Source: a virus (lineage: Duplodnaviria; Caudoviricetes). From it: a DNA stretch of 40,070 nt. Positions 1 through 40,070 of the stretch are shown here, one piece after another; positions within the stretch are counted from its first letter, which is position 1; each line of letters begins with the position of its first letter. Position numbers and translations under genes: made by a program. Under the pieces are notes generated by a model. It did not search any database, was not told where the DNA came from, and was given only the letters and a program-made list of their open reading frames with translations. The stretch is taken from positions 1 through 40,070 of the IMG/VR virus record IMGVR_UViG_3300037047_000284. One strand, given 5' to 3'.

Positions 1-1626
1 ATGTCAGGTATGGGTCTGGTCTATTCGTACAGTCGGTTTTCTGATCCCAGCCAGGCCAAGGGCCACAGTCTGGAGCGGCAGGCCGCTTATGCCGCCAAGT
101 GGGCCGCTGAGCATGGCCTGAAGCTGGATGAGGCGCTGTCGCTGCGCGATGAGGGCTTGTCCGCCTACCACCAGCGCCACGTCAAATCCGGCGCGCTGGG
201 CGTGTTTCTGGCTGCCGTGGAGGGCGGCAAAGTGCCGCCGGGCTCGGTGCTGGTGGTCGAAGGGCTGGACCGCCTCTCCCGGGCCGAGCCCATCCAGGCC
301 CAGGCCCAACTGGCCCAGATTGTAAATGCCGGCATCACCGTCGTCACCGCATCGGACGGCAAAGCCTACAGCCGCGAAAGGCTGAAGGCCAACCCGATGG
401 ACCTGGTCTATTCGCTGCTGGTCATGATCCGCGCCCACGAAGAGAGCGACACCAAGAGCAAGCGCGTGCGCGCCAGCATCGTGCGCCAGTGCCAGGGCTG
501 GCTCGACGGCACCTACCGCGGCCTCATCCGCAACGGCAAAGACCCGGTGTGGCTGCGCCTGGCCGCCGGCCGCTGGGAACTCATCCCCGAGCGCGCCGAA
601 GCCGTGCGCACCGGCATCGACCTCTACCGCCGCGGCCACAGCGCCACGCGCATCATCAACGAGCTGACCGAGCGCCAGCTGTCGCTCACCGGCCGCGGCC
701 CCCAGGCCCTGCAGATCTACCGGCTGATCCACCAGCGCGCCCTGATCGGCGAAAAAGAGATCGCGGTCGACGGCCGCGCCTACCGCCTGCCCGGCTACTA
801 CCCCGCCCTGCTCACCGAAGCCGAGTGGACCGATCTGCAAACCCTCGCCGGCACACGCGGGCGCCGCGCCCCGGCCGGGCCCGTGCCGGGCATCCTCACC
901 GGCATGCGCATCACCCGCTGCGGCTACTGCGGCCGCGCCCTGGTGGGCCAGAACATCGGCACCCGCAAGCGGCGCGAAGACGGCGGCATCCACGACGGCC
1001 ACCGCCGCCTGCACTGCACCAGCTACGCCAACGGCGGCTGCCCCGTGCCCGGGTCGTGCTCCGTCGCGCCCATCGAGCGCGCGCTCATGGGCTACTGCTC
1101 CGACATGGTCAACCTGCAGGCGCTCTACGGCGGCGATCGCGCGGCCGAACCGCGCGCGCGCCTGGCCAGGCTGCGCGCCGAGGCCGCCGAGCTGGGCACC
1201 CAGCTCGAACGCCTGACCGACGCCATGCTTCAGGCCGGCGCCGACGGCGGCACCCCGGCCACCTTCGTGCGCCGCGCGCGCGAACTCGAAGCCCGCCAGG
1301 CCGACAACGCCCGCGAGGCCGCCCAGGCCGAGCGCGACCTGTCCGCCGTGGCCCGCACAGACCTGACCGGCGCTGACGAAGCCTGGCGCGCGCTGGCGGC
1401 CGGCGTCGAAGCGCAAGACGATGACGCGCGCATCCAGGCGCGCCAGCTGGTGGCCGACACCTTTGAGCGCATCGTCGTCTACCGCCGCGGCGTGGACCCG
1501 GCCGCCACGCCCGCCGGCGTGATGGACGTGATGCTGCTGGCCAAGGGCGGCGCGATGCGCCTGCTGCGCATCAACGCGGCCGGCGCCGTGATCGCGGCCG
1601 ATGAGATGCTGCAGGGCGAGGGGTGA
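1..1626 (+). CDS. Large serine recombinase (phage integrase)
   Basis: N-terminal resolvase motif YSYSRFS...Q...SLERQ and VEGLDRLSR; recombinase domain; Zn ribbon CGYCG...C...C; coiled coil. Confidence 0.93.
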   Translation: MSGMGLVYSYSRFSDPSQAKGHSLERQAAYAAKWAAEHGLKLDEALSLRDEGLSAYHQRHVKSGALGVFLAAVEGGKVPPGSVLVVEGLDRLSRAEPIQAQAQLAQIVNAGITVVTASDGKAYSRERLKANPMDLVYSLLVMIRAHEESDTKSKRVRASIVRQCQGWLDGTYRGLIRNGKDPVWLRLAAGRWELIPERAEAVRTGIDLYRRGHSATRIINELTERQLSLTGRGPQALQIYRLIHQRALIGEKEIAVDGRAYRLPGYYPALLTEAEWTDLQTLAGTRGRRAPAGPVPGILTGMRITRCGYCGRALVGQNIGTRKRREDGGIHDGHRRLHCTSYANGGCPVPGSCSVAPIERALMGYCSDMVNLQALYGGDRAAEPRARLARLRAEAAELGTQLERLTDAMLQAGADGGTPATFVRRARELEARQADNAREAAQAERDLSAVARTDLTGADEAWRALAAGVEAQDDDARIQARQLVADTFERIVVYRRGVDPAATPAGVMDVMLLAKGGAMRLLRINAAGAVIAADEMLQGEG

Positions 1627-1647
1627 GCGAGCGGCACCCACAAACGC

Positions 1648-1682
1648 AAAAAAGCCCGCCAACCCCGTGAAGGGCAGGCGGG
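1648..1682 (-). terminator. Intrinsic terminator-like hairpin
   Basis: A6 followed by CCCGCC...GGCGGG stem between convergent genes. Confidence 0.5.
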
Positions 1683-1763
1683 AAAAACCGGGAGTCCCTG
1701 AACAAGAACCCGGCGGAGACAACTGCGAAAAATCGGGAGTCAGCGAAGTCGTGCTCTCCAATG

Positions 1764-1790
1764 AAAAAGCCCGCACAGTGCGGGCTTGTT
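1764..1790 (-). terminator. Intrinsic terminator ending the late operon, possibly bidirectional
   Basis: AAGCCCGCAC-A-GTGCGGGCTT inverted repeat flanked by A5 and TTGTT. Confidence 0.75.
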
Positions 1791-1843
1791 GGGGTGTCGG
1801 TGCAGACTGGATCGGGGTTGGTGGTTATGCTGGGTGCTGGTGG

Positions 1844-3319
1844 CTACGCCATACCCCGTGCGTTCATCCACAAATACACCTGTGGGGCAGCATATGCTTT
1901 TGCAGTGGTATTCAGGTGTAACCCGTCAGTTGACCACGTTGCATTGATTGCATCATTTGTGCCACCGCTTGCGGCCACCATCAGCGAACGAATGTCCAAA
2001 TAGTTGTCGGGATATTTAGCGGCAAGTGCAGCGTTCAAAGCGATTATCTGCCCGTGTGCGACAGACCCGCTGTTTTCTGTGCCGTCCTGCTTATTGATAA
2101 TTGATAGCACAACGAATCTGCGGTGCCCAAAACTCTCAACCATCGCCTGAATATCAGCCAACACAGTATCTTGCTGCGTAAAGTTATTCCGGCCAGCCCA
2201 TACCACCTGCGCCCAATCACTTCTGTTTGTGTCAGCAATAGCCCTTGCTTTAATTTGGGTTGATGTTTCTCCTCCGACTCCGCCGTTGAACACACCACCC
2301 CGAGGATACCGGCCAAATCGGAAGACCTCTGTAAGATCCGAGGCCGCGCCAATCCCGGCAGTTAGTGAATCTCCCCAAAACGCTACAGGGAGCTCACCGG
2401 CAGATATATCAAGGGCCTGCTTTGCAGTCATTGACAGTGGGTAAATTCGGATACGCTTGATCCAGCCAGTGAAGTATGTCGGCCCCGTAGATGCGTATCC
2501 AATGTCAAGGCGCACAAGGCCGCTTGGCTTATTTCCAGCAAAGACAGAAGTAATATATTGACCGTTTTCTGCCAGGTGAAATACTGAGTTTGCGACGCTA
2601 ATTACCTGTCTCCTGGTTCCGCCATGCCACGCACCAACACCCCCTAACTGCTGGTTGACGACAACGGTTCCGCCTGACTGGACTACGAAAGCGGCATTGT
2701 AATTAGATGAGCGGTCAATTTGAACCCTATTCGTCACTGCTCCGCTGGATAGCTGGATGACAGGACCAGCGCCAGCGAGTGAGTTTGGCACTTCTGTGTC
2801 AACGACAATAGTAAAACCACTTGCTCCTAGCAGCGCCGAAACGTCAGCAATCGATAGTTGACCGCTGTTCGCGGACTTGTACCCGAACGGAACAAGCCCA
2901 GCATTTGGGATATTGTTCGTAGACCTGTCAAAAGCTGGAACGTTCTCCGCCGCAGATGCTGCGGCACCAAGTCGGTTTGTGTAGCTCTCCGTCCCGGTGC
3001 GTGCGTATGTTTCAACGCCAGCGAGTGCCATCAACTCGGCGTAATTCAAGTCGAGACTCGGCACGGGCTCTGCCGTACGTTGCCCAGATTTCACAATGTC
3101 AGTCACGCCGATGACACCAATCCCAGCCCGAACCGCAGCCCGCTGCACGCTGGTAGGCTCAGACCTGCCGATGGCTAGGCCGGTGGTGGGGTCGAGGGTG
3201 ACGGTCTGGGAAAAGTTCGGGAACAGCTGCTCGCTGCCGTCCGGGTCTTGAATGCCGACGATGTCACCCGTGGCGTTGTCGTAAAGGTACGGGCTGTCGC
3301 TCTTTTTGTGATAGGCCAT
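1844..3319 (-). CDS. Beta-sandwich (LamG/ConA-like) plus SGNH/GDSL hydrolase, probably a virion-associated esterase (491 aa)
   Basis: SGNH blocks FWGDSLT, NGGVGGETS, WAGRNN, DGLH; RBS GAGAGGA before ATG 3319; GC visibly lower than flanks after the first ~50 codons. Confidence 0.75.
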   Translation of the reverse strand: MAYHKKSDSPYLYDNATGDIVGIQDPDGSEQLFPNFSQTVTLDPTTGLAIGRSEPTSVQRAAVRAGIGVIGVTDIVKSGQRTAEPVPSLDLNYAELMALAGVETYARTGTESYTNRLGAAASAAENVPAFDRSTNNIPNAGLVPFGYKSANSGQLSIADVSALLGASGFTIVVDTEVPNSLAGAGPVIQLSSGAVTNRVQIDRSSNYNAAFVVQSGGTVVVNQQLGGVGAWHGGTRRQVISVANSVFHLAENGQYITSVFAGNKPSGLVRLDIGYASTGPTYFTGWIKRIRIYPLSMTAKQALDISAGELPVAFWGDSLTAGIGAASDLTEVFRFGRYPRGGVFNGGVGGETSTQIKARAIADTNRSDWAQVVWAGRNNFTQQDTVLADIQAMVESFGHRRFVVLSIINKQDGTENSGSVAHGQIIALNAALAAKYPDNYLDIRSLMVAASGGTNDAINATWSTDGLHLNTTAKAYAAPQVYLWMNARGMA

Positions 3320-3359
3320 ATCAATTCCTCTCTTTTGGTTTTGGCGGTGGGCTGGTGGA

Positions 3360-3938
3360 TCAGGGGTTGACGCTGGCGGCGCTGGCCGGCATGAGCACGC
3401 TGGCGCCATCGGGCGTCACGGCCAACACGCCGGGCTGCATGACGATGGGGTGTTTCGCCTGCGCCTGCGTGGCGATCTGGTACGAGGCGGCCTGGCCGCT
3501 GTTGATGACGCTGGCCACCTGCTCGATGCCGAATTTCATGAGCGCGAACTGCATGCCTTTTTCGGCCAGGGCCTGGGCAATCTCTTCGGGTGCCGCGGGC
3601 ACGCGGCTCATGAGGTCGCGCGCCAGGCTGGGCGCGAAGGCGGTGAGCATGTTGCTCTGCGTGCGCAGGCCCATGGCCATGACGGTGCAGCCTTCGGCGC
3701 TGCTGGGCTCGGCCACCTTCTGGATCTGGCCTTCCTTGCCCGGCACCAGCGCATAGCCGGCGGCGCGCAGGTAGCAGGCGTGGATTGCGCTGAGGTCGTG
3801 GCCGGCCTGCAGCAGGATGTTGTCCTGAAACTCTTTGGCGCGGTCGGTGTTGGCGTCGGTGGCGACCTTGAAGCCGCTGGTCTCGCAGCCGGCCAGGGCC
3901 AGGGTGGCGATCAGGGCGAGTGCGGCGGCGGTCTTCAT
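3360..3938 (-). CDS. Lipoprotein of unknown function in the lysis region
   Basis: Signal peptide with lipobox LAG-C (MKTAAALALIATLALAGC). Confidence 0.75.
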   Translation of the reverse strand: MKTAAALALIATLALAGCETSGFKVATDANTDRAKEFQDNILLQAGHDLSAIHACYLRAAGYALVPGKEGQIQKVAEPSSAEGCTVMAMGLRTQSNMLTAFAPSLARDLMSRVPAAPEEIAQALAEKGMQFALMKFGIEQVASVINSGQAASYQIATQAQAKHPIVMQPGVLAVTPDGASVLMPASAASVNP

Positions 3939-3945
3939 GGCCGGA

Positions 3946-4197
3946 TCACTCCGCGGCGGCGACGGTGGCGGCCGGCTTGCCGATGTTCATGAGCTTCACC
4001 ACGGCGGCCACGGCGGTTTCGATGGCGGGCCAGATGGCGGTGATGCCGGCGTCAACCGACACCATGATCTCGCGCAGGGCGGCGAGCTTGTCTTTGCCGG
4101 CGCCGCTGGCCGGCAGGGCTTCTTCCAGAGCCTTGACGGCGGAGACGATGGCGGGCAGCAGCCGCAGGATGGTCATGATGGTGTTGAGGGCGTTCAT
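3946..4197 (-). CDS. Small hydrophobic protein (holin or lysis accessory-like)
   Basis: 83 aa, amphipathic/hydrophobic; RBS AAGGA; within lysis cluster. Confidence 0.6.
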   Translation of the reverse strand: MNALNTIMTILRLLPAIVSAVKALEEALPASGAGKDKLAALREIMVSVDAGITAIWPAIETAVAAVVKLMNIGKPAATVAAAE

Positions 4198-4267
4198 GGG
4201 AAAGGTCCTTTCGGTGGGGGTTGGGTGGTGGATTCAAAACTTGCAGGAAAAACCGAGGTGGTCGACC

Positions 4268-4591
4268 TCAGCCGCGGTAATCAGGCCCATCGCCGTGAAC
4301 TGGTCCGGCAGGTGGTAGGGGCGGAGCGTCGCCCACGGGCGGCAGTCCAATCTTGTCTGTGGTGGTAAGGGTGAGCACCCAGTTGACAAGAGCAATGAGG
4401 CCCACAGCAACAGCCGTGGCAGTGTCTGCATCCATGGGTAGCGCATAGCCAAAAGCCTCCAGTGCGTGCAGGGCGGCCACGATGACGGCGGCCACGGAGG
4501 TTGCTTCGATCTGACGGGTTTTCCAGAGGGCCGGGTCGGCCACCATGGAGCCACGGCGGAACAGGGTGATCAGGGCGGTGAGTCGGTTCAT
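4268..4591 (-). CDS. Small two-TM membrane protein (holin-like)
   Basis: Two hydrophobic segments; directly downstream of endolysin; RBS AAGGA. Confidence 0.6.
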   Translation of the reverse strand: MNRLTALITLFRRGSMVADPALWKTRQIEATSVAAVIVAALHALEAFGYALPMDADTATAVAVGLIALVNWVLTLTTTDKIGLPPVGDAPPLPPAGPVHGDGPDYRG

Positions 4592-4626
4592 GGGCGGGAT
4601 TCCTTGCGATGGTGGTGGTGGGGCCG

Positions 4627-5271
4627 TCAGGCGAAGGCCTGCAGGGCTTGGGCGTAGAGCGCGGTGCGCTCGGCCAGGCCGTTGGCGCCGCCGTTGATGA
4701 CCTGGGTCATGCCGGGCACGTCGCCGCGGTCGGCCAATTCGTTGAGGTGGTGCGCTGACCAGAACCAGCCGGCGGACAAGGCCGCGTTCACCGGCATGAG
4801 CAGCCGGTCGGGGTACGACAGCAGGTCTTCGCCGATGGCGGCGCCGCAGCGGTCGTAATTGCGCCGGCCGGTGAGCTGCTTAAGGCCGCGGCCGCGGAAG
4901 CGCCAGCCGTCGCCGTTGACGAAGTTGCCCAGGTTGACGCGGCCCCACTCGCCGCCATAGACGGTGTTGGCAATGCCTTCCTGGTGGGCCGGGTGGGCGG
5001 CGCTGCGACCCAGGCGCTGCGCGTCGGCGGCGCTGATGCGGTGGCGGCGGAACGTCTTGAGCAGGCCGTCGACGCTGTAGTTCAGGTTTTCCTCCAGCCG
5101 CTCCAGGCGGGTGGATTCGTGGCCGATCTGGCTCAGGAAGCCGGCGATGCGGTGCGGCGTGGTGATGTCAAACGCCTTCATGGTGCCCTGCAGGTAGGGC
5201 ATGAACAGCTCGGCGCGCGCGGCGCTGCAGCCGGTGGCGCTCATGAGCTGCTGGCGGGTCAGGAGCATCAT
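4627..5271 (-). CDS. Endolysin, glycoside hydrolase family 19
   Basis: FLSQIGHES, EENLNYS, GDGWRFRGRGLKQLTGRRNY, INGGANGLAER motifs; start overlaps holin stop. Confidence 0.92.
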   Translation of the reverse strand: MMLLTRQQLMSATGCSAARAELFMPYLQGTMKAFDITTPHRIAGFLSQIGHESTRLERLEENLNYSVDGLLKTFRRHRISAADAQRLGRSAAHPAHQEGIANTVYGGEWGRVNLGNFVNGDGWRFRGRGLKQLTGRRNYDRCGAAIGEDLLSYPDRLLMPVNAALSAGWFWSAHHLNELADRGDVPGMTQVINGGANGLAERTALYAQALQAFA

Positions 5272-5513
5272 CACAGGTCGCCCTTGCGGCTGGCCATGCG
5301 ATCCATGCGGCGCTGGTGCTCGCGCTCCTCGCGCTTGTCGCGCTTGTGCTGAAAATACAGATTGGTGAGCAAAACCAACACACCAATCAGCAGGCCGGCG
5401 AACACGCCAAACTCGCTCGACAGCAGCCAGCTGCCAACTGTGGTGGTGGCGCCTGTGTAGGCAACTTTGCTCCCGAAGGTGGCGGCGGTGGCATCGATGG
5501 CGTCCCGGTTCAT
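5271..5513 (-). CDS. Holin (80 aa)
   Basis: TM segment FGVFAGLLIGVLVLLTNLYF followed by a charged C-terminal tail; immediately upstream of endolysin. Confidence 0.8.
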   Translation of the reverse strand: MNRDAIDATAATFGSKVAYTGATTTVGSWLLSSEFGVFAGLLIGVLVLLTNLYFQHKRDKREEREHQRRMDRMASRKGDL

Positions 5514-6034
5514 GCAAGTGCTTCCTCTGTGATTTTTTTGAAAAATTCGGCGGTCACATCGCGCGCGCCCGGCTGGTCCATCACCCAGGCCATGAAGCCG
5601 GCGGGCGGCATCTTGTGCGGGTCGGTCTGGCCGAGCGCGGCGCCACAGGCTTCGTTGCAGAACCATTCGTCATCGGCCTGGCCGATGCCCATGAGCACCG
5701 AGCCCGGCGCACCTCGGCGGTCGTAGCGCTCGCCCTGGTGCTTGAAGAACCACGCGGCAGCGGTCTGCGGGTTGCGGTCGGCGGTGTCAGGAATGTCCAC
5801 GGCCATCCAGTGCGCCGGGTTGAGCGCCACGTCGAGCTTGATGCGCACGCCGCCCGAGTCCATGAGGGTGGCGCTGGCGATGTCGGCGGCGCGGCAGTCG
5901 CCGTCGATCAGCAGCTCGGTGTGCGTGACGCGGTGGTAGGTGCGCCCGATCTGCGCCAGGCGGATCAGCGCCCAGCCGATGCGGGCGCTGAAGGTTTTTT
6001 CTTTGCTGTCGCCGATGTAGCCCAGGACGATCAT
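5510..6034 (-). CDS. Permuted papain-like (NlpC/P60 superfamily) protein
   Basis: His (HTEL) precedes Cys (WFCNE), with G-x-x-YD motif; ATGA overlaps with neighbours. Confidence 0.65.
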   Translation of the reverse strand: MIVLGYIGDSKEKTFSARIGWALIRLAQIGRTYHRVTHTELLIDGDCRAADIASATLMDSGGVRIKLDVALNPAHWMAVDIPDTADRNPQTAAAWFFKHQGERYDRRGAPGSVLMGIGQADDEWFCNEACGAALGQTDPHKMPPAGFMAWVMDQPGARDVTAEFFKKITEEALA

Positions 6035-6471
6035 TCGGCGCCACCGTAGCCCTCTGGCCAGCCGGCCGACCAGTCGTAAGCCTCGGGGTTGTCGCTCGCC
6101 AGCACGGCGGCGCGGTGCGTCTCGGCCACGCCGAACACCTGCATGTCCCACAAGGCCGTGGCCTGGAAGATCTGCTGCGCCAGCGTGGGCGTCATGTCGA
6201 CCAGTCCGTTGTCTTTCACCTTCCATTTGAGGCCGGCGGGCAGGCTCGCGCCCATCATCACCAGCCCGATCTGCTGGATGCGGCTGTCGGCGTCGGAATG
6301 GAACCAGTGCGCGCCGACCAGCACGCCGCTGGACTTCAGGGCTTCGCGTTTGGCTTTGATCTGCTCCCAGGCGGCGGCGCGGCGGGCTTCGATGCTGGGG
6401 CCTGGGCCGGGCGGCAGGTCGGGCAGCTCGGTCGTCTGGCCGGTCTGTGCGTTGTATTCGGTGCGTGCCAT
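6031..6471 (-). CDS. Tail fibre assembly protein (DUF4376-like)
   Basis: WEQIKAKRE...WFHSDADSRIQQIGL...WK..DN...YDWSAGWP pattern; follows tail fibre gene. Confidence 0.8.
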   Translation of the reverse strand: MARTEYNAQTGQTTELPDLPPGPGPSIEARRAAAWEQIKAKREALKSSGVLVGAHWFHSDADSRIQQIGLVMMGASLPAGLKWKVKDNGLVDMTPTLAQQIFQATALWDMQVFGVAETHRAAVLASDNPEAYDWSAGWPEGYGGAE

Positions 6472-6473
6472 GT

Positions 6474-7439
6474 TCAGCTCCAGGTGGCCCAGATGGATCC
6501 GATGCCATCAAAGTTGTCGGTGCCGCTACGGGCAATACCAACACGGTCAAGAGCACCAGGAAGGTCTATGAAGCCCGTCACCACAAGGCCAACAGCCGTC
6601 TGCCGAGAAATGAGGCCACTGACGATCCAGCGGTTGGTCCCTGGCTTCCTGCGAAACACAATGGTTCCGCGCATGGCGTTGGCCGCAGAGTTGTTGTTGA
6701 TTGCAATTCCAGAGGTCGACGTCGCGGTGGTGCTGAGCAGTAGGTCGTGCGACCCGCTCTCGGTGTACCCGGACACCACCATGCCGGCGGCGGTGCCAGC
6801 TTGAGCCAGCACCGGGTTGGCGCCAGTCATGCTCACGGCGTCAATGTGAAGCTCAACCACAGTGGCGTATGCCGGGATCCCGCTGATTGAGTGCGCAGTC
6901 CCGGAGGCCGCGGCAATGGCCGGAGAGGCCTGGGGCTTGGCCGGCACCCACTCGGTGCCATTCCAGATCTCGTTACAGACCAGTGTGCTGTTGAAACGCG
7001 TGTAACCAGCAATAGGCGAGGCATCGCGCTGCGCCGTGGTGCCGACGGGCATCTTCGCACTGCCAGTGGAGCCGGTGACACCGACCACATCCGCCGCTGC
7101 CAGCGGCGTGACGTCTTGCCACGAGGCCGACACACCGGGCGTCTCGGCCGTCACGTCGGCCACGTCGGCCAGCAGGATCCAGAGCTTGCCGGCGTGGGAC
7201 ACAGACGCGGGGATGGGCAGCGCGCCCGTCAGGCCAGACCACGCGCCGAGGAAGTTGGCGATGGACGCCGCCGCCATCGCGTTGGTGTAGGTGTCATCGG
7301 CCAGCGTGTTCATGCCCGGGCGCAGGGTTTCGCGCATCCAGCGGTGCATTTCGGCCATGCGCGCGCCCCAGGTGCCGAGGTCGTCGGGGTCGGGCAGCGG
7401 CAGCGATGCGTCGGGCACCGCGGTAACGGGGGTGGTCAT
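6474..7439 (-). CDS. Tail fibre / receptor-binding protein
   Basis: Position; PVGTTAQR...RFNST...WNGTEW fibre motif; C-terminal part lower in GC. Confidence 0.7.
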   Translation of the reverse strand: MTTPVTAVPDASLPLPDPDDLGTWGARMAEMHRWMRETLRPGMNTLADDTYTNAMAAASIANFLGAWSGLTGALPIPASVSHAGKLWILLADVADVTAETPGVSASWQDVTPLAAADVVGVTGSTGSAKMPVGTTAQRDASPIAGYTRFNSTLVCNEIWNGTEWVPAKPQASPAIAAASGTAHSISGIPAYATVVELHIDAVSMTGANPVLAQAGTAAGMVVSGYTESGSHDLLLSTTATSTSGIAINNNSAANAMRGTIVFRRKPGTNRWIVSGLISRQTAVGLVVTGFIDLPGALDRVGIARSGTDNFDGIGSIWATWS

Positions 7440-8371
7440 ACGAGTCCTCGGGAATTGATGGAAAGCTTGCTGTGGTTGCTGCCCTCAGACACCACCTCGG
7501 CACTCACAAGGCCGAAGGTGCTGAGGTATTCGTCATGCGGCAGATCGCTCAGGCTCAACACGCAGGGCTTGCCGGCCATGCGGTCGATCACGCGCTTGGC
7601 GCGCGCCGCGGCCGAGCGATCACAGATCACGTCGGCCCGCAGGTCGGTGGCCACACGGCCGCGCACGATGGTGGTGTCGCCGAAGTCGTTGACGGTGATG
7701 CGCGAGTAGTCCACCGGGCTGGCCGATGCGCCCTGCACCGTGAGGCCCAGGCTTTCGTAACGCCCCACCGCCAGGATGCCGAGCGCCACATCGGCTTCGC
7801 CGGTGAGCGTGAGCACCAGCTCGCAGGCCGATGACAGAAACAGCTCGCGGAAGTCCATGCGGTCCTTGGTGAACGGCATGTCGAAGTAGTACGACACCCA
7901 GAGGTCGCCCGCCCAGCCCACGCCGCTGATCTCAATATCTCGGACCTTGTTGCCGCCCGGCGCGTCCCACTGTTCCAGGCGCGCGGCGCTCAGGCCGTCG
8001 AGCCCGAACAACACCACGTCAGACACGGCGCCCGGCCGCAGCGTCACGGTGAGCGGCGAAGCGCCCACGGTGCGGGTGCTCTTGTATTTGTCGGCCAGGG
8101 CCCATTTGTTGGTCGGGCGCACGCCCGTGCCCCAGCGCACCGGGTCCAGCCGCGGGGCCTTGTTGGACACGCCGCCCGCGCCGTCCTGGTAGACCATGTG
8201 CGACACGGTGTCGATCACGTAGACGCCCGCGGTGTAGGTGGTGCCCGTCACCCAGGCCACCTCGCCCACCGTGCCGTCTGGCATGACGGCGGCCGGGTCG
8301 GGCTCGGTGATCGAGCAGTCGGTGTACACCGCGTCGGTGATGTCGACACCGTCGAGCAGGCGTGCGGTCAT
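7436..8371 (-). CDS. Minor tail (tail-tip) protein
   Basis: Directly after tape measure with ATGA coupling; C-terminal DYSR...DFG motif. Confidence 0.65.
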   Translation of the reverse strand: MTARLLDGVDITDAVYTDCSITEPDPAAVMPDGTVGEVAWVTGTTYTAGVYVIDTVSHMVYQDGAGGVSNKAPRLDPVRWGTGVRPTNKWALADKYKSTRTVGASPLTVTLRPGAVSDVVLFGLDGLSAARLEQWDAPGGNKVRDIEISGVGWAGDLWVSYYFDMPFTKDRMDFRELFLSSACELVLTLTGEADVALGILAVGRYESLGLTVQGASASPVDYSRITVNDFGDTTIVRGRVATDLRADVICDRSAAARAKRVIDRMAGKPCVLSLSDLPHDEYLSTFGLVSAEVVSEGSNHSKLSINSRGLV

Positions 8372-11300
8372 GCGGCCACCGTCAGCAGTGCATCGCCGCC
8401 CTGGCTCACCCGGTCGAGGGTTTTGCGGGTCTCGCGGGTGTTGGTCTCGATGGCGCTGATGCCGGCGGCCATGCGGGTCATGGAGTCGGCCATGTCGCGC
8501 AGGGCCTGCGCCTGGGCCAGCAGCCCGGCGCCGTTGCCTGCGCCGCCCGCCGCCGGGTTGTACGCCTTGGGCACGATGGCCTCGCCCTTGTGGATCTGCG
8601 CGAGCATGTCTTGCGGCACGTAGTTCGTGCCGACGTCGAACGCGGGGATCTTCAGGCCGTACTTTTTCGAGATGATGGCGCGCGTGTCGGCCAGGCTGGC
8701 GATGGTCGAGGTCTGCAGATACTGCAGGCTGGCCAGGCTGCCGGCCGTGGAGCGCGCGATGTCCAGCACCGCCTGGCTCAGTTCGGGCAGCATGGCCGCA
8801 GCGGCCTGATCGCCCTTGCGCGCCTTGGCGGTCGCATCCTGGAACTGCGCCATGTAGTAGCTCTGGCCCACCGAGCTGTCGCCCAGCAGCTCGCCCTTGA
8901 TGCGGCGGATTTCGTCGCTCAGGCTGTCGGCCACCGATTTCCAGGCGCGCCGGGTTTCTTCCGCTGCGCGCTTGGCGGCTTCGGCCGCGGCGTTGTAGCT
9001 CGACACGGCCGACTTGTAGGCCGGCGCGCGCACGGATCCCGCGGCGATGCTGATGCCGCTGATGGCCTGCTGCACCCCAGAAATCGCAGCGCGGAAGCTC
9101 GGGTCGGCAAAGATCGCGTTCAGGGTGGCGGCCGCGTTCTGCGCCGTGGCCACCACGTTGGCAATCGCCTGCTGGCTGATCGCCTGGCTGATCGGCACAC
9201 CGGCCGCGATGGCGGTGAAGATGGGCTGGATGATCTGCCCCGTGAATACGCTGGCGATCTGCCCGGCGTACTGCCCGGCGATGGCGTTGTAAATCCCGCC
9301 GATCACCATGTCGCTCAGCTGCTCGCCCACCTGGGCCTGCGAGATGCGGCCCAGCATGCCGTTGGTGATGATGTCGGCGATGCCGCCGGCCGTGATGCCG
9401 ACGTCTTGCATGCTCTTGGTGATGCCTTCGATGAACTCTTTGAACTGTTCCTCGTTCATCTTCAGGCCGGGGATGTTGTTCAACATCTGGCGCTGCAGCT
9501 TCTCCATGGCTTCGCCGTAGCGCTGCGCGGCCTCTTCGCCGGTCTTCACGCCCTTCAGGTTGATCTTGAGCGAGCCGCTGTAGTTGTCGATCGCCTCGGT
9601 GCTGTAGCCCATGGCCTGGGCCATGGCGCGGGCGCTCTCGCGCACGTTCTCGATGCCGGCGCGCAGCTCGTCGGCGTCCTGCTTGTTCACGTCTTGCGTG
9701 ACGGTTTTGTTCGAACGGAACAGGCCGCCCTTGTAGTACTCGTAGCCCTTCACATCGACGTCAGCGCCGTCGATGTTGGCCTGGTAGCCGTAGCCCTTGA
9801 GCTTGCGGCCGATCAGCGTGGCCATGCGCGTGGTGCCGCTGAAGATGTCGGCCCACTTCTCGTTCATGCCCACGGCGTCCATCAGGCGGCGCTGGTTCGT
9901 GGCCTCCAGGGCCAGGATGCCGTTGCTCATCCAGTTCCGGGCGCCGCTGTCCCCGGTGGTGGTGTTGCCACGGCCGTAGGTGTATTGGCCCAGGCTGTTG
10001 TTGTCGCCCGCCTTGCTGCTGTTCACGCCCAGGGCCGTGCGGTTGTAGCCGGTGGAATACAGGTTCTCGGCCACCTTGACCGCGGCGACGATCAGGGCCG
10101 CGTAGCCGGCGTAGGTCATCAGGCTGGTGCTGGCGCTGCTGGCGGCGCCCGCGGTGCCGGCCGTGGAGGCGGTGCCAGCCGCTGCGGTGCTCGCAGCAGC
10201 GCCGCCGGCAGAACCAGCCGTGCCCGTGGTGCCGTAGGCCGATGCCGCGGCCGCAGCAGCCCCACCGCTGCCCGCGCTGGCTCCTGCGCCGGAGCTGGCG
10301 GCCGCCGCGCCGGCGCCCTTGGTGTAGGCGTCGTAAGCCTTGCCGGCCATGCTGAGCCAGTCCGTACCGCCCCCGGTGCCACCGCCCAACACACCCGAGA
10401 GCAGCTGCCCCCACTGCGTGGAGGCCATGGCCGACACGATGGCGCGCGTGATGGCGGTGGCGATCTCGCGCGCCACCACGGTCTTGAAGTAGTTCGTGAG
10501 CGAGTCGCCCATGTTTTCGCCGAAGCTCTTGCCGTTCTCAAACCCGCGCATGAGCGCGTCGGTCAGGCCCGATTCGATGGAGTCGGCGGTTTTCTGCCAA
10601 GCGTCGGCGGCTTCTTTGGCCGCGTCGATGCCGGTCTGCTTGGCCGCGCTCTCGCGCTTGAGCGAGGCCAGCGCCTGCAGCTGGGCGGCTTCGTCGCGGT
10701 AGGTGGCGCCCAGGCGCCCGCTCCAGTCGATCTCGTCGGCGATGGCGGCCAGGCGCAGTTTGCTGGCGGCGGTCTCGCTCAGCTTGGCGGCCTCCAGCTC
10801 GGCCACGGCGTTGCGCGAGAGGCCCATGGCCGCGATCGCTTCGCGCTCCTGCGTCACTTGCGCGCCCACCGAAGCGGCGGCGTTCAACCGGCCGTTGATG
10901 GTGTCCTCGTAGGCCTTGGCATCGTCCTCGCGCGCTTTCGCCAGCGCCTTCACGGCATCGGCTTCCTCGCGCGCCAGCGCCACGGCAAAGGGCTGCTTGT
11001 CCAGCAGCTTGGCCTGGGCGTCGGTCAGGCCCTCCAGCGACAGCTGGCCCTTGGCGTAGATGGTGTTCAGGCGCTCCCAGTCGGTGGAGAACGAGGCCGT
11101 CAGGCCCGAGAGTTCGGCCAGCAGCTTGGACTGCTCGGCGATCTCGCGGCTGGCGGCGTCGGCGCCCGATGCGCCGCGCCCGCCGCCCTTGGTGTACTGC
11201 TTGCGGATGCGCGATTCCACCTCGGGGGTGTACAGATCGCCCAGCGCGCTTTTCTGGCTCGCGATCTCTTTGGCCATCTTCTCGCCATCGGTGGCGTATT

Positions 11301-12831
11301 TGCCCATGAAGCCGTCCAGCGCAGCCTTGCGTTTGTCGTAGTCCGCGCGCTGGGCCCGGGCCAGGGCCGCGTCACCGCTGCCCACGCTGCCCACCGGGCC
11401 GGCGTTGCCCGTCATGGCGGCCTGCTTGCGTTTTGCCTCTTCCAGCTTCTGGATGTACTGGTCGAGCTGGTTGAGCTCGCTCTTGATGTAGATGTTGTCG
11501 GGCGCACGGGCCAGGCGGGCGGCCAGGGCGTCGTACTCCCCGCGCGCATTGACCAGCTTCTCGTTCATCAGCTCCATCTGCACCGCCACCGGCTTCAGGT
11601 TGTCGGGCACCAGGTCGAGGCTGGAATTGAGGTCGAACACGCCCAGCGTCAGCTTGTCAAGCGCGAACCGGCTCACGTTGGCCATGTCCTGCAGGATCTG
11701 AAAAGCCACACGACCCGTTGCCGCGCCGGCCACGTTGCCCGTGGTCTCCCAGAACCCGGCGCCGCTTTCTTTGGCCTTGTCCAGCACATCGCCCAGAATG
11801 CCGAGTTCGGTGCTCAGGTGCTTGACCTGCTGGCTCATGGCGTCGCCAACGCCGCCCTGGTTGACCTTGAGAAGAAGGCCTTCCCACGAGTCCGCCAGGT
11901 TGCTGATGGCGCCGTCCAGCGTCTTGGCGCGTTCGTCCATGGCGCTGGCGAAGTCCACCTCGCCGATCTGGCGCAGGTAGCGCGTGATCTCGTCGGCGCT
12001 GTTGCCGATGGTGGTGGTGATGCCCTTGAAGGTGAGCGAGACTTCGTCTCCGTCTTTGCGGGCCTTGATGCCGAATTCCTTCAGGCGCTCAAACTCGCCG
12101 GTCGACGCGTCGGCCACGGCTTCGATCATCTGGTTGATGTTCTTGCCCATGGCGCTGGCGGTGTTGCCGTAGCTGCGCAGGCTGGCTTCGCTGGCGTCGA
12201 GTCCAAGCGACTTCATCTTCACGAACGCCTGCGTGACTTCGGCCAGCTGGTAAGGCGTGGTGGCCGCGAACTTGCGGATCCAGTCCATCTCGCGCGAGGC
12301 GTTGGCGCTGCTGCCGGTGACCGTGATCAGGCTGGAATTCAGGATGTCGAACTCGCGCTGCACCGCCACCAGCTTGCCGGTGAAGTTCAGCACGGCGGCG
12401 CCCGAGAACGCCGCCGCCAGCATGGGGCCCACGCTGCCCAGGCGGGCCGCCCAGCCCTCGGTGGCGGCCGTGGCGCCTACGGTCTTGACCTTGGCGGCGT
12501 CGAGCTGGTCCAGCAGCGGCTTGAGGGCGCTGGTGTTCACGCCGCGCGCGTTGGCCAGGGCCTCCCAGTATTCGCGGCTGCTCTTGCTGCCGGCCTTCTG
12601 CTCGGCCACCAGGCGCTGCAGGCTGGCCTGCATGCTGCGCGTGGCGCTCTCGACCTTCTTGGCCGAGGCATCGCCACCGGTGCCGATGCCGGTGAGCCCG
12701 GCGGCGGCGTCCTGGCCGGCCTTCTTGGCGGTGTCGCCCAGGCTGGCCAGCGATCGCTTGGCCTTGCCCACGCCGGCTTCAACGCCAGACGCGTCCGCGC
12801 CAATCTTGATCTCGGTGTTGAGGTCAGACAT
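8368..12831 (-). CDS. Tail tape measure protein (1487 aa)
   Basis: Length and Ala-rich helical composition; tape-measure domain (FAATTPYQL...GEFERLKEFGI); C-terminal AFDVGTNYVPQDMLAQIHKGEAIVP. Confidence 0.93.
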   Translation of the reverse strand: MSDLNTEIKIGADASGVEAGVGKAKRSLASLGDTAKKAGQDAAAGLTGIGTGGDASAKKVESATRSMQASLQRLVAEQKAGSKSSREYWEALANARGVNTSALKPLLDQLDAAKVKTVGATAATEGWAARLGSVGPMLAAAFSGAAVLNFTGKLVAVQREFDILNSSLITVTGSSANASREMDWIRKFAATTPYQLAEVTQAFVKMKSLGLDASEASLRSYGNTASAMGKNINQMIEAVADASTGEFERLKEFGIKARKDGDEVSLTFKGITTTIGNSADEITRYLRQIGEVDFASAMDERAKTLDGAISNLADSWEGLLLKVNQGGVGDAMSQQVKHLSTELGILGDVLDKAKESGAGFWETTGNVAGAATGRVAFQILQDMANVSRFALDKLTLGVFDLNSSLDLVPDNLKPVAVQMELMNEKLVNARGEYDALAARLARAPDNIYIKSELNQLDQYIQKLEEAKRKQAAMTGNAGPVGSVGSGDAALARAQRADYDKRKAALDGFMGKYATDGEKMAKEIASQKSALGDLYTPEVESRIRKQYTKGGGRGASGADAASREIAEQSKLLAELSGLTASFSTDWERLNTIYAKGQLSLEGLTDAQAKLLDKQPFAVALAREEADAVKALAKAREDDAKAYEDTINGRLNAAASVGAQVTQEREAIAAMGLSRNAVAELEAAKLSETAASKLRLAAIADEIDWSGRLGATYRDEAAQLQALASLKRESAAKQTGIDAAKEAADAWQKTADSIESGLTDALMRGFENGKSFGENMGDSLTNYFKTVVAREIATAITRAIVSAMASTQWGQLLSGVLGGGTGGGTDWLSMAGKAYDAYTKGAGAAAASSGAGASAGSGGAAAAAASAYGTTGTAGSAGGAAASTAAAGTASTAGTAGAASSASTSLMTYAGYAALIVAAVKVAENLYSTGYNRTALGVNSSKAGDNNSLGQYTYGRGNTTTGDSGARNWMSNGILALEATNQRRLMDAVGMNEKWADIFSGTTRMATLIGRKLKGYGYQANIDGADVDVKGYEYYKGGLFRSNKTVTQDVNKQDADELRAGIENVRESARAMAQAMGYSTEAIDNYSGSLKINLKGVKTGEEAAQRYGEAMEKLQRQMLNNIPGLKMNEEQFKEFIEGITKSMQDVGITAGGIADIITNGMLGRISQAQVGEQLSDMVIGGIYNAIAGQYAGQIASVFTGQIIQPIFTAIAAGVPISQAISQQAIANVVATAQNAAATLNAIFADPSFRAAISGVQQAISGISIAAGSVRAPAYKSAVSSYNAAAEAAKRAAEETRRAWKSVADSLSDEIRRIKGELLGDSSVGQSYYMAQFQDATAKARKGDQAAAAMLPELSQAVLDIARSTAGSLASLQYLQTSTIASLADTRAIISKKYGLKIPAFDVGTNYVPQDMLAQIHKGEAIVPKAYNPAAGGAGNGAGLLAQAQALRDMADSMTRMAAGISAIETNTRETRKTLDRVSQGGDALLTVAA

Positions 12832-12885
12832 TCAAGGGTTCCCGGTTGGGGTTGTTGTTTCGGGGGGCGCGTGCGGGGCGCCCGG

Positions 12886-13158
12886 CTACTGGCCGGCCTT
12901 GCGGTTCATCACCTCAAGGGCTGCGTGTTCCATGGTTTCGAGGTCGCCGAGCAGCGCATCCCACTCGTTGGCGTTCATGCCCAGGCGGTCCATGAGCGGG
13001 TAGACGGCCTCCCAGTGGATGCCTGACACGCCGCCCATGGCACCGAAGTTCCAGCGGGTGCCGATGCGCTGGAACATCTGCAGGGCTGGCCAGTTCTCGG
13101 GCCAGACTTCGACGATGTCGCCCTCGTAGTCTTCGGGCTCGAAGCCAGCGGACCGCAT
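12886..13158 (-). CDS. Tail assembly chaperone, second ORF (gpT/DUF1799-like), probably made as a -1 frameshift fusion
   Basis: VWPENW...TRW motif; frame open back to slippery site GGGAAAC at 13215-13209. Confidence 0.8.
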   Translation of the reverse strand: MRSAGFEPEDYEGDIVEVWPENWPALQMFQRIGTRWNFGAMGGVSGIHWEAVYPLMDRLGMNANEWDALLGDLETMEHAALEVMNRKAGQ

Positions 13159-13205
13159 TTCTTCAAGGGTGGGCGCCCGCTCGTGCAGCGCGCGGGCGAC
13201 CTCTT

Positions 13206-13517
13206 TCAGTTTCCCAGGCGGGCAGCGCTCAGTTCATTGAGGTAGGTCTCGATCACGGCGCGCGCGGCGCCGATGTAGGCCTCGCACAGCTGCTCGATGG
13301 CTTCGCGACCGAAGTCGTCGGCCAGCTCCCAGCCGGTGGCGATGGCGAGGATCGCATCCACGTCTTCCATGTCGCGCAGGGATTCCGTGAAGGCCTTGAA
13401 TTCCGTTTTGGTGCGGCCCTTGAAGATGAACTCCACCGGCGTGGGCTTTTTGCCGGGCACGGGGATCAGCACGTTGGTCTTGAATGTGGTGGCGGCGGTG
13501 AGAACGAGTTTGGCCAT
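13206..13517 (-). CDS. Tail assembly chaperone (gpG-like)
   Basis: Between tail tube and tape measure; ends RLGN at G GGA AAC slippery heptamer. Confidence 0.85.
   Translation of the reverse strand: MAKLVLTAATTFKTNVLIPVPGKKPTPVEFIFKGRTKTEFKAFTESLRDMEDVDAILAIATGWELADDFGREAIEQLCEAYIGAARAVIETYLNELSAARLGN
13209..13215 (-). other. Programmed -1 ribosomal frameshift site GGGAAAC
   Basis: X XXY YYZ heptamer just before the stop; the -1 frame continues without a stop into 13158..12886. Confidence 0.85.
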
Positions 13518-13644
13518 GGTGTGAAAGTCTTTCGAGGGGATGGAAATACATGCCCGTGGCCCACCCACCCGCACCCCTCGAAGGATGCGAAGCGGGCAGG
13601 CTCGGTGCTCGGTGGTGTGGCGGCCGTGGCCGCCGGGGTGGGTC

Positions 13645-14295
13645 TTACAGGGCGGCGTAGCGGGTCAGGCGGCCGTTGCCGTTGATGGCGACCGTGTTGG
13701 TCATGATCGAACCGTCGGGCATCTTCACGTTCTCGTTGATCGCCACGCGGCAGGGCGTGTAGATCGCCACGCCAGACTTGAGCGTCTTCTTCAGCACGGT
13801 GTCGGTCTGCACGTCGGTCAGCGTCACCAGGGCGGTGTAGCCAGCCTGGCCGAACTCGTCGGCATCGATGTCGAAGCCCTCGGTGATGGCCGTGAAGCCG
13901 TCGTTGAGGTTTTCTTCCACATCGGATTCCAGGAACTTGACGGTGATGTTCTTCGGATCGCCACCGCTGTTGGTTGGGTTCAGGATCTTGTTGATCTGCT
14001 GGAACGTGCTGACCTTGCGCACCGTTCCCACGCCAGAGCCCGCTGGGAAAAAATCGGTGTTGGTGGTGTTGATGCCTTCGAGCAGGAACGCATCCGTCGT
14101 GGGCGTCTTGACGCGCGCCACGCGGCGGTTCAGGCGGCCCCAGCCCGAGTAGAGCTGGACAATGTCGCCGGCCGAGTAGCCGTGTGCCGTGACAGACACG
14201 GAAGCCTCGGCAGCGTTGGTGATGGCCGAAACAGCCTTCGCGGTGGCGAAGGCGGTGGCGAGGGAGATGATCGTTCCGGAGGGTACGGATGCCAT
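13645..14295 (-). CDS. Major tail (tube) protein
   Basis: 216 aa; position; AITNAAEA...HG...GDIV...SGW pattern; RBS AAAGGA. Confidence 0.85.
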   Translation of the reverse strand: MASVPSGTIISLATAFATAKAVSAITNAAEASVSVTAHGYSAGDIVQLYSGWGRLNRRVARVKTPTTDAFLLEGINTTNTDFFPAGSGVGTVRKVSTFQQINKILNPTNSGGDPKNITVKFLESDVEENLNDGFTAITEGFDIDADEFGQAGYTALVTLTDVQTDTVLKKTLKSGVAIYTPCRVAINENVKMPDGSIMTNTVAINGNGRLTRYAAL

Positions 14296-14333
14296 GGTGA
14301 TTTTCCTTTCTTGCGGAAGCCGCGAGCGGCAAC

Positions 14334-14421
14334 AAAAAACCGCCGGGCAGAATTGCGCGGCGGCCGGTTACGCCCTCGCGGGCGGGTACAAAAAAGCCGC
14401 CTCGAATTGCTCCGGGCGGCT
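14334..14421 (-). terminator. Two tandem intrinsic terminators inside the late operon
   Basis: Minus strand: AGCCGCC..GGCGGCT+T-run (14421-14390) and GCCGCCG..CGGCGGT+T-run (14364-14334). Confidence 0.65.
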
Positions 14422-14461
14422 CTTGCTGGGGTGGCCTTGCGGCCGGTGTTGTTCTGCTGGT

Positions 14462-14818
14462 CTACGGGGTCGACCAGATCGAAAAATCTTGCTGACTCGA
14501 GTACAGGCCCGTGTCGGGTTCGTAGCCCGAGATCCGAGCCCCGATGGGCTCAGCCTGGAACGCTGTGGCGCCCACGATCGCGTCGGCCACCAGCTTGGAC
14601 AGATCGCGCGCAGCCAGGCGCGTGCTGGCCCAGCAGGCGATCTGCATGCGACCGTTTTCCTTGTCGGGCAGCGCGCCCTCGGTGTAGGCGAAGGCCGATC
14701 CGCCCACCTGCTGGTAGACGATGCGCGGCAGCGCGCTGCCCTCGGGCGCCACATCGGGGTACACCCGGCCCGACACCAGGGAGGTCAGCACGGTGAAGAC
14801 GATGGCTTCGGCGCTCAT
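14462..14818 (-). CDS. Tail terminator / completion protein (DUF3168-like)
   Basis: GRVYPDVAP...PRIVYQQVGG...RMQIACWA motif; position. Confidence 0.8.
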   Translation of the reverse strand: MSAEAIVFTVLTSLVSGRVYPDVAPEGSALPRIVYQQVGGSAFAYTEGALPDKENGRMQIACWASTRLAARDLSKLVADAIVGATAFQAEPIGARISGYEPDTGLYSSQQDFSIWSTP

Positions 14819-15243
14819 GATGTGGCTTTCTTGACCTCGGCGACCATGCGCGAGTTCGCGGCCTGCAGGGCGCGGCGCTGGGCGGCGTCGTACGCCGGGC
14901 GCAGGAACGGGCGGGCGGGCGTCTTGCTGGTGCCGAACTCGACAAACCGGGCGTAAAAGGCATCGCGCTTGTTCCACGACACGCGGTAGGAGGCCCTGCC
15001 CTGGCCAGAGTCTTTGTCCATGAACGCCTGGTAGATCGCGGCGCGCAGGTTGCCCGTCTGGTAGGTCTGTTTTTTGCCCTTGGTGCTGTGCACCTTGGTG
15101 CCCACGGGGGCGCGCTGGCGCACTTCGTCGTAGAACACCTGGGCGCCGGCCTGGGCGGCGGGGCGCACGGCGCCCTCGGCGGCCTGGGTGATCTTGTCCA
15201 GCTTCGCGGCCAGCGCGCTGAAGTTGAAGTCGACGGTGATCAT
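14815..15243 (-). CDS. HK97 gp10-family neck/tail protein
   Basis: TGNLR...FVEFGTSK.PARPFLRPAYD motif. Confidence 0.88.
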   Translation of the reverse strand: MITVDFNFSALAAKLDKITQAAEGAVRPAAQAGAQVFYDEVRQRAPVGTKVHSTKGKKQTYQTGNLRAAIYQAFMDKDSGQGRASYRVSWNKRDAFYARFVEFGTSKTPARPFLRPAYDAAQRRALQAANSRMVAEVKKATS

Positions 15244-15572
15244 GCGGCCACCACCTGGCACACCAGATCGGTCCACTGGCGGCCCGCTTCGTCGGGCAGC
15301 ACGGCGCTGATCTCGTACACCGTGGCGCCGTGCAGCAGGCGCATGCCGGCGGTCAGGCCGGCCCGGTACCGGATGCGCACGCTGGCCTGCACCACCGACA
15401 CCACGGCGTCGGCCTTGATGGCCTCCAGCCCGCCCGGGTGGCGAATGTGGGCCCACACGGTGGCGACGTCGGCCCAGGTGGTCAGCGGCTGGCCGGTGGC
15501 GTCTTGCCCGGCGCTGCGCGACTGGATGATCACCAGGCTGTTCAGGCGACCGGCTTGCATGGCGGGGCCCAT
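15240..15572 (-). CDS. Head closure / head-tail adaptor (SPP1 gp16-like); alternative start 15560
   Basis: MQAGRLN...DATGQP..TW.DVATVWA...IRYR motif. Confidence 0.88.
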   Translation of the reverse strand: MGPAMQAGRLNSLVIIQSRSAGQDATGQPLTTWADVATVWAHIRHPGGLEAIKADAVVSVVQASVRIRYRAGLTAGMRLLHGATVYEISAVLPDEAGRQWTDLVCQVVAA

Positions 15573-15574
15573 GG

Positions 15575-16147
15575 TCAGACGGCCCAGACCTTGTAGCCGT
15601 CGAGCAGGCTGTCGGCAAAGCCCTGCGCCACGACCGGGCGCTCGGCGCTGCGCTCGCGGTTGGTGTACATGTCGCCAATGGCCAGCAGGATCCAGGCCTT
15701 GATGGGCGCGGGCACCTTGTCGGCCGTGGTGCCGTAGCCGGCCTTGTAGACCAGTTCGACGGCGCCAATGCGGTCCTGCGTGGTGGGCCAGGTGTCCACC
15801 ACCTCGACGCGGTGGCCGCTCAGGCGGTAGGCGCTGGCGGCCAGCGTCTGCTGCGTCTCGTCGGCGTCGAAGTACTTGAGTGTGTCCACGCTGATGATGG
15901 GGCCGCGTTCCAGGCGGATCACGTCGCAGGGGAAGGCGTCGGCTTCAAGCTTCCAGGTGGTCTGCAGCAGGCTGCGCTGCAGGCGCTCTTCGCAGTCGGT
16001 GCGCGCGGCGGTGATCAGCGCGGCAATGAGCGCGTCTTCCGGGTGCACGGCCACGTCGGCCAGGCTGGCGATCACGCGCAGGTGCAGCTTGGCCTCTTGC
16101 AGCGTGACGGGCTCGACACTGGCGTCGGTGATTTTGGTGAGGCTCAT
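15575..16147 (-). CDS. Head-tail connector (HK97 gp6-like)
   Basis: EPVTLQEAKLHLR...LITAAR...AGYG...VPAPIK..ILL...Y.NRE. Confidence 0.9.
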   Translation of the reverse strand: MSLTKITDASVEPVTLQEAKLHLRVIASLADVAVHPEDALIAALITAARTDCEERLQRSLLQTTWKLEADAFPCDVIRLERGPIISVDTLKYFDADETQQTLAASAYRLSGHRVEVVDTWPTTQDRIGAVELVYKAGYGTTADKVPAPIKAWILLAIGDMYTNRERSAERPVVAQGFADSLLDGYKVWAV

Positions 16148-16227
16148 GGTGTGGGGTGGTGTTCCGTGCTCTGCAAAGCGCCCTCCGGCGCGGTGGCGGG
16201 AGGGCGTTTCACGCAGCAGTCTGGGGA

Positions 16228-16650
16228 TCAGACAGGCGGGTTGGCCGTGGGCGCGAGCTGGGGATGGCCCAGCACCGCCACGGCGCTCACCAGCGCGGCG
16301 CTGGCGTTGGCCACCGGGGTGATGGTCAGGCGCGTGTAGCGCTTGCTGCCGATGTAGCCGAGCTTGCGCGTCTCGTTGTCGTCGTCGAACTGGAAGGCGG
16401 CCAGGACTTCAGTGCCCAGCAGATCGGCGTCGGCCACGGCGGTGGCGCCGGCCATGTTGGAGGCGTCGCTCTCTTCCAGCAGCACAGTGAAGGTCGCGTC
16501 GGCGTCGGCAATGGAGCCGGTAGCGATCACGTAGGTGAGCGACTCGAAGCCGCTCTTGTCGATGATTTCACCGACCAGGGCGGTGGTGTCGGCCACGCTC
16601 ACGGGGGAGATCACACGCTTCGCGTGAATCTTGTTCATCAGGTCTTTCAT
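16228..16650 (-). CDS. Putative head structural/decoration protein
   Basis: 140 aa beta-rich protein between capsid and connector; GYIGSKRY motif. Confidence 0.55.
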   Translation of the reverse strand: MKDLMNKIHAKRVISPVSVADTTALVGEIIDKSGFESLTYVIATGSIADADATFTVLLEESDASNMAGATAVADADLLGTEVLAAFQFDDDNETRKLGYIGSKRYTRLTITPVANASAALVSAVAVLGHPQLAPTANPPV

Positions 16651-16724
16651 GACGATTCCAATCTAAAAAAAATGGGGGGTTTTGGAGCGCCGCCGCCAGC
16701 GGGCTGGCGGCGGTGCTGGCGGGA

Positions 16725-18080
16725 TCAGGAGGCGAACTGCATCAGCTTGATGGCTTCGAAGTTCTGCACACCACCACCGAAGCGGCGGCGGAAGTTGAAC
16801 TTCGTCTTGCCCTTGCTGGTGATGTTGTCGCGGATCACCACGGTGCCCGAGCGGTTGACCACCACGTAGCCCTGGCGGAAATTGCCAAAGGCCAGCGAGT
16901 AGCTGGACGAACCCAGGGCGGGCATGTTGTCGTCGATCTCCACCGGGCTGCCGAGCAGGCGGCCACCGAAGCCGCTGAGCGGGTCAGGTTGCCACAGGTA
17001 GAAGGCGCCCGAGCCGTCCTTCATCTGGCGCACCTTGGCCAGCACGGCATCGCTGGTGACCCAGGCCGCGCCGGTGCGGTACTGGGCTTTCAGGGCGTGC
17101 TGCAGATCGATGATCTTGTCGGCCGGGTTGCTGGCGGCGAAGTCAGCCGATGCGCCCGACTTGATGTAGCCGATCTTGCCCCAGGCGTAGCTGGCGTTGG
17201 CCACGGTGTCGTAAGCCGTGATGCCGCGGGCCGAGCCCACGCCGGTGCCCACGGCGAACTCGCTGCCGGCCAGCTCGGCGAAGGCGATGGAGGCTTCTTC
17301 GGCCAGATCGGCTTCGAGGTTGACGATGGCGTCTTCCAGCGTCTCGTTGAAGATCCAGGGCTCGGCTTCGGCGGTGTGCGCGGTGAACTCGAGCTCGGCG
17401 TACTTCGGGTTGGTGGTCTCGCCACCGGTGGCGCCGGGGCCCACGCGGCGGGCCGACATGCCGGCGGTCTTGGCAACCTTCTTCCAGCTCTCGGTGCCCA
17501 CGGTGACCTGGCGCGCCAGGCGGCCGATGGCGCTGGTGATGCCGACCACGCGGATGATCTCGGCGTCCATCTCGGGCAGCACCAGGTAGCCGCCATCGGG
17601 GCCGCTGCCGCTGTTGTAGGCCTTGCGCTGCAGGTCTTGCAGGCCGTTGTCGTCGCCCTTGCGCAGGAACTTGCCGAAGGCCTGTTTGTATTCGGCCTGC
17701 TCGGGCGTGAGCTGCTTGCCGTCGGACTGGGGGCGGTTGGCCTTCTTGGCGATCTCGACCAGATCGGCATTGAACTTGCTCAGCTCGCCGTTGATCTTGT
17801 CCACCGTGGTCTGCAGGTCGGAGACCGCCTTGCCTTCGGCCTTGGCCTTGAGCAGTTCGTCGTTCTTGCGGGTGAATTCGCCCCAGGCTTCGCCTTGCTT
17901 GTCGAGCAGCGACTTGATTTCCTTCATGTCGATCTCGCCCGACATGGCCATGGGCAGCATGCCCACGCCAGCCAGGACGGCGGGGTCGATCAGCGGGTGG
18001 CCGAACATGGCGAAGGCGGCCATGACGGCGACGATGGCCAGCAGGCCGAACGTCAGGTGTTTGCGGGTAATGGAGTGCAT
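16725..18080 (-). CDS. Major capsid protein, HK97 fold
   Basis: Coiled-coil delta domain; DGGYLV.PE; LLGSPV; FGNF..GY.VVNR; RRFGGGV.NFEAIK. Confidence 0.95.
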   Translation of the reverse strand: MHSITRKHLTFGLLAIVAVMAAFAMFGHPLIDPAVLAGVGMLPMAMSGEIDMKEIKSLLDKQGEAWGEFTRKNDELLKAKAEGKAVSDLQTTVDKINGELSKFNADLVEIAKKANRPQSDGKQLTPEQAEYKQAFGKFLRKGDDNGLQDLQRKAYNSGSGPDGGYLVLPEMDAEIIRVVGITSAIGRLARQVTVGTESWKKVAKTAGMSARRVGPGATGGETTNPKYAELEFTAHTAEAEPWIFNETLEDAIVNLEADLAEEASIAFAELAGSEFAVGTGVGSARGITAYDTVANASYAWGKIGYIKSGASADFAASNPADKIIDLQHALKAQYRTGAAWVTSDAVLAKVRQMKDGSGAFYLWQPDPLSGFGGRLLGSPVEIDDNMPALGSSSYSLAFGNFRQGYVVVNRSGTVVIRDNITSKGKTKFNFRRRFGGGVQNFEAIKLMQFAS

Positions 18081-18091
18081 GGTGGTCTTTC

Positions 18092-18811
18092 TCAGATGGT
18101 TTGGATGAGGTGGGTGTTGCGTTTGATGGCCGCCGCCAGTTCGTCAAGCTCCCCGCTGCCAGCGTCCTGCATGGCCTTGAGATGCCGGAAGCCATGGCTC
18201 ATGACCATGCGGGCTTCCTTTCGTGACAGCCCAGCGTCCTGCATGAGCTGTTCGAATTCGCGTTCGCTGAAGTCCACGCCGGACTTCACGCCAGTGATGC
18301 GGGCCTTGCCGTTGGCCGGGAAGGTGACCAGGCTGATCTCGACCAGCTCGATCTCGTGCAGCTTGCGCCGCGGCTCGTCGGGCTTGGTGCCGACGGTGAA
18401 TTTCTTGGCGATGTAGCCGATCGACAGCCCGGTGATCGCGGGCCGTGGCTTCATCTTCATGAGGGTGTAGGCCTCGATGCCGCGCTGAATCGGCGCCAGG
18501 ATGCCCTCGTTGTATAGGCCCTTGGCGTCTTCCTTGAGCGTGTCCCACACGCCCACCGGCATCATGTCGGCCGCGGTGATCTGCCAGCCGCCGTGCTGCA
18601 GCAGCATGGACGGGAACTCGCCCGACTTTTCGGCGGCCTTCAGGGTCTTGGCGAAGGCGCCCTGCTCGATCACGTCGCCGTAGCTGTCGGTGTTGCCGAA
18701 GACGGCGCCGTAACCCTTGAACCGCATCTCGCCCGGCTCGCCGCCGTCCTGTTTTTCGTCGATGGCGATTTCGGTCAGTGCGACGCGCTTGCGCTCGATC
18801 GTTTCGGTCAT
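18092..18811 (-). CDS. Prohead protease (HK97 family)
   Basis: FKGYGAVFGN.DSYGD.I..GAF, LLQH, GLSIGY, EISLVTFPAN. Confidence 0.93.
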   Translation of the reverse strand: MTETIERKRVALTEIAIDEKQDGGEPGEMRFKGYGAVFGNTDSYGDVIEQGAFAKTLKAAEKSGEFPSMLLQHGGWQITAADMMPVGVWDTLKEDAKGLYNEGILAPIQRGIEAYTLMKMKPRPAITGLSIGYIAKKFTVGTKPDEPRRKLHEIELVEISLVTFPANGKARITGVKSGVDFSEREFEQLMQDAGLSRKEARMVMSHGFRHLKAMQDAGSGELDELAAAIKRNTHLIQTI

Positions 18812-20067
18812 GCTGCTGCTCCAGATGCCGGCGCGCCGGCGGGGTCGATGGTCATGTTGGTCGGGGTCAGGGGTTCGTCGAGTCCGGCCAGCGGGTTCAG
18901 GTCCAGCTTGCCGCGCGCTTCGTTGCGGGCCATGGTGCCGCCCATGGTGAGGCGGTACAGGTATTCGGCGGTGTCCTTCATGGCGCCGCGCAGCAGGCCG
19001 GCTTCGACCAGCTTGATGTAGTAGCCGGCCTGGCGGTCGGCTGGGCTCAGCAGATTCACCTCGGCCGACTGCTGGATCCGCTCGTACCAAGGCATCAGCG
19101 TGTGCACCACGTGCGCCAGGAACATCTGCTCGGCGCTCGCGTAGGTGGAGGCCTTGTCCGAGTAGCCGGCCATGATCGGCATCACGCGGAAGAAGCGGCA
19201 AATCTCTTCGATCTGGTAGCGCCGGGTCTCCAGGTGCTGGGCGTCCACGCCATTGAGCGACATCGGGAGGAACTTGGCGTTGCGGTCCAGCAGCATCGTG
19301 GTGCCGGCGTTTTCGGCGCCGGCGTTTTCGTCATCGATCCATTTCTTGAGCTGCGCGTGCTGCTCCTTCGTCAGGTTCCCGTCGACGGAGTAGATGCCGC
19401 TGGGCCGGATGCCCTTGGCGTGAAGCGCAGAGTGGCTGTCTTCGGTGGCGATCGCCAGGCCAATGGCCTCGCGCGCCATGTTGAGCACATCCAGGCCACT
19501 GAAACCGTTCCAGCTCGGGCCCCTCAGGTGCCAGATAGATTCCTGCGGAAAGTCCCGGGTGGCGCCCGATTTCGACTGCACCCGGTAGGTGATGCTCCAG
19601 TCCTCGTTCTGGATCGGCGTCACCAAGTCGGGGTTCAGCAGGATCAGCTCGGCGACGCGCGGGCCGCGGGTGCCGACATCGATGACGTTCTTGAACACGA
19701 ACGCGCCGTGGCGGGCCAGCAGCGCGTGCAGCATCATCGTTTCGCGGAACTCGAAGCTGGTCTGGAATCCGTTCGGGGCCCGGTGCAGCAGGTCGTACAG
19801 CGGGTGATCCGATGCCGCCCGGCGCTCGGGGTACACAGACACCGCCGATTCGGTCTCACGCATCACCTTGAACGGCACCTGGGCCACGCCCTCGGACAGC
19901 GCCCGGACACACGAGAACACCACACTCACGCGAAACGCCGCGTCCCGGTTGACCAGCGCGCCCGACTTCGAGCGCACGCCGCCACGCAGGATGGCGCGCA
20001 GGACGTCGGTCAGGCCGTCGCCGGACTGGGCCGACTTCCTGCCTGTGATCCTGCTCCAGAAATTCAT
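18808..20067 (-). CDS. Portal protein (HK97 family)
   Basis: HPLYDLL...PN.FQT, IWHLRG, EICRFFRV.P, NEARGKLDLNP. Confidence 0.95.
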   Translation of the reverse strand: MNFWSRITGRKSAQSGDGLTDVLRAILRGGVRSKSGALVNRDAAFRVSVVFSCVRALSEGVAQVPFKVMRETESAVSVYPERRAASDHPLYDLLHRAPNGFQTSFEFRETMMLHALLARHGAFVFKNVIDVGTRGPRVAELILLNPDLVTPIQNEDWSITYRVQSKSGATRDFPQESIWHLRGPSWNGFSGLDVLNMAREAIGLAIATEDSHSALHAKGIRPSGIYSVDGNLTKEQHAQLKKWIDDENAGAENAGTTMLLDRNAKFLPMSLNGVDAQHLETRRYQIEEICRFFRVMPIMAGYSDKASTYASAEQMFLAHVVHTLMPWYERIQQSAEVNLLSPADRQAGYYIKLVEAGLLRGAMKDTAEYLYRLTMGGTMARNEARGKLDLNPLAGLDEPLTPTNMTIDPAGAPASGAAA

Positions 20068-21782
20068 GCCGTTTCCCAAAATGATTTTTCAGATGTCTGC
20101 ACACCGGCCAATGCCCGGTTCATCGCCACGATGGTGGCAATGGCCGCGTCGATCTTGTTGCTGGCCCGCGCCTTGCGCGGGAACACGTTTTCGTTCCGGT
20201 CTTCCTTGACCTCGACATTGCTCAGCTGCCACACGTAGCATGGGTTGCCGTCGTGCCGGAACTTGCCGCCGTCCACGCGGGCGGCGATCTCTTTCATGGG
20301 CTCGCTCAGGAAGCGCACCTGCTGCGGGATGTCCACCACCTCCATCCCCTCGGCCTGCAGGTTGGCGCCCATCTGGTGGCCACCCCACGGGTCCTTCGCA
20401 AACTCGCGCGCACCGATGGCGCGGGACAGCTCCAGCGCGTCTTCCTGGATCTGCTCCAGGCTGATCATGTTGCCGGGCGTGGCGATCAGGTGGCCGGAGT
20501 TCACCCAGGCCTGGTAGTGCGCGTTCTCGGGTTTCTGCAGCGCGTCTTCGGGCACGTAGTTGCGCGAGAACGCGGCGTATTCCCGCTCATCCCCGTCGCC
20601 CCGCCAGCACAGGGCCACCAGGCTGGCGATGTCCTGCTTGCTGGCCAGGTCGGCGCCGATCACGGCACCGTCCCACGTCTCACCCTCGGGCACCAGGCTG
20701 CTGTCGCCAGCCTTCTGCAGGTTGAACAGGTTGAGCCAGGGCGATGCCGCGGCCACCCACACGTTCAAGTGCTTCGTCTTGAATACGTTCTGTTTGCGCG
20801 GGTCGGACTGCGCATCACGCTGCTGCAGCCTCAAAAACTCGCCATCGACCGACACGCCAAAGTTCGGGTTGGCCTTCAGCAGCGCGGCCTCTGACGTCCA
20901 GTCGTCGCCGTCGTCCATCGTGAACACGATGCCGAAGCGCTGGTCGTTCTCGATCACGCCTTCCAGTATCTTCTGCAACTCGACCTGGTGCAGGTAGCAC
21001 GGGCCCGAGATGTCAGACCCGGCCGTCGTGATCACCAGGATCAGCGGTTGCGACCGTGCGCCCATGCCGGTCTGCATGGTGTCGAACAGCTCGCTGGTCT
21101 TGTGCTCGTGGTACTCATCCACGATCGCACAGCTGGGCGACGCGCCGTCGCCCGGCTTGCCGATCACCGGTTCGAACTTGCTGTTGTTCTCGACGATCGA
21201 GAGGTTGGAGGCGTTGGCCACCACCCCGTAGCGCTGGCAGAACTTCGGCGTGGCCCGCGCCATCAGCAGCGCTGGCCGAAACACCTCCATCGCCTGGTCT
21301 TGCGACGTGGCGCCCGAATACACCTCGGCACCGTACTCGCCATCGGCGGCCAGCATGTACTGCCCGATCACCGCGGCCAGCGTGCTCTTCGCGTTCTTGC
21401 GCGGCACGATCACATCGGCCACCCGGAAGCGGCGCTTGCCGGTGTCCTTGTGCACCCAGCCGAAGATGCTGGCCAGGATGAACACCTGCCAGCGCTCCAG
21501 CTTGATCAGCTGCCCCCGCGCCGCCCAGTCGCCCTTGATGTGGGGCATGAGCTGCGCGAACTTGCACACGCGCTCGGCGGGCTGGTACGCCTTGCCGTCT
21601 TTGTCCTGGAGCTCAGGGTTCCAGACGTAAACCATCGCGCCATTGCGCGACCGCTCCAGGTCCTTCAGGTGTCGCTGGCAGGCGAGCTTGTGCCACTTGC
21701 ACGCGACAACCTTGCCGGCGGCGACGTCCTGGGCATACGCTGTTGCGACATCGCCGAACGAAGCCTCTACAGCGAGTTCCAT
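20064..21782 (-). CDS. terL: Terminase large subunit
   Basis: Walker A-like VPRKNAKST, Walker B IVDEYH, ITTAG, nuclease GADLA and KIDAAIA. Confidence 0.96.
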   Translation of the reverse strand: MELAVEASFGDVATAYAQDVAAGKVVACKWHKLACQRHLKDLERSRNGAMVYVWNPELQDKDGKAYQPAERVCKFAQLMPHIKGDWAARGQLIKLERWQVFILASIFGWVHKDTGKRRFRVADVIVPRKNAKSTLAAVIGQYMLAADGEYGAEVYSGATSQDQAMEVFRPALLMARATPKFCQRYGVVANASNLSIVENNSKFEPVIGKPGDGASPSCAIVDEYHEHKTSELFDTMQTGMGARSQPLILVITTAGSDISGPCYLHQVELQKILEGVIENDQRFGIVFTMDDGDDWTSEAALLKANPNFGVSVDGEFLRLQQRDAQSDPRKQNVFKTKHLNVWVAAASPWLNLFNLQKAGDSSLVPEGETWDGAVIGADLASKQDIASLVALCWRGDGDEREYAAFSRNYVPEDALQKPENAHYQAWVNSGHLIATPGNMISLEQIQEDALELSRAIGAREFAKDPWGGHQMGANLQAEGMEVVDIPQQVRFLSEPMKEIAARVDGGKFRHDGNPCYVWQLSNVEVKEDRNENVFPRKARASNKIDAAIATIVAMNRALAGVQTSEKSFWETA

Positions 21783-22315
21783 TCGTCCTGCGTGCCCTCT
21801 TCGAACAGGCTGGCCTGGCGGTTGTTGCTGGCCGTCACGCTCGACCGGTGCGAAGGCGACAGCCCGAACAGCGCCAGGTAGTCCTTCACCTGCTGCGCGG
21901 CCTGCTTGCCGACCACCCAGTGGTGCGAGTAGGTGAAGTTGCCATTGGCTGTCTTCACCATGATCCCGTCGCCGCCGGTGTACTCAAGGCCAGCGTCTTC
22001 GGCCTGCACGCGCGCCAGCTCGGCCGCCTTCATCGCCCGGCCCAGCATCTGCTCGGCCCAGACCATCTTCGCCCAGGCCTGGCAGTACAACACCAGCGCC
22101 GAGCGGTCCAGCTTGGAGATCAGGCCGTAGCGCTCCAGCTCGGTCGATATCCGCTTCCATTCCTTCTTCGCCTCGGGCCACACCCACGACGGGTAGCTCG
22201 GGATCTCGACCTCGGGCTGAAACTCATCGATGAGCTGAGCCAGCGGCTTTTTGCTCGCGTTGCCGCGCAGCATGTGCACATTGGCGGGCAACGCCTTCGG
22301 TCCACGTTGCCCCAT
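21767..22315 (-). CDS. terS: Terminase small subunit (P27 family)
   Basis: MGQRGPK...LRGN, AKKEWKR, YCQAWA, FGLSPSHR. Confidence 0.9.
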   Translation of the reverse strand: MGQRGPKALPANVHMLRGNASKKPLAQLIDEFQPEVEIPSYPSWVWPEAKKEWKRISTELERYGLISKLDRSALVLYCQAWAKMVWAEQMLGRAMKAAELARVQAEDAGLEYTGGDGIMVKTANGNFTYSHHWVVGKQAAQQVKDYLALFGLSPSHRSSVTASNNRQASLFEEGTQDEWNSL

Positions 22316-22399
22316 GTGGTGTTCTCCAGGTGTGTGATGGCAGCCGTCTGCACGGCGGGTTCAAGGTCAGCACCAGCGAGGTGCAAAACAGCAGCGGCC

Positions 22400-22509
22400 A
22401 GAGGCAGGGGGTACCCCCCCCTCCCCAATACCCCCGCACGAAAAAATTTGACTAACCGGTCGGTTTCCGGGGCGAGGGCTGGGAAGATCTGCACCCCCCC
22501 TACCCTCCA
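22400..22509. other. Probable cos (packaging) region
   Basis: Non-coding gap between HNH and terS with G-runs, GGGGTACCCC palindrome and A-tract, the usual location in HNH/P27 cos phages; exact cut site not determinable. Confidence 0.55.
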
Positions 22510-22872
22510 TCAGTTCCCGCGGCTTCGGGCCTGGGCTCGCAGGCGTTCGGCCAGCGACTTCGCGTTGTGGCAGTCGTCGCACAGCCCTTGCGTGTTCTCA
22601 GGCACGTCAAGCCCGCCCTCTTCAAGCGAACGGATGTGGTCACGCTGCGTTGCCAGCTTGACCAGCCCGAGCTTGCTGCACTCGACACACAGCGGGTTCG
22701 CCGTGAACAGCTCGGCGCGCATGCGTTGCAGCTTGCGGCCGGTGATGCGCTTCGTCGCGGTGGGCTTCTTCACCCAGGCTTCGGACTGGTGGGCCTCACA
22801 GCGGCCAGAGCCATCGCGCACCAGCTTGCCGCAGCCTGGGTGACCGCAGGGCTTGGGGGCAGCAATGGGCAT
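22510..22872 (-). CDS. HNH endonuclease (packaging-associated, HK97 gp74-like)
   Basis: PLCVEC...DHI....GG....N.QGLCDDCHNAKS; adjacent to terS. Confidence 0.92.
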   Translation of the reverse strand: MPIAAPKPCGHPGCGKLVRDGSGRCEAHQSEAWVKKPTATKRITGRKLQRMRAELFTANPLCVECSKLGLVKLATQRDHIRSLEEGGLDVPENTQGLCDDCHNAKSLAERLRAQARSRGN

Positions 22873-22882
22873 GTGATCTTCC

Positions 22883-22920
22883 AAAAAGAAACCCCGCGTG
22901 GGGTCCAGTCACGCGGGGTT
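22883..22920 (-). terminator. Terminator downstream of late promoter (tR'-like)
   Basis: AACCCCGCGTG...CACGCGGGGTT stem followed by TCTTTTT on the minus strand. Confidence 0.75.
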
Positions 22921-22968
22921 GGGCGGTTCGCTTGATGTCAGGTGACACGCTCGCTGCAGCTTGCCTGA

Positions 22969-22996
22969 AATGTGCCAGAAAAGTCTAAGGTGTAAA
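22969..22996 (-). promoter_or_regulatory. Candidate late promoter (pR'-like)
   Basis: TTTACA-N16-CACATT at the end of the Q-like gene, shortly upstream of a terminator. Confidence 0.5.
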
Positions 22997-23395
22997 TTGT
23001 TTTTTGCAGGCCTGTTGCTTCGCCTCCAACGCCTGGGCACGCAGCCGCAGGAAGGTGGCGACATGGTGGTCGGCCTGCTCAAGCCGCGCTTTGACGGTGG
23101 ACTCGGCACAGGCCAGCCGCAGCGCTGCAGCGCGGATGCCCGCGTCCTCCAGGTAGATCAGCACCAGCGTGCGGTGCAGGTGCCCGTGCTCGGTCAATAG
23201 GGCCTGCACCGCGTCGTCGGTCTGCCGGGCCTCCACGTCGTCGACCGGGATGCTGGTCTCGCGGTACCCGCTGCCGTCCACGGCCACGCGCAGGAAGGCC
23301 GACTGCGAATAGAACCCCAGGCCGTGCGACTGCTCGCGCTCCTTCCAGCGCGCCCAGTTGTCCAGCCGATGCTTCACCCATTCAATGCGTGCCAT
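22985..23395 (-). CDS. Late antiterminator Q-like protein
   Basis: RLDNWARW N-terminus, C-terminal sigma-region-4-like HTH; position before late genes. Confidence 0.75.
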   Translation of the reverse strand: MARIEWVKHRLDNWARWKEREQSHGLGFYSQSAFLRVAVDGSGYRETSIPVDDVEARQTDDAVQALLTEHGHLHRTLVLIYLEDAGIRAAALRLACAESTVKARLEQADHHVATFLRLRAQALEAKQQACKKQFTP

Positions 23396-23678
23396 CAGTG
23401 CCCCCTTGCTGCTGCTCAAGCTGCTGCGCCTCAGGCGCCCACATGAGCCAGCCCTTGGTGCCGAACTGGCAGATGAACACAGCCATTTCAGGCATCACAC
23501 CCGGCAGATCGAACGGCGTTCCCACCACCCACCCACGCTCCATCGCATAGAACTTGTTCGGCTGGCCGGCCAAGCCCTGGCGCACGAAGCGGTAGGCTTC
23601 TTTCCCGATCTTGCCGGCCTTGTCCGTGATCGCCTTGTAAGTCTCTGGCATGTGGTCCTTGATCGTTTGAGTGTCCAT
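23382..23678 (-). CDS. Hypothetical protein (98 aa)
   Basis: ORF overlapping Q start; GQPNKFYAMERGWVVGTPF. Confidence 0.65.
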   Translation of the reverse strand: MDTQTIKDHMPETYKAITDKAGKIGKEAYRFVRQGLAGQPNKFYAMERGWVVGTPFDLPGVMPEMAVFICQFGTKGWLMWAPEAQQLEQQQGGTDGTH

Positions 23679-23910
23679 CTGTCCATCTCTTTCTGTAGAA
23701 GGGTTATGAGTGTTGGTGTGCCCGCGCGTACGCGCTCGCTCGCACCCCTGCCGGTGTGGGCCTGCGCCTGCTTCTGTGGTGATGGACACGGCGCCCCGCC
23801 CTGCTCAGGGCTTTGGACAATGCAGCAGCTGCAACCCCCTCCATAGGGCCCTACAGCTGCCATACGCCCTCTATGGGAAACGCTGGCCACTTGGACACTT
23901 GGACACTAGG
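23672..23910. repeat. TGGACA/TGTCCA short direct and inverted repeats, candidate replication origin
   Basis: TGTCCATC x2 (23672-23687), GATGGACAC (23781), TTGGACA (23813), CACTTGGA x2 (23888-23903), mostly in the non-coding gap after the primase-helicase. Confidence 0.5.
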
Positions 23911-24056
23911 GAGCGGCCATCAGCACACGCATCCATGCGCCTGCGCGCTGGCAGGGGCGCTGTGCCCCTGGGCGTTCCGCCGCCCAAACCCGCTTTGGGA
24001 ATGAGCCCAGCACACGGGCGCCATTCAGCGCCGTGTCCTGTGTGTTGAGGGTGGTA

Positions 24057-26687
24057 TCAGAAAGGCGCATCGTCTTCCGCGTATTCCAGTACCCGAGGCC
24101 CCGCGTCCGCAGTGGCCCCATCGGTATCGGTAGCCGGTGTTGGCCACACGGCAGGGCGCACCCAGCCATAAGCCCGCACACCACCCACCTGCTTTTTCTT
24201 GTACTCCCAGCCCTGCTGGTTCATCCAACTGCGGATCTGGCTTTCCAGGCCCGCGGTGCTCTTGCCCGCGTCCACCTCCAGCGCCTTCGCCAGCTGCGAC
24301 AGCGTGACAAAGTCCGTCAGCTCGTTCACCACCGAGTGCATGCCCACATCCTTGGGCGTGCGTGTCAACACCGCCAGCAGCTCGGATGTGACGGCCGTCT
24401 CCACCAGCCGGCTTTCCTGCAGCGGCACGAACAGCCGCTCTTCCTGCTCCATGGTGGGGATGCACGACACGCCCTCCAGGTACAGCTGGTAAGCCTCGGC
24501 AAACAGCTGCTCGCGCATCTTGGCGATCCACGCAATGCGGATCGCATGGCGCACCGGTATCGGCCAGAAGCGCCGGTTGCCCGTGCGGTCGCGCAGGTAG
24601 GTGTTTTCGTTCGTCGTGCCCACCAGCACACACTGGCGCGGGTGTTCCTCGATCACGCGACCATAGGCCGGGCGGTAGCGGTCCACCTTCGAAGAGATGA
24701 ACGCCTTGATCGCGTTGATCTCGCTCTTGCCCATCTGGCTCAGCTCGCCCATCTCGTAGGCCCAGACGCCCTGCACCTGCTCCTGCGATTCCTTGCCCTT
24801 GCCGATCTCGAACGGCGTGTCGCTGTACCAGGCCGAGCTCGCCAGTGTCTCCACCATCGTGCTCTTGCCCAGCCCGCCAGCGCCCTCCAGCACCGGGCAA
24901 TAGTCAAACTTGCTGCCGGGCTCCATCACCCGCATCACCATGCCAACCAGCCAGCAGCGCCCCACGATCGTGAAGTACTCCAGCATGTCGGGCGTCAGCG
25001 TGTCGGGCTTCTCGCCAATGGCGTGCACCAGCCATTTGTCCACCCGCTTCACACCGTCCCACTTGATCCCGCCCAACCACTCCACCACCGGGTGCCACGG
25101 GTTCTCATAGGCCACGGTCTCCATCGCCTCCATCAGCGCCTGGCGCGTGATAGCGGGCGTGCTGAACGTCCGGCTCAGCCAGTTGCCCAACAGCAGGTCA
25201 ATCGCCCCTGTGATCTTGCCCTTGCGGCCGTGGGGGAACGGCCAGTCGGTGCGCGCCTCCATCGTGTTGCTCAGCAAGTTGAAGCCCAGCACGCCCACCA
25301 GCGCCGGCTCATTGCGCAGCGCCATGATCACCGTCTTGCGGCTGATGTTCCAGCGGCACTTGTCCGCGTCCCAGTACGGCTTCAGCCACCAGGGCATGCC
25401 CCCAGCGCCCTCTGCGAACGCGTCAGGCGCAGCACCGGGCAATCTATCGCCCTCAGGGGCACCGGGGCCGTCGATTTTTTTTCCGGCTTCCGGTTTTGGC
25501 TCCGCATCCGAGGGGGCCGCGGGCAGCGCGTAGGCGGTGGCAAAGAACGCCATCACGCGCTCGAAGTCCCAGCCATCCGCCTCAATGGCGTCGGCCGCGT
25601 CCCAGCCGTCAGGCTTCACGCCAGGCGCCTCGATCGGAAGCAGCTGCACTGAGCACCCCTGCGCATCGCGCAACAGCGCCCCAATGCCCAGCATTGCGGC
25701 CATGCCCGGCTGTTTCTCAGCGGGCAGGTACGGCTTTGAATCCTTCAGCGCCTGCAGCGCCGCATCGTCGGCGCACTCGTTGCGCTCCTTCGCAGTGGGC
25801 GCCACACGCTTGCTGTCCGTGTCCGGCCAGGCCAGCACATTGCAGCCCGCCAGCCAGGACCAGTCGGCCTTCTGCCAGGCCTTGCACCCGCCCGGCCAGC
25901 TGGCCACGATGTAGACCCCGGGCGCCCCAGCGTCCAGCAGCGCCTGCAGCACGCGCGCCTTGCGCTCGCCCTCCACCAGCACCACCGTCTGCGCGCTCGG
26001 CAGCTTGAACCCCGGCAGGTACAGCGGCCGGGGTTCGTCAAACTGCTTCCAGTGCCACTTGCAGGCCCCATCGCGGGCAGACAGGCACCAGGTGTAGGGC
26101 AGATCGTCCTTGCCGCCGTCCGAAGTTCGGAACCGCACCACGTAGCCGTGCAGATCATCGCCCACCCGGTACTCGCTCTTGTGCACCAGGTCGGCCAGCT
26201 GGCGGTGCGGGTGCCAGAACGATGGGTCGGGCATGCCGGCCGGCACCGGCCGCACCGTCTTCCAGCCTTCGTCGATGCGCGGGGCCTTCGGCGCTGCCGG
26301 TGGTGGTGTGGGGCGGTCAGGCTTCACGTGCGCTCCACTCGGCTGCACCCCCGCCACATCCTCCAGCCCTTCATCGCGCGCCACCTGCACCGCCGCCTTG
26401 CCCATCGTCAGGCCGTGGATCGCAGCGTACAGGCTCACACAGTCGCCGCCCTTATCATCCGTCGAAAAGTCGGCCCAGGCACCCGTGATCAGGTTCACCG
26501 AGCAGCTGCTGCCCTTGCCACCCGAGAGCGAGCCACAGACCCACTCATGGCCGTTCTTGTGGCCGCCCGGCAGCCAGTCCGGAATCAGCGAGTCAGCGCG
26601 CGCCAGCAGCGCTTCAGCCAGCGCCTGAAACTTGATCGGAGGAAGCGGCGCCCGATCAGACATGCGCACCCCGTGCAAACCCGTCAT
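24057..26687 (-). CDS. Primase-helicase (N-terminal primase/TOPRIM plus VirE/VapE-type P-loop domain); alternative start 26663
   Basis: GAWADFS N-terminal module; VLVEGE...WPD.D TOPRIM; GWDAAD; Walker A GAGGLGKST; YLRDRTGNRRFWP. Confidence 0.88.
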   Translation of the reverse strand: MTGLHGVRMSDRAPLPPIKFQALAEALLARADSLIPDWLPGGHKNGHEWVCGSLSGGKGSSCSVNLITGAWADFSTDDKGGDCVSLYAAIHGLTMGKAAVQVARDEGLEDVAGVQPSGAHVKPDRPTPPPAAPKAPRIDEGWKTVRPVPAGMPDPSFWHPHRQLADLVHKSEYRVGDDLHGYVVRFRTSDGGKDDLPYTWCLSARDGACKWHWKQFDEPRPLYLPGFKLPSAQTVVLVEGERKARVLQALLDAGAPGVYIVASWPGGCKAWQKADWSWLAGCNVLAWPDTDSKRVAPTAKERNECADDAALQALKDSKPYLPAEKQPGMAAMLGIGALLRDAQGCSVQLLPIEAPGVKPDGWDAADAIEADGWDFERVMAFFATAYALPAAPSDAEPKPEAGKKIDGPGAPEGDRLPGAAPDAFAEGAGGMPWWLKPYWDADKCRWNISRKTVIMALRNEPALVGVLGFNLLSNTMEARTDWPFPHGRKGKITGAIDLLLGNWLSRTFSTPAITRQALMEAMETVAYENPWHPVVEWLGGIKWDGVKRVDKWLVHAIGEKPDTLTPDMLEYFTIVGRCWLVGMVMRVMEPGSKFDYCPVLEGAGGLGKSTMVETLASSAWYSDTPFEIGKGKESQEQVQGVWAYEMGELSQMGKSEINAIKAFISSKVDRYRPAYGRVIEEHPRQCVLVGTTNENTYLRDRTGNRRFWPIPVRHAIRIAWIAKMREQLFAEAYQLYLEGVSCIPTMEQEERLFVPLQESRLVETAVTSELLAVLTRTPKDVGMHSVVNELTDFVTLSQLAKALEVDAGKSTAGLESQIRSWMNQQGWEYKKKQVGGVRAYGWVRPAVWPTPATDTDGATADAGPRVLEYAEDDAPF

Positions 26688-26771
26688 TCAGAGCGCAGAG
26701 CGCCCGCCGGAGCCTGCACGCCAGCGCGCCATTTGTTGTTGTTGCCATGGGACCCTTGTATTTCTTGAAAC

Positions 26772-27092
26772 CTACCGTTGCACCCAGGCGCTCAGCACCC
26801 GGGCCAAACCATCGTCAGCAGCCTCTGCGGCATGCGCCTGGTGCTGCACCACGTCGTATTCCGCCACCGGCTTGTTCCGGTAAGCCACCTTGCGCGTGCG
26901 CACGATGCGCAGAGCGTTTCTGCGCTTCAAATTCTTCACCGTGTCCTCCACCGTCTTCGCCCCCAGCTTCACGCCCAGGGGCCCGCTCAGGTGCAGTTCC
27001 AGATCGCGCACAGAGGGCGCCACTTCATCCGTCTTCAACTCCGGAATCGCCGACAAAATCAGCTGGCTCACAGACACCGGCGGCAAGCTCAT
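26772..27092 (-). CDS. Hypothetical protein, possibly winged-helix DNA-binding
   Basis: 106 aa ORF in PR operon; TVKNLKRRNAL motif. Confidence 0.6.
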   Translation of the reverse strand: MSLPPVSVSQLILSAIPELKTDEVAPSVRDLELHLSGPLGVKLGAKTVEDTVKNLKRRNALRIVRTRKVAYRNKPVAEYDVVQHQAHAAEAADDGLARVLSAWVQR

Positions 27093-27198
27093 TCGTCACC
27101 ACCTGTTAAGTGCGCAACCGAACAGACCGACGCGCCACCCTCAACCAGAGTAGCCTCCCCGGTCATGCAGCCGCAGGTTTTTGGAAGCGAAAAGAGGC

Positions 27199-27615
27199 TC
27201 ATGCCGCGGCCTTTCCTTGCAGCAGCTGCCGCATCAGCTTGTTCTCAGCCTCGGCAGTCGCCGCACGCTGCTCAGCCAGCTCGGCGCGGCGCTCAGCCTC
27301 CGTCTTGATCATCACCAGCGTGCAGCCCACCTGGTAGGCCATCCACTCGGCGTACACCGCGTTGCCCACCATCTCGCAGAAGCGGGCCAACAGGTCCGCC
27401 TGCAGCGTTGCCTTGCCCTTCTTGATGTTCGAGAAGTACCCCGCGTCGATACCCAGCGCCAGGTAGATCTCCTTGTCCTCCAGCCCGCTCACGCTGCACG
27501 CCAGAGTGAAAGCCGCCGCCGCTGTGCGCTGCGCCCGCACCGTCTCCATCGGCACCGAAGCCGCCTGCGCCGACCGCGCCAAGGGGAGTTCTGCCTGGTC
27601 TTCAATCGTCGTCAT
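27199..27615 (-). CDS. CII-like transcriptional regulator
   Basis: HTH LEDKEIYLALGIDAGYFSNIKKG, C-terminal coiled coil; downstream of cro. Confidence 0.7.
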   Translation of the reverse strand: MTTIEDQAELPLARSAQAASVPMETVRAQRTAAAAFTLACSVSGLEDKEIYLALGIDAGYFSNIKKGKATLQADLLARFCEMVGNAVYAEWMAYQVGCTLVMIKTEAERRAELAEQRAATAEAENKLMRQLLQGKAAA

Positions 27616-27768
27616 GATTTTTGAACCGAGTTGAGTACCCCTTTGGGGCAAAAAAAACGAGCATTGGAGGCATGAACACCACCAACACTCGCAGCCAGAA
27701 AGGAGGGCCGGTCCAGCCCGATACAGTGGAGGCTCTGACCCCAACTACCGACCGAAAAGGACCGACCC

Positions 27769-28014
27769 ATGAACGAAGATGCACTCGACCAGCTCAGCGG
27801 CCAAATCTCGGCGATCTCATCAACTCTGGCGAGCCTCATGACAACGCTGCCCCCGGCAATGGCGGCAGAGGCTGCGACGCATCTGGAAGCGAACCGCTGC
27901 GTGCTGCTGGAGGAAGACGACATTCAGGAGACGCCGGCAAGTCAATCCGCAACACGAGACCTGCTTCTGACTGGGTACGTAGATCTTCTTCGAGCAGTCG
28001 CGTCACACGGCTGA
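27769..28014 (+). CDS. Hypothetical protein antisense to the PR operon (moron-like)
   Basis: RBS AAAGGA before ATG; 81 aa helical-looking protein. Confidence 0.55.
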   Translation: MNEDALDQLSGQISAISSTLASLMTTLPPAMAAEAATHLEANRCVLLEEDDIQETPASQSATRDLLLTGYVDLLRAVASHG

Positions 28015-28112
28015 TCGAAGACAGCATCCGCCTGGTGGCCTTTCCCACCAGGTCTACCCCGGGTTCTGAACCGCTGATCCGGCCACACATTGCCAGCCGT
28101 GCTCTGGATGAA

Positions 28113-28343
28113 CTACGCATGGGTCACCCCCTGCTCTGCGGGCTGCGGGGCCTGCGGGTTGTTGGCTGCTGGCGGAGTGGCGGATTCGCTCAATGGGAAC
28201 CGCATGCGCAATACCTGAAGCCAGCCATCTGGAACGCTGTCGCGGCTGAGCCAGTTGCTCACACGGCTCTGGCTGATTCCGAGAGCTCTGGCAAGGGAAG
28301 TCACACCGCCAGTGGCCCGTATTGCGTGGTTGAGTTCGTCCAT
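28113..28343 (-). CDS. cro: Cro-like repressor (YdaS-type HTH)
   Basis: AIRATGGVTSLARALGISQSRVSNW; divergent from cI; PR TTGATC-N17-TAAAGT lies 8 nt from the ATG, suggesting a leaderless mRNA. Confidence 0.85.
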   Translation of the reverse strand: MDELNHAIRATGGVTSLARALGISQSRVSNWLSRDSVPDGWLQVLRMRFPLSESATPPAANNPQAPQPAEQGVTHA

Positions 28344-28351
28344 AGCTACGG

Positions 28352-28392
28352 ACTTTATCACAGTCGTGATTTTTGATCAACACATACGCATT
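28352..28392. promoter_or_regulatory. OR operators and PR
   Basis: ATCAC-AGTC-GTGAT (28357-28370) and AACACATACGCATT (28379-28392) match the OL operators; -35/-10 on the minus strand overlap them. Confidence 0.75.
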
Positions 28393-28395
28393 GTC

Positions 28396-29097
28396 ATGAT
28401 CACGACGATGGAAACCATCGCCGCGCGGCTAAAATATGCACGCAACCGCAGAGGGTGGACTCAGGGCCAGCTCGCGGTGGCGTCCGACGTGAGCCAGGGC
28501 ACCATTGGCAACATTGAATCCGGCAATAGGCAGGCAAGAGCCAGCCTTATCAAGATAGCGAGAGCCCTGGGGGTTAGCTACGATTGGCTTGCAGACGGCA
28601 TCGGGAACCCAGATACCGCCAACGAACCAATCCACCACGTTGCCGCCGAACCCAGAGCGATTTACCTTGCCGACAACCCAGAGTTTCCAGCAGTTCGCCG
28701 CGTCAAGCTGCGACTGCGCGCCGGCGTGACCGGCTTTGCAGTTGAGTCAGACGACGATGAAGCTGCACCCATCGTTTTTCGCCGAGAGTGGTTTGACCGC
28801 AATGGCTACCAGCCCGAAAAACTGCTCGCTGTGCGCGTGAGCGGCAATAGCATGGAGCCCGGTCTCTTTGATGGCGACACCGTGGTCATCAACACCGCCC
28901 AAACCGCACCCGTTGATGGCGCCGTGTTCGCCATCAACTACGAAGGCGAACCCGTCATCAAACGCCTGGTGCGCGATGGTGGCCAATGGTGGCTTAGCTC
29001 AGATAACCCTGATCAGTCGCGCCACCCAAGAAAAATCGCCAACGGTGACAGCCTGCTGGTCGGCCAGGTGGTACACAAGCAGAGCGAACGCATCTAG
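28396..29097 (+). CDS. cI: CI repressor (XRE HTH plus S24 autopeptidase); alternative start 28408
   Basis: WTQGQLA...VSQGTIGNIESG; AG cleavage site; VSGNSMEP catalytic Ser; VIKRL catalytic Lys. Confidence 0.93.
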   Translation: MITTMETIAARLKYARNRRGWTQGQLAVASDVSQGTIGNIESGNRQARASLIKIARALGVSYDWLADGIGNPDTANEPIHHVAAEPRAIYLADNPEFPAVRRVKLRLRAGVTGFAVESDDDEAAPIVFRREWFDRNGYQPEKLLAVRVSGNSMEPGLFDGDTVVINTAQTAPVDGAVFAINYEGEPVIKRLVRDGGQWWLSSDNPDQSRHPRKIANGDSLLVGQVVHKQSERI

Positions 29098-29098
29098 T

Positions 29099-29569
29099 TC
29101 ACTCAACCTGCGGCGGCTTTTCCTGCTGGAACTCCAGTATCTGGGCTCCGTTCTGGTATAGCTCAAGCTGCACCAAAATGTTTTTTGATGCCTTCAGCCA
29201 ACTGAAAAACAGTGGACCGTTTTCGATCACGACATAGTCCGAGCTCATGTCGGCGGCAGCACTTGCCTTAAAGATCATTTTTGGCGACGTGTCGAAGCGG
29301 ACTGCAATCGAGCAATTCTGCGAGCACAAGATCTGCCCCTTGTCCACAGAAACAACAACCATCGGATCCACATCACCACCCGTAGTGACGTGGATTGCCC
29401 CATGGTTCTTCCCCTGGTAAGGACTGCGGAGATTGATGGTATTGAGGCTTTTCAGCTTGGCTGTCAAAACCTCCACACCAGTCATCTTGTCAGTAGACCT
29501 ACTCATGGTCCAAGGGAAAGCAGCGCTACATGCGCTCGCCAGCAAAACCCCGAATAAAACAGATCGCAT
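29099..29569 (-). CDS. Exported protein (moron), possible superinfection exclusion factor
   Basis: Signal peptide MRSVLFGVLLASACSAA; RBS GGGAGG; lower GC; lies between cI and PL. Confidence 0.65.
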   Translation of the reverse strand: MRSVLFGVLLASACSAAFPWTMSRSTDKMTGVEVLTAKLKSLNTINLRSPYQGKNHGAIHVTTGGDVDPMVVVSVDKGQILCSQNCSIAVRFDTSPKMIFKASAAADMSSDYVVIENGPLFFSWLKASKNILVQLELYQNGAQILEFQQEKPPQVE

Positions 29570-29628
29570 ACAAGCCTCCCTAGGTAACGCTAGTTTAACG
29601 GGGCGCTGAGAAATAAATTCGCCCAAAA

Positions 29629-29670
29629 ATCACGTATGTGTTGACAACAATAAATCACGTCCGTGATAAT
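29629..29670 (+). promoter_or_regulatory. PL promoter with OL operators
   Basis: TTGACA(29641)-N18-GATAAT(29665); operators ATCAC-GTAT-GTGTT (29629-29642) and ATCAC-GTCC-GTGAT (29654-29667). Confidence 0.85.
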
Positions 29671-29698
29671 GCCCTCACGTTCAACAACGGAGGGCCAG

Positions 29699-30187
29699 AT
29701 GGCACAGCAACACACCCGATCAACGCCGCCCCGTGAAGGGCAGCACATCGGCCCAGGCGCGGCCCACAGCCGCCGGGTCGGCATAGGCCGCCTGCCCCAT
29801 CGCATCCTGCTGGTGGTGCTGCCGGGCTACCTCTTCAGCCCGCTGCCAGCGCTCGCTCAGGGCGCGGCCTCGGCGGGCGCCCAGACACTGCTCCAGCCGG
29901 TCCAGCTCGATCAGGCCGGGCTGCGCACGGTGAACGCTGGGGGCGCCGCTCTGGGCCAGCAGCCACGCGCGGACTGGCTCACTGGCCTCGTTGAGTTCCT
30001 TTCGGCGGTCCCGCCAGAGTGCCGTACGGTGCCCAATCAGCACCCCAAGAAGGAATGTCAGCAGCGGCAGCGCGGGGTGCTGGAGAGCTTCAAGGAACGT
30101 CATCCGGTGGCCTTCAATCTGGTGGTGGCGGGCCTGACTTTACTCGCCGGCTTCTACGTCGGTGGTGGCTTCAAAGGGGGCGAGTGA
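29699..30187 (+). CDS. First PL-operon ORF, hypothetical; overlaps an antisense gene
   Basis: RBS GGAGGG before ATG 29699; stop overlaps the next ATG (TGATG). Confidence 0.45.
   Translation: MAQQHTRSTPPREGQHIGPGAAHSRRVGIGRLPHRILLVVLPGYLFSPLPALAQGAASAGAQTLLQPVQLDQAGLRTVNAGGAALGQQPRADWLTGLVEFLSAVPPECRTVPNQHPKKECQQRQRGVLESFKERHPVAFNLVVAGLTLLAGFYVGGGFKGGE
29720..30103 (-). CDS. Single-TM membrane protein antisense to the PL operon
   Basis: N-terminal TM LPLLTFLLGVLIG then basic RDRRKE; protein-like composition. Confidence 0.55.
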   Translation of the reverse strand: MTFLEALQHPALPLLTFLLGVLIGHRTALWRDRRKELNEASEPVRAWLLAQSGAPSVHRAQPGLIELDRLEQCLGARRGRALSERWQRAEEVARQHHQQDAMGQAAYADPAAVGRAWADVLPFTGRR

Positions 30188-30399
30188 TGCTCAAGCAACA
30201 CACCACCGCAACCATGGCGAGCCAGCCCAACACCATCGCCCAGCAATGCGAAGCCGCCATGGCCCGCATCCGCGCCAGCATCAACCGCAGCGCCGGCCAA
30301 CACCTGCGCGCCATGAAGGCCGCCAGCGCCGAGCGCGCCGCCCTGGCCGCCTCGGTTGGCAAAACACTGGGCAGCGGCCAGAAAGTCGGCGCCGCATGA
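30187..30399 (+). CDS. Hypothetical protein
   Basis: Coupled ORF in PL operon. Confidence 0.6.
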   Translation: MLKQHTTATMASQPNTIAQQCEAAMARIRASINRSAGQHLRAMKAASAERAALAASVGKTLGSGQKVGAA

Positions 30400-30617
30400 C
30401 CAGCATCACCGCCCCCATCCTGCCCGCCTGCAACCGCCCGGCCGACCGCTGTGTGCACACAGGCCGCGTGCAGATCGGCATCGCCCACCAGCGCCCGCCG
30501 CTGCCCATCGAAAGCCGCGACGCGCTCACCCTGCAGCGCGCGCTGCTCGACCCCCGCACCGCTCAACAACCCGGCCTGCTGGCCCAGATCTTCGGAGGAC
30601 TCTACAAATGGCTCTGA
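30396..30617 (+). CDS. Hypothetical protein
   Basis: ATGA overlap; TGRVQIGIAH...LQRALL. Confidence 0.65.
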   Translation: MTSITAPILPACNRPADRCVHTGRVQIGIAHQRPPLPIESRDALTLQRALLDPRTAQQPGLLAQIFGGLYKWL

Positions 30618-31141
30618 CCAACCCCAACCACCACCGCCCGCCGCGCCATCTGCCGCAGTCCGAGAGCCAGCGCCAGGAGCTGCTGCGCCGCATCGACGCC
30701 GCCGAACTCGCCGAACTTCGCTCCGAGCGCGCCCGCGCCGAGATCAAGGCCCACATCACGCGCACCAGCAAAGGCCTCCGCACCGTGCAAGTCATCAACG
30801 AAGGCCTGCGCACCGGCACCATCCGCCTGCAGCCCGAGCCCACCGCCGCCACCAGCCTGACGGCCGACAAGCTCCTGCTGCGCGCTGACGGCGGCAAGCC
30901 CGTGCTGCGCGTCGTGCCAGGCAGCGGCGACCCCGTGCAAGGCAACACCAGCCCGCGCTGGGTGGGTGTCGACCTGGCCACCAAGCCCGACCAGACCGTC
31001 CACTGGTCACCCCCGCCCCACCCCCACAAGCCGCCCGCCCTGACGCCCTACGAGCGCCGCGCCGTGCTCGGCATCGTCGTCGTCTACCTGCTGGCATTTG
31101 CGGGCCTGACCGCCATCACCATCTGGGGCCGCGCGGCCTGA
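30608..31141 (+). CDS. Hypothetical protein with C-terminal TM segment
   Basis: RBS GGAGGA; C-terminal AVLGIVVVYLLAFAGLTAITIW. Confidence 0.65.
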   Translation: MALTNPNHHRPPRHLPQSESQRQELLRRIDAAELAELRSERARAEIKAHITRTSKGLRTVQVINEGLRTGTIRLQPEPTAATSLTADKLLLRADGGKPVLRVVPGSGDPVQGNTSPRWVGVDLATKPDQTVHWSPPPHPHKPPALTPYERRAVLGIVVVYLLAFAGLTAITIWGRAA

Positions 31142-31153
31142 CCCGAGCTCACC

Positions 31154-31441
31154 ATGGCCCGTGCCCTGCCCACCCTGCCACCGGTGACCGACGACCACCG
31201 CCACGCCGCCTTTGTGGCCATGGGCTGGGTTGGCTGGACCTACGAATCCGCCATGGCCGACGCCGTGCGTGGCCGCGTCGTCGAAGCCCGCGCCCACCTG
31301 CTGCGCAAGCAGCAATGGGCCGCCCAGCGCTGGCAGCGCACGCCCTGGCCCCCAGCGCCCGCCCCCAGAAGCCTGCAGCCCTACCAACGGGCCCACCTGT
31401 CCGACCTCAAGCGAGCCGCCGCCGGCGACCGCGAAGACTGA
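31154..31441 (+). CDS. Hypothetical protein
   Basis: 95 aa; ends in DLKRAAAGDRED, a tail typical of small phage early proteins. Confidence 0.65.
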   Translation: MARALPTLPPVTDDHRHAAFVAMGWVGWTYESAMADAVRGRVVEARAHLLRKQQWAAQRWQRTPWPPAPAPRSLQPYQRAHLSDLKRAAAGDRED

Positions 31442-31470
31442 TCCATCCAACCCAATACGCAACCACCCCC

Positions 31471-31674
31471 ATGGCCACCGTTCACCTCACCCTGACCGAC
31501 ACGCCCACCGGCGGCGTCGAAGTCCACACCGACTTCGTGCCCGGCGTCGGCGCGCCCTGCAGCAAAGCCCAGGCCGCCGCACTGGAAATCTTCAACCGCA
31601 CCCGCCGCGAGTGGGGCGTGTCCGGCATCGAAGTCGTGCACATCAACCAACTCCCGCTGGAACTGCCCGCATGA
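31471..31674 (+). CDS. Hypothetical protein
   Basis: 67 aa; ATGA overlap with next gene. Confidence 0.65.
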   Translation: MATVHLTLTDTPTGGVEVHTDFVPGVGAPCSKAQAAALEIFNRTRREWGVSGIEVVHINQLPLELPA

Positions 31675-32360
31675 GCACCATCGCCCCCGCCACCCTGGCC
31701 ACCATGCGCTACCTCAAAACCCACGGCCTGAGCACCCGCGCCGAGCTTCGCAAGGCCGTGCCAGAGCTCGCCAAGGGCACGCTCGACAACCTGCGCGGCG
31801 CCCGCTACATCGCGACCGACGACGTCACCAAAGAAACCCGCTACGCGCTCACGCCCTTGGGCACGAAGCGCCTGCAGGCGCATGAAGACGCGCTCGCCAG
31901 CGGCCTGCCCGTGCACAGCCGGCGCTGGAACAAAGACGAAGCCGACAAGCTGAAAGACATGGCCAGCAACGCCCAGATCGAGCGCGCCATCATCGACACC
32001 CTGCGCCGCGCATCGGGCCCGATCACGCTGCCCGAAGTCGCCCGCCGGCTCAGCCAGGCCGACAACATGATCCGCCCCAGCCTCACCACGCTGGTGCAGG
32101 CCGGCACCGTTTGCATCACCGGGCGCTCCCCCCTGCGCTACGCCATGCCCGAGCCCAGCCCGGCAGCGCGCGCCGGCTCCATGGTCGTGCACGCCGCCAG
32201 CACACGCGGCGACTACGAAGGCCAGGAACTCAAGCGCAACCCCGGCATCCCTGACGACCGCTTCGAAGCCTCCCGCCTGCCCAGCCGCATGGGCGACCGG
32301 CTGCATTTTCCAGATGGGCGCGTGCTGGCGATGCCAAACCTGCGCGAGGTGATCGCGTGA
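31671..32360 (+). CDS. Putative tandem winged-helix DNA-binding protein
   Basis: Two wHTH-like segments (YALTPLG; ITLPEVARRL...LTTLVQAG). Confidence 0.6.
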   Translation: MSTIAPATLATMRYLKTHGLSTRAELRKAVPELAKGTLDNLRGARYIATDDVTKETRYALTPLGTKRLQAHEDALASGLPVHSRRWNKDEADKLKDMASNAQIERAIIDTLRRASGPITLPEVARRLSQADNMIRPSLTTLVQAGTVCITGRSPLRYAMPEPSPAARAGSMVVHAASTRGDYEGQELKRNPGIPDDRFEASRLPSRMGDRLHFPDGRVLAMPNLREVIA

Positions 32361-34456
32361 ACACCTTCGCCCTCATCCCCCTGGCCCACATCGTTGCCAG
32401 CCTCACCAACCCGCGCAAGACGTTCAACCAAGAGCGCCTGGCCGAGCTGGCCGAGAGCATCCGCGCCAGTGGGGTGCACCAGCCCGTGTTGCTGCGCCCG
32501 CTGCCCGGCTCGCGCGTGGCCGACACCGCGCACCACGACCCCCGCCCACAGTACGAGCTGGTGAGCGGCGAGCGCCGCGTGCGCGCCAGCGCCATGGCCG
32601 AACAGGACAGCGTGCCCGCCATGATCCGCGCCCTGAGCGACGACCAGGTGCTCGACATCCAGCTGGTGGAGAACCTGCAGCGCGAAGACCTCACGCCGCT
32701 GGAAGAGGCCGAAGGCTACGACCACCTGATGCACGCCCACGAGCCTGCCCTGAGCGCCGACGACGTGGCCCAGCGCATCGGCAAGAGCCGCGCCTACGTC
32801 TACGCCCGCCTGAAGCTGCTCAACCTGTGCCACGAAGGCCGAGAAGCCCTGCGCCTGGGCCAGATCGACGCCAGCCTCGCGCTGCTCATCGCCCGCATCC
32901 CCAGCACCAAGGTGCAGGCCGACGCGCTGGGCAACGTGTTCAACCCCATGACCGGCGCCGCCATGAGCGTGCGCGAGGCCAGCGCGCTGATCCAGCGCCA
33001 GTACATGCTGCGCCTGCCAGAGGCCCGCTTCAACCCCTCCGACGCCGCCCTCGTGCCCAGCGCCGGCAGCTGCAGCCACTGCAGCAAGCGCACCGGCGCC
33101 GACCCCGACATCTTTGCCGACGTCAAGGGCGCCGACGTCTGCACAGATCCGCCCTGCTTCCGCACCAAGACCGAAGCCCACCAGGCGCAGCAACTGCAGG
33201 CCGCAGCCGACAGCGGCGCCACCGTCATCACAGGGCGCGAGGCGCAGGAACTCATGCCCCTGCAGACCGACACCCGCGTCGAGGGCTACCTGCGCCTGGA
33301 CGACGCCCGCGACACCCCCACCGGCGGCCCCAAGACCATCCGCGAACTCGTGGGCCACCTCATGGAGCCCGCCGGCATCAAGCCCACCCTGATCGAGAAC
33401 CCCAACAGCCCGGCGCATGAGCTCATTGCGCTGGTGACGCGGGCCGAGGCTGGGCGGTTGTTCGACCTGGCGAAGGCCGCCAGCGGCAAGGGCAAAGGCA
33501 AGGCCGCTGGCGGGCAGGCAGGGACCGCCACAGCGCCGCAGGAGGTGGACGAAGGCAAGGCCGCCGCCGAAGCGTTTGAACGCACCTGGCGCCAGCGCGT
33601 GGTGGCTGCGGCGTGGGAAAACATCCGAGACCGCGAAGAAGGCATGTACGCCCTGCCCATGGGCGCCATCACTCACCTTGCCAAAGTCCAGGCCGACGCG
33701 CTGGGCGTGGCCCAGGCCCGTGCGCTGTGCGACCTGCTGCAGCTCGGCTCCGTCGCGCCCAAGGAAGCCATCGACGAATGGGCCATCAGCCAGAAAGACC
33801 CCGAGCGGGCCCTCGCGCTGCTGCTCATGGCCGAAGCCGCCAGCCACCTGCCCGGCCACCCCATGGCCGACGAAAGCCGCACGCTGCTTACCACCATCGC
33901 CGCCGACCGTGGCGTGGGTGTGGACACCGGCGCCATCATCGAGCAGGCCGGCGAAGAGGCCAAGGCCCAGCTCAAGGCGAAGCAAGACGCCCGCGAAGCC
34001 GAACAAAAATCACCCGATCTACCCCTTTCCTCTGCTGCGCAAGCGAGTGGGGTGCGGGGGGGTAAAGGCAAGGCCAAAAAACCCGGTTCCGCTGCGCTGG
34101 CGCACCGTGTGCCAAAAACCACCGAGCAGGAAGCAATTCAAGGCATCGCTGCCGCGATGCAAGGCCTAGGAGAGGAAGGGGCCGACGCCGGCCCCTCGGG
34201 GTCCGATCCAGACGGCGCAAGCGCCGTGGGGCCAGGTGGTCGGGCGACTTCGCCCGACGCTAGCGCCTCGGAGCTGGTTCCGGGCGCACGTGTCCGGTTT
34301 GTCGGCGTTCACATGACGGGCCAGCTCGGCCGCCTGAAAGAGGCCGCAGGGCTTGAAGGCAAGTGGCTGGTGAACGTCGACGGCCTCACCAGCGACTACG
34401 TGTTCGAACCGCACGAGTTCCAAGTCGTGGCCGAGGAAGGCGAAGCAGCATGCTGA
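32357..34456 (+). CDS. ParB/RepB/Spo0J-family protein with long C-terminal extension
   Basis: NPRKTF...LAESI...GVHQP, YELVSGERRVRA, ENLQREDL, HTH; Cys cluster CSHC...CTDPPC. Confidence 0.88.
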   Translation: MNTFALIPLAHIVASLTNPRKTFNQERLAELAESIRASGVHQPVLLRPLPGSRVADTAHHDPRPQYELVSGERRVRASAMAEQDSVPAMIRALSDDQVLDIQLVENLQREDLTPLEEAEGYDHLMHAHEPALSADDVAQRIGKSRAYVYARLKLLNLCHEGREALRLGQIDASLALLIARIPSTKVQADALGNVFNPMTGAAMSVREASALIQRQYMLRLPEARFNPSDAALVPSAGSCSHCSKRTGADPDIFADVKGADVCTDPPCFRTKTEAHQAQQLQAAADSGATVITGREAQELMPLQTDTRVEGYLRLDDARDTPTGGPKTIRELVGHLMEPAGIKPTLIENPNSPAHELIALVTRAEAGRLFDLAKAASGKGKGKAAGGQAGTATAPQEVDEGKAAAEAFERTWRQRVVAAAWENIRDREEGMYALPMGAITHLAKVQADALGVAQARALCDLLQLGSVAPKEAIDEWAISQKDPERALALLLMAEAASHLPGHPMADESRTLLTTIAADRGVGVDTGAIIEQAGEEAKAQLKAKQDAREAEQKSPDLPLSSAAQASGVRGGKGKAKKPGSAALAHRVPKTTEQEAIQGIAAAMQGLGEEGADAGPSGSDPDGASAVGPGGRATSPDASASELVPGARVRFVGVHMTGQLGRLKEAAGLEGKWLVNVDGLTSDYVFEPHEFQVVAEEGEAAC

Positions 34457-36441
34457 ACCCTCAATTCATCCTTCCCATCGCCAACGAGCTGGTGGTCGAC
34501 CTCTTTGCAGGCGGTGGCGGCGCATCCACCGGCATCGAGCAGGCCATCGGCCGGCATGTCGACATCGCCATCAACCACGACCCCGAGGCGATCAGCCTGC
34601 ACACCGCGAACCACCCGCAAACGCGCCACTTTGTGAGCGACGTTTTTGAGGTTGACCCCGTGGTGGTCACAGACGGCCAGCCGGTGGGCCTGCTCTGGGC
34701 ATCGCCCGACTGCAAACACTTCAGCAAGGCGAAGGGCGGCAAGCCCGTGAGCAAGAAGATCCGCTCGCTGGCCTGGGTGGTGGTCAAGTGGACCGCCGCC
34801 GTCAAGCCGCGCGTCATCTGCCTGGAGAACGTCGAAGAGTTCCAGACCTGGGGACCGCTGGGCCCTGACAACCGCCCGTGCCCCAACCGCAAGGGCCAGA
34901 CCTTCCAGCGCTGGAAGCGGCAACTGGAGCGCATGGGCTACGTGGTGGAGCACCGAGAGCTGCGCGCCTGCGATTACGGCGCCCCCACCATCCGCAAGCG
35001 CCTGTTTCTCGTGGCCCGGCGTGATGGCATGCCCATCGTCTGGCCCGAAGCCACCCACGGAGCGCCCGACAGCCTGCCCGTGAAGCAGAAGAAGCTCAAG
35101 CCCTGGCGCACCGCCGCCGAGTGCATCGACTGGAGCGTGCCCGCGCCCAGCATCTTCGAGCGCAGCAAGCCGCTGGCCGACGCCACGTGCCGGCGAATCG
35201 CAAAGGGAATCATGCGGTACGTGGTGAACGCGGCCGATCCGTTCATAGTTCAAGGAGACAGCCGTGGCATACAGCATCAGCAGGGATCCCACACTCACGC
35301 CTCACCAAAAAGCAAAGCTGATTGGGGAAAAACAAGCAGCGGAGCACAAGCTCATGATGGAGTGGGCTGCGGAGTTCGAGCCCTATTTTCAAGCGATACA
35401 GGCCGGCATCCCCATGAGCCAGACACCCTGGGCCCCCAAAGGCCAACCGATGCGGCTTTGGAGGGATTTCCCACCGCCACCACTTCAACAAAAACCGACC
35501 GGGGTGCTTGCCACGATCACGATCCGGCAGCAAGCGCCCCAGCAAATAGCGTTGAGCTTTTAGCACCCACCCTGGTGCAGACCGGCTACGGCGAACGCGA
35601 AGGCCAGGCGCCCCGCGCGCTCGACCTCGGCAAGCCGCTGGGCACCGTCGTCGCCGGGCAGAAGCATGCGCTGGTGTCCGCCTTCCTCGCCAAGCACTAC
35701 ACCGGCGTGGTCGGCAGCGATCTGGCCGCCCCCATGGGCACCGCCACCACGGTGGACCACCACAGCCTGGTGGCCGCGCACCTGGTGCACCTCGGGCACG
35801 GCGAGGGCAAAGACGGCACCAAGCGTTTCAGCCACGGCATCCGCGACGTCACCCAGCCGCTCAACACCGTGACAGCGCAAGGGATGCCCGCCGGCGTCGT
35901 CACGGCGCACATGGTCACCATCGACAACAACAGCAGCCAGGGCGGCCACACCGCCGCAACTGCGCCGCTCAAGACCACCGTCACCGAAAACCGCCATGCG
36001 CTGGTCACCAGCCACATGCTCAAGCTGCGCGGCGACAACGTGGGCAGCGCGGCCGCCGAACCGCTGCACACCATCAGCGCCCAGGGAACCCACCACGGCG
36101 AGGTGCGCGCCTTCCTGATCAAGTATTACGGCACCGACCAAGACCCCGCCCTGCGCGAACCGCTGCACACCGTCACCACCAAAGACCGCTTCGGCCTCGT
36201 GACCATCAAAGGCCAGGACTACGCCATCGTGGACATCGGGCTGCGCATGCTCACCCCGCGCGAGCTGTACCGTGCCCAGGGCTTCCCCGAGAGCTACGCC
36301 ATTGACAAAGGCGCCGACGGCCACCCCCTCACCAAGACCGCGCAAGTGCGCATGTGCGGCAACAGCGTGTGCCCGCCGCTGGCTCGGGCCCTGGTGGCCG
36401 CGAACTACGTCGAAGCGCAGGATCTGAGGGCCGCAGCATGA
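34450..36441 (+). CDS. C5 cytosine DNA methyltransferase (orphan)
   Basis: DLFAGGGG, SPDC, LENV, R.RLF, motifs IX-X RMLTPREL...GNSV; repeated PLxTVT units. Confidence 0.92.
   Translation: MLNPQFILPIANELVVDLFAGGGGASTGIEQAIGRHVDIAINHDPEAISLHTANHPQTRHFVSDVFEVDPVVVTDGQPVGLLWASPDCKHFSKAKGGKPVSKKIRSLAWVVVKWTAAVKPRVICLENVEEFQTWGPLGPDNRPCPNRKGQTFQRWKRQLERMGYVVEHRELRACDYGAPTIRKRLFLVARRDGMPIVWPEATHGAPDSLPVKQKKLKPWRTAAECIDWSVPAPSIFERSKPLADATCRRIAKGIMRYVVNAADPFIVQGDSRGIQHQQGSHTHASPKSKADWGKTSSGAQAHDGVGCGVRALFSSDTGRHPHEPDTLGPQRPTDAALEGFPTATTSTKTDRGACHDHDPAASAPANSVELLAPTLVQTGYGEREGQAPRALDLGKPLGTVVAGQKHALVSAFLAKHYTGVVGSDLAAPMGTATTVDHHSLVAAHLVHLGHGEGKDGTKRFSHGIRDVTQPLNTVTAQGMPAGVVTAHMVTIDNNSSQGGHTAATAPLKTTVTENRHALVTSHMLKLRGDNVGSAAAEPLHTISAQGTHHGEVRAFLIKYYGTDQDPALREPLHTVTTKDRFGLVTIKGQDYAIVDIGLRMLTPRELYRAQGFPESYAIDKGADGHPLTKTAQVRMCGNSVCPPLARALVAANYVEAQDLRAAA
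35264..35563 (+). CDS. Nested out-of-frame 99-aa gene inside the methyltransferase
   Basis: RBS AAGGAG before GTG; ORF coincides with a lower-GC insertion in the MTase variable region. Confidence 0.6.
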   Translation: MAYSISRDPTLTPHQKAKLIGEKQAAEHKLMMEWAAEFEPYFQAIQAGIPMSQTPWAPKGQPMRLWRDFPPPPLQQKPTGVLATITIRQQAPQQIALSF

Positions 36442-36980
36442 CCACCCGCACCAAACCCCGCCGCCAGCCCGCCGACCCGCTGCACCGCGTCACCGCGCGC
36501 GGCATCGACCCGCGCAACCCCTGGGTACAGGCCGCCATGCGCAAGGCCGTTGAAGCCGAGGCGCGCGAGGCCGAAGAACGCCGCCAGGTGGCGCGCGCCG
36601 AGTTCGCCAGCCAGATCACCAGCACCCGGCTGCGGCTCTACAGCATGGCGCACGGGCAAGACGCCACCGAGATGATCGCCCAGCTCATGGTCGCCATCGG
36701 CACCCCCTGTGAAGCCGGCGCCCAGACCCCCGGCATCGGCCGCGCCGCACCCTGGGTGCGCCAGCTTCATGGCGCCCTGCGAACGCTGCAGGCCATGTGC
36801 CTGGCCGGCTACCTCTGGGACAGCGACACCGCCCACGCGCTCGACCGCGCCATCGAGGTGGCCGAAGAAGAGCGCGACGGCATCAGCGTCGAAACCTTCG
36901 CCCGCGCCTGGGTCGAGGCCAACGGCCTGGCCGCCAGCGTGCTGGCGCACCAGATTGACAAAGGGAGCATTGCAGCATGA
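36438..36980 (+). CDS. Hypothetical protein (180 aa)
   Basis: ATGA overlap with MTase stop; phage-typical codon usage. Confidence 0.7.
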   Translation: MTTRTKPRRQPADPLHRVTARGIDPRNPWVQAAMRKAVEAEAREAEERRQVARAEFASQITSTRLRLYSMAHGQDATEMIAQLMVAIGTPCEAGAQTPGIGRAAPWVRQLHGALRTLQAMCLAGYLWDSDTAHALDRAIEVAEEERDGISVETFARAWVEANGLAASVLAHQIDKGSIAA

Positions 36981-37002
36981 CCACAACGATAGGAGCCTCA
37001 TC

Positions 37003-37257
37003 ATGATCGGCACCCAACCCACCGGCGCCGTGCCCGGCGTCGTGATCTCAGCCGTGGCCCACGAAGGCCTGACCGTCACGGTCGACGGCAAGCCCGCGCG
37101 GCTGGCCATCGTGCTGGACGACGGCACCGTCGTGGCCGCCGGCACCGACGTGGCCAGAGAAGCCCAGGCCGTGGCCGTGAACCTCTACCGGGGGTTCCTG
37201 AAGGGGAACGGGCATCTGCGCGTGCTGAGCCCGTCTATTCCGACGGGGAAGCATTGA
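37003..37257 (+). CDS. Hypothetical protein (84 aa); stop codon lies in the core of the first attC
   Basis: RBS AGGAG; TGA within ATTGAAC. Confidence 0.7.
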   Translation: MIGTQPTGAVPGVVISAVAHEGLTVTVDGKPARLAIVLDDGTVVAAGTDVAREAQAVAVNLYRGFLKGNGHLRVLSPSIPTGKH

Positions 37258-37311
37258 ACACAGAGCGCAGCGGACCGCCGTAGGCGGTCCGACTGGCGCG
37301 CCGAGTTGAAC
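37253..37311 (-). other. attC site A (59 bp)
   Basis: Plus strand: ATTGAAC-ACAGA-GCGCAG-CGGACCGCC-GTA-GGCGGTCCG-[A]-CTG[G]CGC-GCCGA-GTTGAAC; on the minus strand R'' = GTTCAAC fits RYYYAAC. Confidence 0.88.
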
Positions 37312-37333
37312 AGCACCACACCGGAGAGAAACG

Positions 37334-37804
37334 ATGGACGTTGAACAAAACATGATTGCATTTGAAACAGCGATGCGATGGAACGGCTTTAAAAGCCCGA
37401 CGCGAAGCTCGACCGGCGACGGATACACCTACGCCAGGGACGCCGACAGATTCAGAGGCTGGGAATTGCATCGCCAATCTCAGGAACTGGAAATTGAGTA
37501 CCTGCAAGCCATTGAAGCCGCTGCGCGCAACCTGGTGAAGGTCAAAGGACACACGATGAATGAGACGACGCAGCCCGCCGTGGCGGGTACGGTTGAACCG
37601 ACAGTTAGGAGCTCACCCGCGCCGACGCGGACGCCGCACGGCTTTTCATTTGGTGCGGCCGATGTGTCGGCCAATGCCAGCGACGAACGCGGGAACGTGT
37701 GGCTTGGCATCAAGGGCAAGCGCGCGAAGCTGACCGTGCATGTGACGCCGAGCGGACTGCTGCGCGTGTGGATGAACGGCATGCAAGTGCTGACGACAAA
37801 GTGA
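37334..37804 (+). CDS. Cassette ORF, apparent fusion of a truncated cassette-1 gene and the cassette-2 gene (internal start 37556)
   Basis: RBS GGAG at 5' end; internal RBS AAAGGA plus ATG 37556; reads through half attC B. Confidence 0.65.
   Translation: MDVEQNMIAFETAMRWNGFKSPTRSSTGDGYTYARDADRFRGWELHRQSQELEIEYLQAIEAAARNLVKVKGHTMNETTQPAVAGTVEPTVRSSPAPTRTPHGFSFGAADVSANASDERGNVWLGIKGKRAKLTVHVTPSGLLRVWMNGMQVLTTK
37574..37610 (-). other. Half attC site B (one arm missing)
   Basis: CCCGCC-GT-GGCGGG mini-hairpin then CGGTT[G]AAC-CGACA-GTTAGGA; no complementary AAC-N5-GTTAACCG arm upstream. Confidence 0.65.
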
Positions 37805-37805
37805 C

Positions 37806-37856
37806 ACCCAGCACCACCGATGACCGGCGCTAGTCCGGTCGATTTAAGAGTTGGGC
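37806..37856 (-). other. attC site C (51 bp; AGC in place of AAC)
   Basis: ACCCAGC-ACCACC-GAT-GACCGG-CGCTAGT-CCGGTC-[G]-ATT-TAAGA-GTTGGGC. Confidence 0.78.
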
Positions 37857-37877
37857 GAAGGCCCGGAGAGGATAAAC

Positions 37878-38108
37878 ATGATTCACCCAAAGAACACATG
37901 CAGTGAGTGCATGTATTCAGCCACAAGAGGCGGAAGCGAAAAACTTGAGTGCCGCCGGTATGCGCCTCGGCCGGAGTTCATTTTCGCGGAAAAGGAACTG
38001 CACCTGTTGGCGCCTCGCTTTCCAGTCGTTACGCCAACCGACTGGTGTGGGGAATTCTGGCAGCAGCCCAACACAGAGCTAAGCCGCAAAGGAGGCGCTG
38101 ATGACTGA
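37878..38108 (+). CDS. Cassette-3 ORF, small four-Cys metal-binding protein
   Basis: CSEC...C...WCGEF; C-terminus PNTELSRKGGADD is encoded by attC D. Confidence 0.75.
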   Translation: MIHPKNTCSECMYSATRGGSEKLECRRYAPRPEFIFAEKELHLLAPRFPVVTPTDWCGEFWQQPNTELSRKGGADD

Positions 38109-38166
38109 CCGAAACACGACGGCTCCGCCCGCCGACGAATGTCGGCGCTTGAGCGGCAAGTTGGGG
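38066..38166 (-). other. attC site D (101 bp) containing an RBS, a start and a stop codon in its loop
   Basis: GCCCAAC-ACAGA-GCT-AAGC...GCTT-[G]-AGC-GGCAA-GTTGGGG; internal AAAGGAGG...ATG and GCCGAC-GAAT-GTCGGC hairpin. Confidence 0.88.
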
Positions 38167-38310
38167 CACAAAGCGAGGCCAGAAGACCATGAATGGCTTA
38201 CGGAACTGCGCCAGGACAACGACATGCTTCGATGGGCGCTGCGTGCACTGCTGAACAACCCAGCAGACGCCGAGACGCGGCGCCTCTCGTTTCTCGCCCT
38301 GGGGGAGTGA
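38101..38310 (+). CDS. Cassette-4 ORF 1, hypothetical (69 aa)
   Basis: RBS AAGGAGG and ATG inside attC D. Confidence 0.7.
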   Translation: MTDRNTTAPPADECRRLSGKLGHKARPEDHEWLTELRQDNDMLRWALRALLNNPADAETRRLSFLALGE

Positions 38311-38591
38311 TGGACCGTTTTGAAATTGGCCGGAGCTACGGCGTGATGCACCTTGATGACCGTCAAGAAACAGTCACGATTGCTGGACGAGATATTGCAT
38401 CCGTCACGTTCGAGGATGGGCGCAGGGCTCGCGTGTTGCATGGCCTGGCGCCGGATGGCAGCGATGAAGAGGTGTTGCGCATTGACGAGCGCGGCGCCTT
38501 TGCAGCAGGTGGCGTTGTGAGGGCGTGCCATCTGCGCCCCAACACCGAAGGCCAGCGGGCCGGAACGGGTCCGGCTGGGCCGCAGAGTTGA
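38310..38591 (+). CDS. Cassette-4 ORF 2, hypothetical (93 aa)
   Basis: TGATG coupling, RBS GGGGAG; reads through attC E and stops in GTTGAAC. Confidence 0.7.
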   Translation: MDRFEIGRSYGVMHLDDRQETVTIAGRDIASVTFEDGRRARVLHGLAPDGSDEEVLRIDERGAFAAGGVVRACHLRPNTEGQRAGTGPAGPQS

Positions 38592-38593
38592 AC
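38537..38593 (-). other. attC site E (57 bp)
   Basis: CCCCAAC-ACCGAA-GGC-CAGC-GGGCC-GGAACG-GGTCC-[G]-GCTG-[G]-GCC-GCAGA-GTTGAAC. Confidence 0.88.
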
Positions 38594-38613
38594 AACCTAC
38601 ACCGGAGACCGAA

Positions 38614-38769
38614 ATGGCCTGCCCGAAATGCGGCTGCAAATTGCACTACCAGTACGACACCGGCTGGGATGGCGAGCAGCAACCCGAGAACCTGGAACGC
38701 TGCGCCTCCTGCGGCGAGGTGTTCGACATTGAAGACTCAACCGAGGAAGAAGATGAGCCAACAAGCTGA
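38614..38769 (+). CDS. Cassette-5 ORF 1, 51-aa zinc-ribbon protein (not in ORF track)
   Basis: MACPKCGCK...RCASCGEVFDIEDSTEEEDEPTS; RBS GGAG. Confidence 0.75.
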   Translation: MACPKCGCKLHYQYDTGWDGEQQPENLERCASCGEVFDIEDSTEEEDEPTS

Positions 38770-38968
38770 AACGCTGGCAGACGCTCTGCCGAAGGAAATG
38801 GCCCGCGTTCGCACCGTGCTGGGCTACTACAAGGAAATCGGCCCCGCTGGCGCGATTGGCGCCATGTTCATCGAGCAGGACTTGCAAGCCGCTGACCGTG
38901 CCGTCATGAGCGGCGACGTGGTTGCGATGCTTCAGGCCCTGGAGGCGCTTCGCGGCGTCACCGGCTGA
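38753..38968 (+). CDS. Cassette-5 ORF 2, hypothetical (71 aa)
   Basis: RBS GAGGA; MSQQAETLADALPKEMARVR...GPAGAIGA...GDVVAML. Confidence 0.75.
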   Translation: MSQQAETLADALPKEMARVRTVLGYYKEIGPAGAIGAMFIEQDLQAADRAVMSGDVVAMLQALEALRGVTG

Positions 38969-38969
38969 T

Positions 38970-39086
38970 GTTGTTCAGCACCAATTCGGGAACAGGCCAA
39001 GTAGGATAACACCGGAGCGAAACATGCAAGTCATTGATTCACAAGAGCAAGCAGCCATTACGCACGACGACACACCGGCGTTATGC
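38970..39086 (-). other. Putative attI region
   Basis: Cassette 5 ends at GTTGTTCAGC (38970-38979) with no attC hairpin following; adjacent to the intI 5' end. Confidence 0.6.
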
Positions 39087-40070
39087 GACAAGCCAGCCGA
39101 GCAGCCCAAAAAGTTGCAGCAGCTGGTGGCCGACGCCATCGCCGTGCGGCACTACAGCCGCCGCACCAACGAAGCCTACTGGCACTGGATCAAACGCTTT
39201 GTGATGTGGTCAGGCAAGCGCCACCCAGCCAGCATGGGGCAGATCGAGGTCGGCCAGTTCCTGACCTGGCTGGCCGCTGATCAACACGTTTCTGCCAGCA
39301 CCCAACGCCAGGCGCTGGCCGCCGTCCTGTTCCTGTACAAGCAGGTCCTGGGCGTCGACATCGGCTGGGTCGAAGGCATCGTGCGCGCCAAACAGTCGCA
39401 GCGCTTGCCCGTCGTCATGACCGTTGATGAAACCCGCGCCCTGCTCGCCCACACCAGCGGCACGCCCGGGCTCTTCCTGCGCATGCTGTACGGCACGGGC
39501 CTGCGCCTCATGGAGGGCCTGAACCTGCGCGTGAAGGATCTCGACCTTGAGCAGCGCCAGATCATCGTGCGCGCCGGCAAAGGCAACAAGGACCGCGTCA
39601 CCATGCTGCCCGAGCGCCTGGTGCGGCCACTGCGCGAACTGCTGGAAGAGCGCCGCCGCTGGCACCATGTGGACCTGTCAACGAACCACGCCAGCGTGGA
39701 CCTGCCTTTTGCCATGGCGCGCAAATACCCCAACGCGGGCAAAGAGTGGGCCTGGCAATACGTCTTCGCCACGCCCGACTACCACACCAACCCCGACACC
39801 GGCGAACAACGCCGCCACCACCTGTTCGACTGGACCATCCAGCGCCACATGAAGTCCGCGCTGCAGGCCGCCGGCATCAGCAAGCCCGCCACGCCTCACA
39901 CCCTGCGCCACTGCTTCGCGACCCACCTTCTCCAGGCCGGAACCGATATCCGCACGATTCAGGAACTGCTGGGCCACAGCGACGTGGAGACCACCATGAT
40001 TTACACCCACGTGGTGGGACAGACAGCCGGCCGCGGCGCCGTGAGCCCGCTGGATAGAATGGCCGCATGA
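39024..40070 (+). CDS. intI: Integron integrase (tyrosine recombinase, IntI family), 348 aa
   Basis: RHYSRRT..AY..WIKRF, VSASTQ.QAL, LYGTGLR, GKGNKDR, integron-specific insertion VDLPFAMARKYPNAGKEWAWQYVF, RRHH, HTLRHCFATHLL, LLGHSDV.TTMIYTHV; RBS GGAG. Confidence 0.95.
   Translation: MQVIDSQEQAAITHDDTPALCDKPAEQPKKLQQLVADAIAVRHYSRRTNEAYWHWIKRFVMWSGKRHPASMGQIEVGQFLTWLAADQHVSASTQRQALAAVLFLYKQVLGVDIGWVEGIVRAKQSQRLPVVMTVDETRALLAHTSGTPGLFLRMLYGTGLRLMEGLNLRVKDLDLEQRQIIVRAGKGNKDRVTMLPERLVRPLRELLEERRRWHHVDLSTNHASVDLPFAMARKYPNAGKEWAWQYVFATPDYHTNPDTGEQRRHHLFDWTIQRHMKSALQAAGISKPATPHTLRHCFATHLLQAGTDIRTIQELLGHSDVETTMIYTHVVGQTAGRGAVSPLDRMAA
39027..39039 (-). promoter_or_regulatory. IHF consensus site
   Basis: AATCAA-TGAC-TTG matches WATCAA-N4-TTR. 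Confidence 0.5.

Follow-up and report, generated by a model that had tools for sequence, protein, structure and literature searches.

Integrons are already in print as components of phage genomes: Qi et al. (2023) reported three complete integrons, one lone intI and 17 attC clusters in 10,705 phage genomes, including phage attC sites that recombine with IntI1 (PMC9892861). This overtakes the statement, in a preliminary description of the DNA analysed here, that integrons are very rarely described in phage genomes. The integrons of that survey share with the present lineage the occurrence of intI, attI and attC cassettes in phage genomes, together with methyltransferase cargo. However, its complete integrons represent parts of chromosomal integrons (Vibrio or Shewanella) or class 1 integrons, whereas the window (the whole stretch of 40,070 nucleotides under analysis) carries an IntI from a phage-resident clade, to which the IntIs of Qi et al. 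are 42–54% identical. By the same model that calls the cassette genes of the window reversed, two of their examples, TJE1 and M16-3, are in normal orientation, with genes on the top strand of attC, and the window lineage is further distinguished by its fixed place ahead of a phage integrase.

The class 1 platform (IntI1 and attI1, represented by L193) has the catalytic residues, the IntI insertion and an array upstream of and divergent from intI in common with the window, and attI1 shows the same layout as the window attI (core, 5 nt, L box, 12–13 nt, direct repeat). Nevertheless, the window is no class 1 integron, its IntI being 51% identical to IntI1 and in a separate clade; it also differs from L193 in having no LexA box before intI, no Pc that could be found, reversed genes and no resistance genes or transposon. 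Sedentary chromosomal integrons (VchIntIA/IntI4, 2a3v; betaproteobacterial arrays among L035–L191) resemble the window in their lineage-specific signature attC families and small genes without assigned function, and a covariance model built mostly from their arrays matches the window; the window lineage departs from them in its short arrays (1–10 cassettes seen), its mobile phage, its bottom-strand ORFs and its predicted control by a phage repressor. In inverted-integrase integrons, as described in PMC4889954, intI is co-oriented with the cassette genes, as it is here. There, however, intI is turned relative to attC, whereas in the window intI (on +) and the attC top strand (on −) keep their normal opposite strands and it is the genes that are turned. 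Nor is the locus a CALIN (an attC cluster without intI), as intI and attI are adjacent to the array. In the literature searched we found no report of a reversed, phage-resident integron lineage. Phage integrons themselves being already known, what surprises is that an IntI clade resides in phages and that its cassette genes are reversed.

In our reading, it is highly probable that the window harbours a complete integron (intI, attI and four cassettes) resident in a lambdoid temperate phage: all cassette genes are reversed relative to their own attC sites, IntI likely inserts and excises cassettes at attI, and a single operon of cassettes and intI is likely read from a repressor-controlled early promoter. 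PHROGs and Pfam matches identify the window as a lambdoid prophage, with a repressor, divergent operons, terminase-portal-capsid-tail genes, lysis genes and an integrase; the host is likely a Hydrogenophaga-type bacterium. The att ends are observed in a related record and extrapolated to the window, and the integron sits between the last early genes and attP. The serine integrase is 98% identical in amino acids to that of L232. In L118 a serine integrase comes immediately after intI, and in the circular form of the window phage it would do so across attP. The true start of the cI-like repressor is probably about 45 codons downstream of the longest-ORF start given in Table 1. A reading of the window as a circle with a 4-base overlap was abandoned once the window start was read. 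Trimming at the intI stop leaves the window with no flank of its own.

Table 1. Features of the phage integron and its setting (CM, covariance model)
Feature	Position	Strand	Basis or remark
Large serine integrase of the phage	1–1626	+	Pfam Resolvase, Recombinase and Zn ribbon; phrog_95
cI-like repressor, HTH and S24 peptidase, longest ORF	28255–29097	+	Pfam HTH_3, Peptidase_S24; phrog_4
PL-like promoter candidate, head of early operon	29641–29670	+	11/12 consensus match
84-aa backbone gene	37003–37257	+	stop within left box of first attC
attC A	37253–37311	top strand on −, bottom on +	CM 16.7 bits; scanner; near-identical sites in L342
156-aa ORF of fused outermost cassettes (553 bp, 37259–37811)	37334–37804	+	ORF list, sequence
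Half attC B	37574–37613	−	sequence: terminal hairpin and 3' arm (37591–37613) left, 5' arm gone
attC C, AGC core	37806–37856	−	scanner; CM 11.3 bits, weak (E 0.74)
76-aa ORF of 260-bp cassette (37812–38071)	37878–38108	+	stop within following cassette's attC
attC D, 101 nt	38066–38166	−	scanner, 7/7 L-box pairs
Two ORFs of 471-bp cassette (38072–38542): 69 aa, 38101–38310; 93 aa, 38310–38591	38101–38591	+	
attC E	38537–38593	−	CM 28.2 bits, E 3.8e-5; scanner 7/7
Two ORFs of attI-proximal 436-bp cassette (38543–38978): 51 aa, 38614–38769; 71 aa, 38753–38968	38614–38968	+	
attI, attI1-like	38973–39010	−	spacing equal to attI1 read from L193; conserved in clade loci
Integron integrase IntI, intact	39024–40070	+	TIGR02249, catalytic residues, 2a3v relative, dN/dS

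The integrase gene, attI and attC sites

The intI ORF encodes 348 aa without an internal stop and scores 434 bits against TIGR02249, for which the cut-off is 265. Residues R161, K186, H292, R295, H318 and Y327 are all present, and invariant in a seven-sequence alignment that includes IntI1. The closest solved structure is VchIntIA/IntI4 (2a3v; E 4e-78 over residues 10–320 of 2a3v), to which the IntI-specific insertion aligns gap-free save for one residue; the insertion is continuous against IntI1 as well. With dN/dS at 0.10–0.36 against eight relatives, and 0.13–0.17 to the closest ones, intI is under purifying selection. The intact IntI of the preliminary description, with its integron-specific insertion and R-K-H-R-H-Y residues, is thereby confirmed. 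Adjoining the 5' end of intI is attI, identified by comparison, with its crossover at 38978/38979 (AG|C in the window, AA|C in relatives), a 5-nt spacer, an L box (38985–38991) and a DR1-like repeat (39004–39010). Its L box and DR1 are conserved in clade loci, and variable sequence in the clade starts at the crossover. Neither attI nor the reversal of the cassette genes had been noticed in the first reading.

The attC-like sites described earlier were recovered as four whole sites and one half site, and the AAC or AGC...GTT cores, 5–6-nt spacers, L-box stem and same-strand extrahelical G attributed to them are present in all whole sites (A, C, D and E), the extra G lying in the + strand 3' arm. 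A pattern scan of 37201–39020 gave five matches on + and none on −, against a mean of 0.18 and a maximum of 3 in 1000 dinucleotide shuffles, while the remaining 37.2 kb of the window gave three (+) and four (−); the fifth match, at 38671–38727, is weak, lies within an ORF and was taken as chance. The covariance model was built from 57 attC sites of fetched arrays with the window left out of training (four of the 57 came from L037, which later proved a clade member), and it ranks sites E, A and C top of the whole window, all on −. It did not match attC D, whose loop contains a ribosome-binding site and start codon and which has a similar site in L017. Half site B, which likely lost its 5' arm by deletion, was matched by neither model nor pattern scanner. 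By blastn, the attC C family is common to L001, L002, L033, L112 and further viral contigs, its motif occurring in 11 viral contigs. Rfam gave no match anywhere in the window, a repeat finder returned the A/E site pair and the inverted ends of the last cassette among many chance repeats, and a loose AAC..GTT box scan, with 216 matches in the window, was uninformative by itself.

These details bear on the possibility that the lineage is a real phage integron of which the window holds a frozen relic, its array locked by AGC cores and the half site and its IntI now of little effect there. The window has AGC at attI (38977–38979), where the L342 copy of the same cassette and close clade loci have AAC, and AGC again at site C; site B is half gone; and intI is shortened in L342, while the first ~30 residues are missing from the L122 copy, demonstrating that decay happens in the clade. 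Set against this are the intact, selected intI of the window itself, the retention of AAC, L stem and extra G at sites A, D and E, the conserved L box and DR1 of attI, and the ability of AGC to pair with GTT via one G-T wobble. We therefore judge a frozen relic unlikely; the window copy may have been slowed by AGC at attI and site C and by the half-deleted site B.

Cassette variation and residence in the phage

The outer junction of the array is fixed, with its cut at 37258/37259, at the end of the 84-aa gene. The 84-aa protein is 100% identical in L002/L194, where a different cassette follows at the same AA|C (in L002, a single other cassette); L001, L033, L034 and L114 carry other cassettes ahead of the same attI; and L342 has an ortholog of the last cassette of the window (86% over 496 bp) with different neighbours. 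Cassette content between the 84-aa gene and intI thus differs among relatives at the same junction, and the objection that the region might be invariant fails. Given its occurrence in related phages with other cassettes at this junction, the integron is likely a phage-owned gene-swapping device. This agrees with the earlier proposal of a phage-owned cassette device insofar as the prophage has a complete integron where its early operon ends, one that varies among relatives; what that proposal missed was the reversal. The L002 record was rejected as a sister strain, since it shares almost nothing with window positions 12001–31000; what the two have in common is limited to the integration module, intI and the 84-aa gene. 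No terminal repeat was found between the ends of the L002 record.

Phages that lack intI have the 84-aa gene too, as an ordinary gene: intI was found within the flanks of the 84-aa gene in 1/38 loci and within those of the serine integrase in 0/11, many of these flanks being short. The 71-aa gene occurs in 31 viral loci, in 27 of which it is ordinary by the covariance model, and in L345, L350 and L354 it stands by itself between two attC sites, so that it exists in three states: free-standing phage gene, single cassette and member of a two-gene cassette. Cassette ends pair with each other: right-box/next-left-box pairs are 4/4 in 43 of 54 cases (mean 3.72), whereas the two boxes of one and the same site reach 4/4 in 15 of 84 (mean 2.32). 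Ends complementary to each other, not to their own site, are the mark of circular cassettes. The inner cassettes of the window pair at 7/7, 7/7 and 9/10, and the fused outer cassette has no complementary ends; with this exception, these are discrete, exchangeable cassettes.

Could ordinary mosaicism, through homologous recombination in shared attC-like repeats, account for the differences without IntI? The A/E and C families of attC are near-identical between phages that are strongly mosaic, and the 71-aa gene is mostly an ordinary gene. But the homology of orthologous cassettes begins and ends at the AA|C crossover, cassette ends complement each other rather than their own site, and the same base of attI, which is not a repeat, is joined to a different cassette in each relative. 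We regard mosaicism as a decidedly improbable explanation, and exchange by IntI as the likely one.

IntI phylogeny places the window IntI in a clade of 37 members (UFBoot 99) that holds 23 of the 25 viral sequences, a share biased by the seeding of the searches with the window IntI. Outside it fall 133 bacterial and metagenome IntIs; seven clade members come from bacterial genome bins. An integrase is among the first two long ORFs downstream of intI in 25 of 36 clade loci. In the virus Rctr41k (L192) an IntI-like gene lies in a phage record, with no covariance-model match upstream. The L002/L232 record shows the att junction (attR) in the host gene rimO, with the end of intI 72 bp inside it, so that the objection that array and intI might lie outside the prophage fails. 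The same upstream gene stands beside rimO in 58/78 host loci, and intI was matched in 0/80. A contig of run X1 that is identical to the end of the window intI appears to continue through the rimO junction and, in L001, a record rated 100% complete, intI lies between early genes and the phage integrase. Evidence from runs is confined to X1; X2 and X3, with small shares, were set aside.

The trimming of the window at the intI stop, the seven clade members from bacterial bins and the lack of intI in most relatives might suggest a host chromosomal integron beside the prophage, or one recently picked up, as Qi et al. describe for phages of Vibrio and Shewanella. The boundary evidence, the position of intI in L001, the exclusion of 133 bacterial and metagenome IntIs from the clade and the normal orientation of the published captured examples already largely refute this, and we give it very little credence.

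Orientation of the cassette genes

In canonical integrons cassette genes lie on the attC top strand, pointing away from intI, and the control arrays conform. In the window, by contrast, the + strand is the attC bottom strand: the array lies upstream of intI, where it normally would, but its genes are all reversed, so that the cassette ORFs run in line with the repressor-linked early operon. The covariance model, built from normally oriented arrays, matches the window attC sites on −, as do 85/85 matches in 36 clade loci and L192 (four being the L037 training sites). Among 89 clade cassettes, an ORF with ribosome-binding site and ATG is on + in 64 and on − in 3; the figures for 95 non-clade control cassettes are 22 and 32, with the longest ORF on − in 78. 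Taking the longest ORF only, the bias in the clade is weak (50 + vs 37 −), this test being a weak one in GC-rich clade cassettes. PHROGs matches were obtained for 20/77 clade cassette ORFs on + (seven of them methyltransferases) vs 0/72 on −, with 15 of the 164 candidate ORFs (58 aa or shorter) left out.

None of the window cassette ORFs matched PHROGs at E 1e-5, and a search for function through Pfam, PHROGs, NCBIfam, Atlas and homologues returned weak zinc-ribbon matches and unnamed viral clusters. The former belong to the zinc-ribbon-like 51-aa ORF, below the Pfam and NCBIfam cut-offs. The 76-aa ORF has a 40% relative in L334 and viral clusters without assigned function at 0.93, and the 93-aa protein has four relatives of 79–93 aa. 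The first part of the 156-aa ORF stops where its L028 homologue runs on, and a second start, at 37556, lies within the old half site.

An attC site is nearly palindromic, complementarity of ends is by itself blind to strand, and DNA folding energies do not favour + (four of five sites fold slightly better on −). One might thus suppose that + is the top strand, that this IntI clade picks the other strand and that the genes run in the normal sense. However, the extra G lies in the arm opposite AAC on +, and an extrahelical G opposite AAC marks attC bottom strands (PMC2727003, PMC5027507). In addition, the genes have attI at their downstream end, where its + strand resembles the bottom strand of attI1, the ORF to the right of each hairpin moves together with it (L002, L342), and the same model calls TJE1 and M16-3 normal. 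A misread orientation is accordingly most improbable, and we retain the reversed assignment.

Predicted expression and significance

The PL-like candidate is the only + strand match in 27800–40070, where shuffles average 1.0. A consensus scan, which misses weak promoters, found no − strand promoter (Pc) in or before intI. Within 200 bp before the window intI there is no CTG-N10-CAG LexA box, which is present in L193 and L034; such boxes are common in canonical integrons, though not universal. From this layout, a repressor-controlled early promoter would read cassettes and intI as one transcript, making Pc unnecessary, with each cassette carrying its own ribosome-binding site on +, located inside its attC or immediately after it. 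Induction, through cleavage of the cI-like repressor at its S24 domain, would switch on cassettes and IntI together, standing in for bacterial LexA control. If known integron chemistry applies, IntI would act on the folded bottom strand of attC, cutting it at AA|C and joining it to double-stranded attI, so that new cassettes would enter beside intI, where the operon is farthest from its promoter. In the run X1 contigs, which drop rare forms, no excision joint skipping a window cassette was assignable to the window phage; a joint 37261–37839 was rejected as its excision product, the letters between fitting an L002-type site. Judging by its cargo, the cassette pool would consist of small phage early genes and DNA methyltransferases, and the device would vary anti-host or accessory functions between lineages.

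On balance, we lean towards the view that temperate phages of Betaproteobacteria run their own branch of the integron system, in which a phage-confined IntI clade beside the phage integrase draws on a separate pool of backward cassettes, derived from ordinary early genes and switched by the phage repressor circuit. In integron theory, as set out in PMC2727003 and PMC5027507, strand choice serves to bring genes downstream of Pc; throughout this IntI clade, that chemistry appears to be put to use by a phage operon running in the opposite direction. In the branch proposed here, the reversed layout would silence phage cassettes taken up by a host integron, and likewise host (anti-phage) cassettes taken up by a phage. 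Genes that are both free-standing and cassettes would expose the birth of cassettes, and the three states of the 71-aa gene open cassette genesis to testing by comparison. At ~3 kb, the system is small and suited to standard integron tests. If active, it would give these phages site-specific variation of small early genes and methyltransferases, alongside homologous recombination.

The integron and its place in the prophage

The element at the right end of the window is a real, complete, phage-resident integron. As the preliminary description had claimed, its integrase IntI is intact, scoring 434 bits against TIGR02249 (cut-off 265) and possessing R161, K186, H292, R295, H318 and Y327; its best solved relative is 2a3v, and dN/dS for intI against eight relatives is 0.10–0.36. 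The four whole attC sites and one half site were likewise found at the positions proposed for them. A stretch of 1.8 kb was scanned for an AAC or AGC core and a GTT core, each set off by a spacer from an L stem whose 3' arm has an additional G. The + strand gave five matches (the fifth weak and within an ORF) and the - strand none, whereas 1000 shuffles gave 0.18 on average and never more than 3. An attC covariance model (CM), trained on 57 sites (53 from arrays outside the IntI clade described below and four from L037, a locus later recognised as a clade member), ranked sites E, A and C highest in the window, every one on the - strand and C weakly; the 101-nt site D had no CM match in this search.

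Features of the window identified by PHROGs and Pfam matches, consensus matching, site scans and layout comparison
Feature	Position	Strand	Basis or remark
Large serine integrase	1-1626		begins at the first base of the window
Endolysin, tail, capsid, portal, terminase, Q-like and primase-helicase genes		-	PHROGs, Pfam
cI-like repressor with S24 domain	28.3-29.1 kb		PHROGs, Pfam
Strong promoter-like site	29641-29670	+	consensus match 11/12
Early genes (ParB-like, Dcm, small ORFs), running up to intI		+	PHROGs, Pfam
attC A	37253-37311
attC B (half site)	37574-37613
attC C	37806-37856
attC D	38066-38166
attC E	38537-38593
attI	38973-39010		layout comparison: core, 5 nt, L box, 12 nt, direct repeat
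intI	39024-40070	+

The window has a lambdoid gene order by PHROGs and Pfam, and its edges are gene ends, namely the ATG of the serine integrase and the stop codon of intI. The window is a trimmed prophage, since a recorded contig of 49,852 bp encodes the same IntI. Placement of the array at the end of the PL operon agrees with this layout: inter-ORF gaps are at most 76 bp all along from 32357 to intI, and transcription as an operon is predicted. The GC content of the array is 56–63%, against 69% upstream. Separately, a gene of low GC (52%; 1844-3409, - strand) adjoining the lysis module has a GDSL-lipase-like C-terminal part and tail-fibre family matches.

The alternative that the array and intI lie outside the prophage is contradicted by a host junction, by assembled contigs and by gene order in relatives. 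The record of the relative L002 also encodes a serine integrase (L232) 98% identical to that of the window. The left end of this record holds the 3' part of host rimO preceded by a phage-supplied start, and its right end, 72 bp past the intI stop, holds the host's own rimO 5' part (93% to Hydrogenophaga taeniospiralis, L269) together with the end of the host gene upstream, which we take to be phaR. Where the flank is long enough, this upstream gene adjoins rimO, in 58 of 78 host loci; an intI match occurred in none of the 80 host loci. Sequencing run X1 may be the source of the window and does not count as independent; one of its contigs (504 nt, depth 19.4) matches window 39816-40070 without a difference. 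A contig match of equal length and depth on L002 extends to about 9148, past the junction at 9114, which an unbroken rimO contig also reaches. Their length and depth suggest that both matches are one contig. Lastly, a serine integrase directly follows intI in L118, while a tyrosine integrase and lysis genes follow it in L001, whose record is rated 100% complete.

Host rimO is the insertion target of the serine-integrase phage, which enters its 5' part (L232:1-216, L002:9114-9369, window 1-30) and gives RimO a replacement start back to back with the integrase start. Run X1 contains two mosaic prophages letter for letter (the window array and L002:7651-8819), which share their att site and the 84-aa gene (a backbone gene at the outer edge of the array) and differ in their arrays.

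Reversed cassette genes

The extra G of attC bottom strands lies in the arm opposite the cleaved AAC, as described in PMC2727003 and PMC5027507. By this rule + is the bottom strand in the window, so that the array occupies the usual position, upstream of intI and diverging from it, and attI is expected beside intI. The attI found there shares the layout of attI1 in the class 1 integron L193 (which has 13 nt in place of 12 nt), and the clade loci compared show it as well. All window cassette ORFs are on +, reversed relative to normal cassettes.

The same arrangement appears to hold across the clade. All 85 CM matches are on -, and of 89 cassettes, 64 have an ORF with a ribosome-binding site and ATG on + and three have one on -; in a non-clade control (95 cassettes, 26 loci) such ORFs numbered 22 on + and 32 on -, with the longest ORF on - in 78. 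Longest ORF by itself is a weak measure in the clade (50 versus 37). PHROGs matched 20 of 77 clade cassette ORFs on + and none of 72 on -, seven of the matches being DNA methyltransferases; the test covered 149 of 164 candidates, omitting the 15 shortest. With the same CM, the published TJE1 cluster and M16-3 integron, taken as controls, have genes and sites on one strand.

A phage-enriched IntI clade

Trees were built with FastTree on 173 IntI sequences and with IQ-TREE on 61 of these. FastTree places the window IntI in a 12-member group within a 37-member clade, and IQ-TREE supports the two with UFBoot 100 and 99. The clade is enriched in phages: of the tree's 25 viral sequences it takes in 23, along with seven genome-bin and six metagenome members, while 68 sequences from genomes and 65 from metagenomes lie outside it, shares that are biased by the seeding of homologue searches with the window IntI. 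At least 119 more proteins are on record at 67% identity or above.

An integrase gene occurs within the first two long ORFs past intI at 25 of 36 clade loci (three having no such ORF in the sequence examined), and virion or lysis genes occur at 17 of 36, with at most four ORFs tested. In the sequence examined around each, intI is present at one of 38 loci with the 84-aa gene and at none of 11 with the serine integrase; the integron module is accessory.

The clade intI of L122 (7404-10121) lacks its first ~30 residues and attI, and has four attC sites with reversed genes downstream, not upstream. The clade integron of L005 (1707-10963), which has five attC sites, lies outside the early operon, flanked by terminase and portal genes. 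In L342 (2757-2936) intI ends after 60 residues, followed by lysis genes, and a long array keeps attI without integrase, through deletion or an assembly join. Phage contigs L345, L354, L350, L226, L205 and L240 carry reversed attC cassette arrays, with no intI in the sequence examined. The GenBank phage record KX853513 (Virus Rctr41k; L192:4680-5678) has an IntI-like gene (44%) annotated xerD; downstream, at ~6620-6770, an attC-like hairpin is visible by eye, with no CM match.

Cassette exchange and predicted operation

The expectation that relatives carry different cassettes at the same junction was borne out in L002, L001, L033, L034, L112, L114 and L342. In L002 an identical 84-aa gene is followed, starting at the same AA|C, by a single unrelated cassette and next by attI; different cassettes precede the same attI in each of L001, L033, L034, L112 and L114. 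The last cassette of the window is also in L342 (86% over 496 bp), behind other cassettes, with homology beginning at the crossover, where L342 has AAC and the window AGC. Its 71-aa gene is present in 31 viral loci, flanked by attC sites in four (L342, L345, L350, L354) and without an adjoining CM match in 27, such as L236, where it is a plain early gene. In L112 the cassette nearest attI has its end repeated ~1.3 kb upstream (1-97 and 1271-1397), as if the cassette had been duplicated, with no clear attC behind one junction at ~1141.

The cassettes are discrete units. Between neighbouring sites, a right box and the left box that follows it agree at 4/4 positions in 43 of 54 pairs, whereas the two boxes of one and the same site do so in 15 of 84. 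Complementary ends mark the three inner window cassettes (260, 471 and 436 bp) and are absent from the outer 553-bp unit, whose first ORF stops short where its L028 homologue runs on and then joins the loop of half site B. This unit looks like two cassettes joined through deletion.

From the established chemistry of integrons, IntI would cleave bottom strands in their folded form at AA|C and connect them to attI, so that cassettes would enter next to intI. The usual cassette promoter Pc cannot express them because the genes are reversed, and a simple scan found no Pc. Cassette ribosome-binding sites on + lie just behind or within their own attC, and cI cleavage would allow the early promoter to read cassettes and intI together. 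Two cassette ORFs reach a stop only inside the following cassette's site, and neighbours would therefore set their C-terminal tails. No LexA box precedes intI in the window, whereas L034 has one. In L034 a perfect CTGT-N8-ACAG box (9975-9990) overlaps the attI direct repeat; at the same place it is degenerate in the window (38998-39013) and in other close relatives.

Two AGC cores and a half site cast doubt on present activity of the window copy, and the run X1 contigs showed no excision joint belonging to the window phage. Comparison lends good support to integron activity in the lineage; for this copy it is predicted.

A survey of 10,705 phage genomes (Qi et al. 2023, PMC9892861) reports three complete integrons, one lone intI and 17 attC clusters, the complete ones deriving from Vibrio, Shewanella or class 1 integrons. 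The literature searched, mostly outside subscription journals, yielded no report of an IntI clade resident in phages or of cassette arrays with reversed genes. The integron described here is set apart by its reversed cassette genes, its fixed place beside the phage integrase and its phage-enriched IntI clade.

Follow-up and report, generated by a model that had tools for sequence, protein, structure and literature searches.

A prophage integron with apparently inverted gene cassettes: attC hairpins as probable translation joints in a shared Pro-Asn frame

Integrons are gene-swapping devices whose usual home is in bacteria. The locus described here, the terminal gene array of a prophage, raises the question of why open reading frames should run into and out of attC recombination sites and take stop and start codons from them. 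A preliminary description of this DNA proposed that recombination swaps protein C-termini and re-couples translation, thereby keeping the operon free of gaps whatever the cassette order. We consider it fairly probable (roughly two chances in three) that the array is a prophage integron in which genes on the attC bottom strand cross the sites in a Pro-Asn frame, and in which the hairpins are likely to have been selected as translation joints.

The window, i.e. the whole stretch of DNA analyzed (40,070 nt), is a complete 40-kb provirus from IMG/VR. A serine-type integrase gene is located at 1-1626, the morphogenesis genes are on the minus strand, a repressor-like region is found at ~28 kb, and a rightward operon of early type terminates in small genes arrayed over 2 kb, followed by an integron integrase. 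The latter (IntI, 348 aa, 39024-40070, + strand) points the same way as the cassette genes and, with respect to attC polarity, is canonical. It matches TIGR02249 with 434 bits (cut-off 265) and aligns with VchIntIA (2A3V) over residues 36-346 (E-value 4e-78), including the integron-specific insertion region. The attI site of the window was called by comparison only: homology with two related loci, L001 and L002, begins at 38979, hence attI is predicted at 38973-39009 (+ strand), with the core GTTCAG|C (38978|38979) and a conserved platform. With IntI, attI and an attC array in place, the sites are parts of a complete prophage integron. Expression of both the array and intI would depend on the early operon of the phage and not on a Pc promoter. 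The serine-type integrase and IntI genes are on the same strand at opposite ends of the prophage and thus become adjacent in the circular phage. IntI matches were found in nine annotated phages, every one below 60% identity; Rctr41k, the one of them that we opened, carries mostly canonical sites downstream of its integrase.

Agreement in frame between two of two read-through genes, as in the window, is expected by chance in one case out of three, and any significance therefore comes from homologous arrays. We scanned 31 IntI loci, 378 viral pattern loci and 128 GTDB loci (full flanks being used for 80 viral pattern loci per scan) with a custom-written attC detector and a custom-written codon-model gene caller, which together under-call the cassettes of AT-rich genomes; sites were detected in 18, 149 and 26 loci, respectively. 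The search patterns fix G16, but neither the gene strand nor T23, and three narrow attC patterns match an estimated 520, 480 and 240 IMG/VR stretches, some of which seem to come from the genomes of isolates. Among coding-strand calls, 306 of 342 upstream genes were kept (closed ORF, at least 90 nt, positive coding score upstream) and 263 of 297 downstream calls passed. In the window, sites A, D and E (see below) score 24, 20.5 and 21 by this detector, while shuffled sequences yielded, per 200 kb, three sites at ≥20 and none at ≥22. An Rfam search returned no meaningful match.

The orientation of the cassettes is revealed by the extrahelical bases. According to the accessible text of Nivina et al. 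2016, G16 and T23/24 of the bottom strand sit on the arm opposite the cleaved AAC (PMC5027507). In the window G16 is found on the + strand 3' arm of all five sites (A, B, C, D, E) and T23 or T24 in four of them; among viral sites, T23 is present in 208 of 263. The bottom strand carries 294 of the genes located 3' of viral sites and the top strand 18 (70 uncalled), as opposed to 8 and 24 (23 uncalled) for the same pattern in GTDB genomes (p=4e-19); the chromosomal integron of Silanimonas (L203) is canonical by the same detector. In a canonical cassette a top-strand gene precedes the cassette's own attC and is expressed from Pc, while all genes of the window array are on the bottom strand. Folding energy as a strand test was not discriminating (bottom above top in 150 of the 263 viral sites). 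The position of the extrahelical bases puts the genes on the attC bottom strand, so that the IntI cut, AA|C, is predicted inside an Asn codon, at the 5' edge of each hairpin, and the hairpin would move with the downstream gene; the cassette unit would then consist of hairpin body, gene and RYYYAA. Judged by these sequence features, the cassette genes are inverted and intI is canonical relative to attC, a polarity that is absent from the preliminary description. Four sites from GTDB genomes (L186, L245, L261, L262) show the inverted, phage-type layout; they may belong to prophages in those genomes.

The distal end of the array is marked by a phage gene for an 84-aa protein (37003-37257, + strand), 100% identical in L002. 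Its TGA (37255-37257) lies inside site A, as had been noted, though 1 nt ahead of the predicted crossover, and so it is the gene's own stop; a TTG overlapping it opens a 9-codon ORF in the AAC frame. Site A (59 nt, 37253-37311, + strand) exhibits the bottom-strand features on the + strand (G16, plus A20; predicted crossover 37258|37259), and in L002 the same left flank is joined to a different attC body at the AA|C of site A. The 156-aa ORF that follows (37334-37804, + strand) is an in-frame fusion of a truncated gene with an 83-codon internal-start cassette gene (ATG 37556, SD 37544-37549). Its C-terminal half has six stand-alone homologues of 80-84 aa, whose most variable part is the first 16-19 residues, encoded by the attC arm, and its N-terminal half has a homologue in L028 that ends in a C-terminus of its own; we infer from the sequence that the fusion was formed by a deletion of DNA lying between the first gene and the second gene's SD. 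Site B (37556-37610, + strand; G16, T23) comprises only the loop and 3' arm and encodes the N-terminus of the fused second gene. The peptide AVAGTVEPTVR earlier ascribed to it is present, but the 5' arm is lost and we rejected B as an intact attC in favor of a 3' half-site.

Site C (51 nt, 37806-37856, + strand; G16, T23) has its core AAC changed to AGC, and a 10-codon ORF with a GTG start (37801-37833) runs across it in the standard frame. AG|C replaces AA|C both here (37806-37812) and in attI (38973-38979), with G-T wobble pairing kept, which could represent decay or a relaxed cleavage triplet. A body similar to that of site C is present in L001 and L002. One attC body heads three different genes (window 37812-37877, L002 7619-7680, L001 7640-7683), the L002 copy also sharing the leader and SD with the window, and this suggests that hairpin-plus-leader modules may be reused in cassette creation.

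The next ORF, of 76 aa (37878-38108, + strand), has no stop of its own: it ends in PNTELSRKGGADD followed by a TGA (38106-38108), its last 11 residues and the stop being supplied by site D. As the preliminary description had read it, this TGA lies in the loop of D, where it overlaps the ATG of the following gene (38101) by 8 nt downstream of an AGGAGG (38090-38095). Site D (101 nt, 38066-38166, + strand; predicted crossover 38071|38072) is of the internal-start type, with SD, ATG and AAC-frame stop all in the hairpin; the probability of its recombinogenic fold is 0.0006, compared to a median of 0.30. The 69-aa gene (38101-38310, + strand) starts in the D loop, reads through the 3' arm of D and overlaps by TGATG with a 93-aa gene (38310-38591, + strand). 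The latter, again as described before, runs through site E (57 nt, 38537-38593, + strand; G16, T24; predicted crossover 38542|38543), which supplies a 15-residue tail and the stop; it reads PNTEGQRAGTGPAGPQS followed by a stop within GTTGAAC (the R'' box of E), and the next ATG follows 22 nt later. The attI-proximal cassette encodes a 51-aa CxxC protein (38614-38769) and a 71-aa protein (38753-38968), both on the + strand and with homologues in other viral arrays. A leader, ACACCGGAG, recurs at 37320, 38600 and 39011, ahead of the first gene downstream of site A, the first downstream of site E, and intI. Since B is half deleted, the core of C is mutated and D folds poorly, the window array is partly decayed. 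Nevertheless, three of its cassettes pair 7/7 with their own R box, one of them using a G-T wobble.

All five intact junctions of the window are crossed in the AAC frame: read-through genes do so at D and E, and short ORFs at A (TTG start), C (GTG start) and attI (ATG start). The attI ORF, 13 codons long and in the standard frame, opens at the TGATG overlap (38968); its stop codon, at 39007-39009, is separated from intI by 14 nt. At D, E and attI, the crossover lies within an ORF whose stop is contributed by the partner. Among the 306 upstream genes of the survey, 122 stop at the core TAA and 91 just before the site, i.e. 213 (~70%) have their own stop, and 93 read through. The latter are distributed among the frames as 88:3:2, or 72:3:2 (72 of 77 in the AAC frame) when one member per protein cluster is counted; the common CCC AAC (Pro-Asn) frame remarked upon in the two run-through ORFs of the window is thus general in IMG/VR arrays. 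Genes arriving in the AAC frame read through in 88 of 103 cases, those arriving in the -1 frame in 2 of 68.

The 263 downstream genes comprise 84 with a start codon within the hairpin, 72 of which have an SD, and 179 that begin beyond it. When loop starts were clustered (n=73), an AAC-frame stop was found within -10 to +14 nt of the ATG in 60 clusters, compared to 12 and 13 for the other frames. Exact ATGA overlaps occur in 34 clusters, and in-frame fusions at loop starts number 0 for the AAC frame and 20 and 6 for the others. The gene frame relative to AAC is strongly biased for loop starts (49:15:9, p=5e-9) and uniform for external starts (62:54:63); AAC-to-ATG distances range from 5 to 56 nt, yet they concentrate at 2 mod 3. 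In 43 of 53 cases the stop on the loop start is kept even though the present upstream gene stops by itself, which fits a pre-installed joint. The frame rule and the loop coupling are well supported by these sequence comparisons, and it is only because the cassettes are inverted that the shared frame, the change of tails and the stop at the loop start all work.

According to the mechanism we propose, ribosomes would leave the 3' end of a cassette in a single standard frame, whether the gene reads through or translation restarts at a codon that overlaps the gene's own stop, and the incoming frame would be closed by the hairpin of the next cassette or by attI. Where the loop holds an SD and an ATG, the closing stop would overlap that ATG, and in about a third of cassettes the next gene may be started in this way. 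Restart codons in the AAC frame overlap the self-stop in 48 of 56 genes (background 328/817) and lie no more than 20 nt from a core-TAA stop in 45 of 106 (background 115/817). Among TGA stops only, the excess holds when TTG is counted (p=0.004) and is not significant for ATG and GTG alone (37/53 vs 279/466, p=0.18).

An alternative is that the inverted cassettes are real, and the frame bias is a by-product of the AAC frame being the one most reliably closed, with selection acting against run-on and fusion proteins and not for coupling. The AAC frame stays open for >150 nt in only 9 of 355 viral sites (66 and 58 for the other frames) and meets a stop within 35 of 42 canonical sites. Two-thirds of cassettes lack coupling, and only 79 of 263 would couple to an upstream gene that reads through. 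Those with external starts mostly have their own SD (148/179) and rarely a stop within 14 nt (12/179), and their median gap is 61 nt; medians of the actual gaps in the four pairings of cassette types are -4, 43, 60 and 92 nt. We nonetheless regard the by-product explanation as unlikely, because the 2-mod-3 spacing and the ATGA overlap of loop starts, as well as the restart codons at cassette ends, would be left unexplained by it. Re-coupling of translation is supported by stop placement in internal-start cassettes. Universal coupling, or a one-step relay, for external starts had to be rejected (9/150 direct and 16/150 relayed, not above other frames); 122 of the 150 have neither and keep a gap, which contradicts the idea of an operon free of gaps in any cassette order. 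In 10 of the 150 (L016, L085, L146, L332, L333 and five others) an SD-led mini-ORF extends from attC to the start of the main gene.

The exchange of C-termini can be followed in homologues. L043/L073 and L080/L368 are examples of same-gene pairs whose tails diverge after Pro-Asn, and of the four homologues of the 93-aa protein three match it up to Pro-Asn and continue with other tails of 1-9 residues, the fourth being devoid of Pro-Asn (all four are predicted proteins, some on short contigs). Hence, that C-termini are swapped stands insofar as tails change exactly after Pro-Asn. The tails, if translated, are short (median 9 aa) and in 11 of 31 multi-member gene families tailed and untailed members are mixed, again as the by-product explanation would have it; they look dispensable and are probably neutral, and tail swapping looks like a tolerated by-product.

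A further explanation, which we consider quite improbable, is that hairpins are now swapped chiefly through homologous recombination of the phage, or through an IntI able to use either strand, and that the sites are boundary sequences with no fixed crossover. Complementarity between a cassette end and the cassette's own R'' is perfect in 147 of 188 adjacent viral pairs, compared to 61 for the site as it stands, a test that reveals the cassette units and not which junction is cut. When the upstream gene is the same (13 pairs), body similarity is 0.33-0.66, i.e. at random level (random 95th percentile 0.65); when the downstream gene is the same, the body is similar in 10 of 18 pairs and unrelated in 8 (p=0.019, the pairs being non-independent); in one pair the downstream genes are 100% identical and the bodies differ. 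These 8 pairs, some of them breaking at G^TT, speak for homologous recombination, as do the presence of intI within the fetched 2.5 kb at only 3 of 149 pattern loci and the partial decay of the window sites; some pairs may also reflect a crossover at the opposite junction, or cassettes that were created more than once. On the other hand, identity breaks at, or a few bases from, AA|C in same-upstream pairs and between the window and L002, three same-downstream pairs keep bodies 90-100% identical up to AA|C, and the stems stay complementary, which argues against this explanation. Three pairs of identical or nearly identical genes with different attC bodies (L025/L379, L300/L461, L040/L100) break at G^TT, and thus N-termini are swappable, too. 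In read run X1, which may represent the source sample, a joint of 37261 to 37839 was seen; its inserted letters match an L002-type body, and we therefore rejected it as an excision of the window array and assigned it to a co-occurring relative. RNA run X2 yielded two contigs of 151 nt with a depth below 3 and without strand information.

Finally, the idea that ordinary host cassettes were inserted in reverse or have decayed, the ORFs on their + strand being spurious, is hardly credible and largely refuted by the strand statistics: the 76-aa ORF entering D does score weakly (-0.5 to 3.2), with no homologue found in our search, but the minus strand of the array has no long ORF with a strong coding score (best ~9), homologues are known for five cassette ORFs, and the polarity is common to hundreds of viral sites.

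The attI motif was found in 27 of 29 regions (taken from 31 loci, three of which were not given; several regions are near-duplicates), and in 24 of these 27 the frame is closed after exactly 10 codons, although the fixed stop may reflect an IntI-binding repeat instead. Among 18 intI starts scored, those located at least 29 nt past the attI stop have an SD (6/6), and those closer mostly lack it (9/12). We speculate, tentatively, that temperate phages maintain an integron economy of their own with the Asn frame as the standard, in which every cassette end launches a ribosome and every attC or attI closes its frame; loop-start hairpins would be opened by it, and intI, often without an SD, would be translated only by coupling through attI. 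If this were true, the order of cassettes would tune the expression of neighbors and the level of the integrase itself.

Several elements of this arrangement have been published: integrons and CALINs of phages, borrowed stops and short ORFs in attI1 and attC, and engineered coding attC sites. Qi et al. 2023 reported integrons and CALINs in temperate and virulent phages, with phage attC recombined by IntI1 (PMC9892861). The window shares with them IntI, attC arrays and cassettes, but their complete integrons are captured host integrons, and their main text reports no bottom-strand genes, shared frame or attC-internal starts (PMC9892861). ORF-11, ORF-17 and ORF-18 of attI1 and short ORFs inside attC (Hanau-Bercot; Jacquier 2009) are treated in the accessible part of a review (PMC8876359). 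The ORF-11 type shares with our sites an ORF over the crossover, a stop from the incoming partner and coupled translation, and short attC ORFs carry ribosomes through the hairpin, as we propose here; the known cases as given there are canonical and site-specific, while in the phage arrays the polarity is reversed, cargo genes themselves cross, one frame is kept over hundreds of cassettes, and intI ends the chain.

By the accessible text on canonical attC, the R and L boxes, G16, T23/24, purine-rich spacers and bottom-strand cut at AA|C are common to both kinds of sites, but there strand selectivity sets the genes on the top strand behind Pc, and here they are on the bottom strand, facing intI (PMC5027507). 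The synthetic attC sites of Nivina et al. 2020, as far as their accessible text goes, are protein-coding and recombinogenic at once by engineering (PMC7439510); those of the window are natural and would supply termini rather than linkers. In class 1 arrays untranslated stretches reduce downstream expression, attC sites being minor determinants in canonical arrays (PMC11511950, accessible part), which provides a rationale for coupling. Our literature search, with most subscription papers outside its coverage, found no description of inverted, frame-locked phage cassettes.

The integron is real, in a non-canonical, phage-specific format. Integron models assume that bottom-strand selectivity points genes away from attI. 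A large phage cassette pool would reverse this orientation, with recombination sites doubling as translation joints; it would offer a rule for reshuffling modular early operons without broken genes, supply natural examples of coding attC sites and account for the junk termini of many hypothetical phage proteins. Such a cassette, if caught by a host integron, would likely be silent, which would keep phage and host pools separated. These genes could be missed by pipelines in which ORFs are called on the top strand, or in which those overlapping attC by >50 nt are discarded (a practice given in the accessible text of PMC7370490). Two viral loci (L013, 9138-10839, and L539, 6456-9916) contain canonical top-strand attC arrays downstream of a co-directional integrase, unlike the layout studied here. 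Elsewhere in the window, a DNA cytosine methyltransferase-like gene (34450-36441) contains an in-frame stretch of lower GC content (~35230-35570) resembling an insertion.
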